Below are positions 1 through 64,000 of a stretch of DNA of 64,000 bases, piece after piece (the stretch's first letter is position 1; each line of letters starts with the position of its first letter). Source of the stretch: Scyliorhinus canicula (taxonomy: Eukaryota); the NCBI RefSeq assembly GCF_902713615.1, contig NC_052158.1:43239159-43303158 (forward strand), given 5' to 3'. The notes beneath the pieces were generated by a model. The model had not been told where the DNA came from. It was given only the letters and a program-made list of their open reading frames with translations, and did no database searches. Made by a program: the position numbers and the translations under genes.

Positions 1-100
1 GATGGGACCGGGATGCAGGGGTGGGGGACATGCGTGGCTGGGGCGCGCGGTGACAACCGGGGCCACCATGTACCTGGTTAGGTATGGGCCATGATAACAT

Positions 101-141
101 GAGCTTTGACAAAGGGTCATCTGGACTCGAAACGTTAGCTC
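101..141 (+). ncRNA. Minimal type I hammerhead ribozyme motif, U3-A8 core variant
   Basis: Stem I GAGCT/AGCTC, core TTGACAA plus an extra A, stem II GGGTC-atctg-GACTC, GAAA, palindromic stem III ACGT, cleavage triplet GUU. Confidence 0.7.
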
Positions 142-200
142 TTTTTCTCCCTACAGATGCTGCCAGATCTGCTGAGATTTTCCAGCATTTCCTCTTTAGT
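101..200 (+). mobile_element. 100-bp Penelope-like pseudo-LTR fragment (family B) with 13-bp TSD
   Basis: Near-identical to PLE 3' region at 23635-23730; flanked by GCCATGATAACAT at 88-100 and 201-213. Confidence 0.85.
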
Positions 201-1047
201 GCCATGATAACATTCTCTGCTCTCACCCCCTTCAGAATATCATATGTGGTAACCAGCCAGTGATGTTGGCTGCCGTGGCGGGAGCAACTGCCTGGCATGC
301 AGCCCTGTGGCAGCATCAGTGCAGGCGGCTCAGAGATGAGGCAGAGGTTGCAGCAGAGGAGCAGGCTGCACGGGGGCGGACTATGGACACATGGCCATTC
401 AACGTGGCTCGCGTTGTATATGGGGCCTGAACGGGGACACACGGCTGAGGTCGCATATAGCACTGTTTTGTACAGTAGGGAGCTCTGCTCGCCGGAATTC
501 CCCAGTGTAGCGAGAGATCAGGAAACCATTATTAAATGGGATCCCAATCTCCAAGGCCTCCGAAATGATCCACGACCTCCTCCCCACCCCACCCAGCCGA
601 ACGCACTATTGGAGGATCCCCCCCGCCCCTCCCCACCCCCTCCCAACACCCACCTGGGCATCCTTAGCCTGATGGTACGTGTTGAATAATTGTCAGCATG
701 GCACCTTGGCAGCATCAACCTGGCACCTGGCAGTGCCACCTGAGCACCTTGGTAGTGCCAGGCTGGCCTAGGTGGCACTGCCAGGGTGCCAAGGTGTGGG
801 TGTTGGAGGGGTGCCGGGGGGTGGGGGGCTGGGGGAATTCTCCGATAGTGCGTTGGGCTGGGGGGAGGAGGTTGCGGTAGTGCGTTTTGGGGGCCTCCGA
901 GATCGGGGTGCCATTTAAAAATGACATCCTGATCTCGGTGTTCCGTCGAGTGGATCTCCAGAATGTTCAAAACAGGGCTGTGAGCGGCCTCGGCCATGTG
1001 TTCCCCATTCAGGTCTTTTGTACAATACGCATCGCATTGAAAACCAT

Positions 1048-1783
1048 GGCCGCGATTCTGCAACCAGGCGCCGGGTCAGAGAATCGTTGGGGTGGGGGGG
1101 GGGGGGGGGTGGCGTGGGGATCCGACCCCGGGGGGGCTCCCACGGTGGCCTGGCCCGCGATCGGGACCTACCGATCGGCGGGCGGGCTGGATCCATGAGG
1201 GCCTACTTTACTCCACGCCGGGCCCCTGTAGGGCTCCGCCATTTTGACCGGGGGGGCTGACACGGAGGAGGGAACCCCCGCGCATGTGCAGAAGTACGCC
1301 GGCCTTTCTGCGCATATGCGAAATCACGCCCACCGTTGTACGCCTGCGCGAACTCGTGCGGGCCGTTCAGCGCCGGCTGGAGCTGCGGGAATCACTCCGG
1401 TGTCAACCTAGCCCCCTAGAAAGGTGATGTACCATCGATTGTACGCGAGGCGAGTGATTTACCAAAGTCTGGCTTTAATTAACTAGAACACAGCTCTGCG
1501 ATCGTCTACAGTGGAAAGGGACGATCATCAGGCGTCTGAGCATTTATACCTCGTTAATAGAGGCGTGGTTAACTCAGCCTCTCGGCCAATCGGTCGAGAG
1601 GCACATGACCGACCAGGGCCAATGGTAAGCCGACGTTCTGGCCCAATGGCAGACGAGTATGCAGATCATATCACCACAAAAGGTGAGAATTCCTCACTTT
1701 TGGGGGCCGTTGACGCTGGACTGGTTGGTGTCGGTTTTCACGCCGGCGTGGGGACATAGCCCCATTATTAGAGAATCCCACCA
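1048..1783. mobile_element. Harbinger-type MITE (interrupted by a solo LTR)
   Basis: Imperfect TIRs GGCCGCGATTCT / AGAATCCCACCA; shares internal motifs with MITEs at 13368 and 49481. Confidence 0.65.
1428..1678 (-). mobile_element. Solo LTR-like element (251 bp)
   Basis: TG...CA ends; its TGTGGTGA end (minus strand) resembles the solo LTR at 30565-30868; flanked by AAAGGTGA at 1420-1427 and 1679-1686. Confidence 0.65.
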
Positions 1784-1832
1784 CTTGTGTTTCTCGGAAA
1801 CATGCGACTGAACAGGCTTGCCGAGGGACTTC

Positions 1833-2551
1833 GGGTGCGATTCTCCGCTGCCCACGACGGGTCGGAGAATAGCGGGAGGGCCTTCCCGACAATTTTCCCG
1901 CCCTCCCACTATTCTCCCCCCCCCCCCCCCCCCCCCCCCACGGCCGCCCCACGACACGAATCGCTGCTCGCCGTTTTTTACGGCGAACAGCGATTCTCCC
2001 CAGGCTGATGGGCCGAGTTCCCAGGCCTTTACGGCCGTTTTCACAAACGCAATCACACCTGCTCTCACCGTTCGTGAAAACGGCCGCAAAGTGCCGTCCC
2101 GGACAACCATGGCACCAATTGGCACGGTGGCATGGGCCTGCGATCGGTGGGCACCGGTCGCGGGCAGCGGGTCCGATACCCGCGCACTATTTATTCTTCC
2201 GCCGCCCCGCAGGATCAGTCCGCGGGGCGGCTGAGGGGCATGACGGCCCGCGCATGCGCATGTTTGACGCGTCTGCGTGATGACGTCATCCGCGCATGCG
2301 CGGGTTGGAGCCTTCCAACCCGCGCATGCGCAGCTGATGTCATCGTGCGCGTCAGCCGCCGTGACGCTTGGCGCGCAGACTTAGCGAAGGTCGCTAAGCC
2401 CGCGATGCAGTGCTTCACTGGGCCGCGCTGCTAGCCCCGCCCGGGGGGGGGAAGAATCTGGTCCTGGGAGGGGGGCGCGGAGGCTGCCGTGAAACACGGC
2501 CAGTTTCACGGCAGTCTTTACGACTCGCCGCATTTGCGGAGAATCGCGCCC
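1833..2551. mobile_element. Harbinger-type MITE
   Basis: TIRs GGGTGCGATTCTCC (1833-1846) / GGAGAATCGCGCCC (2538-2551), 13/14 complementary; internal CGCGCATGCGC palindromes. Confidence 0.75.
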
Positions 2552-2944
2552 TTTGTTCTTTTTTGGGAGAATTGCACCTGAGAATTTTTTCCGCTGAATT
2601 GCATCCATTAATTCTTCTCTCTCCAACGCTGCTGCCAAGCCTGCTAAGTTTTTCTTTCAGATTTTTAGCATTGGCAGTATTTTCCTTTTATTACGAACTT
2701 AAACTTCTCAGTTATGACATATGACTTCTTACATATGAACCTATTAACTTCTGAGAGATAAAACCATTTTTCCACTTACTGCCTCTGCCTCATGGTTTTC
2801 ACTTCCATGCAGCTGGTTTGAAACCCAACAGCTATTGAACTCTGACCTTAGTGAAAATTTTAAAACTTACCAAAGTCGGGCTCTTAATGAGCCCATAATG
2901 ATATGAATTAGCTCCAAAATGGAATGTTCAGGCCTTGTTTGTTG

Positions 2945-3289
2945 GGGCAGCAGGGTAGCATGGTGGTTAGCATAAATGCTTCACAGCTCCAGGGTCCCAG
3001 GTTCGATTCCCGGCTGGGTCACTGTCTGTGTGGAGTCTGCACGTCCTCCCCCTGTGTGCGTGGGTTTCCTCCGGGTGCTCCGGTTTCCTCCCACAGTCCA
3101 AAGATGTGTGGGTTAGGTGGATTGGCCATGCTAAATTGCCTGTAGTGTCCTAATAAAAGTAAGGTTAAGGGGGGGTTGTTGGGTTACGGTTATAGGGTGG
3201 ATATGTGGGTTTGAGTAGGGTGATCATGGCTCGGCACAACATTGAGGGCCGAAGGGCCTGTTCTGTGCTGTACTGTTCTATGTTCTATG
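2945..3289 (+). mobile_element. tRNA-derived V-type SINE (HE1-like)
   Basis: Pol III A box (TGGTGGTTAGC) and B box (GGTTCGATTCC), conserved central domain, CR1-derived tail GAGGGCCGAAGGGCCTG...(GTTCTAT)n. Confidence 0.92.
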
Positions 3290-3595
3290 TTTTCTCTCCC
3301 CAGATCTTGAGAAAAGGGTGGAAATGGAGGCAAGATACCTGGCTGAGCTGATCGGCAACCACTACTTTTATCAACCAACCTCCATTCCAGTCCGATTGGG
3401 GACAGCAATTTCTAACCTCTGTTTCTCTCTGTAATTCAGTTTCTCTCTCCATAAATGCATTGCTGTATTTTGCTTTTGTTTCCAAATTTTGGTTGTGAAA
3501 GTGTGGATTTGTTTAATAACATCTCTGCTCTGTTATGTTCATCTGGTATTCCATTGTAAGGCACTTATCCTTTTGTGTGTCTCTCTCTCTAACAG

Positions 3596-3741
3596 AAGCT
3601 GAAGTTCCTGAGGAAAAGTCTGGTCCCGGGACAGTGATCTGTGCTCTGGGAGTCACCCTGGGAATCATCAGTGCTGTTGTAGGGATCATCCTACTGATCA
3701 AAGAGAGACAGAGGCTGCAAGCTCAGCAACACGGCATCTAG
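3596..3741 (+). CDS. mhc2a: MHC class II alpha chain, connecting peptide/transmembrane/cytoplasmic exon (upstream exons lie outside the window)
   Basis: Pyrimidine tract plus AACAG acceptor at 3595, phase 1. Encodes (E)AEVPEEKSGPGTVICALGVTLGIISAVVGIILLIKERQRLQAQQHGI*, with the class II alpha CALG..LG......G TM pattern and a short basic tail. Donor GG/GTAGGT 2 nt after the stop, matching the class II alpha layout with a separate 3'UTR exon. Confidence 0.85.
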
Positions 3742-4762
3742 GGGTAGGTACAGGGAACAGAACTCATCTGTGTGTACTGTTAATGTTACTGAAAGTGAGT
3801 CTCAACCAGAGTCCCAACTCCTTAAATGGTCGTCGCTGAATCCCTGTAGCAATGTACACAGGTATGAACAAGATTGAGAACATATTTTATATGCTTATCA
3901 ACACTCACTGATACATGAAGAGTTAGTACTAGGATAAGGTACATGCTTAATGAGGTTCAATTGAAAGCCAAGACTCTCAAAAAAAAAGGGTTAACTTTTG
4001 CTTCCACAGCTCGAGAAAAGTGTGTACTTTGCTTGACTGACAGCTCTATGAGTCTATAATATTACTTTTTCCGATGAACTTTTTTCAATGGTTCAAATGT
4101 TAATTTGTACAGGATTAAGAAGTGTCATATGCTAATAGCTTGTTTTATTGTTACTTTAATGATCTGGTTGACACTTCTATAAAATTGTAGCACAAAAGCA
4201 GTTTTCTTTAAATGATGAATGGGTGCTTTTTAAATAGTTCCACACATGCCATTGTTACCATAGGGTTTGCTGGTTGTGTATGGAATGTTTATTGGGTGAC
4301 TGGGCATGAAAGAACCATGAGTTAGCACAGAGGGTATTACAGCCATTGGAGTGGCTGGAGAGCATGACTTGACATTGAGTTGGCATCGGGTCTCTATGAA
4401 GCCATGAAGATGGGTGGGGGAGGGGTTGAGTGGCATGGGATGGATAAATGGGCATAAAAGAGCCATAAGTTAGTATAAAGAGTATGAGGGCCATTGGAGT
4501 GGCTGAAGCGAATGATGACATTAAGTTGACATGGGGTCTATGTGAGGCCATGGAGGTGGATGGGGGGGGGGGGGGGGGGGTGGGGGGGGGCATGAGTTGA
4601 CATTGAGTTGGCATGGAGCCATGGGGGTGGATGTCATGATAAAGCACTGAATTGGTATGTGGATTTGGGGAAGGATGATGTGGCATTTGGGGAGAAGGCA
4701 TGAAGTCCTAAATGATATGAAACAATTGGGATGAAGTCTCAGAAAATGGAGGCGTACCTTAT

Positions 4763-5824
4763 TGTTAGGGCACCCTGTGCAAGTGCACGGTCAATTGGTC
4801 AATTCCAGCCCCACTTGTCCCGGAGTCACAACACAAGTGAATTAACCCAATAATTCCCATAAAAATACCAAAAGTCTTTTCCCTTTGACTGCCCAATAAT
4901 TACAGAAACATGTTTGTAGGTTGAAACACAATTACTGTTTATTTCTAACAAGAATAATAATGAAATATGCAGCGGATACAGTTGGTTAACTATTAACTAT
5001 TCTACCTCCCACTTTAACTTGCCCCCCCCCCCCACACACACACACACCAGATGAACAAACACAAGAGGGGTGGAAAAGCGGGGGGCTAAAGAGAAAAGAC
5101 TCTTTGCTTCAGATGACGGTTCTCAGCATGCTTTCTTCACAGTAAATTTGTAAATTACAGGCTTTGTTTTTCTACCTGTGTTCACAATTTACCTGGAGAA
5201 GCAGAGGCCCTGTTTCACCAAACTTTGCTTTCAGTTCGTGGCCTGTCTTCAGGCCTCTGTAGCTTCAGGAATCCAACACCCACAGGCTTATTGGAGAGAG
5301 TTAACTGGTTCTTTCTGGAGAGAATTAGCAACAGCTTTCTGGAGAGAGTTGACAGATTATGGACTTTGCCTGCACAGCCATTAATAGTTCTCCTGCAGAT
5401 AGACTCATTCAGGCTCCCTGCCAGTTCAGAAGCACAGCATTTCTAGTGAGAACTGGAGAGAAGAGAGATTGGGTCTTCTCTGTAAGCTGCCAGGAGTCAA
5501 ACTGAAACCAAAATGAAAATATGTGACTCTGGAAAAAAATTCCAGTGGGATCTGGTCCGATCACCACCTGTTACCTGGCAGAGCAACAGCCTTTTGGGTC
5601 AATTCATTGGTCACCAGCCAAATCAATCAAACTGAGCCCTAGTCAATCTCTGTCATTGGTACTGGAAAGTGCACATCTCCAGTTTAAACAGTGCAGGATT
5701 CTGCTTGAATCAAAGGCACAGGCCACTGCTTTCTTTTGCTTGAATAGACACATGTCCATTAATCATCCATGGATCAAAAATGTTAAGGTAATTATAAAAG
5801 GAAGGAGAAATAAGACAATTAACA
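4763..5824. mobile_element. LTR-like repeat (about 1.06 kb)
   Basis: TGTTA...TAACA inverted ends and internal ~24-bp repeats (5285-5352); no TSD seen. Confidence 0.4.
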
Positions 5825-5992
5825 GGAAGGACCCTTACATTCTAACCAACCCAACTCTGCACTTAGCCATCCCTGTGGCCACCTCTGATCTGCTCCTGGG
5901 CTCACTGGGCTTGACTTCAGCCTGTTGCCACGTTTGGGGTATCTACTTTATTCAGATATTGATCTGACAGTTATTAATGATGATATTGCTTT

Positions 5993-6190
5993 CAGAGTCG
6001 CCAGGTATCAAATTATACCACCACAAGGTTCAACCAAATATCGATCAAAGACCCAACAACCAGTTAGTTAGTTCAAGTTCAATAATAGTTTATTTACACA
6101 CAAGATTAACTTCGACATGCAGTATAAAACACGACAAGCTAAATTACACCTAGCACTACAACAACCTGTACTTAACTTCAGGCACCCGGT
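5993..6190 (-). mobile_element. Possible U5 end of an LTR with PBS-like TGGCGACTCTG
   Basis: On the minus strand: AATAAA, then a T/G-rich U5-like tract, then TGGCGACTCTG at 6003-5993. Confidence 0.35.
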
Positions 6191-6199
6191 TTGCTTTTG

Positions 6200-9130
6200 A
6201 AAACTCACCATTATTCTTAGAGTTCCCCCTATACCAAAAAGGGTCGATATTCTAAATGGTGAACAGGGATTCTCACTCCTTGACTCCGATGCAGGCTTCG
6301 GTGGGTGCTATTCAGGTCAAACTATATTTTCAAGTTATCCCCCGGTATAACCCATACCTTCACCGAAGATTTTATCTACTTACCACTTAGTAGCATCGAT
6401 GTCCTGGGTCCTGCATTGCTAAGTAAGTAACGTAGACTTTAGGAAACAAATCACTTTTCAGGTTGTTATTTTATTATTATGTTTGTTCTTTTAAAAGCTG
6501 CAAACACTTTCTTTACAGAAAGGTAAAAAGATCTTGCTTCTGGATCCTTCTGGTTGGTTGAAGGGACCTTCAGGCTCACCTTGACAATCAATCTTCTTTG
6601 AAGTCTGGTCTTCTTGAGATGTGTTCGCTGGTTAGCTCTGTTGCTGTGCCTTGTCGCTCCCATGTATTGAGCTACAAGAGCTGGCTCTGCTAGCTATCTC
6701 TCAGCTCACTCTGACTCCTGTTTAAATTCTAGTCTTCCTTAGATCAATAGCTGTTTAAGCTCAGCTGCTCGTCTTGTCTTTCCCATGACCGAGCTGTGAG
6801 AGCTGAATATGCTTCTCTCCTCTCTCCTCTCCTTCCCTTCTCTTCTGGTTCTGCTCCCTTGGTTTATATTCTCTTTCTTACAATTATTAAGTTTTTATGA
6901 CCTTATTGTAAATTAACTTATTTCACTTCGATTGTTAAAAAGTATCTTTGATCTAAACATTCTAATACAACTAATTATTCATTTTGGGCATGGCCTCACC
7001 TCTCAGATCTGATTACATTGTCCTTTGTGATGTTCAAAATTCCTTTGTGATATTCAAAAATGCTTTGGTTTCAAGAGGTGTTACTTTTCATTTCTGTCAT
7101 TTGAATAGTTTAATTTTCCAATTGTCCCCAGCTCATAACTTTGCCTTTGATATTGACTTTAAATTATAGACTGATAGTCTCCAATTTTCTTTAATTTACT
7201 TGATGTTAGTAGAATTTCACACTTAGAATTGTTAACAAATCAATTGAATCTCATCCTTTCCTTTCCAGCTGTTTACTAAGAGAGTTAATTTCAATGAAGG
7301 TGTGAAACATTTGCTTTTAGCTGTATGCTAAAATTTCACTTGGTTATGACTTGAAAGACCTGCCTGATTTAAACATTCGTCACTTAATTCAATTGAAACC
7401 TTCATCCATGCTTTTCCAGATGCTTCCTAAGATAGTTACATTCAATGAAGGTGTGAGCCATTGTTTTAACTTATTACAAGGATCCCGTGTGTTTGCTAAG
7501 CCTGCTTGTGAGAAAGAATCTGCATTTTATAATACTGCTGTTTGCAGCTGTTATTAACCCTTCATGGGATCTTTCCCTGTATCCTCTCAGGTTTCTCTCA
7601 GACCAGATATTGCCAGACTTCCATGTTTCAAATGACACATTTTTCTGTATTTTCAAGACAGGCTTTTGGCATAGGAACAAGGCCTTTGTTCGGATCTGGA
7701 GTGGCTGGGTCTGGAGAAGTAACTTTGTTTCTGCTGGGCTTGTCCGTCTGGCAGCGGTCGTTGATTTTGAACTTTTTTCTGGTCGTGGTGCTGCAATTGA
7801 TTTCAGGTATAGGCCGGGGCTAAGAGAGCCGGTGCCAAGAGAGATTGTATACATTGCAGTCTCTCTCCTTATCCTTTTTTGGGTTTTGTGGTCCTTAGCT
7901 TTGGACCTAATAATTTGCAGGCTTCGATTACTGCTTTCGATTTGAGCCAATAAAGGGGCGGGTTCCTTGATGGCTGGGCGTGTCCTCAGCGGTCATTGAC
8001 CTTGACTGTTTGGGCTTCCTGGGTGAATGGTGTGGCGCCGATGAGTCTGTATCTGATACCTGAGTACAAGTCTTTTGTCCTGGGGAAATGGGCCATTAGA
8101 ATGCAAATCGGCTGGGGGTTTCGATTGTGTCTGGTTGTCTAGTGGCAAATATACACTTAAGCTCGGAGTTCGTCTGGATCCTGCACTGACCATATTTTCC
8201 ATGTTTCTTTGCAAGTGGCCATATTTCCCATGTTTCTTTGCAAGTGGCCATATTTCCCTTTGTAAGTGGCCATGTTTCCCTGTGTAAGTGGCCATCCTAG
8301 ATGGCTACATCCCGTCCTCTTGATCCCAAACGCAGAGCGTGGTGGATCACACTATTGGTCCTTCATCCGTCTTTGGTGTGCCAGGTACCCTTGGTCAAGG
8401 ACAGGTTCTACACTACACTGTCCTATGTTTTTGGAGCATTTGCCTAAATTTTTTAATACATCACACATTCATAAATTCTAAGGGGGCACTATAGACATTT
8501 AATCATACATTTAACTTCTTCACACAGGGGAACCTCTAACTGTCATTACCTAAGCTACAGTCATGCTGCTAGCAAATAACAAAAGGAACTTATAATACAA
8601 TACAAAAATTTTAAACAACAGCAGCATCACATTTCTACTTAAGTCATAACAATCATTAAAAAGTTCAATTTTTATTTGTCAGTGAAACAGTTTAAAATGT
8701 TTGTGGGGTTTGGTGGATTCCAAGAAAAGGGGCTCGGAGTGTATAAATTGGGGAGAGGGAGGCTCTCCTTCGCCATTTGCAGAGTCTAAGTGAACGATAC
8801 TGCAGAGTATTGCTATTACCAAGAGGGCTTCTATTGTATATGAGAGGGAATACCATTTTACAATGTTTTCGCACCATGTGGGGGTATCAGTGTTTATTTT
8901 TATGTGAGGTGTGGTGTCCGGGCTAGGGGTATCGTGTTGTGTGCTTATGTTCGGGCCGGTGTGGTGTTGGGGGTAAATGCGTACAACGCGCGCAACTGTA
9001 GGAATCCAGCGATGATCATAATGGAGGTCATCAGTTCTGTCTTCATCTTCTTGTTCTTCATTCTTTGTATGTTCCTGGAGGTACAAGCATAATATCTGTT
9101 ATTACCCTTGGTTAATATCTCATTTGTCTG
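6200..9130 (-). mobile_element. Degraded repeat-derived interval, possibly a non-autonomous LTR-element interior
   Basis: Short minus-strand ORFs (7474-7950; 8679-9086) with no recognisable RT/IN motifs; assignment is weak. Confidence 0.3.
8190..8295. repeat. Short tandem repeat, unit about 21-29 bp (CATATTTCCC...GYAAGTGGC), about 4 copies
   Basis: Directly visible repetition of AAGTGGCCAT(A/G)TTTCCC. Confidence 0.85.
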
Positions 9131-9177
9131 TCTTTCTCTCCTTAACTTCAATTACCCATTAGAATTGTCACCAGGTA

Positions 9178-9500
9178 GGGCAGCACGGTGGCCTAGTGGT
9201 TAGCACAACTGCCTCACAGGGCTGAGGTCCCAGGTTCGATCCCGGTTCTGGGTCACTGTCCGTGTGAAGTTTGCACATTCTCCCCGTGCCTGCGTGGGTT
9301 TCACCCCCACAACCCAAAAAGAAAATGAGGGAGTCACACCTGGTGACAATTGTTTTTTTTTTTATTTAGATTTTAATGGCCCATTTCCCCAGGACAAAAG
9401 ACTTGTACTCAGGTATCAGATACAGAGTAGGTGGATTGGCCACGCTAAATTGCCCCTTAATTGGAAAAAATAATTGGGTAATCTAAATTTTTTAAAAAAG
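9178..9500 (+). mobile_element. tRNA-derived SINE (short A-tailed subtype) carrying a templated insertion
   Basis: A/B boxes; TSD AGAATTGTCAC(C/T)AGGT at 9161-9176 and 9499-9514. Confidence 0.9.
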
Positions 9501-10030
9501 AATTGTCACTAGGTGTGACTCCCTCACTTTCTTTTTTAAAATAACTATTTTAGAGATAAGACAACCGAAAAAAACATTCTGTTAAAGTGCAAAGAATCTC
9601 GCAGCTTGTGGCCGATGGGGCGGACAATTTGTCCATCCAGTGCTGAGGTAGTTTGCATGTAGCAGCAAATTCTGTTACAACCAAGTGTGTTGAACATGTA
9701 AATAGCAGTTGGAGTAGCGACCAAAAGAGTTGCTGAAAGTAGAGTTGAATGCAGAGATTGTGGCAAAAAGCATTCTTTAAACCACACGCAAAAAGAACAG
9801 ATAAGAGGAAACAATAGCTATATCCCATCTGTTCTTGCCAATTCACCTCTCAGCTTTGTAAAATTTTACTCCTGTACATTCACGACTTCCTGGTGATTGT
9901 AATTTTCTTGGGTTCCTCCCTTCCTTCAGAGTCCTCACCTCTGACGCCAGGCCTTCTGGTGAGGCCTGCTGTATCCTTTTGGTTAAATCATGTCCAATTT
10001 TGAATGGCCATGTGACACTCTCATTCTCTA

Positions 10031-10110
10031 CAATAATAATAATAATAAACTTTTTATTGTCATAAGTAGATTTACATTAACACCGCAATGAAGTTACTGT
10101 GAAAAGCCCC
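10031..10110 (-). mobile_element. SINE 3' tail fragment
   Basis: Reverse complement of GGGGCTTTTCACAGTAACTTCATT...GACAATAA tail, also seen at 11575-11680 and 17833-18012. Confidence 0.7.
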
Positions 10111-11574
10111 TATGAACATTAGGGTCTGATGAGGGGCCAATGAACCTTGAGAGTCTGATGATCCTGGCACAAAAAGGTGTAGCCCTCTACTTGGCAACTG
10201 TCTGTTAGATTAAATTTGAGTGAACAAATATCTGTTTGGCTATATTCCTGGCCTGAGTAACCTGGTCAGTCACATCCCTACCTTTACTCAACTAAGTCAC
10301 TTGCAGTGACAATGATGTATGTGAAGAAACTCGGTTCTAAATAAACAATGAGTTCTTTGGACTAATTATTTATTTGTGTGGTTTATTGTACTCAAACCTA
10401 ATGTATGACTTCCCTCCCTCAGGCTAGTAAACAACAGTCTGATTCATCAGAGATAGCCATCAGTGGGATGGTCCCTGAGGTAGAGGATCTTGGATCAAAG
10501 TTATATTGATTTTACAATAGGTGATGATTTTGCAAATTGTATCTAGTGATATTGCTCAGAAAATGTTTATCAATGTCACCTGTTTACATACAAATTCTAC
10601 GCATAATATTAAAACAACTCCACTTACTCACAGGAGGAATGAGCTGATAATGAGATAGGAAATTAATGTATTCAGTTTTTCTGGCATATTTGTGATAATG
10701 CATTTTGTCTACTTAGGTTGAAGACAGAAAACGCTTTGCTGCACCATGTCTCCTCATCGTCGCACTATGACCTTTCATCACATCATGTCTTCTAGTCTTC
10801 ATAACATATCCTCATCACTTGGCGTGAAGCGGCAATGAACTGTGAATAATTTCTGAACCCATGGAACATTGGTTTATTCTCTGCTTAATACAATTATGTC
10901 TTCATAATTCTTGATCATTTTTTAAATCATCTTTTTCAAAGAAAATCTAATTTGTAAGTAAGGTTCTCATGCCATATTAACAATGTCAGTTCGTGCAAAT
11001 ATTTCTTCTGTCACATATTTCATTAAAAGTTGTACAAATCTCTGGATTATTTTTTTAAAATCTAATTCTACTTCTAACTTTAAGTTCCACTAACCTGTCT
11101 ACTCCAATGTTGTGTAAAATTCGGTTCAGTCGATTCAGCAGGATGGTAAAGCCTTGCTGGATAATAATAGAACTTTCTGTCACTCAGATTCTAGTGTTCA
11201 CTCAGAGTGGGAATCCAGCTTTTGGGGACAAGATGAGTAGCAAGCCATCCATTCCCACAGTTTGAAGCCGAGGAGGCTTTAACTCCCAAGCCTGATATGT
11301 GTGTTTCCCTAGAAACCGAATAAAAGCCATCAAGAGGGTTCCAGCTGAGATCACACGGATCTCTGGCATGCAGGTAGTGAGAATGGGTTTCAGGAGGTTC
11401 TTGGGATCATGAAATGGGCGGAGCCTTGGGGGTCAGGAGACAAAGTAGAGATTTATGGGGAAAAGGTAGGGGCTGCGGAAAACCACTCATCTAAGGTGAA
11501 ATGAGGCCATGCAATGAAGAAAATGAAGGCAAGGACCATGGGGCAAAGGGAACTGCTGAATGGTACAAGACCAA

Positions 11575-11680
11575 AGTCCCCGAACAGGCGCCGGAATGTG
11601 GTGACTAGGGGCTTTTCACAGTAACTTCATTTGAAGCCTACTCGTGACAATAAGCGATTTTCATTTCATTTCATTTCATT
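11575..11680 (+). mobile_element. 5'-truncated SINE (CATTT-tailed family)
   Basis: CCCCGAACAGGCGCCGGAATGTGG...CACAGTAACTTCATTTGAAGCC...(CATTT)n, same family as 17833-18012. Confidence 0.8.
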
Positions 11681-12577
11681 GTTTATCTTTACTATCCTGA
11701 TGGTCACATCATCAGTGATAATGGAATTGACTAATTATAATCTCTATCAATTAGTCTACAACTGACCCAGACATGAAATAAAGGAACTCTTAGTGGTGGA
11801 GACATTTGAAAAACATAGATCTGAATTGTTCCTTGCAAACCTGCTACAATTAGCAGATGTCATAATGTGCAGTCTAAAATGTTCTCTTTTGAAAGAAATC
11901 TAATTTTCATTTACATGAATTAAACTTAACTGCTTCCGCCATTTCCAAGGCAGCTTGTTGTTCTATAGATTAGCCATTAATAGATTAATATTTCGTTCAC
12001 TGAAATATTGCTCACCTTTTTTTGTTTTTAACTTAATGCCCTTCAAGTACAGGTCATGTCTTCTGGTTCCAGTGAACCAGCTGAAGCAGCTTGTCATGAT
12101 CAACATGATTAATTCCCTTTACATTTTTTTTGAGTGGTAAGATTTAACCCAATTTATACATGCACTCCTCATAATGCAATATCCTTCCCCTCATTCCCTT
12201 GATGAGTTCGGTCACTCTTTTTATCCTTTCCATATTCCTCCTTTACTGTGGCAGTGAGAACTGTACACAGTATTCAAAGTGTGATCATACTAATAACTTA
12301 TAAATTTACAGGATTGCTTCACTATTTCAGCTCAGTACTGACTTTAAAACATCTGGGTTGCGATTTAACAGAAACATTTCTAAGTGTTATTTTGTGCGTG
12401 ATTGGTGGGGTGTTTCTCGGCAGCCCATATTTAAACGGCACTTACTGCCAGAAATGAGCCCCACAAGCTTCTCGCCATTATTGGTTGTTGCGTTGTCTCA
12501 TTCACCAGTCTTGTGTCTCGACGTTAACAGGACTTTTAAACACTCCTTCACCACTCACTCCAGTCAACACACAACCA

Positions 12578-14600
12578 TGCCACCACGCAGACCTGTTCCT
12601 TGTTTTGGCAATGCCGACATGGTCAGGCTGCTGGACTTTGTGAATGCGAGATAGGACATCCTGTTCCCCCGAGGGGGGTTGCAGGACCTGCAGTAGGTCA
12701 CCAAACTGCCTGGGAAGCAATGGCAGCAGCTGTCAATGTGGGCAGCATGACAAGGAGGACCAGCGTCCAATGTCAGAACAAGACCAACCACCTCGTCTGA
12801 GCTGCAAGGGTAAGTTCCCACCTCTCTTCGGGATCAGTACCGCCTACCATCCTTCAAATTTCCAACTGAACCCCCCCACCTCGCTCCCCCCCAACAAATC
12901 ATTGTTCATCACACCCCCCCCCCCCCCCCCCCCCATCCAGTCTTCGTGCTTGTTCCTCAGCAGTCCCTGGCAACCACCAACATAACCCCTTCATGTCCAG
13001 TTGTTGTGCCCATACATGCCACCTGCAATAAACCCCCCCCCCACCTCCGCCCAATCCATCAAGCGTATGGCTTACAGAGCCCTCTCTTTGTCCCTACGGG
13101 AGAAGATAGCCTATGAGTGGGAAAAGACCAAAATGAGGGTCGGAATTCTAGACATCTGAGTCTTCACTCCCTGTAAGGAACGGACCCCAGAGAGTGCGAG
13201 GTTGACCAAGGACAGAGCAGTCACCACTAGCGGGTTTGGCCTCCACAGCAGAGGTAAGGATCCACTGCCCCTGCATCCAGATGACCTGTCTCAAGTGAGT
13301 TGTTCATGTTAGACAAAATCATCCTTCCCACTCACTAACCACGGATGAAATTCTACGCCCCCGCCTTGGCAGAAATTCTCCGCCACCCGGGAATTGGTGG
13401 GGCAGGAATCGCACCACGACGAGCGGCGTGCACCCTGCGGTGATTCTCCGGCCCGCGATGGGCCAAAGTCCCGCCGCTGGGGGGCCAATCCCGCTGCCGT
13501 GGTTTGAACCACCTCTGGTGGCGGCGGGATCGGCGGCGCGAGCGGGCCCCCGGGGTCCTGGGAGGGGGGGTGGGACGATCAGACCCCGGGGGGTGCCCCC
13601 AAGGTTGCCAGGCCCGCGATCGGGGCCCACCGATCGGCAGGCGGGCCAGGGCCGTGGGGGCACTCTCTCTTCCGCCACCGCCACGGCCTCCGCCATGGCG
13701 GAAGCGGAAGAGAAGCGCGCATGCGCCGGTGGTGACGTCAGCGCCAGCTGGCCGCTGACGTCACCGCCGATGCATGCGCGAACCGGCGAAGGCCTTTCGG
13801 CCAGCCCCGGCGCCGGGCGGCAGACGTCAAAGGCCACTGGTGACGGTTTTGGCGGCAGTCGGCGTGGCGCCAACCGCTCCGGCGCGGGCCTAGCCCCCAA
13901 AGGTGCGGAGAATCCCCGCCCCGCCGTTGAGGGGAGAATGCTGCCCCACATGTCTATTCTCTTGCAGGATCTCCATCCCATGGGGCCAAACCATCTGGAG
14001 TCATCCATTCCCAGCCTTGCCACTGAAGAGACCATCTCGGTGGAGAGTTTTGAATTGACCACTATCGGGGCGTCACAGCAATCACTCCTACCTTACACCA
14101 GCGCAGAGACACACACCTCGGTGGGCGACAATAGTAGACAGACTTGGGCGGCAGAATCTGGTGAGCACCCCTCAGTTACTGATGCACATCAGGTGCAGGC
14201 AGGAAGATCCAAGGCATTCAGCAGTCAGAGGTCTGCTGGATCCCGAGACTCAGCCGAGTCCCATGCAGATGCCGAGCCATTGGACAAGATTATCCCAGAA
14301 CTGATGCAGATGCTAGGACATGGCCGTGAAATTCAGGAGAGGATGTCAGTGACATTCCAGCCACGAGTCCCAAAGACAACGGGCGCCGAAGATGATGCCA
14401 GCAATGCGTATCACCGAGGCAAACACTGCTAGGGTGGCAACGGCAATGAAAAGCCTGGAGCACAAAGTCAGCGTCTTGCATGGTGATGTTCAAGGCATGG
14501 CTCAGTCTGTGATGACCATGGCTGAGGGCCTTGACATCATGTCCCACGTGCCGATGAACATTGCTGAGGCACTGCAGAGTACCAGAGCTTTCCTCACAGC
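12578..14600 (+). pseudogene. Harbinger Myb/SANT-like DNA-binding protein gene (spliced, disabled)
   Basis: MPPRRPVPCFGNADMVRLLDFVNAR*...AWEAMAAAVNVGSMTRRTSVQCQNKTNHLV*AAR, then GTAAG donor near 12811; in-frame stops and a frameshift. Confidence 0.75.
13368..13922. mobile_element. Harbinger-type MITE nested in the Myb-like gene
   Basis: Imperfect TIRs GGCAGAAATTCTCC / GGAGAATCCCCGCCC; shares CTAGCCCC..AAAGGTG.GGAGAAT motif with the other MITEs. Confidence 0.7.
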
Positions 14601-14604
14601 AAGT

Positions 14605-15775
14605 TATCATAAGAACATAAGAACTAGGAGCAGGAGTAGGCCATCTGGCCCCTCGAGCCTGCTCCACCATTCAATGAGATCATGGCTGATCTTTTGTGGA
14701 CTCAGCTCCACTTTCTGGCCTGAACACCATAACCCTTACACCCTTTATTCTTCAAAAAACTATCTATCTTTACCTTAAAAAACATTTAATAAAGGAGCCT
14801 CAACTACTTCACTGGGCAAGGAATTCCATAGATTCACAACCCTTTGGGTGAAGACTTTCCTCCTGTGCTCAGTCCTAAATCTACTTCCCCTTATTTTGAG
14901 GCTATGCCCCCTAGTTCTGCTTTCATCCGCCAGTGGAAACAACCTGCCCGCATCTATCCTATCTATTCCCTTCATAATTTTATATGTTTCTATAAGATTC
15001 CCCCTCATTCTTCTAAATTCCAACGAGTACAGTCCCAGTCTACTCAACCTCTCCTCGTAATTCATAGATATATACATAGAATCTACAGTGCAGAAGGAGG
15101 CCATTTGGCCCATCGAGTCTGCACCGGCTCCTGGAAAGAGCACCCTACCCAAGGTTAACACCTCCACCCTATCCGCATAACCCAGCACCCCACACAACAC
15201 TAAGGGCAATTTTGGACACTAAGGGCAATTTAGCATGGCCAATCCACCTACCCTGCACATCTTTGGACTGTGGGAGGAAACCGGAGCACCCAGAGGAAAC
15301 CCACGCACACACGGGGAGGATGTGCAGACTCCAACAGACAGTGACCCAAGCCGGAATTGAACCTGGGACCCTGGAGATGTGAAGCCATTGTGCTATCCAC
15401 AATGCTATCTTGCTGCCCTTATCCACCCCCTAATCCAACCCCTTCAGCTCTGGGATTAACCTAGTGAATCTCCTCTGCACATCCTCCAGTGCCAGTACGT
15501 CCTTTCTCAGGTAAGGAGACCAAAACTGAACACAATACTCCAGGTGTGGCCTCACTAACACCTTATACTATTGCAGCATAACCTCCCTAGTCTCAAACGC
15601 CATCCCTCTAGCAATGAAGGACAATATTCCATTCGCCTTCTTAATCACCTATTCCACCTGTAAACAAACTTTTTGCGACTCATGCACTTGCACACCCAGG
15701 TCTCTCTGCACAGCCGCATGTTTTAATATTTTATCATTTAAATAATAATCCCTTTTGCTGTTATTCCTACCAAAA
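14605..15775 (-). mobile_element. 5'-truncated CR1 LINE (RT C-terminus and 3'UTR)
   Basis: LSRLGLYSLEFRRMRGNLIETYKIMKG...FTQRVVNLWNSLP; (TTCTTATG)n tail; interrupted by a SINE. Confidence 0.9.
15063..15418 (-). mobile_element. tRNA-derived V-type SINE
   Basis: Reverse-complement A/B boxes, central domain and CR1-like tail. Confidence 0.9.
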
Positions 15776-15868
15776 TGGATAACCTCGCATTTGTATCCCA
15801 TCACTCACCTGCCTTGTATATTGACCCACTGACAGTGTTGACGCAGGCCCATTACCCTGGGCCTTGCA

Positions 15869-17400
15869 TTACTCCTGCAGGATCTCCATCCAATGGGACC
15901 CATTACCCTGGGGTGATGTTACACAGATCTGGAAGGGTTGAACAGGGTAGCCGGAGGTGGATGGAGGTGAACAAAGACCCATTCTATGGGAAGCAGGTGA
16001 GGTTGAGGGCCTCCCGATCCTACGGGCACGACGGACCCTTGCCGCAGCCTGCCCTTCATCCTCCAGTTCTTCCTGTGGCTCCTCCCCGGGCTCACCCACC
16101 TTCCCCTCCTGGCCTGGCTCCTCCTCCTCAGACGAGGCCGCATGTCCCTCCTCCTCCTCTAGCTTGTCACCCCACTGCTGTTCCAGGTTGTGGAGAGCAC
16201 AGCAGTCCAGCACAAAGTAGGAGACCCTCTGGGGGGTGTACTGCAGGGCACCACGAGAGCCATCAGGCAACGAAACTGCATTTTCAGCAGTCTGATGCGC
16301 CGCTCGATTACAGCACGGGTGGCAACACAGGCCTCGTTGTATCGGGTCTCCATCTCCATCTCCGGCCTCTGCACTGGTGTCATCAGCCATGAAACCAGTG
16401 GGTATCCCTAATCTGCAAAGAGGCAACCCGTCATACTTGGGTAGTCCCCACAGATACCGAGGAGCTCCGAGTGTCCCAGGATGTTGCTGTCATGCACGTT
16501 CCCTGGGAAGCGTGCATACATGTGCATGATCCAAAGCTGTTGGTCGCACACGAGTTAAACATTCAGGGAGTGGACATTCCTCTTAATGAAGGGCACTCTC
16601 TGATGCCCCAGTACACGCAAAGTGACATACATGCCATCAATTACCACCTGGATCCTGGCCATCCCGGAGATAGAATAGAATAGAACAGTACAGCACAGAA
16701 CAGGCCCTTCGGCCCTCGATGTTGTGCCGAGCAATGATCACCCTACTCAAACCCACGTATCCACCCTATACCCGTAACCCATCAACTCCCCCCTTAACCT
16801 TATTATTAGGACACTACGGGCAATTTAGCATGGCCAATCCGCCTAACCCGCACATCTTTGGACAGTGGGAGGAAACCGGAGCACCCGGAGGAAACCCACG
16901 CACACACGGGGAGGACGTGCAGACTCCGCACAGACAGTGACCCAGACGGGAATCGAACCTGGGACCCTGGAGCTGTGAAGCATTTATGCTAACCACCATG
17001 CTACCGTGCTGCCCAAATAGTGGAGAATCCTGCAGTCCGGGCACCTTGGTGGGTTTTGTCCAGCTCAAAGTTTAGTTTGTTGCCTGGGCAAACAGGGCAA
17101 TCGTGAACTCACGGATGTACTTGTGGGCTGTAGCTTGTGAAATGCTGCACAAGTCCCCACTCAAGCCCCGGAATGAACTGGTTGCATAGAAATTCAGAGC
17201 TGTGGTGACCTTCAAGGCCTTCGGGAGCAGGTGTCCCCTCCTCCACAGGGTGCCAAGTGCGTGAGCATGTGAAACAGGTACCGCACTGTCTCTTTTTGAG
17301 ATAATGTCTCCTGCGTCACATGCTGTCATCCGTCATCTCCTTGAAAGACCAATAATGCCTGAACATGTTGGGCTGTCGCTGGCCTCCCTCTCTGGGTTCT
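15869..17400 (-). pseudogene. Harbinger DDE transposase (HARBI1-like family), disabled
   Basis: Motifs KVTTALNFYATSSF...GDLCSISQ, RYNEACVATRAVIERRIRLLKMQFRCL, GALQYTPQRV...CCALHNL; frameshifts and a SINE insertion. Confidence 0.88.
16670..17014 (-). mobile_element. tRNA-derived V-type SINE (HE1-like) inside the transposase
   Basis: Near-identical to 2945-3289 in reverse orientation. Confidence 0.92.
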
Positions 17401-17601
17401 TCCTCACCCTGATGGGTGGCCGGGTCTTCAGTGTGTGAGGCGGCCGCCAGCTAATTGGGTGACGCCTCCAGCCTGTGATGAAGCTGCTGTCTTCTCCAGT
17501 GGCTGGCAGCCGGGGCTGCGACCAGTACCATTAAGGCATTCTCTGTAGGATGGCCACCACCATCCAGTTTGATATCTGCAAGTGAAATGAAAAATGAAAA
17601 A

Positions 17602-17832
17602 TTTATTTTTAAATTTTTTTTTTAGATTACCCAATTATTTTTTCCAATTAAGGGGCAATTTAGTGTGGCCAATCCACCTACTCTGCACATTTTTGGGTTG
17701 TGGGGGTGAAACCCACACAGACACGGGGAGAATGTGCAAACTCCACACGGACAGTGACCAAGAGCCGGGATCGAACCTGGGACCTCAGCGCCGTGAGGCG
17801 GTTGTGCTAACCACTAGGCCACCGTGCTGCCC
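17602..17832 (-). mobile_element. Short A-tailed SINE inserted in the tail of another SINE
   Basis: Same subtype as 9178-9500; TGAAAAATGAAAA duplicated on both sides. Confidence 0.88.
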
Positions 17833-18012
17833 TGAAAAATGAAAATTGCTTATTGTCATAAGTAGGCTTCAAATGAAGTTACTGTGAAAAGCCCCTAGTC
17901 GCCACATTCCGGCACCTGTTTGTGGAGGCTGGTACCGGAATTTAACCATGCTGCTGGCCTGCCCTGGTCTGCTTTCAAAGCCAGCAATTTAGCCCTGTGC
18001 TAAACCAACCCC
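17833..18012 (-). mobile_element. tRNA-derived SINE (CATTT-tailed family)
   Basis: GGGG(T/C)TGGTTTAGCACAGGGCTAAAT head on minus; tail shared with 11575-11680. Confidence 0.85.
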
Positions 18013-18409
18013 TGGAAACCAGTAATTGGAGAAGGACGAGAGACAATCAGTCAGGGATTCCACCCGGAACCCTCAAATTCCCCAAGCCTCCCCCAACCTT
18101 ACATGTCCTGTCTTCTCTCAGAGTGCCATCCACCGAAAGAGTTGTGCTGGAAAACGTTGTCTGTACACTCACCCCCGCCAACAGCAGGACCCCCCCAGAC
18201 TCCTCCCAGTAACACCCGTGCTCAGGTGCCCTCCCCTGTTCCACACACTCACACTTTGGTTGTGAGGGTATCCCCAGTGCTGAAGCCCAGCCCTCAAGTG
18301 TTTGATTATTGTCGACTGCCTCTATGGTCCTGACGTTTATACAGCTCAGGCAAACTGTTCAGGCTTCAAAGTTGGATTGAAATGCGATGCAATAATTATC
18401 ATCTGAGAT

Positions 18410-21400
18410 ATGGCACATGTACAGCAAGGAGATGGGTTGAAGTGTGTATACTTTAATGCAAGAAGCATCAGGAATAAGGAGGGTGAACTTAAGGCATGGA
18501 TCGGTACTTGGGACTACGATGTGGTGGCCATCACGGAAACTTGGATAGAAGAGGGGCAGAAATGGTTGTTGGGGTCCCTGGTTATAGATGTTTCAACAAG
18601 ATTAGGGAGGATGGTAAAAGAGGTGGGGGCGGTGGCATTGTTAATTAGAGATAGTATAACAGCTGCAGAAAGGCAGTTCGAGGGGGATCTGCCTACTGAG
18701 GTAATATGGGTTGAAGTCAGAAATAGGAAAGGAGCAGTCACCTTGTTGGGAGTTTTCTATAGGCCCCCCAATAACAGCAGAGATGGGGAGGAATAGATTG
18801 GGAAACAGATTTTGGAAAGGTGCAGAAGTCACAGGGTAGCAGTCATGGGTGACTTCAACTTCCCAAATATTGAGTGCAAACTCTTTGGATCAAATAGTTT
18901 GGATGGGGTGGTGTTTCTGCAGTATGTCCAGAAAGCTTTTCTAACACAGTATGTAGATTGTCTGACCAGAGGGGAGGCCATATTGGATTTGGTACTTGGT
19001 AATGAACCAGGGCAAGTGATAGATTTGTTAGTGGGGGAGCATTTTGGAGGTAGTGACCACAATTCTGTGACTTTCACTTTAGTTATAGAGAGGGATAGGT
19101 GCGTGCAACAGGGCAAGTTTTATAATTGGGGGAAGGGTAAATACAATGCTGTCAGACAGGAATTGAAGTGTAGAAGTTGGGAACATAGGCTGTCAGGGAA
19201 GGACACAAGTGAAATGTGGAACTTGTTCAAGGAACAGGTACTGCGTGTCTTTGATATGTATGTCCCTGTCAGGCAGGGAAGAGATGGTCGAGTGAGGGAA
19301 CCATGGTTGACAAGAGAGGTTGAATGTCTTGTTAAGAGGAAGAAGGAGACTTATGTAAGGCTGAAGAAACAAGGCTCAGACAGGGCGCTGGAGGGATACA
19401 AGATAGCCAGGAGGGAACTGAAGAAAGGGATTAGGAGAGCTAAGAGAGGGCATGAAAAATCTTTGGCAGGTAGGATCAAGGAAAACCCCAAGGCCTTTTA
19501 CACATATGTGAGAAATATGAGAATGACTAGAGCGAGGGTAGGTCCGATCAAGGACAGTAGCGGGAGATTGTGTATTGAGTCTGAAGAGAGAGGAGAGGTC
19601 TTGAACAAGTATTTTTCTTCAGTATTTACAAACGAGAGGGGCCATATTGTTGGAGAGGACAGTGTGAAACAGACTGATAAGCTCGAGGAGATACTTGTCA
19701 GGAAGGAAGATGTGTTGCGCGTTTTGAAAAACTTGAGGATAGACAAGTCCCCCGGGCCTGACGGGATATATCCAGGGATTCTATGGGAAGCAAGAAATGA
19801 AATTGCAGAGCCGTTGGCAATGATCTTTTCGTCCTCACTGTCAACAGGGGTGGTACCAGAGGATTGGAGAGTGGCGAATGTCGTGCCCCTGTTCAAAAAA
19901 GGGAATAGGGATAACCCTGGGAATTACAGGCCAGTTAGTCTTACTTCGGTGGCAGGCAAAGTAATGGAAAGGGTACTGAGGGATAGGATTTCTGAGCATC
20001 TGGAAAGGAATTGCTTGATTAGGGATAGTCAGCACGGATTTGTGAGGGGTAGGTCTTGCCTCACAAGTCTTATTGACTTCTTTGAGGAGGTGACCAAGCA
20101 TGTGGATGAAGGTAAAGCAGTGGATGTAGTGTACATGGATTTTAGTAAGGCATTTGATAAGGTTCCCCATTGTAGGCTTGTGCAGAAAGTAAGGAAGCAT
20201 GGGATAGTGGGAAATTTGGCCAGTTGGATAACAAACTGGCTAACCGATAGAAGACAGAGAGTGGTGGTGGATGGCAAATATTCAGCCTGGAGCCCAGTTA
20301 TCAGTGGTGTACCGCAGGGATCAGTTCTGGGTCCTCTGCTGTTTGTGATTTTCATTAACGACTTGGATGAGGGAGTTGAAGGGTGGGTCAGTAAATTTGC
20401 AGATGATACGAAGATTGGTGGAGTTGTGGATAGTGAGGAGGGCTGTTGTCGGCTTCAAAGAGACATAGATAGGATGCAGAGCTGGGCTGAGAAGTGGCAG
20501 ATGGAGTTTAACCCTGACAAGTGTGAGGTTGTCCATTTTGGAAGGATAAATATGAATGCGGAATACAGGGTTAACGGTAGGGTTCTTGGCAATGTGGAGG
20601 AGCAAAGAGATCTTGGGGTCTATGTTCATAGATCTTTGAAAGTTGCCACTCAAGTGGATAGAGCTGTGCAGAAGGCCTATGGTGTACTAGCGTTCATTAG
20701 CAGAGGGATTGAATTTGAGAGCCGTGAGGTGATGATGCAGCTGTACAAAACCTTGGTCAGGCCACATTTGGAGTACTGTGTGCAGTTCTGGTCGCCTCAT
20801 TTTAGGAAGGATGTGGAAGCTTTGGAAAAGGTGCAAAGGAGATTTACCAGGATGTTGCCTGGAATGGAGAGTAGGTCATACGAGGAAAGGTTGAGGGTGC
20901 TAGGCCTTTTCTCATTAGAACGGAGAAGGATGAGGGGCGACTTGATAGAGGTTTATAAGATGATTAGGGGAATAGATAGAGTAGACAGTCAGAGACTTTT
21001 TCCCCTGGTGGAGCACACCATTATAAGAGGACATAAATTTAAGATAATTGGTGAAAGATATGGAGGGGATGTCAGAGGTAGGTTCTTTACCCAGAGAGTA
21101 GTGGGGGCATGGAATGCACTGCCTGTGGAAGTAGTTGAGTCGGAAACGTTAGGGACCTTCAAGCGGCTATTGGATAGGTACATGGATTAGGGTAAAATAA
21201 TGGAGTGTAGGTTAACTTCTTAAGGGCAGCACGGTAGCATTGTGGATAGCACAATTGCTTCACAGCTCCAGGGTCCCAAGTTCGATTCCGGCTTGGGTCA
21301 CTGCCTGTGTGGAGTCTGCACATCCTCCCCGTGACTGCGTGGGTTTCCTCCGGGTACTCCGGTTTCCTCCCACAGTCCAAAGATCTGCAGGTTGGGTGGA

Positions 21401-21508
21401 TTGGCCATGCAAAATTGTCCAAAATTCTTTGATTAACCTAGGACAAAAGTTCGGTGCAACATCGTGGGCCGAAGGGCCTGTTCTGTGCTGTATTTCTCTA
21501 TCTATCTC
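18410..21508 (+). mobile_element. CR1 LINE, 5'-truncated (ORF2 region), with a SINE-derived segment in its 3'UTR
   Basis: APE start GLKCVYFNARSIRNK, RT motifs, CR1 tail CAACATCGTGGGCCGAAGGGCCTG and (CTAT)n end. Confidence 0.95.
18812..21190 (+). CDS. CR1 ORF2 open segment (APE C-terminus plus complete RT, 792 aa); upstream APE part has a frameshift and a stop at 18794
   Basis: [23 protein letters not shown] motifs in one uninterrupted frame. Confidence 0.9.
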   Translation: MERCRSHRVAVMGDFNFPNIECKLFGSNSLDGVVFLQYVQKAFLTQYVDCLTRGEAILDLVLGNEPGQVIDLLVGEHFGGSDHNSVTFTLVIERDRCVQQGKFYNWGKGKYNAVRQELKCRSWEHRLSGKDTSEMWNLFKEQVLRVFDMYVPVRQGRDGRVREPWLTREVECLVKRKKETYVRLKKQGSDRALEGYKIARRELKKGIRRAKRGHEKSLAGRIKENPKAFYTYVRNMRMTRARVGPIKDSSGRLCIESEERGEVLNKYFSSVFTNERGHIVGEDSVKQTDKLEEILVRKEDVLRVLKNLRIDKSPGPDGIYPGILWEARNEIAEPLAMIFSSSLSTGVVPEDWRVANVVPLFKKGNRDNPGNYRPVSLTSVAGKVMERVLRDRISEHLERNCLIRDSQHGFVRGRSCLTSLIDFFEEVTKHVDEGKAVDVVYMDFSKAFDKVPHCRLVQKVRKHGIVGNLASWITNWLTDRRQRVVVDGKYSAWSPVISGVPQGSVLGPLLFVIFINDLDEGVEGWVSKFADDTKIGGVVDSEEGCCRLQRDIDRMQSWAEKWQMEFNPDKCEVVHFGRINMNAEYRVNGRVLGNVEEQRDLGVYVHRSLKVATQVDRAVQKAYGVLAFISRGIEFESREVMMQLYKTLVRPHLEYCVQFWSPHFRKDVEALEKVQRRFTRMLPGMESRSYEERLRVLGLFSLERRRMRGDLIEVYKMIRGIDRVDSQRLFPLVEHTIIRGHKFKIIGERYGGDVRGRFFTQRVVGAWNALPVEVVESETLGTFKRLLDRYMD

Positions 21509-21698
21509 TATCTATCTACACACGAGAATCCACTTGAGAAATATTTTGTTTATCAAACGGTTAACATTATCTATACAAAGAGATGAAAAACAACAACTTA
21601 ACAGTCCATATATCACATGAACCATTGATCAACAAGGAAATGTCACCACACCATACACACACAAGTGAGGTCTGGCAGCATCTGTACGGAGAGAAAAC

Positions 21699-21737
21699 AG
21701 CTAACGATTTGAGTCCAGATGACCCTTTGTCAAAGCT
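21699..21737 (-). ncRNA. Degenerate U3-A8 hammerhead motif (GAAA mutated)
   Basis: Minus strand: AGCT TTGACAA A GGGTC ATCTG GACTC AAAT CGTT AGCT. Confidence 0.45.
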
Positions 21738-23016
21738 AAAAGGCAGAGAAAGTGGGAAATATTTATACTGTGGAGTGAGAATGAAAGATGAGTCATAGCC
21801 ATAGAAACCCAGGGAAATGGGGTGCTAATGGTTACAGAAACCAAGGGAAAGAGTGCTAATGGCAGTCCCCTGAGAGAGAACAAAAGATGTGAAAGGTCAA
21901 ACAGCTGAGAAACTAACATCAGAGGGTAAACTGTGACAGATGTAGATGTGGGGAGAGGGGTAGGGGAAGCAAAGGGGACAAAAGGTAAGGAAAGGTGGAT
22001 AAGATGGGGGGGGTTAAATATATATTAAGAAAGACAAGAAGGAAAGAAATGGTAAAAGATAGTTAAAACGAAATGGGATGAAAACAAATGGGTCGAGTTG
22101 GGGGAGAGCTAATAATCTGAATTTGTTGAATTCGATGTTCAGGCTGGAAGGCGTTCAGGCGTGTTTAACCGGAAGATGAGATATTGTTCCTCCAGTTTTC
22201 ATTGAGCTTCACTGGAACATTGCAGCAGGCTATGGACAGACATGTGGGCATGGGAGCAGGGTCTTGTGTTAAAATGGCAAGCAACGGAAAGGTCAGGGTC
22301 CTGAATGCGCACAGACAGAAGGTGCTCAGCAAAGCGATCACCCAGTCTGCGTTTGGTCTCTCCGATATAGAGGAGACCACATTGGGAGCAGCGAATGCAG
22401 TATACCAAATTGGAAGAGATGCAAGTGAAATGCTGCTTAACCTCGAATGAGTGTTTTGGGCCTGGGATATTAAGCATGGAAAAGGTAAAGGGGCAGGTGT
22501 TACACATTCTTCGATTGGATGGGAAGGTGCCATGGGTGATGGGAGAGGCGTTGAGTTATGATGGAGAAGTGGACTAGATTGTCTCAGAGGGAATGGTCTC
22601 TGTGGAATGCTGACAGAGGAAGTGAAGGATGTGTTTAATGGTGGCATCACGCTGGAGTTGGCGAAAATGGCGGAGGATGATGCTTTGCATGCGAAGGCTG
22701 GTGGGGTGAAATGTGAGAACGAGGGGGACTCTATCGTTGTTCTGGGAGGGAGGGGGCGAGGGTAGTGGCGCGGGAGATGGACCGCACACTGTTGAGGGCC
22801 ATGTCCACAACTGTAGGTGGGAACTGACGGTTGAGGAAGAAGGAACACATTTTCAAAGCTAATTTTTGGAAAGTGGCATCATCGGCACAAATGTGAAGGA
22901 GCTGAGAGAAAGGATTCATCAGCTTCAGATGATTAGCTCTACCCCAACTCGACCTATTTGTTTTCACACTATTTCATTTTAACTGTCTTTTACCATTTCT
23001 TACTTTCTTGTCTTTA

Positions 23017-23342
23017 CATAGAACAGTACAGCACAGAACAGGCCCTTCGGCCCTCGATGTTGTGCCAAGCAATGATCACCCCACTTAAACCCACGTAACC
23101 CATATACCCGTAACCCAACAATCCCCCCATTAACCTTACACTACGGGCAATTTAGCATGGCCAATCCACCTAACCCGCACATCTTTGGACTGTGGGAGGA
23201 AACCGGAGCACCCGGAGGAAACCCACGCACACACGGGGAGGACGTGCAGACTCCACACAGACAGTGACCCAGCCGGGAATCGAACCTGGGACCCTGGAGC
23301 TGTGAAGCATTGATGCTAACCACCATGCTACCGTGAGGCCCC
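23017..23342 (-). mobile_element. tRNA-derived V-type SINE inside the PLE inverted arm
   Basis: Same family as 2945-3289. Confidence 0.92.
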
Positions 23343-23634
23343 TTAATATATATTTAACCCACACCCATCTTATCCACCTTTCTTTACCCTTTCTCTCCTT
23401 TGCTTCCCACTTCCCCTCCCCCCACATCTACATCTGTCACAGTTTACCCTCTGATGTTAGTTTCTCTGCTGTTTGGCCTTTCACACCATTTGTTCTCTCG
23501 TGGGACTGCCATTAGCACTCTTTCACCTTGGTATCTGTGGCCATTAGCACCGCATTTCCCTGGGTTTCTGTGGCTATGACTCATCTTTCATTCTCACTCC
23601 ACAGTATAAATATTTCCCACTTTCTCTGCTTTTT

Positions 23635-23674
23635 AGCTTTGATAAAGGGTCATCTGGACTCCAAACATTAGCTC
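23635..23674 (+). ncRNA. Degenerate U3-A8 hammerhead motif
   Basis: AGCT TTGATAA A GGGTC ATCTG GACTC CAAA CATT AGCTC. Confidence 0.45.
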
Positions 23675-23896
23675 TTTTCTCTCCCTACAGATGCTGCCAG
23701 ACCTGCTGAGATTTTCCAGCATTTTCTCTTTGGTTTCAGATTCCAGGATCTGCTGTAATTTGCTGTTTTACACACACAAGTACCTTTTCACTACAGAATA
23801 TTGGTATCAATACAAAGCTACAGCAGTTCATTTGCAAAGAAAACCAAACACTTTGGGCATGATCGAAATCTAACAGCAAAGTTTCTAAGTGTCATT

Positions 23897-24626
23897 TGTG
23901 ACGGGTTTTGCTGGGAGTTGGTGTAGTACTGAAAACAGGCTGATGAGACACATAGCTAGGAACAGAAATAGCTAAATGATGCCCTGGCAAGAACACTCAA
24001 GTCAGTGCATAAACTCGTTACCACGAAATGGACGTTATGATACCCACTCACATTTACACAAAAGAACAAGACCAAGCTATGAATATGTAACAAACTTCCA
24101 GACACAGATGATCAACTTTGCAGCAGGGTGAAGGACAGACAAAAGAAGCCACCAAACTCCATAATTAGCTGATGGCTGGTCAGACGAGGGTGTTTCACAG
24201 GACAATGGGTCTTGATTGAATCACCCTGGGCAAACAGGAGTATCCTGTTGGGGTCTGGACCAGTTGTGAGCATATACATATGCCTCAATGCTAGCAGACC
24301 AGTATATAGGAAAGAACATCAGAACAGATTCTGAGTGATAACCTGGGAGTCCCCCAGGCACACCATTGCAAGAAGAAGGGACTCTGGGTTTCGAAGCCCA
24401 GAGAAGCCATCCACATCGAGTGATCGTAGGCCAGCTCCTTCAATAAGTGCGGAAAAATCTAGAGCTCAGCTGTCAGTCTGAGTCATACTTTGTTGAGTGA
24501 AAGAATGGTGAATAAAATTGTGTTAAACCGTGAATCGGTTTTGTCCTTTGTTCATCGCTCAAATAAGGGAACCTGGGTAAAACTTTTGATTAATGAACTG
24601 AACGAAATATCTGAAATTTTACAACA
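23897..24626 (+). mobile_element. LTR-like element (730 bp), possibly the 5' LTR of an older outer retroelement
   Basis: TGT...ACA ends, TATATA at 24303, AATAAA at 24511; no TSD and no clear PBS. Confidence 0.5.
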
Positions 24627-24735
24627 AATCCTGGTTGGCATTTGATAAGAAGTAGCCTAGTTGCTCCAAAGTCAGACCCCTCAACCTTGCATTCTCCAAC
24701 ACTCCGTCTGAGCCTGAATTAAGAGCAGATGCTTA

Positions 24736-25086
24736 GGGCAGCAGGGTAGCATGGTGGTTAGCATAAATGCTTCACAGCTCCAGGGTCCCAGGTTCGATTC
24801 CCGGCTGGGTCACTGTCTGTGTGGAGTCTGCACGTCCTCCCCCTGTGTGCGTGGGTTTCCTCCGGGTGCTCCGGTTTCCTCCCACAGTCCAAAGATATGC
24901 GGGTTAGGTGGATTGGCCATGCTAAATTGCCCATAGTGTCCTAATAAAAAAGTAAGGTTAAGGGGGGGGGGGTTGTTGGGTTACGGGTATAGGGTGGATA
25001 TGTGGGTTTGAGTAGGGTGATCATGGCTCGGCACAACATTGAGGGCCGAAGGGCCTGTTCTGTGCTGTACTGTTCTATGTTCTATG
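24736..25086 (+). mobile_element. tRNA-derived V-type SINE (HE1-like)
   Basis: Near-identical to 2945-3289. Confidence 0.92.
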
Positions 25087-25352
25087 CTATGTGTTGACCA
25101 GTCTTAATTGAGTGAAGGACAGTACAGGTTTATGATAAATTGGGCCATAAACCAGGTGTCTGTAACAAGAGGTGAATGAACTACGTATTTTGAGCTAGGA
25201 TAGTCAAGGGAGTTGGGTAAAATCTGTGGGAGGAAATTTAGTGAAAGCCAGAACCCTACCAGAGACGATTCCCACACACCCGTGACAAACTCAGGGAGAG
25301 AGAATCAGAAAAGAGTAGAGAAATGGCAGAGTGCCCAGAGTGAGAAGTGATC

Positions 25353-25745
25353 TGTTGGATATAGCAATTATAGAGGGGGGTCCTTAAAATTTTTTAGCTA
25401 AAATGATTCCTGAATTACTGAATTTGTAGAAATAATTTGAGTAAGTTATAATTAGGAATACTGTCTATGGCTGTATCAAATGTTACAAATAATGGACTGC
25501 AAGTTCTGACTTGATCTGATATGAAGGTACATTCAACAAGATTGAAACAATATATATACCTGAGACCAAACGTGATATAGGGTGTTTGAACGTGGGGCAG
25601 AAGTCATGAGACACTTCGAGAGACATGGAGAAAACATTTTGCACTTAATTTTGTGTGAATGTACCAAAATGTGTTTTTAAGAAATGAAAACTTTGCTTCC
25701 ATTCACTCGACTGGACTGACTCATCTATGAATGAGAAATAAGACA
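25353..25745 (+). repeat. ERV 5' LTR
   Basis: TGTTGG...AAGACA; homologous to 57615-57976. Confidence 0.9.
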
Positions 25746-25752
25746 AATTTTA

Positions 25753-25773
25753 TGGGCGAGCCACCAACAGGAG
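25753..25773 (+). promoter_or_regulatory. Primer-binding site, degenerate tRNA-Arg(ACG)-like
   Basis: TGGGCGAGCCACCAACAGGAG 7 nt after the LTR; resembles TGGCGAGCCAGCCAGGAG, the complement of the vertebrate tRNA-Arg(ACG) 3' end. Confidence 0.65.
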
Positions 25774-26049
25774 ATAAATTTCCGGACTACCAGACACGGA
25801 AGAACGGAGGCGAGGTAAGGTATCTGCAAATCTGTGACCGTGTAGAGTACAGTGCTCCCTTAAGTTTCCGTTACGATCCAAATGTGTCCAGTGTGATTGG
25901 AAAATGGGGAACTCTAGTATAACGCAGGGTCCAACAGAAATTTCTTTAGAAGACATATTTCAGACAGTGAAACTTTACATAGAGCAATGCCTTGATTTGC
26001 CCAAGGTCAGCAAGAACATTGAACAGACAATTTTAAAGATACATGATTC

Positions 26050-29000
26050 TAAGGGACAATTGGGGCTCATTCTGGGGTAGGTGGGACCTCTACAAACGGG
26101 ATGGTCTATACCTGGACCAGAGGGGTACTAATATCCTCGGGGGGAGGTTTGCTAATGCTCTTCAGGAGGGTTAAAACTAGTTCAGCAGGGGATTGGGAAC
26201 CTGAATTGTAGCTCCAGTACACAAGAAGCTGACAGTAGTGAGGTCATGAGTAAGGTTTCAAAGTTGCAGGAGTGTACCGGCAGGAAGGAAGGTGGTCTAA
26301 AGTGCGTCTACTTCAATGCCAGGAGCATCCGGAATAAGGTGGGTGAGCTTGCGGCATGGGTTAGTACCTGGGACTTCGATGTTGTGGCCATTTCGGAGAC
26401 ATGGATAGAGCAGGGCGAGGAATGGTTGTTGCAGGTGCCGGGGTTTAGATGTTTCAGTAAGTTCAGGGAAGGTGGTAAAAGAGGGGGAGGGGTGGCATTG
26501 TTAGTCAAGGACAGTATTACAGTGGCTGAGAGGACATTTGAGGAGGACTCGAATATTGAGGTAGTATGGGCTGAGTTAAGAAACAGGAAAGGAGAGGTCA
26601 CCCTGTTAGGGCTTTTCTATAGGCCTCCAAAAAGTTCCAGAGATGTAGAGGAAAGGATTGCAAAGATGATTCTGGATAGGAGCGAAAATAACAGGGTAGT
26701 TGTTATAGAACATAGAACATAGAACAGTACAGCACAGAACAGGCCCTTCGGCCCTCGATGTTGTGCCGAGCAATGATCACCCTACTCAAACCCCAAGTAT
26801 CCACCCTATACCCGTAACCCAACAACCCCCCCCCCCTTAACCTTACCCTTTTTAGGACTCTACGGGCAATTTAGCATGGCCAATCCACCTAACCCGCACA
26901 TCTTTGGACTGTGGGAGGAAACCGGAGCACCCGGAGGAAACCCACGCACACACGGGGAGGACGTGCAGACTCCGCACAGACAGTGACCCAGCCGGGAACC
27001 GAACCTGGGACCCTGGAGCTGTGAAGCATTTATGCTAACCACTATGCTACCGTGCTGCCCTTGGGGGACTTTAACTTTCCAAATATTGACTGGAAACACT
27101 ATAGTTCGAGTACTTTAGATGGATCCGTTTTTGTCCAATGTGTGCAGGAGGGTTTCCTGATGTAGTATGTAGATAGGCCAACAAGAGGCGAGGCCATTTT
27201 GGATTTGGTACTGGGTAATGAACCAGGACAGGTGTTAGATTTGGAGGTAGGTGAGCATTTTGGTGATAGTGACCACAATTCGATTACGTTTACTTTAGCG
27301 ATGGAAAGGGATAGATATAAACCGCAGGGCAAGAGTTATTGCTGGGGGAAAGGCAATTATGATGCGATGAGGCAAGACTTAGGATGCATCGCCTGGAGAG
27401 GAAAACTGCAGGGAACACAATGGAAATGTGGAGCATGTTCAAGGAACAGCTACTGCGTGTCCTTGATAAGTATGTACCTGTTAGGCAGGGAGGAAGTGGT
27501 CGAGTGAGGGAACCATGGGTTACTAAAGCAGTTGAATCACTTGTCAAGAGGAAGAAGGAGGCTTATGTGAAGATGAGACGTGATGGTTCAGTTGGGTCGC
27601 TTGAGAGTTACAAGTTAGCTAGGAAGGCTCTAAAGAGAGAGCTAAGAAGAGCCAAGCGAGGACATGAGAAGTCTTTGGCAGGTAGAATCAAGGATAACCC
27701 TAAAGCTTTCTATAGGTATGTCAGGAATAAAAGAATGACTAAGGTAAGAGTAGGGCCAGTCAAGGACAGTAGTGGGAAGTTGTGCGTAGAGTCCGAGGAG
27801 ATAGGAGAGGTGCTAAATGAGTATTTTTCGTCAGTATTCACACAGGAAAAAGACAAAGTTGTCGAGGAGAAAACTGAGATAGAGGCTACTAGACTAGAAG
27901 GGCTTGAGGTTCATAAGGAGGAGGTGTTAGCGATTCTGGAAAGTGTGAAAATAGATAAGTCCCCTGGGCCGTATGGGATTTATCCTAGGATTCTCTGGGA
28001 AGCTAGGGAGGAGATTGCTGAGCCTTTGGCTTTGATCTTTAAGTCAGCTTTGTCTACAGGAATAGTGCCAGAGGACTGGAGGATAGCAAATGTTGTCCCC
28101 TTGTACAAGAAGGGGAGTAGAGATAACCACGGTAACTATAGGCCAGTGAGCCTTACTTCTGTTGTGGGAAAAGTCTTAGAAAGGTTTATAAGAGATAGGA
28201 TGTATAATCATCTGGAAAGGAATAATTTGATTAGAGATAGTCAACATGGTTTTGTGAAGGGTAGGTCGTGCCTCACAAACCTCATTGAGTTCTTCGAGAA
28301 GGTGACCAAACAGGTGGATGAGGGTAAAGCAGTTGATGTGGTGTATATGGATTTCAGTAAAGCGTTTGATAAGGTTCCCCACGGTAGGCTATTGCAGAAA
28401 ATACGGAGGAATGGGATTGAGGATGATTTAGCAGTTTGTATCAGAAATTGGCTAGCTGATAGAAGACAAAGAGTGGTGGTTGATGGGAAATGCTCTGACT
28501 GGTGTCCAGTTACTAGTGGTGTGCCACAAGGATCTGTTTTGGGGCCGTTGCTGTTTGTCATTTTTATAAATGACCTGGAGGAGGGCGTAGAAGGATGGGT
28601 GAGTAAACTTGCGGATGACACTAAAGTCGGTGGAGTTGTGGACAGTGCAGAAGGATGTTACAAGTTACAGAGGGACATAGATAAGCTGCAGAGCTGGGTT
28701 GACAGGTGGCAAATGGAGTTTAATGCAGGAAAGTGTGTGGTGATTCATTTTGGAAGAAATAACAGAAAGGCAGAGTACTGGGCTAATGGTAAGATTCTTG
28801 GTAGTGTGGACGAGCAGAGAGATCTCGGTGTCCATGTCCATTGATCCCTGAAAGTTACCACCCAGATTGAGAGGGCTGGTAAGAAGGAGTACGGTGTGTT
28901 AGCTTTTATTGGTAGAGGAATTGAGTTTTGGAGCCATGAGTTCATATTGCATTTGTACAAAACTCTAGTGCGGCCGCATTTGGAGTATTGCGTGCAGTTC

Positions 29001-29493
29001 TGGTCGCCACATTATAGGAAGGATGTGGAAGCATTGGAAAGGGTACAGAGGAGATTTACAAGGATGTTGCCTGGTATGGAGGGAAGATCATATGAGGAAA
29101 GACTGAAGGACTTGAGGCTGTTTTCATTAGAGAGAAGAAGGCTAAGAGGTGACTTAATTGAGGCACACAAGATGATCAGAGGATTAGATAGGGTGGACAT
29201 TGAGAGCCTTTTTCCTCGGATGGTGATGTCCAGCACGAGGGGACATAGCTTTAAATTGAGGGGAGATAGGAAAGATGTCAGAGGTAGGTTCTTTCCTCAG
29301 AGAGTAGTAAGGGCGTGGAATGCCCTGCCTGCAACAGTAGTGGACTCGCCAACACTAAACACATTCAAATGGTCATTGGATAGGCATATGGACGATAAGG
29401 GAATAGTGTAGAGGGACTTTAGAGGGGTTTTACAGGACGGCGCAACATTGAGGGCCGAAGGGCCTGTACTGCGCTGTAATGTTCTATGTTCTA
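26050..29493 (+). mobile_element. CR1 LINE (5'-truncated; ORF1 esterase tail plus disabled ORF2) inserted in gag
   Basis: NWGSFWGRWDLYKRDGL ORF1 fragment, APE and RT motifs with stops/frameshifts, tail GAGGGCCGAAGGGCCTG...GTTCTA; short TTCTAA duplication at the junctions. Confidence 0.95.
26705..27060 (-). mobile_element. tRNA-derived V-type SINE inside the CR1 APE domain
   Basis: Same family as 2945-3289; splits NRVVV|MGDFNF. Confidence 0.92.
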
Positions 29494-30564
29494 ATGGTCT
29501 CCTAATGGTATTCAAACAGCTTGGCAACACATAAATAAAAAGAGAGATAAGGAGCAAATGAAATCATGTTTGATTATAAGAAGTCAGATTCGCAAACGGA
29601 ATGTAAACATTCCAAGTACGAATTATGACATGAGATTAAAAAACAGAAAGAACAGATGCGAGCAATTTGTGAAGAATTAAATACACATCGACCAAGGAGT
29701 GAGCATTTGGAGTTTTTAGAACAAGAGAATGCGCGATTTAAAAGTAAGATAGATAGTCTAAACCTTGTGAAAAATGGGCTACGATATGAAAAAAATGAAT
29801 TATTGGTGGAAAATGCTGGATTCAAACTAGAGATAGCTAACCTCTTGAATACGATTTGAGAGTTTAAAAATAGAACATAAATAGAATGTTTGAATGTAAG
29901 AGAACATCTTTGTGATAGTCACTTGCACAGAAACCACGCCACTACGTGTCAGTGGAATAACTGGACCGCCCCTGATTTTAAACATGATGTCTCAAGAAAG
30001 AAAAAAACAAACATGTCTACAAATCCCTTTTTAATGGAATCATTGGAGTCTGATGATTCTGAAGCAGAATTCAACAGGGAAATGTTTGAGGGACACAAAA
30101 GATCCAAGCTAAAAAAACAGAAACTTTTCGGCTAGCTCCCTTAAAGTCAAAGCAGTATAAAACTGGGACAGTAGAAGCAGTCACTGAAGAAGGAGACAGC
30201 TGGATAATTCGGGCCCAATATAAACAACGTATAGTCCATAAACCTGCTGACCCAGATAGGATTGACTGGTGGTCCAAAGAATTATCTCACCCAAAGAAGG
30301 GGTATGGCAATATGGGAGGGGCTGGAGAGATTGAGACAGATTTGCAATCTCCATCCATTCAAGTTCTGACTGTAATAACCCCCAAACAAGTAACCAACTT
30401 GTTAGAGAAGTCAAAACAGCATTAGGGGATGATGGACAATTAGAGCATGATGGATGGCTAGTAATCAAACAGTGGTTATTCAAATATAATCCACCGAGAA
30501 CTGATAGGACTAAAATTGGTGATTGTTGCCAAACCAAATCTGAGGATATTTGCGACTACGAACA

Positions 30565-30868
30565 TGTTGGGACCAACAATTCTATGGACACGTGCTTGTA
30601 GGATTAGAATAGCGGTTTTAATATACTCACAACAGACGCAGCCGGTTAGCCATTGAACTTTCAGTGAACTGGCCGGCTGACCATGTGGCACTGAGCTTTT
30701 ATAGCAGCTTGCGGGGGAGGAGTCCTGGGCAGAGCCAAGGGATAAGCCCCCATACAACTCGAGCATTCCCAGAGCTACTCCCCCTGGAGGACAGGTAGTG
30801 CAACTGCACTTACAATACAGACACATCTATATACAGATTATAATCCGGTGTGAATTACATTCACCACA
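30565..30868 (-). mobile_element. Solo LTR (304 bp) with 5-bp TSD, inserted in gag
   Basis: TG...CA ends; GAACA at 30560-30564 and 30869-30873. Confidence 0.85.
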
Positions 30869-30911
30869 GAACAGAGATTTACGAAGTGTGGACACAACAT
30901 TCAGGAATGGA

Positions 30912-33900
30912 CTTCCGGTGGCGGCAATGCGGAGCTAAACCGCATGTTCGGCAGCTCCCACTTCTATAGGACTTGTGGGCTCTTTTAAGGGCCCCAAACA
31001 GCGCTGATTCGATGATTCCCGGTGCGTAAAGGGGTCTGGAGCAATACCCCCCGGGATTTATGGTGCAGACCCGGAGTGGGGCGAGGAGAAAAGCGGCAGC
31101 AGCTCCCCTTGAAAAGCGGTGGAAGGTAGACAAAATGGCGGCCGGTGGAGCCCCCGAGGAGTGGAGGCAGTGGGCGGAGGAGCAGCAGGCGGCCTTTCTG
31201 CGCTACTTTACGGAGCTGAAAGTGGAGTTGCTGGACTCTCTGAAGGTTACAACAAGTAAGCTGCTGGAGACCCAGACAACCCAGGGTGCAGCGATACTCG
31301 AGTTGCAGCAGCAGGCCTCTGAGCGCGAGGAGGAGGTCTCGGCCCTTGTGGGGAAGGTGGAGATGCACGAGGCGCTCCACAAAAAGTGGCAGGATCGCTT
31401 GGTGGAGATGGAGTTTCAGTCAAGGAGGAAGAACTTGCGGATCCTGGGCCTTGCGGAGGGGCTGGAGGGGTCGGACCTGCTGGCCTATGTGGCCGTGATG
31501 CTGAATTCGCTGGTGGGGCCAGGATCTTTCCATCTGCCCCTGGAGCTGGAGGGGGCCCACAGAGTACTGGCCAGGAGGCCTAAGGCGAATGAACCCCCGC
31601 GGGCGGTGCTGGTGCGGTTCCATCAGTTCAGTGACCGGGGGTATGTGCTGCGATGGGCCAAGAAGGTGAGGAGCAGCAAGTGGGAGAATTTGGTAGTGCG
31701 TATCTACCAGGACTGGAGTGCGGAGGTGGCTAAGCGGAGAGCCAGGTTTAGCTCCACGGAAAGCAGGTGAAATTCGGCATGCGCGCTTGTGGGTCACCTA
31801 CAAGAACCGGCATCACTATTTTGAGTCCCTGGAGAAAGCATGGGCCTTTGTGCAGGCTGAAAAGCTGGACTCGAACTAGGGATTGGGGACTGTGGGGTGT
31901 TTTTTTGTATCACTGTTTATGCTGTTGCTGGCTATTCTGTTTGGTTTTTTTTTCCCGCTTTCGGATGATGTTGGTTATGGTTTTGTGTTATAAGGGGGGT
32001 GTTGGGGTCTGTGGTTGTTCTGTTTTTGTTTGTACGGGGGTGGTGGATGGGTTGGGACTGCTATTTGGGAGCTGCGTTGAGGGGGTGGGGTGGGGGAGTG
32101 GGAAAGCGCGGGCTTTCCTCTGCTGCAGGGGGGAGGGGCGACCCCATATCGGGAGGGGTCGGAGATAGGGTAGGAGCTGCCGGACTCAGCAGAAGTCAGC
32201 TGGCTCACGGGAGTACTATGGGGGGAGCATCGTGGCTAGGAGGGGTCCTAGCCTTGGGGGGGGGGGGGGGGGGGGGGGATACCGGGTTGCTGCTGGATTG
32301 GCCAGGGAGGAGCTGGTGCGGGTCGGGAGGGTCGGTGAGGTTCTATCGCCGTGGGAAACGGGCCGAGTGAGGGATGCTGGCCAGAGGCGAACAGTCGATG
32401 GCTATGGCTAGTCGGCGGGGGAGGGGGGCGGGGTGCCCCCTGATCCGGCTGATCACGTGGAACGTGCGGGGGTTGAATGGGCCGATGAAGTGGGACCGGG
32501 TGTTTTCGCATCTGAAGGGGTTGAAGGCGGACGTGGCCATGCTTCAGGAGACTCACCTGAAGGTGGCGGACCAGGTTCGTCTGAGGAAGGGGTGGGTGGG
32601 GCAAGTTTTCCATTCAGGGCTCGACGCAAAGAACCGAGGGTTGGCGATCCTGGTGGGGAAGAGGTTGGCATTTGAGGCGTCTGAGGTGGTGGCTGATAGT
32701 GGCGGCAGATATGTGATGGTGAGCGGTAAGCTGCAGGGGGAGAGGGTGGTGTTGATAAATGTGTATGCCCCCAATTGGGATGATGCTGGTTTCATGAGGC
32801 GTATGTTGGGCCGCATTCCTGACCTGGAGGTGGGGGGCCTGATCATGGAGGGGACTTCAATACGGTGCTGGATCCCGCACTGGATCGTTCTAGTTCTAGG
32901 ACAGGCATGTGGCCGGTGGCGGCCAAGGTGTTGAGGGGGTCTATGGACCAGATGGGAGGGGTGGATCCCTGGAGGTTTGGGAGGCCGAGGGCTCGGGAGT
33001 ACTCTTTTTTCTCCCACGTGCACAGGGTTTATTCCCGCATTGATTTTTTTGTCCTGAGTATGGGGCTGGTCCCGAGGGTGGAGGATGCCGAATATTCGGC
33101 TATACCAATTTCGGACCATGCTCCACATTGGGTGGATCTGGAGATGGGAGAGGTGCGGGACCAGCGCCCGCTTTGGCGTCTGGACATGGGGCTGGTGGCT
33201 GATGAGGTGTGCAGGAGGGTCCGGGGATGTATTGAGAGGTACCTCGAGGTCAATGATACTGGGGAAGTCCGGATGGGGATGGTGTGGGAGGATCTGAAGG
33301 CAGTGATTAGGGGGGAGCTGATCTCCATCCGAGCCCATAGGGAGAGGGGGGAGAGGAGGGAGAGGGAGAGACTGGTGGGGGAGCTGCTGAGTGTAGATAG
33401 GAGGTATGCGGAGGCCCCGGAGGAGGGACGGTTGGGGGAGCGGCGTAGCCTGCAGGCCAAGTTTGATTTATTGACCACCAGAAAGGTGGAGACACAGTGG
33501 AGGAAGGCGCAGGGAGCGGCCTACGAGTATGGAGAGAAGGCAAGCAGGATGCTGGCGCATCAGCTTCGCAAGCGGGACGTGGCTAGGGAGATTGGTGAAG
33601 TGAAGGATAGGGGTGGGAATGTGGTGCGACAGGGGGCAGGGGTCAATGGGGTCTTTAGGGACTTCTACAGGGAACTGTACCGGTCGGAGGCGCTGGTGGT
33701 GGAGGGGGGGAATGGAGAGCTTTTTGGACAGGCTGCGATTTCCAAGGGTGCAGGAGGAGCAGGTGGAGGGACTGGGGGCGCCAATCGAGTTGGAGGAGCT
33801 GGTTTGAGGGACTGGCCACATGCAGTCGGGGAAGGCGCCGGGACCGGATGGGTTCCCGGTTGAATTTTATATAAAATACGCGGACCTGTTGGGCCCCCTG

Positions 33901-36443
33901 TTGGTTCGGACCTTTAACGAGGCATGGGAGGGGGGAGTTATGCCCCCGACGATGTCACGGGCGCTGATTTCCCTGATTCTGAAGCGTGATAAGGACCCCT
34001 TGCAGTGCGGATCATACAGGCCGATTACACTGCTGAATGTGGATGCCAAGTTGCTGGCGAAGATCTTGGCCTCTAGAATAGAGGACTGTGTGCCGGGGGT
34101 GATACATGAAGATCAGACGGGTTTTGTGAAGGGGAGGCAGATGAACACTAACATGCGAAGGCTGCTAAATGTGATAATGATGCCGGCAGCAGAAGGAGAG
34201 GCGGAGATTGTGGTGGCATTGGATGTGGAGAAGGCCTTCTATAGTGTTGAATGGGGGTACTTGTGGGAGGTGTTAGAGAGGTTCGGGTTCGGGGAGGGGC
34301 TTATTAAATGGGTGAGATTGCTGTACGAGGCCCCGATGGCGAGTATAGTAACAAACGGGAGGAGGTCCGAGTACTTCAGGCTCTACCGTGGGATGAGGCA
34401 GGGGTGCCCCCTGTCCCCCTTCTTGCGTTGGCAATTGAGCCTCTGGCCATGGCGCTCAGGGAGTCGGGGAGGTGGAGGGGTCTGGTGCGGGATGGGGAGG
34501 AGCACCGAGTGTCACTTTATGCAGATGACTTGCTGATGTATGTAGCAGACACGGTGGGGGAAAGGCCGGAGGTGATGGAGATTCTTGCTGAGTTTGGGAG
34601 TTTCTCGGGCTATAAGTTGAACCTGGGCAAGAGTGAGCTATTTGTCGTCCACCCGGGAGATCAGGAGAAGGGGATTGGTAGGCTCCCGCTAAAAAGGGCA
34701 GTGAGGAGTTTTAGGTACCTGGGGGTTCAGGTGGCTAGGAGCTGGGGGACTCTGCACAAGCTCAATTTTATTAGGTTGGTGGAGCAGATGGAGGAGGAAT
34801 TTAAAAGGTGGGACATGCTGCCGCTGTCATTGGCGGGTAGAGTACAGTCCGTTAAAATGACGGTGCTCCCGAGGTTTTTGTTTTTGTTTCAGTGCCTCCC
34901 CATTTTCATTCCGAGGGCCTTTTTTAGGAGGGTGAACAGCAGCATCATGGGATTTGTTTGGGCGCACGGGACTCCGAGGGTGAGGAGGGTCTTTTTGGAG
35001 CGGGGCAGGGATAGAGGGGGGCTGGCACTGCCCAACCTCTCTGGGTACTATTGGGCGGCTAATGTCTCAATGGTGCGCAAGTGGGTAATGGATGGGGAGG
35101 GGGCAGCATGGAAACGGATGGAGATGGTGTCCTGTGGAGGCACGAGCCTGAAGGCACTGGTAACGGCGCCGTTGCCGCTCCCTCCAACGAGGTACACTAC
35201 GAGCCTGGTGGTGGCGGCTACCCTCAAGATTTGGGGGCAGTGGAGGCGACACAGGGGGGAAGTGGGGGGCTCGGTGGAGGCCCCGCTGCGGGGGAACCAC
35301 TGGTTTGTCCCAGGGAACATTGATGGCGGGTTCCTAGGGTGACACAGGGAGGGCATAAGGAAGTTGGGAGACCTGTTCATTGACGGGAGGTTTGTGAGCC
35401 TGGGTGAGCTGGAGGAGAAGTTTGAGCTCCCCCCGGGGAATATGTTCAGGTACCTTCAGGTCAAGGCGTTTGCTAGGCGGCAGGTGGAGGGATTCCCTTC
35501 ACTGCCCCCGCGGGGGGTAAGGGATAGGGTGCTCTTGGGGGTATGGGTCGGGGATGGGAAGGTGTCTGACATCTTCCAGGTGATGCAGGAGGTGGAGGAG
35601 GCGTCGGTAGAGGAGCTGAAGGCTAAGTGGGAAGTGGAGCTGGGGGAGCAGATTGAGGAGGGGACATGGGCGGATGCCCTGGAGAGGGTGAACTCCTCCT
35701 CTTCATTTGTGAGGCTTAGCCTCATCCAGTACTGCAAAGGCTCATATGTCCGGGACGAGGATGAGCAGGTTTTTTGGGGGTGAGGACGGGTGCATTAGGT
35801 GTTCGGGGAGCCCAGCAAACCATACCCATATGTTTTGGGCATGCCCGGCACTGGGGGAATTCTGGAAGGGGGTAGCAAGGACGGTGTTGAGGGTGGTAGG
35901 ATCCAGGGTCAAACCAGGCTGGGGACTCGCGATATTTGGGGTTGGAGTGGAGCCGGGAGTGCAGGAGGCGAAAGAGGCCGGTGTTTTGGCCTTTGCGTCC
36001 CTAGTAGCCCGGCGGAGGATCTTGTTGCATTGAAAAGATGCGAGACCCCCAAGAGTGGAGACCTGGATCAATGACATGGCGGGATTCATTAAGCTGGAGA
36101 AGGTCAAATTCGCCCTGAGGGGATCGGTACAGGGGTTCTTTAGGCGGTGGCAGCCTTTCCTCGACTTTCTGGCTCAACGATAAGGAACTAGGCCAGCGGC
36201 AGCAGCAACCCGGGGGGGAGGGGGGGAAAAAGGTGGGGGGGGGGGTTTCAGGGGGGCATTGTTTATGTTAATTTAATTTATTGTTAATTTATTTTGTTGT
36301 TTATTGGGTTGGGGGGGTGTGGGGGTTCATTATATGCGTTGTTATGGGTGCCGGGGGGTGTTTATTATTGTTATTGTTATTATTTTTATTGTTTTGTTGT
36401 TATACATTTTTCAAAAATCTGAATAAAAATTATTTTTTAAAAA
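30912..36443 (+). mobile_element. Full-length L1-clade LINE, disabled, with 18-bp TSD
   Basis: ORF1 31060-31770 (coiled coil + RRM, C-terminal deletion); ORF2 about 32398-36183 (TWNVRGL, QETH, YADD) with frameshifts; AATAAA and A tail; ACAACATTCAGGAATGGA at 30894-30911 and 36444-36461. Confidence 0.95.
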
Positions 36444-39323
36444 ACAACATTCAGGAATGGAGTTGCCTGGGGAACTGGAGTTGTGGGATGACAACACTTT
36501 TGGACCATTACAGTCTGCATTCCTTAGTGGTTAAAAATAGATGTCTCCAAGGCATTAAGACTAGTGTTTCCTGATTGGGATCAAGGGGTAACAACATATA
36601 CGGCATTAGTACTCGATACGCTCAAATCGATAGAGATTCTAAAATCCAGGTTTTTCAAACAGAGACGCAACCTAAAGGGAAAACAGTTTAAACCGGTTAA
36701 AATGCCGTGTATAATTCAAATGCTTCTCAAGAATCAAAAATTAAAAAAGGGAAATGTTATTTTTGTGGGAAAGAAGGAAACTGGGCTAGGTCATGCAAAG
36801 CTAGATTATAAGAATGGCAAGAACAATATGTGCCTACAAACCCGGCTCCTGCTACCAACTCCAAACACCTACATATCATCCACAATTTCCACCACCCCGC
36901 TCCGTGGAGGATTGGGCTGAGTGGGACGCGTTAAAAAAATTATCACCACAACATAGAGCTGCACTACTGGAAATGTCAAAAAACTAGAAACGCCCACCCT
37001 CAGCCCCTCCATCCCTGCCTCTATTCACGCCTTGCTTGAAAATAGAAGAGATGGATTAATGTATTAATGAGGGCGGACGGTATGGAAGTGGACTGCCTCT
37101 TCAATACAGGAGCAGAATTATCATGTTTTCTGTCGGAATTTGAAAGGATATTTCCTTTGGATTACAAACAGACTGTGACTCATGGAATAGAGGGGGATCC
37201 AGTGACTATTAAAGGAACTAAATCTATGTCAATAGAATTTGGTCCTCATGAATTAATTCCCCCAGTCTGGATAGGCGAAGTGGATCAGGCCAATCTGGGT
37301 TTGGATATTATATCCCAACAGAATTCTTCCCTCAGCTTTGAAAATGGAAAAATAACATGGGCAGTTAGAACATTCAGGAAAGATCAGCTTTACGAATACC
37401 AGTTCTGGGCCAAAGATAGGAACGATTGTGGATTATTACATAGGGAACCAGCATCATTCACTGGCTCTGCTCCACCGTGCATGAAACAATACCCTATCGA
37501 CCCATCCTCAATTGAAGGGCTTTTGTCCAGAATAAAACAGTTAAAAGAAAGAGGGGTATTGATCAAAATACACATTGCATCAAACAGTCCAATTGGCCTG
37601 TGAAAAAGGCAAATGGCGCATGGCATTTGACTGTTGATTACCGAAAAGCAAATCATTGTACTGATAAAAAAACTCCTTTGGCACCCGACCTCACGACGAT
37701 TTTCAAAACTCTTACGCCAGAACATGAATGGTTCTCGGTTATTGATTTGGCTAATAACTTCTGGTCAGAACCAATAGCACAGGAGGTGCAACCTTCATTT
37801 GCATTTACTATTCAACAGCAACAGTACACATGGACAAGATTACCATAAGGTTTTCACAACAGTCCTACTGTATTCCATATGGCATTGCAAAATCATTTGA
37901 GGGAATTACCTGAGGTGCCCTCTACCATTATCCAGTATGTAGATGACATTCTGTTAGTCACTATTAAGGAAGAAGGTCACAAAAAGGATTTGCATATGTT
38001 GTTAAACCATCTCAGTAAAAGGAGTCATAGAGCCAACATGGGCAAAGCACAAATTGCTCAGAATGGAGTAATCTATTTAGGTCAGAAAATTTCAAAAGGC
38101 AAAAGAGAATTGACCCAAGATAGAACAGGAGCAATTCAAACTGCAAAAACCTGGCAATATTGAAGAGCTCAGATCATTTTTTGGGTTATGTAACTTCAAT
38201 AGAAATTAGATTGACTCATATATCCATTAGGCACAACCTCTCTTTGATATATTAAAGGGAAGCTGAAAGTCAAAAGAGGAAATTGCTCTTACAACAGAAC
38301 AGGAAAACAACTTTGAGGATTTAAAGCAGGCCTTGTGTTCAGTACCAGCCTTAGGCACACCGAATAGTGGAAAACCATTCATCCTATTTGTTCATGAAAA
38401 AGAAGCATATATGACAGCAATTTTAACACAGGATCATGAGGATCAGCAGAGACCAATTGGGTACTATTCAGGAAGACTGGATCCAGTAGCCCTTGGATGC
38501 GGGTGTTGTCTGAGAGCTGTAGAAGCCACATGTAAAGCTGTAACAGCAACTGCAGGCATTATTCTGGACCAAAAATTAATCATTAAATGCCATCACATGG
38601 ATTATGCATTACTTTCAATAAATAGAGTCACACTAGTCACCTCAGCCAGGTGGGCAAAAGGGACAACAATCTTGCAAGCGGCCAACCTTTATTTTCAAAA
38701 ACCAAGCCCAGTAAACCCATCATCCTTACTCCCGCTCCCTGGGGAACAAAAGGGGGGTGAAGAAGAGCATGACTGTGTTGAGACAATGAAGGAGATGGAG
38801 GGGGCATGTTTAGTAGAGGAAGAACCATTACAGAACCCAGATCTAATGTTATTTACAGATGGGTCCTCTTTCGTGGAAAAGAATATTTGAAAGGCAGGAT
38901 GGGCAGACACAAGTCTGTATCCTGTTAAGGCAGAAGGAAAATTACCCTCAGGAATCTCAGCCCAACAAGCTGAGCTTAAAGCCCTAGCTGAAGCCTGTCA
39001 GGTGGCAAAAGATCAAACAGCTAACATTTATACAGGCTCGAGACATGGCTTTGGAATAGCTCATGGTTTTGGTCAAATATGGAAGAAAAGAGGGTTCCTC
39101 ACTGCTGTAGAGACACCTATTCGAAATGGGGATGAGGTACGCAATCTATTAGAAGCTTTAAAGTTGCCAAAAGAAGTAGCTATTTTAAAATGTATGGCCC
39201 ATACCAAGAAGCCACCTCAGAAGCACAGGGAAATGCCCTTGCAGATCAAACAGCAAAAGAAGCTGCTCCATTATGCAATTCTTCAGAAAAGTTCAAACAA
39301 ATTTGTCAACTAGGAGTACACAG

Positions 39324-39547
39324 GGGTCAGCACGGTGGCACAGTGGTTAGCATTGCTGCCTACGGCACTGAGGACCCGGGTTCGAATCCCGGCCCTGGGT
39401 CACTGTCCGCGTGGAGTTTGCACATTCTCCCCGTGTCTGCGTGGGTTTCACCCCCACAACCCAAAGATGTGCAGGGTAGGTAGATTGGCCACTCTAAATT
39501 GCCCCTTAATTGGAAAAACATAATTGGGTACGCTAAATTTAAAAAAA
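39324..39547 (+). mobile_element. Short A-tailed SINE with 16-bp TSD
   Basis: AACTAGGAGTACACAG at 39308-39323 and 39548-39563. Confidence 0.92.
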
Positions 39548-41991
39548 AACTAGGAGTACACAGAACATAGAACATAGAACATTACAGCGCAGTACAGGCC
39601 CTTCGGCCCTCGATGTTGCGCCATCCTGTGAAACCCCTCTAAAGTCCCTCTACACTGTTCCCTTATCGTCCATATGCCTATCCGATGAACATTTGAATGT
39701 GTTTAGTGTTGACGAGTCCACTACTGTTGCAGGCAGGGCGTTCCACGCCCTTACTACTCTCTGAGTAAAGAACCTACCTCTGACATCTTTCCTATATCTA
39801 TCTCCCCTCAATTTAAAGATATGTCCCCTCGTGCTGGACATCACCATCTGAGGAAAAAGGCTCTCAATGTCCACCCTATCTAATCCTCTGATCATCTTGT
39901 ATGCCTCAATTAAGTCACCTCTTATCCTTCTTCTCTCTAATGAAAACAGCCTCAAGTCCTTCAGCCTTTCCTCATATGATATTCCCTCCATACCAGGCAA
40001 CATCCTTGTAAATCTCCTCTGTACCCTTTCCAATGCTTCCACATCCTTCCTATAATGTGGCGACCAGAACTGCACGCAATACTCCAAATGCGGCCGCACT
40101 ACAGTTTTGTACAAATGCAATATGAACTCATGGCTCCAAAACTCAATTCCTCTACCAATAAAAGCTAACACACCGTACGCCTTCTTAACAGCCCTCTCAA
40201 TCTGGGTGGTAACTTTCAGGGATCAATGGACATGGACACCGAGATCTCTCTGCTCGTCCACACTACCAAGAATCTTATCATTAGCCCAGTACTCTGTCTT
40301 CCTATTATTCCTTCCAAAATGAATCACCGCACACCTTATCTGCATTAAATTCCATTTGCCACCTGTCAGCCCAGCTCTGCAGCTTATCTATATCCCTCTG
40401 TAATTTGTAACATCCTTCTGCACTGTCCACAACTCCACCGACTTTAGTGTCATCTGCAAATTTACTCACCCATCCTTCTATGCCCTCCTCCAGGTCATTT
40501 ATAAAAATGAAAAACAGCAGCGGTCCCAAAACAGATCCTTGTGGTACACCACTAGTAACTGGACACCAGTCAGAACATTTACCATCAACCACCACCCTTT
40601 GTCTTTTATCAGCTAGCCAATTTCTGATCCAAACTGCTAAATCACCCTGAATCCCATGCCTCTGTATTTTCTGCAATAGCCTACCGTGGGGAACCTTATC
40701 AAACGCTTTACTGAAATCCATATACACCACATCAACTGCTTTACCCTCATCCAACTGTTTGGTCACCTTCTCGAAGAACTCAATGAGGTTTGTGAGGCAC
40801 GACCTACCCTTCACAAAACCATGTTGACTATCTCTAATCAAATTATTCCTTTCCAGATGATTATACATCCTATCTCTTATAAACCTTTCTAAGACTTTTC
40901 CCACAACAGAAGTAAGGCTCATTGGTCTATAGTTACCAGGGTTATCTCTACTCCCCTTCTTGAACAAGGGGACAACATTTGCTATCCTCCAGTCCTCTCA
41001 CACTATTCCTGTAGACAAAGATGACTTAAAGATCAAAGCCAAAGGCTCAGCAATCTCATCCCTAGCTTCCCAGAGAATCCTAGGATAAATCCCATCCGGC
41101 CCTGGGGACTTATCTATTTTCACACTTTCCAGAATCGCTAACACCTCCTCCTTATGAACCTCAAGCCCTTCTAGTCTAGTAGCCTCTATCTCAGTATTCT
41201 CCTCAACAACTTTGTCTTTTTCCTGTGTGAATACTGACGAAAAATACTCATTTAGCACCTCTCCTATCTCCTCAGACTCCACGCACTATTTCCCACCACT
41301 GTCCTTGACTGGTCCTACTCTTACCTTAGTCATTCTTTTATTCCTGACATACCTATAGAAAGTTTTAGGGTTATCCTTGATCCTACCTGCCAAAGACTTC
41401 TCATGTCCTCGCTTGGCTCTTCTTAGCTCTCTCTTTAGAGCCTTCCTAGATAACTTGTAACTCTCAAGCGACCCAACTGAACCATCACGTCTCATCTTCA
41501 CATAAGCCTCCTTCTTCCTCTTGACAAGTGATTCAACTGCTTTGGTAACCCATGGTTCCCTCACTCAACGACTTCCTCCCTGCCTAACAGGTACATACTT
41601 ATCAAGTACGCGCAGTAGCTGTTCCTTGAACATGCTCCACATTTCCATTATGTCCATCCCCTGCAGTTTTCCTCTCCAGCCGATGCATCCTAAGTCTTGC
41701 CTCATCGCATCATAATTGCCTTTCCCCCAGATATAACTCTTGCCCTGCAGTGTATACCTATCCCTTTCCATCATTAAAGTAAATGTAATCGAATTGTGGT
41801 CACTATCACCAAAGTGCTCACCTACCTCCAAATCTAACACCTGTCCTGGTTCATTACCCAGTACCAATTCCAAAACGGCCTCGCCTCTTGTTGGCCTATC
41901 TACATACTGTGGAGATGCCGGCGTTGGACTGGGGTGAGCACAGTAAGAAGTCTTACAACACCAGGTTAAAGTCCAACAGGTTTGTTTCAAA

Positions 41992-42026
41992 CACGAGCTT
42001 TCGGAGCACGGCTCCTTCTTCAGGTG
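41992..42026 (-). ncRNA. Minimal type I hammerhead ribozyme (downstream pseudo-LTR)
   Basis: Minus strand: CAC CTGAAGA A GGAGC cgt GCTCC GAAA GCTC GTG. Confidence 0.85.
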
Positions 42027-42170
42027 AATGGAAAGGCTTGTTCCAGAAATGTTTATATAGACACAGTCAGAGATGCCCGGAATGCGAGCACCTGCAGGCA
42101 ATCAAATCATCAAAGATGCAGAGAGAGAGGTAACTCCAGGTTAAAGAGGTGTGAATTGTCCCAAGCCAGT

Positions 42171-44888
42171 TCAGTCGGTAGGCCTCTGCAAGTCCAGGCT
42201 TGTTGGTGGGGGCCGAATGTAATGCGACATGAATCCCAGATCCCGGTTGAGTCCGCATTCATGCGTGCGGAACTTAGCTATAAGTTTTTGCTCAGCAATT
42301 TTGCGTTGTCGCGTCTCCTGAAGGCCTCCTTGTAGAATGCTGACCCGGAGATCAGAGGCTGAATGTCCTTGACTGCTGAAGTGTTCCCCAACTGGAAGGG
42401 AACAGTCCTGCCTGTTGATAGTCGCACGATGCCCGTTTATTCGTTGTCGCAGTGTCTGCATGGTCTCGCCAATGTACCACGCTTCGGGACATCCTTTCCT
42501 GCAGCGTATGAGGTAGACTACATTGGTCGAGTCGCACGAGTATGCGCCGCGTACCTGGTGGGTGGTGTTTCCACGTGTAATGGTGGTGTCCATGTCGATG
42601 ATCTGGCATGTCTTGCAGAGATTACCCTGGCAGGGTTTTGTGGTGTTGTGGTTGCTGTTCTGAAGGCTGGGTAATTTGCTGCAAACAATGGTTTGTTTGA
42701 GGTTGCGCGGTTGTTTGAAGGCCAGTAGTGGGGGTGTGGGGATGACCTTGGCAAGATGTCCATCCTCGCTGATGATGTGTTGGAGGCTGCGAAGAAGATG
42801 TCGTAGTTTCTCCGCCCCAGGAAAGTACTGGACGACGAAGGGTACTCTGTCAGTGGTGTCCCGTGTTTGTCTTCTGAGGAGGTCGGTGCGGTTTTTTGCT
42901 GTGGCGCGGTGGAACTGTCGATCAATGAGTCGAGCGCCATATCCCGTTCGTACGAGGGCATCTTTCAGCATCTGTAGGTGTCTGTTGCGCTCCTCCTTGT
43001 CTGAGCAGATCCTGTGTATACGGAGGGCTTGTCCATAGGGGATGGCTTCTTTAATGTGTTTCGGGTGAAAGCTGGAGAAGTGGAGCATCGTGAGATTATC
43101 TGTGGGCTTGCGGTAAAGCGAGGTGCTGAGGTGACCGTCCTTGATGGAGACGAGTGTGTCCAAGAATGGAACTGAATTTGGAGAATAGTCCATGGTGAGT
43201 TTGATGGTGGGATGGAACTTATTGATGTCATCGTGTAGTCGTTTCAGTGATGTCTCGCCGTGGGTCCAAAGGAAAAAAATGTCATCGATGTATCTGGTGT
43301 ATAGCATCGGTTGAAAGTCCTGTGTGGTGAGGAAGTCCTGTTCAAACTTGTGCATGAAGATGTTGGCATATTGAGGTGCAAATTTGGTCCCCATGGCTGT
43401 TCCGTGCGTCTGGATGAAGAATTTGTTGTCGAAGGTGAAGACGTTGTGGTCTAGAATGAAACGGATGAGTTGCAGAATTGCGTCTGGAGATTGGCAGTTG
43501 TCGGTGTTGAGGACTGAGGCTGTTGCAGCAATGCCGTCGTCATGGGGGATGCTGGTGTAGAGTGCCGAGACATCCATTGTGACGAGGAATGTTCCTGGTT
43601 CAACTGGTCCATGGGTGCTGAGTTTCTGTAGGAAGTCCGTCGTGTCGCGACAGAAGCTGGGTGTACCTTGTACGATGGGTTTCAAGATGCCCTCGATGTG
43701 GCCAGAGAGGTTCTCACACAGGGTCCCATTGCCTGAAACGATAGGACGGCCTGGTGTGTTGGCCTTGTGTATTTTCGGGAGGCAGTAGAGATCTCCAATG
43801 CGGGGATTACGTGGGATGAGAGCACGTAGGGTGTTCTGAAGGTCTGGATCTAAGGTCTTGATCAGTCTGCTGAGTTGGCGGATGTGTTCCTTGGTTGGAT
43901 CTGCGGGTAACTGCCTGTAGTGTTCCTGGTTGTCGAGTTGTCGGTATACTTCTTTGCAGTAGTCTGTTCTGTTCAGTATGACGGTGGCCCCTCCTTTGTC
44001 TGCTGGTTTGATGACGATGTTGCGGTTGGTCTTGAGAGTGCGGATGGCGTTGCGTTGTGCTTGGGTGACGTTTGAGGCTGCCTTGTGATTGCGAGTGATG
44101 AATCTGGCATTGACACGACTTCTGACGGCTTGAGCATACATGTCGAGTCTAGGGCAGCGGCCTTCCGGAGGGGTCCAATTTGACTCTTTCCTTTTCGGTT
44201 GCTGCACTGCAGATCTCGCGGTCTGCTGTTCCGGTTCATTGGTCGTGTCCCTGGGTTCGCTGTCGGCCTCTTGGGGTCTGTGGAAGAATTCCCGGAGCCT
44301 CATTCGCCTGATGAATTCCTCCGTATCTGCCGCAAGACTGATGGGGTCCATTTTGGTGGTGGTGCAGAAATTGAGCCCTCTGCTGAGGACTTCGATTTCG
44401 TCTGGTTGAAGGGTGTAGTCTGACAAGTTGACAATGGATTTCCCTGTATTGTTTTCGACTGTTGTACCGGGAGAAGCTTGATTGCTGCTGGTGGTGATGC
44501 CAAGTTTCTCAAGCTTCCTGTTCTTGGTGTGCATGTAGGTGGCATAGTATTGCTGTCTCATCTGTTTGGCGGTGTTCCGCAGCTGGTCTGCTGTGTCCTG
44601 AGCGCAAGTTGAGAATATGGCCTCTCTCTTGGTTTCCAGGTTGCGTCGACTGCTGTAGAGTTGGTGTACGAGGTGTTTGAGGAGTGTGACAGAGGTGCGG
44701 TGGCAGAGTCTTTCAGCGTAGTCTGTGTTGTAAGTCGACTTGAGTGGGTTTTTGATCTGTAGTCCTTTCGGGATCTTGTCTGCTTTTTTGCATCTTTGTA
44801 GAAACTGAATGTCAGTGTCTATATGCGCGATCTTCCTGGAGATCCTCTCCACTTTGAGCCGGCAGTTTGCGGTGTCAATGGTAGCCAT
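42171..44888 (-). CDS. Intact PLE polyprotein (905 aa from ATG; RT plus GIY-YIG endonuclease)
   Basis: Uninterrupted ORF; RT motifs DVSALYTSIP, GTAMG, RYIDD; Cys cluster PCQGNLCKTC before VVYLIRC...WYIGET. Confidence 0.95.
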   Translation of the reverse strand: MATIDTANCRLKVERISRKIAHIDTDIQFLQRCKKADKIPKGLQIKNPLKSTYNTDYAERLCHRTSVTLLKHLVHQLYSSRRNLETKREAIFSTCAQDTADQLRNTAKQMRQQYYATYMHTKNRKLEKLGITTSSNQASPGTTVENNTGKSIVNLSDYTLQPDEIEVLSRGLNFCTTTKMDPISLAADTEEFIRRMRLREFFHRPQEADSEPRDTTNEPEQQTARSAVQQPKRKESNWTPPEGRCPRLDMYAQAVRSRVNARFITRNHKAASNVTQAQRNAIRTLKTNRNIVIKPADKGGATVILNRTDYCKEVYRQLDNQEHYRQLPADPTKEHIRQLSRLIKTLDPDLQNTLRALIPRNPRIGDLYCLPKIHKANTPGRPIVSGNGTLCENLSGHIEGILKPIVQGTPSFCRDTTDFLQKLSTHGPVEPGTFLVTMDVSALYTSIPHDDGIAATASVLNTDNCQSPDAILQLIRFILDHNVFTFDNKFFIQTHGTAMGTKFAPQYANIFMHKFEQDFLTTQDFQPMLYTRYIDDIFFLWTHGETSLKRLHDDINKFHPTIKLTMDYSPNSVPFLDTLVSIKDGHLSTSLYRKPTDNLTMLHFSSFHPKHIKEAIPYGQALRIHRICSDKEERNRHLQMLKDALVRTGYGARLIDRQFHRATAKNRTDLLRRQTRDTTDRVPFVVQYFPGAEKLRHLLRSLQHIISEDGHLAKVIPTPPLLAFKQPRNLKQTIVCSKLPSLQNSNHNTTKPCQGNLCKTCQIIDMDTTITRGNTTHQVRGAYSCDSTNVVYLIRCRKGCPEAWYIGETMQTLRQRINGHRATINRQDCSLPVGEHFSSQGHSASDLRVSILQGGLQETRQRKIAEQKLIAKFRTHECGLNRDLGFMSHYIRPPPTSLDLQRPTD

Positions 44889-44974
44889 GATGTGGAGATG
44901 CCGGCGTTGGACTGGGGTGAGCACAGTAAGAAGTCTTACAACACCAGGTTAAAGTCCAACAGGTTTGTTTCAAA

Positions 44975-45009
44975 CACGAGCTTTCGGAGCACGGCTCCTT
45001 CTTCAGGTG
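44975..45009 (-). ncRNA. Minimal type I hammerhead ribozyme (upstream pseudo-LTR)
   Basis: Identical to 41992-42026, 2983 nt away in the same orientation. Confidence 0.85.
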
Positions 45010-45106
45010 AATGGAAAGGCTTGTTCCAGAAATGTTTATATAGACCCTTCAACCAGACGAAATCGAAGTCCTCAGCAGAGGGTTCAATTTCTGCACCACC
45101 ACCAAA

Positions 45107-47287
45107 ATGGACCCCATCAGTCTCGCGGCAGATACGGAGGAATTCATCAGGCGAATGAGGCTCCGGGAATTCTTCCACAGACCCCAAGAGGCCGACAGCG
45201 AACCCAGGGACACGACCAATGAACCGGAACAGCAGACCGCGAGATCTGCAGTGCAGCAACCGAAAAGGAAAGAGTCAAATTGGACCCCTCCGGAAGGCCG
45301 CTGCCCTAGACTCGACATGTATGCTCAAGCCGTCAGAAGTCGTGTCAATGCCAGATTCATCACTCGCAATCACAAGGCAGCCTCAAACGTCACCCAAGCA
45401 CAACGCAACGCCATCCGCACTCTCAAGACCAACCGCAACATCGTCATCAAACCAGCAGACAAAGGAGGGGCCACCGTCATACTGAACAGAACAGACTACT
45501 GCAAAGAAGTATACCGACAACTCGACAACCAGGAACACTACAGGCAGTTACCCGCAGATCCAACCAAGGAACACATCCGCCAACTCAGCAGACTGATCAA
45601 GACCTTAGATCCAGACCTTCAGAACACCCTACGTGCTCTCATCCCACGTAATCCCCGCATTGGAGATCTCTACTGCCTCCCGAAAATACACAAGGCCAAC
45701 ACACCAGGCCGTCCTATCGTTTCAGGCAATGGGACCCTGTGTGAGAACCTCTCTGGCCACATCGAGGGCATCTTGAAACCCATCGTACAAGGTACACCCA
45801 GCTTCTGTCGCGACACGACGGACTTCCTACAGAAACTCAGCACCCATGGACCAGTTGAACCAGGAACATTCCTCGTCACAATGGATGTCTCGGCACTCTA
45901 CACCAGCATCCCCCATGACGACGGCATTGCTGCAACAGCCTCAGTCCTCAACACCGACAACTGCCAATCTCCAGACGCAATTCTGCAACTCATCCGTTTC
46001 ATTCTAGACCACAACGTCTTCACCTTCGACAACAAATTCTTCATCCAGACGCACGGAACAGCCATGGGGACCAAATTTGCACCTCAATATGCCAACATCT
46101 TCATGCACAAGTTTGAACAGGACTTCCTCACCACACAGGACTTTCAACCGATGCTATACACCAGATACATCGATGACATTTTTTTCCTTTGGACCCACGG
46201 CGAGACATCACTGAAACGACTACACGATGACATCAATAAGTTCCATCCCACCATCAAACTCACCATGGACTATTCTCCAAATTCAGTTCCATTCTTGGAC
46301 ACACTCGTCTCCATCAAGGACGGTCACCTCAGCACCTCGCTTTACCGCAAGCCCACAGATAATCTCACGATGCTCCACTTCTCCAGCTTTCACCCGAAAC
46401 ACATTAAAGAAGCCATCCCCTATGGACAAGCCCTCCGTATACACAGGATCTGCTCAGACAAGGAGGAGCGCAACAGACACCTACAGATGCTGAAAGATGC
46501 CCTCGTACGAACGGGATATGGCGCTGGACTCATTGATCGACAGTTCCACCGCGCCGCAGCAAAAAACCGCACCGACCTCCTCAGAAGACAAACACGGGAC
46601 ACCACTGACAGAGTACCCTTCGTCGTCCAGTACTTTCCTGGGGCGGAGAAACTACGACATCTTCTTCGCAGCCTCCAACACATCATCAGCGAGGATGGAC
46701 ATCTTGCCAAGGTCATCCCCACACCCCCACTACTGGCCTTCAAACAACCGCGCAACCTCAAACAAACCATTGTTTGCAGCAAATTACCCAGCCTTCAGAA
46801 CAGCAACCACAACACCACAAAACCCTGCCAGGGTAATCTCTGCAAGACATGCCAGATCATCGACATGGACACCACCATTACACGTGGAAACACCACCCAC
46901 CAGGTACGCGGCGCATACTCGTGCGACTCGACCAATGTAGTCTACCTCATACGCTGCAGGAAAGGATGTCCCGAAGCGTGGTACATTGGCGAGACCATGC
47001 AGACACTGCGACAACGAATAAACGGGCATCGTGCGACTATCAACAGGCAGGACTGTTCCCTTCCAGTTGGGGAACACTTCAGCAGTCAAGGACATTCAGC
47101 CTCTGATCTCCGGGTCAGCATTCTACAAGGAGGCCTTCAGGAGACGCGACAACGCAAAATTGCTGAGCAAAAACTTATAGCTAAGTTCCGCACGCATGAA
47201 TGCGGACTCAACCGGGATCTGGGATTCATGTCGCATTACATTCGGCCCCCACCAACAAGCCTGGACTTGCAGAGGCCTACCGACTGA
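45107..47287 (+). CDS. N-terminally truncated copy of the PLE ORF (726 aa; RT and GIY-YIG intact)
   Basis: Same protein as the minus ORF from MDPISL onward, with two visible substitutions (R>G, T>A). Confidence 0.85.
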   Translation: MDPISLAADTEEFIRRMRLREFFHRPQEADSEPRDTTNEPEQQTARSAVQQPKRKESNWTPPEGRCPRLDMYAQAVRSRVNARFITRNHKAASNVTQAQRNAIRTLKTNRNIVIKPADKGGATVILNRTDYCKEVYRQLDNQEHYRQLPADPTKEHIRQLSRLIKTLDPDLQNTLRALIPRNPRIGDLYCLPKIHKANTPGRPIVSGNGTLCENLSGHIEGILKPIVQGTPSFCRDTTDFLQKLSTHGPVEPGTFLVTMDVSALYTSIPHDDGIAATASVLNTDNCQSPDAILQLIRFILDHNVFTFDNKFFIQTHGTAMGTKFAPQYANIFMHKFEQDFLTTQDFQPMLYTRYIDDIFFLWTHGETSLKRLHDDINKFHPTIKLTMDYSPNSVPFLDTLVSIKDGHLSTSLYRKPTDNLTMLHFSSFHPKHIKEAIPYGQALRIHRICSDKEERNRHLQMLKDALVRTGYGAGLIDRQFHRAAAKNRTDLLRRQTRDTTDRVPFVVQYFPGAEKLRHLLRSLQHIISEDGHLAKVIPTPPLLAFKQPRNLKQTIVCSKLPSLQNSNHNTTKPCQGNLCKTCQIIDMDTTITRGNTTHQVRGAYSCDSTNVVYLIRCRKGCPEAWYIGETMQTLRQRINGHRATINRQDCSLPVGEHFSSQGHSASDLRVSILQGGLQETRQRKIAEQKLIAKFRTHECGLNRDLGFMSHYIRPPPTSLDLQRPTD

Positions 47288-47431
47288 ACTGGCTTGGGAC
47301 AATTCACACCTCTTTAACCTGGAGTTACCTCTCTCTCTGCATCTTTGATGATTTGATTGCCTGCAGGTGCTCGCATTCCGGGCATCTCTGACTGTGTCTA
47401 TATAAACATTTCTGGAACAAGCCTTTCCATT

Positions 47432-47466
47432 CACCTGAAGAAGGAGCCGTGCTCCGAAAGCTCGTG
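47432..47466 (+). ncRNA. Minimal type I hammerhead ribozyme (inverted arm)
   Basis: CAC-CTGAAGA-A-GGAGC-cgt-GCTCC-GAAA-GC-TC-GTG; palindromic AGCU stem III; CUC triplet, predicted cut after 47463. Confidence 0.85.
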
Positions 47467-49164
47467 TTTGAAACAAACCTGTTGGACTTTAACCTGGTGT
47501 TGTAAGACTTCTTACTATCTACATACTGCATCAGGAAACCCTCCTGCACACATTGGACAAAGACGGACCCATCTAAAGTACTCAAACTATAGTGTTTCCA
47601 GTCAATATTTGGAAAGTTAAAGTCCCCCATAACCCTGTTATTTTCGCTCCCATCCAGAATCATCTTTCAAATCCTTTCCTCTACATCTCTGGAACTTTTC
47701 GGAGGCCTATAGAAAAGCCCTAATAGGGTGACCTCTCTTTTCCTGTTTCTTAACTCAGCCCATACTACCTCAGTATTCGAGTCCTCATCAAATGTCCTCT
47801 CAGCCGCCGTAATACTGTCCTTGACTAACAATGCCACCCCTCCCCCTCTCTTACCACCTTCCCTGAGCTTACTGAAATATCTAAACCCCGGCACCTGCAA
47901 CAACCATTCCTCGCCCTGCTCTATCCATGTCTCCAAAATGGCCACAACATCGAAGTCCCAGGTACTAACCCATGCCGCAAGCTCACCCACCTTATTCCTG
48001 ATGCTCCTGGCATTGAAGTAGACGCACTTTAAACCACCTTCTTTCTTGCCGGTACATTCCTGCAACAGCCTGATACAACGTTTGTGCAAAATGCAAAAAG
48101 ATAGTCCACAGGAAGAAAAATGGACCTGGATGGAAGCAGGTGTTAATTTCTGTAATGATGATATTTGGAGACAAACTGAGACTAATAAAGTAGTAACACC
48201 ACAGTCACTAATGCCTTATTTAGCTCAGCAAATCCATTCATGGGGGCACCAAGCTCCTCAACAGATGATGGCTCGATTCCAAAGAAGTTGGTGGGATTGA
48301 GGATTTAAGAAACATGCTCAGATAGTAGCAGACCATTGTGTCACTTGTCAAAAAAACAATTCAGGACCTATAACATCCATGCCTCAGTTAAAAAACCCTG
48401 TCCCATCGGGACCATTTCAACACATACAACTTGATTACATCACTCTTCCATCATGTCAAGGATACTCTGAAGTTCTAGTAATAGTAGACAAATTTTCCAG
48501 ATGCGTAGAAGCCATTCTAGCCAAGAAAGCTACAGCTGGCCACACAGCTGAAGTCTTATGTAAACTATATCCCTCGCTGGGCAGTACCAGTCAGCATAGA
48601 CTCAGATAAAGAAACTAATTTCACCGAAGCTGTTTGTAAAGAGGTTTGTAGATTAAACATCCAGTGGGAGCTACATTGTCCTTACCACCCACAATCATCA
48701 GGACAATTGGAACGCATGAATCGAACCCTGAAGGAACGATTATCGAAGTATCACCAAGAGGGAAGACCAGGGCCCCAAACTTTGCCATTGGTCCTGTGGA
48801 GTATCAGAGCAACACCAAACATGACAACAGGCCTGTGTCCATTTGAAGTAATTACTGGCAGACCCATGTCCTTACCAGGAACTATTGACCTGCGAAAATG
48901 CGGATTGTCATTTAATGAATGATGCACTACTCAAATACTGCCAAGATCTAACAAATGCCGTTAGTTCTGCTTCCTTACAGGTCGTCCCAAAGGCGGGCAT
49001 GACATTTTGCCAGGAATTGAAGTGTACATAAAGAAACTGCAGAAAGAACCATTGGGGTGCAAGTGGGAAGGACCCTACCAGGTGTTACTCAAAACTCCAG
49101 CAGCCGTAAAGCTGCAGGGAAAGAAGTCCTGGATCCAGGCATCACACATTAAAAGAGCTCATTA

Positions 49165-50946
49165 TGATTAAAACATTTTTAAAATGTTTTCTGCCATCTT
49201 TACTTTTGGATGTCTTCTAATCTGATGAATTATGGCCAATTCATCCAGGCTCACAAGGAGTTAAATTACAATACTTTTCTTCATATGTCTAGGGTATATG
49301 CTGAAAATTTAAAAATCTCCAAATGTTGGCTATATATTGCAATTTCTACCCACTCAGGAGAAGGTATCCCTTTCTTATCTATTCCTTTTAACACTTCAGA
49401 AACAGTAGAGTGGTATATTTTTCAGAGCGCCACCCGTCTTCACAGATCCGTGAAGGAGCAAATACATATTGGGAAACTATGGCCGGGATTCTCCCCTACC
49501 CGGCGGGGCGGGGGTCCTGGCGGGATGGAGTGGCGTGAACCACTCCGGGTCGGACCGCCCCAAAGGTGCAGAGGTCTCCGCACCTTTAGGGGCCAAGTCC
49601 TCACCTTGAGGGGCCAAGTCCCCGCCGGAGTGGTTGGTGGTACAGTTGGGGCCGAAAGGACTTCGCCGGCCAGTGTAAGTCCGCGCATTCACCGGAGCGT
49701 CAGCAGCTGCTGACGTCATCCCCGTGCATGTGTTGGGGAGGGGGTCACTTCCGCCTCCGCCATGGTGAAGACCATGGCGAAGGCGGAAGGAAAAGAGTGC
49801 TCCCACGGCACAGGCCCGCCCGCCGATCGGTGGGTCCCGATTGCGGGCCAGGCCACCGTGGGGCACCCCCGAGGGCCAGATCGCCCCCCCCCAACCCAGC
49901 GGGGGGTCGGAGAATCCCGCCCCATGTATCAAGTTAATTTAAAGATAATAATCCAATTATGGAAATCTGCAGGTTATTTACTAAATACATTTTTAGGATG
50001 GCATCAATACAACTATGACAGAAACTAAAATCCTCCCCATATCAACCTCCCATCTACTATTAATCAGGAAGGATCAATATGTTTAATAAGTTATCATCCT
50101 AAAGGGATGAAGATGGGATATAACTGTACTCATTATTTTAATGTAAGCAGAACTTACAAATGTACTCCAACGCTGTTAGAGAGAGTTACTGGTTCCTCGT
50201 TATTAACAGGTCTATAGAATCTCACTGGTAATAATACATTTTCAGATCGATGGCACTTAGAGGAAATTTCCCATTATACTTCTTATAATGGGACTTATTT
50301 TATCTGTAACAACAAAGCATATCCTTGGCTTCCAAAACTTTGGTCAGGGTCTTGTCATTTAGGATACGTAATGCCTGCCATCCGTCATCTTCCTTCTTTA
50401 TCAAGTCTACCAGTTCAAAGAAATACGTGTGCCGTCACTGCACAAGATAGATTCCTTGCCCAACTTGTTCCTTTTTATTGGGATGCAAAAGTAGCCAAAG
50501 AATTGAATAAAATAACAACCATCATAGAAAAAGTAGTTAATGATACCTCTACTGCCCTAGTTAAAGTTTCTGCCGAAATGCTAACTATTCGTACTGTAAC
50601 TTTACAAAACAGAATGGCTCTTGATTATATTCTGGCGGAAAAAGATGGAACATGTGCCTTAATTGGACCAGAATGTTGTACTTATATTCCAGATGATTCC
50701 AAAGAAATCACAGATTTGGCAAACCACATTCAAAAAGAAGTGGAAAAATTAAGACAACCCGAGTCTAACACTCTTTGGAGTTGGGCTACGGATTGGTTGG
50801 GATCCTTGGGAGCCTCAGTGGTACAAGGTCTGGCGATATTTTGTGTACTCATTTTTGCTGTGTATCTTGTATTTTTGACAACCAAATGTATCTGTAAGAA
50901 ATTGACAAGAAACCCTGAAGTAGTAATACCTTTGCAGCGCATGTGA
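49165..50946 (+). pseudogene. env: ERV env (gamma-type), SU disabled, TM frame 50371-50946 still open
   Basis: SU CWLY (degenerate CXXC); immunosuppressive domain LQNRMALDYILAE; CX6CC (CALIGPECC); membrane anchor LAIFCVLIFAVYLVFL; MITE and stops in SU. Confidence 0.9.
49481..49922. mobile_element. Harbinger-type MITE inserted in env
   Basis: TIRs GGCCGGGATTCTCC / GGAGAATCCCGCCC. Confidence 0.85.
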
Positions 50947-51120
50947 GGCTCTTTTTATTGATTCTTTATTCCTGAGATTATTTACTAAGCCTACTAATGT
51001 AAAGGCTTGTAACTCTTTTAAATGCTTGTAACCCATTCCAATGTTGAAAGACATTTGTTAATGTGTTGTTCTTAGCTTATATTCCTTTTACTATTACACT
51101 ATTATATTAATTAATTTATT

Positions 51121-54100
51121 TATTTTAATAAACAATTTTATTGAGGTAGTTTTTGGCTTTATAAACAGTTACAGACATCATCAGAAAGAAAGCAAAAAAG
51201 GCTAAAATGTGCAAACATCCACGTACTTTCAATACTTCCATCGTAACATATTGCACAAGCCCGCTCCTCTCCCACCGGTACTACCCGCCATATTTTCCCT
51301 CCTACTCTACTCTACCCCCCCCCCCCCCCCCCCTCACCCCCCCCCCCCCCCCCTCACCCCCCCCCCCCCCCCCTGCTGACGCTCACTCTCCCGCAAAAAA
51401 GTCAATAAATGGTTGCCACCTCCGGGCGAACCCCTGCACAGATCCCCTCAAGGCGAACTTAATTTTTTCCATACCCAGGAAACTCGACATGTCCGCAAGC
51501 CACCACTCAGTCTTTGGGGGCTTTGAGTCCCTCCACGCCAATAGTATTCGTCGCCGGGCTATCAGGGAAGCAAAGGCCAAAACATCGGCCTCTTTCTCCC
51601 CCTGGACCCCCGGGTCTTCCGAAACCCCAAAAATTGCCACCCCTGGACTCATCACCACCCTTGTTTTTAGCACCTGGGACATGACCCCCGCAAATCCCTC
51701 CCAGTAGCCCCTCAGCTCAGGGCATGCCCAAAACATGTGAACATGGTTCGCTGGTCCTCCCGCGCACCGAGCGCATTTGTCCTCTATCCCGAAGAATTTG
51801 CTCATCCGAGCCACCGACATATGGGCCCGGTGAACGACCTTAAATTGAATCAGCCCGAGCCTAGCACATGTCGCGGTCGAATTTACCCTACTCAGGGCCT
51901 CTGCCCACAGCCCATCCTCCATTTTCCCGCCTAGCTCCTCCTCCCATTTAAGTTTCAGTTCCTCTGTCTGGGACCCTTCCTCCCTCATGAGCACCTTATA
52001 AATACCGAGACTCTACCCTCCCCTTCTTCCCTCCTAGAGACTATTCTGTCTAGGATCCCCATTGGCGGGAGGCGTGGGAAAGATGGGACCTGTCTACGAA
52101 CAAAGTCCCGCAACTGTAGGTATCTAAAATCATTTCCCCTTACCAACCCAAATTTCTCCTCCAAGCTCCTCAAACATCTCAAAGCTCCCTTCCAGGAACA
52201 TATCATCCACCCTTCCCGCCCCCGCCCGCCGCCATACTCGGAACCCCCCATCCATACTCCCGGGGGCAAACCGATGGTTGTCGCAGATTGGCACCCAGAC
52301 AGATGCCCCCATCTCCCCTACATGCCTCCTCCACTGGCCCCATATCCGCAGGGTTGCCACCACTACCGGGCTGGTGGTGTACTTGGCCGGCGGCAGCGGT
52401 AGAGGAGCCGTGACCAGGGCTGCCAAGCTGGAGCCCCTGCACGAAGCCGCCTCCACCCGCTCCCAAATAGACCCCGTACCCACCATCCACTTCCTTATCA
52501 TAGCGATGTTGGCCGCCCAGTAATAATTGATCAGACTCGGCAAAGCCAGCCCTCCCTCGCTGCGGTTCCTCTCCAACATCGCCTTCTTCACCCGCGGGGG
52601 TTTTCCCGCCCAGACAAAGCTCATGATCAGCCCGTTAACTCTTTTGAAGAAGGACTGTGGGATAAAGATCGAGAGGCACTGAAAAATAAACAAAAATCGA
52701 GGGAGGATTGTCATCTTTACAGTCTGCACCCTCCCTGCCAGCGACAGCGGGAGTGCATCCCATCTCCGAAACTCTCCCTTCATTTGCTCCACCACCCTGG
52801 CCAAATTTAACTTATGCAGCCTGCCCCAGTCTCGTGCCACCTGGATTCCCAAATACCGGAAATTTTCCTCAACCAGCCTAAACGGTAGCCCTCTCAATCT
52901 GTTCTCCTGGCCCCTTGCCTGGACCACAAACATTTCACTCTTGACCGTATTTAATTTGTATCCTGAGAACTGGCCGAACTTCCTCAGCATTCCCAGTATA
53001 GTTCCCATCCCGGCCACTGGGTCCGACACGTACAGGAGCAGGTCGTCTGCGTAAAGAGAGACCCTATGTTCTACCCCGCCCCTCACCATCCCCTTCCATC
53101 CCTCTGCGGCTCTCAGCGCAATCGCCAGCGGCTCTATGGCCAGCGCAAACAGCAGCGGGGAGAGCGGGCAGCCCTGTCTGGTCCCTCGGTACAGCCTAAA
53201 GTACTCCGACACTTCTCTGTTAGTCCTGACGCTGGCCTTCAGGGCCTGATATAATAATTTGATCCAATCCACCAATCCATCCCCGAACCCAAACCGTCCG
53301 AGCACCTCCCATAGATAGTCCCACTCCACCCGGTCAAAGGCCTTCTCGGCGTCCATTACCACCACTACCTCCACCTCCCTACCCACTGGGGGCATCATTA
53401 TCACATTAAGTAATCTTCTCAGGTTGGCCGCCAGCTGCCTACCTTTCACGAACCCCGTTTGATCCTCCCCAATCACCTCCGGTACGAAGTCCTCCATTCT
53501 ACCCGCCAGTACCTTTGCCAGGAGCTTGGTGTCTACATTAATCAGGGAGATTGGCCTGTAGGACCCGCACGCCTCCGGGTCTTTACCCCGCTTCAATATC
53601 AGAGATATGGTGGCTTGTGACATTGTCGGCGGCAGGGTCCCTCTGTCCCTTGCCTCATTGAAAACCCTCGCCAAGACCGGGCCCACCAGCTCAGAGAACT
53701 TCCTATAGAACTCTACTGGGTATCCATCCGGCCCCGGGGACTTCCCCGACTGCATGGCCTTTAGGACCCCCAATACCTCCTCTACTCTAATCGGGGCCCC
53801 CAGCTCTTCCACTCGCCCCCCACCTACTGTTGGGAAGGTTAACCCGTCCAGAAACCTTTTCATCCCCTCCAGTTCTTCCGGCGGCTCCGAAGTATACAGC
53901 TTACGATAGAAGGCCTTATTCAATTCTGCCGGGTCCTCCACTTTGCCCCCCCCCCCCCCCCCCCCCCCCATCCCTCACTCTACCTATTTTCCTGGCCGCC
54001 TCCCTCCTCCTGAGTTGCTGCGCTAACAGTCTGCTAGCCTTTTCCCCATGCTCGTACACCACTCCCCTCGCCTTCCTAAGCTGTTCCACGGCCCTACTCG

Positions 54101-57100
54101 TGGATAGTGCCCCCAGTTCCGCCTGTAGTCTCTGCCTCTCCCTGAGTAAAACCTCCCACGGGGACTCCGCGTGCTCTTCATCTATCCGACCCATTTCCCT
54201 GACCAATCTATCCATCTCTGCCCGGTCTACCTTGGCTCTGTGGGCCCCAATTGAAATCAGCTCCCCCCTCGAACTACTGCCTTTAGCGCCTCTCACAGGG
54301 TCGCCGCTGAGACCTCCCCCGTGTCATTCACCTGCAGGTAATTTTGCAAACATCTCCGAAGCCTCTCGCAGATCCCCTCCTCCGACAGCAGTCCCACGTC
54401 TAACCTCCATTGTGGGCGTTGGTGAGGAAATGAATAAATGAATGTGATAAAATTAGAATTATTAGTTAAGATAGGATAGATAGTAGGGCCGGTCCGATGT
54501 TAGTAGGGCCGGTCTGATGGTAGGGGCTGGACCGCAGGACCCTGAGCGTACTGTGTTCACAGACAGAACAAAGAGCAGAGCAGAGCATGGCTCGCGGGGG
54601 ATGGTAACCTCGTGGTGAGCATGGTGAAAAGGATGCTGGGGTTACAATGCAAAGTGACCAATTAGGATATAGGGCCAGGTCAGGAGGTGTATAGAATGAC
54701 CAATGGGAAGCTTATATGTGAATCTTACTGTGATTTTGAATATATCAGCAGAAGTTTCTTTGTATACTTTCTTTTTAGTCCTGGAGCTTGCAGAAGACAG
54801 TGTGTGTTCTGTAGCTCTATGGATTGATGCAGCCTTGCAAGTTAGTTATTAATAAATGATATGATACCTGCAAATCCATCTCAGATTTTATTGAATCTAG
54901 ACTGACAGCAAATTAACCAGGAATCTACATTGGTAGCTCGCTCCCCCGATCTGCAGGTCCACCCAATGCGGGGCATGGTCTGAAATAATGATTGCCGAAT
55001 ATTCCGTGTTCTTTACCTCCCCCATACAGTCCCTGCTTAGTACAAAGAAATCTATCCTAGAATATACTTTATGGACGTGCGAGTAAAACGAGTAGCCCCT
55101 TCCTGTTGGCTGTCTATCTCTCCAGGGGTCCACTGCCCCCATTTGCTCCATAAACCCTTTCAGCTCCCTGCCATTGCTGAGAGTCTACCCGTTCTGGGAC
55201 ACGACCGATCCAAAGTCGGGTCAAGGACCATGTTAAAGTCCCCTCCCATTATTAGCCTGCGAGAATCCAAGTCCAGGATCTTCCCCAGCACTCTTTTAAT
55301 GAAGTCCACGTCAACCCAGTTCGGGGCATATATATTCACCAGCACCACTCTTCTCCCCTCCAGTCTGCCCCGTACCATCAGGTATCTGCCCCCCCTGTCT
55401 GCGGATATGCCCTCTGCCTCAAATTGCACGCGCTTGTTGATCATGATTGCCACCCCTCTAGACTTCGAGTCCAAGTCCGAGTGGAAGACCTGGCTAATCC
55501 AGCCCTTCCTTAGCCTGGGCTGGTCAGACACTTTCAGATGTGTCTCCTGCAACATAATTACGTCCGCCCTCAGAGCCCGCAAGTGCGCGAACACCCGCGC
55601 CCCCTTAACCGGCTCATTCAGTCCCTTGACGTTCCAGGTGATCAGCCTGGTCGGGGGGCACAACCCACCCCCCCCACCCCGCCTGTCAGCCATAGCCTTT
55701 CTCGGGCCGGCCCCCGGCCCGTGCGTCGCGCCATTCCTGGCCCGCCCTTTGGCTGCCTCCACCCTCGACCTCTATCCAGTGCCTATTTCAAGTCCCTCCC
55801 CCGTCAGCAGAACAACCCCCCCCCCTAACCACGTTCCCCGATACCCCCATCCCTGTCATCTACTGGCTGTGACTTCCCCCCCCCCCCACCTGACTCCCTT
55901 GACTAGCCAATCTGCTAGCCCGGTGACTCAACACTCCGGCGCCTTCCTGTCTCATTCCCATTGTTTCCCCGTCCTCCTCCCCACTCCCCGGCGCCCCATC
56001 CCCCTCTCCAACCCATCCGCGAGCTGCACAAAAAGTACAAATCAGCCTAAACAGGAAAAAAACAGAAAAAAGAGGAAAAAGCACCAAAAAAAAACAAAAA
56101 AAAACCCCCATAAGAAAAAAGAGAGACCACAAAAAAAAGGGGTTAACCCCCCAAACCAATGTCCATGAACAAAGGAAAGAGTCCCAAATGTTCCGCTTGG
56201 CCCCTTTGGCCCAGCAAACCGTTGAGCAGCAGTCCAGACCCATTCGGCGTACCTTCCCACGGTAATCCTCGGGCCCTAATTCGCGTCCTTGGGGCCTCCT
56301 TTCGGGACCAGCCCCTGGTCCCTCACAAAGTCCATCACTTCTTCAGGCTCGGAGAAGTAGTGGTGTTGACCCTGGTGCGTGACCCATAAACGAGCCGGGA
56401 ACAGCAGACCAAACTTCACGTGCTTCTTGAACAGCACCTCCTTGACATTCTTAAAGGCTGCTCGCCGCCGAGCCACCTCCTGGCTTAGGTCCTGGTAAAT
56501 GCGGAGAACACTGTTGTTCCACGTTCTGCTCCTGGCGCTCTTTGCCCACCGCAGCACCCGCTCCTTGTCCACAAACCTGTGGAACCTAATTATCATCGGG
56601 CGGGGGGGTCCGCCCGGCCTCCCCTGCACTCTGTGCGCCCCCTCCAGCTCCGGCGGTCGCGGAAATGCTTCGGCCCCCATCAGCTGCTTCAGCAGGTCTG
56701 CTACAAACGCTGCAGCATCAGCTCCCGCAGCCCCCTCCGGGAGGCCGACCATCCTCAGGTTGTTCCTGCGGACTCTATTCTCCAGCTCCTCCACTCTGTC
56801 CAGCAGTCTTCTTTGCCCCTCTTTCAGGCCGTCAACTTCTAGCGCTGCAACCGTCTGCGCATCCGCCTGCTCCTCCACCGCCTCTCCCAGCTCCTTAACT
56901 TTAACATCCTGCGCATCCAGCCTCTGGTTCAGCTGATCCACCACTTTCTGGATTGGGTCCAAGCTGTCCCGCTTCAGCACTTCACAACTGGACTTCATTA
57001 CCTGGAGCATGTTATCCAGCGCCTGCTGGATTGCTGAGTCCGGGGTCCGTGTGTCCGCCATCTTAGGTCCCAGGTAATTTTCTTCAGGTCCTTGTCTCTG

Positions 57101-57541
57101 TCCCTTTTTCTCCTTCTTCTTCTGCCTTCTGGAATCCCGCTGTTCCATGTGCCGCAGCCCGCTCCTCAGCACTTTCGCTGCCGCTTTCCTTCGCCCAGCT
57201 CCTTAAATTTTACCTTCTGGGCCTCTGAAGTGGGTCCAAGTTGTCCTGCTTCAGCAACTCCAAACCTTTTTTTTTCTCCTGGAGGAAGGGAGGTCCGTGG
57301 GTCCGCCATCTTACATTTCAGGTCAGTTCCTCTGCTCCTTGCCTCCGTCTCTCTCTCTCTCTTCCCCTACCTGCTGGCCTCCCACGATTCCATCAGCTGC
57401 AGCCCGCTCTCCAGCCCTTTCGTGGCAGCCTTTTTGCCGCCCCCGAGGTACCGCTATCGCAGGGAATCAGCCCCAAAGCCCCGCCGGAGTGAGAGCCCGC
57501 CAAATGTGCGGCTCACTCAAGCATCGCCGCCACCTGAAGTC
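51121..57541 (-). mobile_element. Full-length L1-clade LINE, disabled, between env and the PPT
   Basis: ORF1 57061-56276; ORF2 about 55693-51383 (TWNVKGL, QETH, YADD) with frameshifts; AT-rich duplication ATTAATTTATT at both ends. Confidence 0.93.
54423..54929 (+). mobile_element. Solo LTR (507 bp) with 4-bp TSD inside L1 ORF2
   Basis: TGAGG...CTACA; TTGG at 54419-54422 and 54930-54933; AATAAA at 54851. Confidence 0.85.
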
Positions 57542-57600
57542 ATATTATTAATTTATTAATTGATTTATCAATTGATTTATTTTATTAAGTTTAAAATAAT

Positions 57601-57614
57601 AAAAGGGGGGAGAA
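57601..57614 (+). promoter_or_regulatory. Polypurine tract
   Basis: A/G-only run directly before the TG of the 3' LTR. Confidence 0.85.
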
Positions 57615-57976
57615 TGTTGGATTCAGCAATTATAGGGGGGGATCCTTTAAAATATTAGCTAAAATGATTTCTGAATTACTGAATTGGTAGAAATAATTTG
57701 ATTAAGTTATAATTATGAATACTATCCATGGCTGTATCAAATGGAACAAATAATGGACTGCAAGTTCTGACTTGATCTGATATGAAGGTACATTCAACAT
57801 GATTGAAACAATACCTGAGACCAAACGTGATATAGGGAGTTTGAATGTGGGGCAGAAGTCATGAGACGCTTCGAGAGACACGGAGAAAACATTTTGCAGT
57901 TAATTTTATGTGAATGTACCAAAATGCTTCCATTCATCCGACCGGACTGACGTATCTATGAACGAGAAATAAGAGA
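57615..57976 (+). repeat. ERV 3' LTR (ends ...AAGAGA rather than ...AAGACA)
   Basis: Homologous to 25353-25745, with about 6-bp and 24-bp deletions and scattered substitutions. Confidence 0.9.
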
Positions 57977-58320
57977 AATGGCAGAGTGCCCAGAGTGAGA
58001 AGTGACCCATGTGGGTCATGTATTCAGCAAATTAGCAAGGGTCTGAACCCAAAGGTAAATATGTGGAGTATGGACCCTTGAGTTTAAAAAGTGCAGCACA
58101 GTTGCATCAGCGTTCCTCTCACAAGGTGGTTGCTAGTTTACCCACTCTCTCCTGTACTGTTTGATAGCGTTAACAATCCTGTAGTCTGTAAATTGTCAGT
58201 ATTTCAGCTTGCTTTCCGTATTTGTACTGATAAGTAGTGAGTGGAAAAATTAGCCAAGAAACAGTTAAAAGAAGTGAACAAAAAGCAAGCGTCTTGGACC
58301 AAAGTCCAGGATGCAGCACG

Positions 58321-58669
58321 GGGCAGCAAGGTAGCATTGTGGATAGCACAATCGTTTCACAGCTCCAGGGTCCCAGGTTCGATTCCGGCTTGGGTCACTG
58401 TCTGTGCGGAGTCTGCACATCCTCCCCGTGTGTGCGTGGGTTTCCTCTGGGTGCTCCGGTTTCCTCCCACAGTCCAAAGATGTGCAGGTTAGGTGGATTG
58501 GTCATGATAAATTCCCCTTAGTGTCCAAAATTGCCCTTAGTGTTGGGTGGGGTTACTGGGTTATGGGGATAGGGTGGAGTTGTTGACCTTGGGTAGGGTG
58601 CTCTTTCCGGGAGCCGGTGCAGACTCGATGGGCCGAATGGCCTCCTTCTGCACTGTAAATTCTATGATT
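58321..58669 (+). mobile_element. tRNA-derived V-type SINE
   Basis: Same subtype as 15063-15418. Confidence 0.9.
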
Positions 58670-58754
58670 AGGGAAAGGATATTCAAACCACTTTGTGGAA
58701 GGTGGCCAGTGACAAAAGGCTCCTCGAGGGATCCTTTGTGTCAAAGTGGGGGGG

Positions 58755-58925
58755 GATATGAGTTTTCGGAAAAGTCAGGGTGGAAATATGAGTTTTAGAC
58801 ATCAGTGTGGAAATATGGGTTTATGACGTCAGTGTGGAAATACGAGTTTTTGACGTCAGTGTGGAAATATGAGTTTATGACATCGGTGTGGAAATACGAG
58901 TTTTTGACGTCAGTGTGGAAATTTG
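58755..58925 (+). repeat. 27-bp tandem repeat, about 6 copies (TCAGTGTGGAAATATGAGTTTATGACG)
   Basis: Unit starts at 58775, 58802, 58829, 58856, 58883, 58910. Confidence 0.9.
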
Positions 58926-59519
58926 TGCTCTGGATAGTCTGGTATTATCCTGAGGGGAAAAAAAGACGAGTGAGTCTTGGTGTATGAAGTTTTAGAAGTC
59001 AGTGTGGAAATGCTCTGGGAGCATCTTAATCCTAGAAGTTAGGAAAAAGAGGTTAGCATCTCCAGTCTGGAGAGTCTCCAGTCCCCTTCTAAAGGGGTTT
59101 AATGTGTGCTTTTGGGGATTAAGCGATGGATAAATGCGACAGAGATATACATTGGGGAAATGTCCTTTGAGTTTAAAAAAAAAGCTAAATTAACTATTTG
59201 GAAAGGGTTCTAATTATATTCTGAATACATATTTGAAAGACATTGGGAAATGATTGGTTTTATTCAATATTAGGTTAAAAGATAGTCTGGGGACTTTAAT
59301 TGGGGGCTTGTTGTTCCGGTCAACAAGCGGAGCGGTCGCAAGGTGAGGGGCTCCCGTAGCGGTGGAGAACAGGGAAGGGAAGGGAAAGGACGCGCACACC
59401 CCCCCCCCCCCAAAACAAACCGGTCACCGAGGGATCCTCGGCGGCGGCGGCGGCGGCAGCGGGAGAGGCCCAAGCGGCGGCGGCAGCAGCGGCGGGAGGG
59501 GCCCGGGCGGCAGCAGAGC

Positions 59520-60125
59520 GGAGCGGCGTCTACATCCCCCCCCCCCCCCCAGGAGCGGAACGGAGTGGCGTCTACATCCCCCCCCCCAAGGAGCGGAACG
59601 GAGCGGCGTCCATACCCCCCCCCCAGGGGCCGGAACGGAGCGGCGTCCATACCCCCCCCCCCCCCAAGGGCCGGAGCGGCGTCTACCCCCCCCCAAGGGC
59701 CGGAGCGGAGTCTGCCCCCCCCCCCAAGGAACGGAGCGGAGCGGCGTCCATACCCCCCCCTCCCAAGGGCCGGAGCGGAGCGGCGTCCATACCCCCCCCC
59801 ACCAAGGGCCGGAGCGGAGCGGCGTCCATACCCCCCCCCCCCAAGGGCCGGAGCGGAGCGGCGTCAATACCCCCCCCCCAAGGGCCGGAGCGGAGCGGCG
59901 TACATACCCCCCCCCCCCCCAAGGGCCGGAGCGGAGCGCGTCCATACCTCCCCCCAAGGGCCGGAGCGGAGCGGCGTCCATACCCCCCCCCCCAAGGGCC
60001 GGAGCGGCGTCTACCCCCCCCCCCCCAGGGCCGGAGTGGAGTCTCTCCCCCCCCCCCCCCCAAACAGGCCCGGAGCGGCGTCTCCCCCCACCCCCCGCCA
60101 GCAGGCCCGGAGCGGAGTCTCCACA
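59520..60125 (+). repeat. GC-rich tandem array in the L1 5'UTR, about 16-17 units of 31-42 bp
   Basis: Unit GGAGCGGCGTCCATA(C)nAAGGGCCGGAGC, with variable C-run length. Confidence 0.9.
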
Positions 60126-60459
60126 TACACCCCCCCCCAAAAAAAAAACCGGCAGCAGCCACCACGTGGCAAGAACAAAGGACTGGACAGACTGCTCTCA
60201 CTCTCTCTCTCTCCTGCGTGAGAGAGGGGGAAAAGTGAGGGGGGGGAAAAAAAAAAAGAAGGACTTTTATTTTTTTTAAAAAGAACACTGTTAAAGAGAA
60301 AGAGTGAGGGATATATATATTATTTTCTCTTTCTCTACACCCACTCCCATCAAAGCAAGCCCACCTGAGGGGAGTTGCATAAAAGGAGGTGGGAGAAAAT
60401 AATTAATAAACAAATAAATAAAATAAAAATCGGGCAGAAAAACAAGGGGAGAAGAAAAG

Positions 60460-61485
60460 ATGAAAGGGAAGGGGGAGAAAAAAACGCCAGAAGGGAGCCA
60501 AGGGAAAGGGGGCACCAAAAGCAGGCGGGACAAAGGGCAAGCCAGCTCACGCGAGCGGATTAGCACACGAAGCAGCGGGACGGATGTACCGCCGCATCAA
60601 AAAGAGCCGGACAGACAGGTGCCCTCTCCCCTGGGGTTAGAGGGGGGCGTGAATTGGAAGGAAGCCTTTACTGAGGTGGTGAGGGAGCAGCTGCAGGCAA
60701 TCAAGGCAGAGTTGAAAGCAGACGCAGAGGCCGCAGCACAGGCAGCAGTGGCCAGGGCCATGTCAGGGGTGCAGCAGGCTCTGACCAGATTGGAGGAGAA
60801 AGTGGAAGCTCAAGGGAAGAAACTGGAAGCTCAAGGGGGGAAACTGGAAGCCCATGAGGCAACCATTAAGGAGCTAGAGAAAGCAGCGACAGACATGAGC
60901 GACCGGGTCACGGCCCTAGAAAGGGAAGTGGCGAGTCTGGGCGCAACACAGGGGAGCCTGAAGGGCAGGGTAGACGACCAAGAAAACAGCTCGAGAAGGC
61001 AAAATGTTAGGATAGTAGGCCTGCCAGAGGGGACCGAGGGTAGAAACCCCACAAAATACGTGGCTGCAATGCTGGGCAACTTAGTGGGCAGGAAAGCTTT
61101 CCCCACCCCACCGGATCTGGACAGAGCACATCGGTCGCTGCGCCCGAAGCCCAAGGAAGGGGATCAACCGAGAGCAGTCATAGCCAAACTGCACCGGTAC
61201 CGGGATAGGGAGGCAATCCTGCGCTGGGCCAAGGAAAATAGAGCCAGCAAATGGGACGGGCACACCATCCGAATATATGAAGACCTTGGAGTGGATATAT
61301 CTAAGAAACGGGCTGAGTTTAACAGAGCGAAAGCGGCTCTCTACAGGAACAAAGTGCGTTTTGGTATGCTGTACCCAGCGAAGCTCTGGGTCACATACCA
61401 AAACAAGGAATATTTCTTTACAGCCCCTGCTGAGGCGAATAGATTCGTCGAGGAGCACGGGCTGGAAGAACAGCAGGGGGGGTAG
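60460..61485 (+). CDS. L1 ORF1p (341 aa, coiled coil + RRM + CTD), intact
   Basis: Heptad-rich N-terminal half, SRRQNVRIVGLPE, LDRAHR, IYEDL, FGMLYPAKL motifs. Confidence 0.9.
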   Translation: MKGKGEKKTPEGSQGKGGTKSRRDKGQASSRERISTRSSGTDVPPHQKEPDRQVPSPLGLEGGVNWKEAFTEVVREQLQAIKAELKADAEAAAQAAVARAMSGVQQALTRLEEKVEAQGKKLEAQGGKLEAHEATIKELEKAATDMSDRVTALEREVASLGATQGSLKGRVDDQENSSRRQNVRIVGLPEGTEGRNPTKYVAAMLGNLVGRKAFPTPPDLDRAHRSLRPKPKEGDQPRAVIAKLHRYRDREAILRWAKENRASKWDGHTIRIYEDLGVDISKKRAEFNRAKAALYRNKVRFGMLYPAKLWVTYQNKEYFFTAPAEANRFVEEHGLEEQQGG

Positions 61486-62142
61486 GGACGAGGGGCCCCT
61501 GGCAAGGAGCAACGACACGCCAATGGGTAGGATGGGGGAAGAGCAGGCAGAAAACCATAGAGGCCAGGTAGAGGAGAAGCAAGACAACAACCTCCGAGAG
61601 GGGAGCCACCGTAATAGCAGGAAAGCTAGCGCCGGGGGCACGCAACAAAGCAGGGCCGCTGCGCACCCCCAACAGGGGGGAAGGCGCCAGGCAGGGGAGG
61701 GGGGAGATCACCCACCAAAGTCGGGAGAGCAAACAGGGACAGGAATAGGGTATAGAGGAGCAAAGGAGGGGTATACAGGGGAGGAGGGTAGAGGGAGAGA
61801 CCAGGGGGGGGGCACACAGGGAGGGGAAAGGTAGGGTCAAAGGGACAAACGAGGCCAGAAAAGGAACAGGGCTACAAAGTACCACAACCAAGGGCTCGGA
61901 ACAAGGAACCGCTGCAAGCACCCACCCAGTACGGTCTGTGGGCGAAGGGGCCCCCCAGAGTGCAGGGGACTACCCGCGTGGCGGACACACAGTGGACGGC
62001 CATGGCGGGTGCCCCCAAGACAAGGGGAAACCCCGGAGCGCAGAGACCCGAACGCATGGGGAGAGCAGTGGTAGCGGCCATCCTGGACGGCCCCCTAACA
62101 AAGGGAAACCCCGGAGGGCAGGGGCTCGTCCACCAGACAAAC

Positions 62143-64000
62143 ATGGTTAATCCCACAGGAACGAGGGGGCAGAAGCCCCCCACCAGGATAATCACCTGGA
62201 ACGTAAGGGGACTTAACGGCCCAGTGAAGAGATCCAGAGTCCTCACCCACCTCAGAAATATGAGGGCCGACATAGTCTTCCTCCAAGAGACGCACCTGAG
62301 GGAGCAGGACCAACTGCGGGTAAGAAAGGGCTGGGTGGGACAAACCTATCATTCCTGTTATGGGGCAAGGGCCAGGGGGGTGGCGATCCTGATTGGCAAG
62401 AGGACAATGTTTAGGGCGACAAAGACGGTTACGGACCCAGGAGGACGGTACGTCATGGTCAGCGGGGCCCTGGATGGGGCGCCGGTAGTTCTAGTTAACG
62501 TGTACGCGCCCAACTGGGACGACACAAGCTTCATCCAAAAGACCATGGCAGAAATCCCGGACATAGCGACGCACCGACTAATCATGGGGGGGACTTCAAC
62601 TGTGTACAGGACCCAAAGACGGACAGATCAAACCCCAAAACGGGGAAAACCTCAAACATGGCAAGGGAACTCGGTCACTTTATGGAGCAGATGGGAGCTG
62701 TGGACCCCTGGAGGTTCGCCCACCCGGGGGAGAAAGAATTCTCCTTCTTCTCCCCAGTACACAACGTGTTCTCCAGAATTGACTTCTTTGTGGTGGGGAA
62801 AACGGTGCTTCCAGGGATAGACAAGGTGGAATATTCCGCAATTGTGATATCAGACCACGCCCCACACTACATGGACGTGCGGCTGGAGACGGGAAGGGCC
62901 CAGCGCCCCACATGGAGGTTGGACGGTGCCTTACTAGCTGACAAGGCCTTCAGCGAAAGGATAGCGCAGGCCATAGCGGAGTACACGGAGAACAACCAAA
63001 ACGGGGAGGTATCATCCTCCACGTTCTGGGAAGCGCTTAAGGCCGTAATAAGAGGGGAAATCATTGCCTTCAAAGCGCAAAGAGATAGGGAGGAAAGGGT
63101 GGCTAGGCAGAAGCTGGTCGACTCCATACTGGAGGTGGACCGTAAATACTCCGAGGCCCCGACCGTAGAGCTCCTGGCGGAGAGAAAAGAACTACAAAGG
63201 GACTTTGACCTGCTCTCCACCAGGAAAGCAGTGCACCAACTCCGCCAGGCGCGCGGGACCCTGTACGAACACGGAGACAAAGCCAGCCGCCTGTTGGCAC
63301 ACCAGCTGAGAAAGCAGGCAGCCACCAGAGAAATTGGGCAAATCAGGGGTACCAGAGGCATGTTGGAAACAGAACCAGAGAGGATTAACAAAACCTTCAA
63401 GGCCTTCTACCAAGAGCTGTACACCTCAGAGCCCCCAACGGGGAAGGCTGGGATGAACCGGTTCCTTGATGTACTGGTCATACCAGTCGTGGGAGAGGAA
63501 GGAAACGGGACCTGGAAGCACCAATAGCACTGGGAGAGATCATGGACAGTATCAGCTCCATGCAGACGGGGAAGGCGCCGGGACCGGACGGATTCCCGGC
63601 GGACTTCTACAAAAAATTTGCGACAGCGCTGGCCCCGCACCTGCGGGAGATGTTCACAGACTCGCTAGCTAGGGGCACACTGCCACCCACGTTAGCACAG
63701 GCCTCAATCTCGCTGATACCTAAGAAAGACAAAGACCCAACGGAATGTGGGTCATACAGACCCATATCTCTGCTGAACGCAGACGCCAAAATACTGGCCA
63801 AAATCCTAGCCAAAAGGCTAGAAGACTGTGTACCTGAGGTGGTCACAGAGGACCAGACGGGCTTCGTCAAAGGTAGACAGCTCACCTCGAACATCAGGCG
63901 CCTGCTGAACGTGATAATGACCCCCTCCGGGGAGAGAACACAAGAGGTGATCATCTCCCTGGACGCAGAAAAGGCCTTCGACAGAGTCGAATGGAAATAC
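62143..64000 (+). pseudogene. L1 ORF2 (APE plus start of RT) with two single-base frameshifts in this sequence
   Basis: Frame breaks at about 62586-62592 (G run, GGDFN motif) and about 63500 (GAAGG where GAAAGG would keep the frame). Confidence 0.8.

What the first reader, a model, noticed from the sequence alone, without database searches (positions are those of the whole stretch)
41896..47528. Young 5.6-kb palindromic Penelope insertion: intact RT-endonuclease, 2.47-kb inverted arms, 14-bp TSD
Arms 41942-44414 and 45044-47516 are reverse complements with only about four substitutions that I could see, around a 629-bp spacer. Both 3' ends face the target, each with 2-nt microhomology to the TSD (CA left, CT right), and the internal junction has AC microhomology (45044-45045). 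This points to two reverse transcriptions primed from both target strands, each starting in the 3' pseudo-LTR, then joined head to head. The minus unit encodes an uninterrupted 905-aa protein and is potentially still active. Read-through transcription would give a very long dsRNA hairpin near an MHC gene.
Basis: partly seen in the sequence, partly recalled or inferred. Interest (0 to 1): 0.75.

Follow-up and report, generated by a model that had tools for sequence, protein, structure and literature searches.

The report
Head-to-head Penelope-like retrotransposon insertion in shark
This is a real, young insertion of a shark Penelope-like retrotransposon, a full-length copy joined head to head with a front-truncated mirror copy inside one 14-bp target duplication; that layout is already the textbook form for this element class, so it is a clean example rather than a new phenomenon.

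Summary
The arms 41942-44414 and 45044-47516 are reverse complements with exactly four mismatches. The spacer is 629 bp. The 14-bp duplication CTATCTACATACTG flanks the whole insert. The minus unit carries an uninterrupted 905-aa RT plus GIY-YIG ORF.

A 96%-identical LINE copy in the same window holds the 14-mer once, with both flanks contiguous. It serves as a paralogous empty site and shows one genuine insertion.

The "spacer" is the extra 5' part of a full-length 2983-nt unit bounded by 153-nt pseudo-LTRs. Each pseudo-LTR carries a minimal hammerhead motif. The two 3' ends lie 53 and 85 nt past the predicted ribozyme cut, so they differ by a 32-nt "tail".

A full-length copy, pLTRs, an inverted 5'-truncated copy, a tail at one end and a TSD together form the published typical PLE insertion. 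Cleavage and priming on both target strands, with two RT start sites, has been shown in vitro for an anole PLE.

The endonuclease linker motif marks a Neptune-type PLE, not Penelope/Poseidon proper. I found no MHC gene in the window. This scan has already followed up similar palindromes elsewhere in this genome.

The parts
41896..41909 (.). Left copy of the 14-bp target-site duplication CTATCTACATACTG.
   Evidence: (D13). The single-copy counterpart in the paralogous LINE is shown.
41910..41941 (-). The 32-nt 'tail'. It is the extra 3' extension of the minus unit beyond the point where the plus copy ends. The same 32 nt occur internally at 44893-44924.
   Evidence: (D1). A 30-40-nt tail at one end is described for PLEs in PMC8557442 and PMC11167929.
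41910..42062 (-). 3' pseudo-LTR of the minus unit (153 nt). It is identical to 44893-45045.
   Evidence: (D1).
41995..42023 (-). Minimal hammerhead motif in the 3' pLTR, with predicted cleavage after 41995. The 3' end of the unit lies 85 nt further on.
   Evidence: Descriptor scan; fold. Rfam covariance models were negative.
42171..44888 (-). Uninterrupted 905-aa ORF. It carries the DKG motif, RT motifs including YIDD, a CX4CxxC linker, and a GIY-YIG endonuclease with CCHH and the R/H/E/N residues.
   Evidence: translation; RVT_1, E 7e-10; GIY-YIG, E 4e-4, just under the curated cutoff; homologues; alignment.
44893..45045 (-). 5' pseudo-LTR of the minus unit, formed by partial tandem. It ends 4 nt before the ATG. 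The unit period is 2983 nt.
   Evidence: (D1, spacing 2983).
44978..45006 (-). Minimal hammerhead motif in the 5' pLTR, with predicted cleavage after 44978.
45044..45045 (.). Head-to-head junction. AC is shared by the 5' end of the minus unit and the 5'-truncated start of the plus copy.
45044..47516 (+). Inverted 5'-truncated copy (2473 nt). Its frame is open for 747 codons up to the stop codon that ends at 47287. It lacks the first 158 codons and has no tail.
   Evidence: (I1).
47435..47463 (+). Minimal hammerhead motif in the plus copy, with predicted cleavage after 47463. The 3' end of the copy lies 53 nt further on.
47515..47528 (.). Right copy of the 14-bp target-site duplication.
   Evidence: (D13).
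39568..41909 (-). Host LINE fragment, the RT-side part, into which the element inserted.
   Evidence: 96% identity to 29493-27164. The paralogue carries RVT_1.
47515..48066 (-). Host LINE fragment, the part on the endonuclease side.
   Evidence: The paralogue carries Exo_endo_phos.
27163..27176 (-). Paralogous empty site. The 14-mer is present once in the sister LINE copy, with both flanks contiguous.

Best explanation
This is one retrotransposition event of an endonuclease-containing Penelope-like element of the Neptune type, nested in a LINE fragment of a shark genome.

Inferred sequence of events:
- The element's GIY-YIG endonuclease made nicks staggered by 14 nt.
- Both exposed 3'-OH ends primed reverse transcription of element RNA that was longer than one unit and was not cut at its hammerheads.
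- On the left target end, RT started 85 nt past the ribozyme cut site. It copied 3136 nt, which is one full unit plus a 153-nt pseudo-LTR.
- On the right target end, RT started at the alternative site, 53 nt past the cut. It copied 2473 nt.
- The two cDNA 3' ends then met on a 2-nt overlap (AC) and templated each other. This gave a head-to-head palindrome with a 629-nt asymmetric centre inside one TSD.

Shown here: the anatomy, the TSD and empty site, the intact ORF with catalytic motifs, the hammerhead motifs, and the 32-nt offset of the two ends.

Inferred: the order and enzymology of the steps.
For: - Geometry. Both 3' ends abut the TSD and both 5' ends meet inside.
- Single event. There is one 14-bp TSD around the composite and none inside it. 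The empty-site paralogue holds the 14-mer once.
- Template longer than a unit and uncut. The left copy crosses two predicted hammerhead cut sites and the right copy crosses one.
- The 32-nt offset. It falls in the published 30-40-nt 'tail', which corresponds to two RT start sites in vitro. The same study shows cleavage and extension of both target strands, and use of unprocessed RNA (PMC11167929).
- The layout. A full-length copy with pLTRs, an adjacent inverted 5'-truncated copy and a tail at one end is figured as typical for PLEs (PMC8557442). The same layout with a TSD is described in rotifers (PMC3846280).
- Family identity. RVT_1; a GIY-YIG hit just below the curated cutoff; thousands of PLE-type homologues, with sharks closest at 82-91% identity; conserved DKG, YIDD, CCHH, CX4CxxC and R/H/E/N residues.
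- Youth. There are 4 differences in 2473 nt between the arms, and the pLTR copies are identical.
Against: - The interior of the structure, for example a collapsed extra tandem unit, is therefore unverified.
I could not show that +53 and +85 are the family's recurrent 3' ends.
- The hammerhead is not recognised by Rfam models. My descriptor was written after I had seen the sequence. The three copies are identical, so there is no covariation evidence.
- One locus cannot separate two RNAs from one multimeric RNA, or dual priming from a template jump.
Confidence: 0.8

Rival explanations
1. Twin priming on a single multimeric RNA, as in L1 5' inversions. One target end primes near the RNA 3' end. 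The other target end primes internally, one unit upstream on the same molecule.
For: The template was longer than one unit. On unit coordinates the two copies can be laid on one RNA of about 5.5 kb with a 120-nt overlap, or with a 479-nt gap (my arithmetic). The four arm differences could then be differences between tandem units of the source locus.
Against: Classical twin priming gives consecutive, non-overlapping RNA segments. Here 2.47 kb is present in both arms, which requires a template of at least two units. Both ends fall at pLTR positions that fit specific RT start sites rather than arbitrary internal annealing. This is a sub-variant of the best explanation rather than a true opponent.
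Confidence: 0.25
2. Snap-back self-priming. The first cDNA, or an antisense template, folded back on itself and copied itself. This was proposed for rotifer Penelope palindromes.
For: PMC3846280 proposes self-priming to explain head-to-head repeats that have palindromes at the junction. The arms here are nearly identical.
Against: There is no palindrome at the junction. Only a 2-nt overlap is present, and the fold-back point would lie 631 nt from the end. A snap-back copy should run to the end of its own template, including the 32-nt tail and the primer. Instead, the right arm stops 32 nt short, exactly at the TSD.
Confidence: 0.07
3. Assembly or read artefact: a fold-back chimera, or a false join of two copies.
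For: PLE tandem and inverted structures are known to trouble assemblies (PMC8557442). No reads were available to me.
Against: Fold-back chimeras are symmetric and perfect. This structure has a 629-nt asymmetric centre, a 32-nt tail on one side only and 4 arm mismatches. The outer flanks are the two halves of one LINE, split at a precise 14-bp duplication, as the empty-site paralogue shows. A false join of two loci would not give that.
Confidence: 0.05
4. Two independent insertions, a later copy landing next to or into an earlier one, or a later DNA-level inverted duplication.
For: PLEs do insert into their own pLTRs (PMC11167929).
Against: There is no second TSD around either unit. The composite as a whole is bounded by the single 14-bp duplication. 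The right arm ends at a position that fits an RT start site and directly abuts the target.
Confidence: 0.04

Closest known systems
Typical EN+ Penelope-like element insertion (Evgen'ev & Arkhipova 2005; Arkhipova 2006; Craig et al. 2021, Fig. 2; PMC8557442).
   Same: A full-length ORF between direct pLTRs formed by partial tandem, an inverted 5'-truncated copy abutting the upstream pLTR, a 30-40-nt tail at only one end, a hammerhead motif in the pLTR, and a TSD of variable length.
   Different: The inverted copy here is long (2.47 kb, most of the ORF) rather than mainly a pLTR. The host is a shark.
Pen2a_Av of the rotifer Adineta vaga (PMC3846280).
   Same: An ORF bounded by two direct pLTRs with an adjacent inverted pLTR, a 31-bp tail at one end, and a single TSD (9 bp).
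   Different: In the rotifer the inverted part is only a pLTR that overlaps the direct one by 15 bp, and the ORF has a stop codon. Here the junction overlap is 2 nt, the TSD is 14 bp and the ORF is intact.
PAc, Poseidon of Anolis carolinensis, studied in vitro (PMC11167929).
   Same: Both target strands are cleaved and extended. RT starts at two internal sites separated by the tail. Template RNA is not cut at the hammerhead. The published distal start lies 85-92 nt past the ribozyme cut (111-118 minus 26); here it lies at 85 nt.
   Different: PAc belongs to Penelope/Poseidon, and its hammerhead and start sites lie inside the ORF start. Here the endonuclease is Neptune-type, and the hammerhead and both start sites lie upstream of the ATG.
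L1 twin-priming 5' inversions.
   Same: Both 3'-OH ends of a staggered break prime reverse transcription, and the cDNAs join by microhomology.
   Different: L1 inversions hold consecutive segments of one RNA. Here the same 2.47 kb is present twice.

Membership tests
Penelope-like elements, canonical C-terminal EN+ type | A single ORF with a PLE-type reverse transcriptase (DKG motif, RT motifs with YIDD). | tested here: met
   RVT_1 at E 7e-10. DKG at residues 298-300 and YIDD are conserved with homologues. 4011 homologues at E<=1e-10 share the same precomputed domain set.
Penelope-like elements, canonical C-terminal EN+ type | A C-terminal GIY-YIG endonuclease with two Cys of the CCHH motif between GIY and YIG, plus catalytic R, H, E and N. 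| tested here: met
   The sequence VVYLIRCRKGCPEAWYIGET...LRQRINGH...EQKL...GLN is read. Pfam GIY-YIG gives E 4e-4 and 21.1 bits against a cutoff of 22.6, so the profile hit alone is sub-threshold. The definition comes from PMC8557442.
Penelope-like elements, canonical C-terminal EN+ type | Pseudo-LTRs formed by partial tandem. | tested here: met
   153-nt identical direct repeats at 41910-42062 and 44893-45045, with a period of 2983.
Penelope-like elements, canonical C-terminal EN+ type | A hammerhead ribozyme motif in the pLTR. | tested here: inconclusive
   A descriptor for the minimal PLE hammerhead hits exactly three times in 64 kb, all in the pLTRs in sense orientation, against 0.01 hits in shuffles. 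The MFE fold gives helices I and II. However, Rfam models are negative, the descriptor was written post hoc, there is no covariation, and cleavage is untested.
Penelope-like elements, canonical C-terminal EN+ type | An optional 30-40-nt tail at one end, and an inverted 5'-truncated copy at the 5' end. | tested here: met
   A 32-nt tail at 41910-41941 on the left only, and an inverted copy at 45044-47516.
Neptune clade of PLEs | [quoted passage not shown] | tested here: met
   PCQGNLCKTC (C-x4-C-xx-C) is conserved in nearly all aligned homologues. The criterion comes from PMC8557442.
Neptune clade of PLEs | Phylogenetic placement of the RT with reference Neptune elements, as opposed to Nematis. 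| not tested
I favour Neptune only because the host is a vertebrate, which is an inference.
Penelope/Poseidon clade of PLEs | Absence of the CX2-5CxxC linker motif. | tested here: not met
   The linker motif is present, so the element should not be filed as Penelope/Poseidon proper.
L1-type twin-priming inversion | The inverted and direct parts are consecutive, essentially non-overlapping segments of one RNA. | tested here: not met
   The same 2473 nt occur in both arms. This is compatible only if the RNA held at least two tandem units.

The most novel reading that the evidence does not exclude
The asymmetry may be systematic. In each dual-primed insertion, one target strand would use the distal RT start site (+85, leaving the tail) and the other the proximal site (+53), reflecting two non-equivalent protomers of an RT-endonuclease dimer. 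The three amino-acid differences, all derived in the truncated arm, might then mark a second template or a lower-fidelity second cDNA. If a family-wide census confirmed this, natural palindromic copies in this shark would give a strand-resolved in vivo record of the still unsolved later steps of PLE integration.
Probability: 0.15. Interest if true: 0.45.

Novelty: new member of a known kind. Interest (0 to 1): 0.25.

Why it matters
This is a very clean natural footprint of how Penelope-like elements integrate. It shows both target ends priming, two alternative RT start sites 32 nt apart, templates not cut at the hammerhead, and a microhomology join, all with an empty-site control in the same window. 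The in vitro picture comes from an anole Poseidon element; this locus extends it to a Neptune-type element in a cartilaginous fish. The intact 905-aa ORF suggests the family was active recently in this shark lineage. It does not open a new question. The architecture and the dual-strand priming idea are published, and this scan has already followed up similar palindromes in the same genome.

Tried and rejected
- Rfam scans of the element (E<=1) and of the pLTR alone (E<=10) gave no hammerhead family, only chance-level CAESAR and snoR639 hits.
Spanning reads, presence/absence polymorphism, expression and small RNAs could not be examined.
I could not fetch DNA of other shark copies to test the recurrence of the two 3' ends, to look for hammerhead covariation, or to polarise the synonymous difference.
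- The MHC claim was not confirmed. Regex scans of six-frame translations for C1-set and alpha-2-like motifs found nothing convincing. Twenty long frames scanned against Pfam gave only LINE RT, APE endonuclease, retroviral RNase H and an env. This search was not exhaustive, since short exons could be missed.
- I first read two of the four arm differences as CpG deamination in the left arm. I rejected this after alignment to homologues showed the left arm carries the family residues (L172, R653, T663) and the right arm the derived ones.
- I considered scanning all 226 open frames through one alignment call. I dropped this because of the amount of typed text it would need.
- Rejected readings: an L1-style single-unit twin-priming inversion, snap-back synthesis, two independent insertions and an assembly chimera. 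The reasons are given under rival explanations.
Full report
**Observation**

The repeat finder reports inverted arms 41942-44417 / 45041-47516. It also reports a 160-nt direct repeat (41903-42062 = 44886-45045, spacing 2983) and a 14-nt exact direct repeat at 41896-41909 and 47515-47528.

I compared 41942-44414 base by base with the reverse complement of 45044-47516 (2473 nt). There are exactly four mismatches, at 42902/46556, 42932/46526, 44334/45124 and 44375/45083. The window holds no N.

**Anatomy**

On the minus strand one unit runs from 45045 down to 41910 (3136 nt).
- Its first and last 153 nt (44893-45045 and 41910-42062) are identical direct repeats. These are pseudo-LTRs produced by a partial tandem of a 2983-nt unit.
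- The ORF starts at ATG 44888, 4 nt after the 5' pLTR. It runs uninterrupted for 905 codons to the stop at 42171.

The plus copy (45044-47516) is the same sequence 5'-truncated at codon 159, with its frame open for 747 codons. The 'spacer' is therefore not foreign DNA. It is the extra 5' part of the full-length unit.

The two 3' ends are not equivalent. The left one reaches 32 nt further (41910-41941) than the right one.

**The protein**

- Pfam gives RVT_1 for both copies.
- Pfam gives a GIY-YIG hit just below the curated cutoff for the C-terminus (E 4e-4).
- The word search finds 4011 relatives at E<=1e-10. The closest are annotated only as uncharacterised proteins of sharks: Scyliorhinus torazame 91%, Heptranchias perlo 85%, Mustelus asterias 82%. 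Turtles, ticks, echinoderms and amphioxus follow. The window therefore comes from a shark.
- The alignment shows conserved DKG, RT motifs with YIDD, VVYLI...YIGET with two Cys between them (CCHH type), the R/H/E/N residues, and a conserved PC-x4-C-xx-C linker motif.
- According to PMC8557442, CCHH is universal to canonical EN+ PLEs. The CX2-5CxxC linker marks Neptune and Nematis and is absent from Penelope/Poseidon. The element is thus a Penelope-like element of the Neptune type. It is not Penelope in the narrow sense. I did not test placement by phylogeny.

**Empty site**

The flanks belong to a LINE fragment (39568-41909 and 47515-48066, minus orientation). It is 96% identical to another copy in the same window (26263-29493), which carries APE endonuclease and RT domains.

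In that copy the two flanks are contiguous and the 14-mer occurs once (27163-27176, last base A instead of G). This paralogous empty site shows three things:
- The 14 bp were duplicated on insertion.
- The whole 5.6-kb composite lies between the two copies.
- Left and right flanks belong together, which a false assembly join of two loci would not give.

**Hammerheads and ends**

Rfam models find no ribozyme. However, PLE hammerheads are known to be minimal variants. They have a large helix II, a bulged base at its 5' end and a short palindromic helix III (PMC4209133).

I wrote a descriptor of that form: CUGANGA, an optional bulge, a helix II of at least 4 bp, GAAA, a palindromic insert of 0-4 nt, then UH.
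- It hits exactly three times in the 64 kb on both strands. All three hits are in the pLTR copies in sense orientation, with cuts predicted after 41995(-), 44978(-) and 47463(+).
- Shuffled sequence gives 0.01 hits.
- The unconstrained MFE fold reproduces helices I and II.

This agrees with another first-reader note on the same stretch (s1-243620).

There are caveats. The descriptor was written after I had seen the sequence. The three copies are identical, so there is no covariation. Cleavage is untested.

The 3' ends lie 85 nt (left) and 53 nt (right) past the predicted cut. Both copies cross cut sites (two and one respectively), so the templates were uncut there.

**Comparison with the literature**

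- PMC8557442 describes the typical PLE insertion. [quoted passage not shown] - PMC3846280 describes the same layout with a 31-bp tail and a 9-bp TSD in a rotifer.
- PMC11167929 shows in vitro that an anole PLE protein cleaves and extends both target strands. It initiates RT at two internal RNA sites whose spacing corresponds to the tail, and it uses RNA not processed by the hammerhead. Its distal start lies 111-118 nt into the ORF and the cut lies at +26, which is 85-92 nt past the cut. Here the distal start is at 85 nt.

The locus therefore matches the known architecture feature for feature.

**Mechanism (inferred)**

Nicks staggered by 14 nt leave two 3'-OH ends that each carry the TSD sequence.
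- Extension of the top-strand end places an antisense copy immediately right of the left TSD.
- Extension of the bottom-strand end places a sense copy immediately left of the right TSD.

This is the orientation observed. The two cDNA 3' ends overlap by AC/GT at 45044-45045 and can template each other.

The 5' end of the left copy lies at a TATATAAA box (sense strand, 45042-45035), upstream of any start site that box would set. The template must therefore have begun in an upstream unit. That fits the multi-copy transcripts proposed in PMC11167929.

One locus cannot decide between two RNAs and one RNA of at least two units. On unit coordinates the two copies fit one 5.5-kb RNA with a 120-nt overlap or a 479-nt gap.

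Snap-back synthesis is disfavoured, because the right arm stops 32 nt short of the left and there is no junction palindrome. Two separate insertions are disfavoured, because there is no second TSD.

**Age and the four differences**

The arms differ at 0.16% and the pLTR copies are identical. Three differences change amino acids (L172F, R653G, T663A) and one is synonymous.

At all three non-synonymous sites the full-length unit carries the residue shared with most aligned homologues, including the closest shark relatives where they cover the site, and the truncated arm carries the derived one. With only three sites this is not significant (two-sided 1/4). It is compatible with post-insertion mutation, RT error or a second template.

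If all four differences arose after insertion, shark neutral rates of roughly 1e-10 to 1e-9 per site per year would put the age at roughly 1-8 million years at most. Those rates are from my own recollection, not a tool result. The estimate is rough.

**Context**

The window is dense in nested transposable elements:
- several LINE copies;
- an older PLE endonuclease fragment at 22154-22729;
- retroviral RNase H at 38267-39310 and an env at 50218-50943.

**Limits**

- The interior of the structure rests on the assembly plus internal consistency: an asymmetric centre, a one-sided tail, four mismatches and the empty site.

**Earlier notes of this scan (unchecked AI notes)**

They list many Penelope-type head-to-head insertions in this genome, including 5-kb palindromes with a single TSD that follow-up agents judged real but of a known form. 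The scan has therefore found this kind of thing before on other DNA of the same genome.

**Verdict**

- This is a new member of a known kind.
- Interest is low to moderate, as a clean natural footprint.

Noticed in passing
window 26263-29493 (+), 18423-20951 (+), and 39568-41909 with 47515-48066 (-): Three copies of one LINE family carrying APE endonuclease and RT. Two are 96% identical to each other and the third is about 75% identical. The 96% pair provides the empty-site control. The paralogue carries a 364-nt extra segment (26698-27061) that is absent from the host copy.
   Followed up: partly
window 39325-39504, 26864-27060, 23145-23335, 24736-24932: A dispersed repeat of about 190 nt, 72-74% identical between copies, possibly SINE-like. 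One copy lies inside the extra segment of the paralogous LINE.
   Followed up: no
window 22154-22729 (-): An older, diverged Penelope-like endonuclease-region fragment, 27% amino-acid identity to the young element over 201 residues. It shows an earlier PLE lineage in the same region.
   Followed up: no
window 38267-39310 (+) and 50218-50943 (+): Frames with retroviral RNase H domains, and a TLV_coat-type envelope frame. These may be parts of an endogenous retrovirus that the LINE and PLE insertions interrupt or lie beside. I observed them only.
   Followed up: no
window 88-213: A segment of about 100 bp flanked by a direct repeat of about 12-13 bp (GCCATGATAACA...). My hammerhead descriptor does not hit it, so any ribozyme there is of another form.
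   Followed up: no
window 300-2700: A G+C-rich stretch with overlapping Pro/Gly-rich open frames on both strands, possibly a CpG island or a low-complexity repeat.
   Followed up: no
window 45035-45042 (-), 42052-42059 (-), 47399-47406 (+): A TATATAAA box at the very 5' edge of the pLTR. In the full-length unit it sits right at the head-to-head junction. Rotifer Penelope pLTRs have been noted to carry a TATA box readable in both directions (PMC3846280).
   Followed up: no
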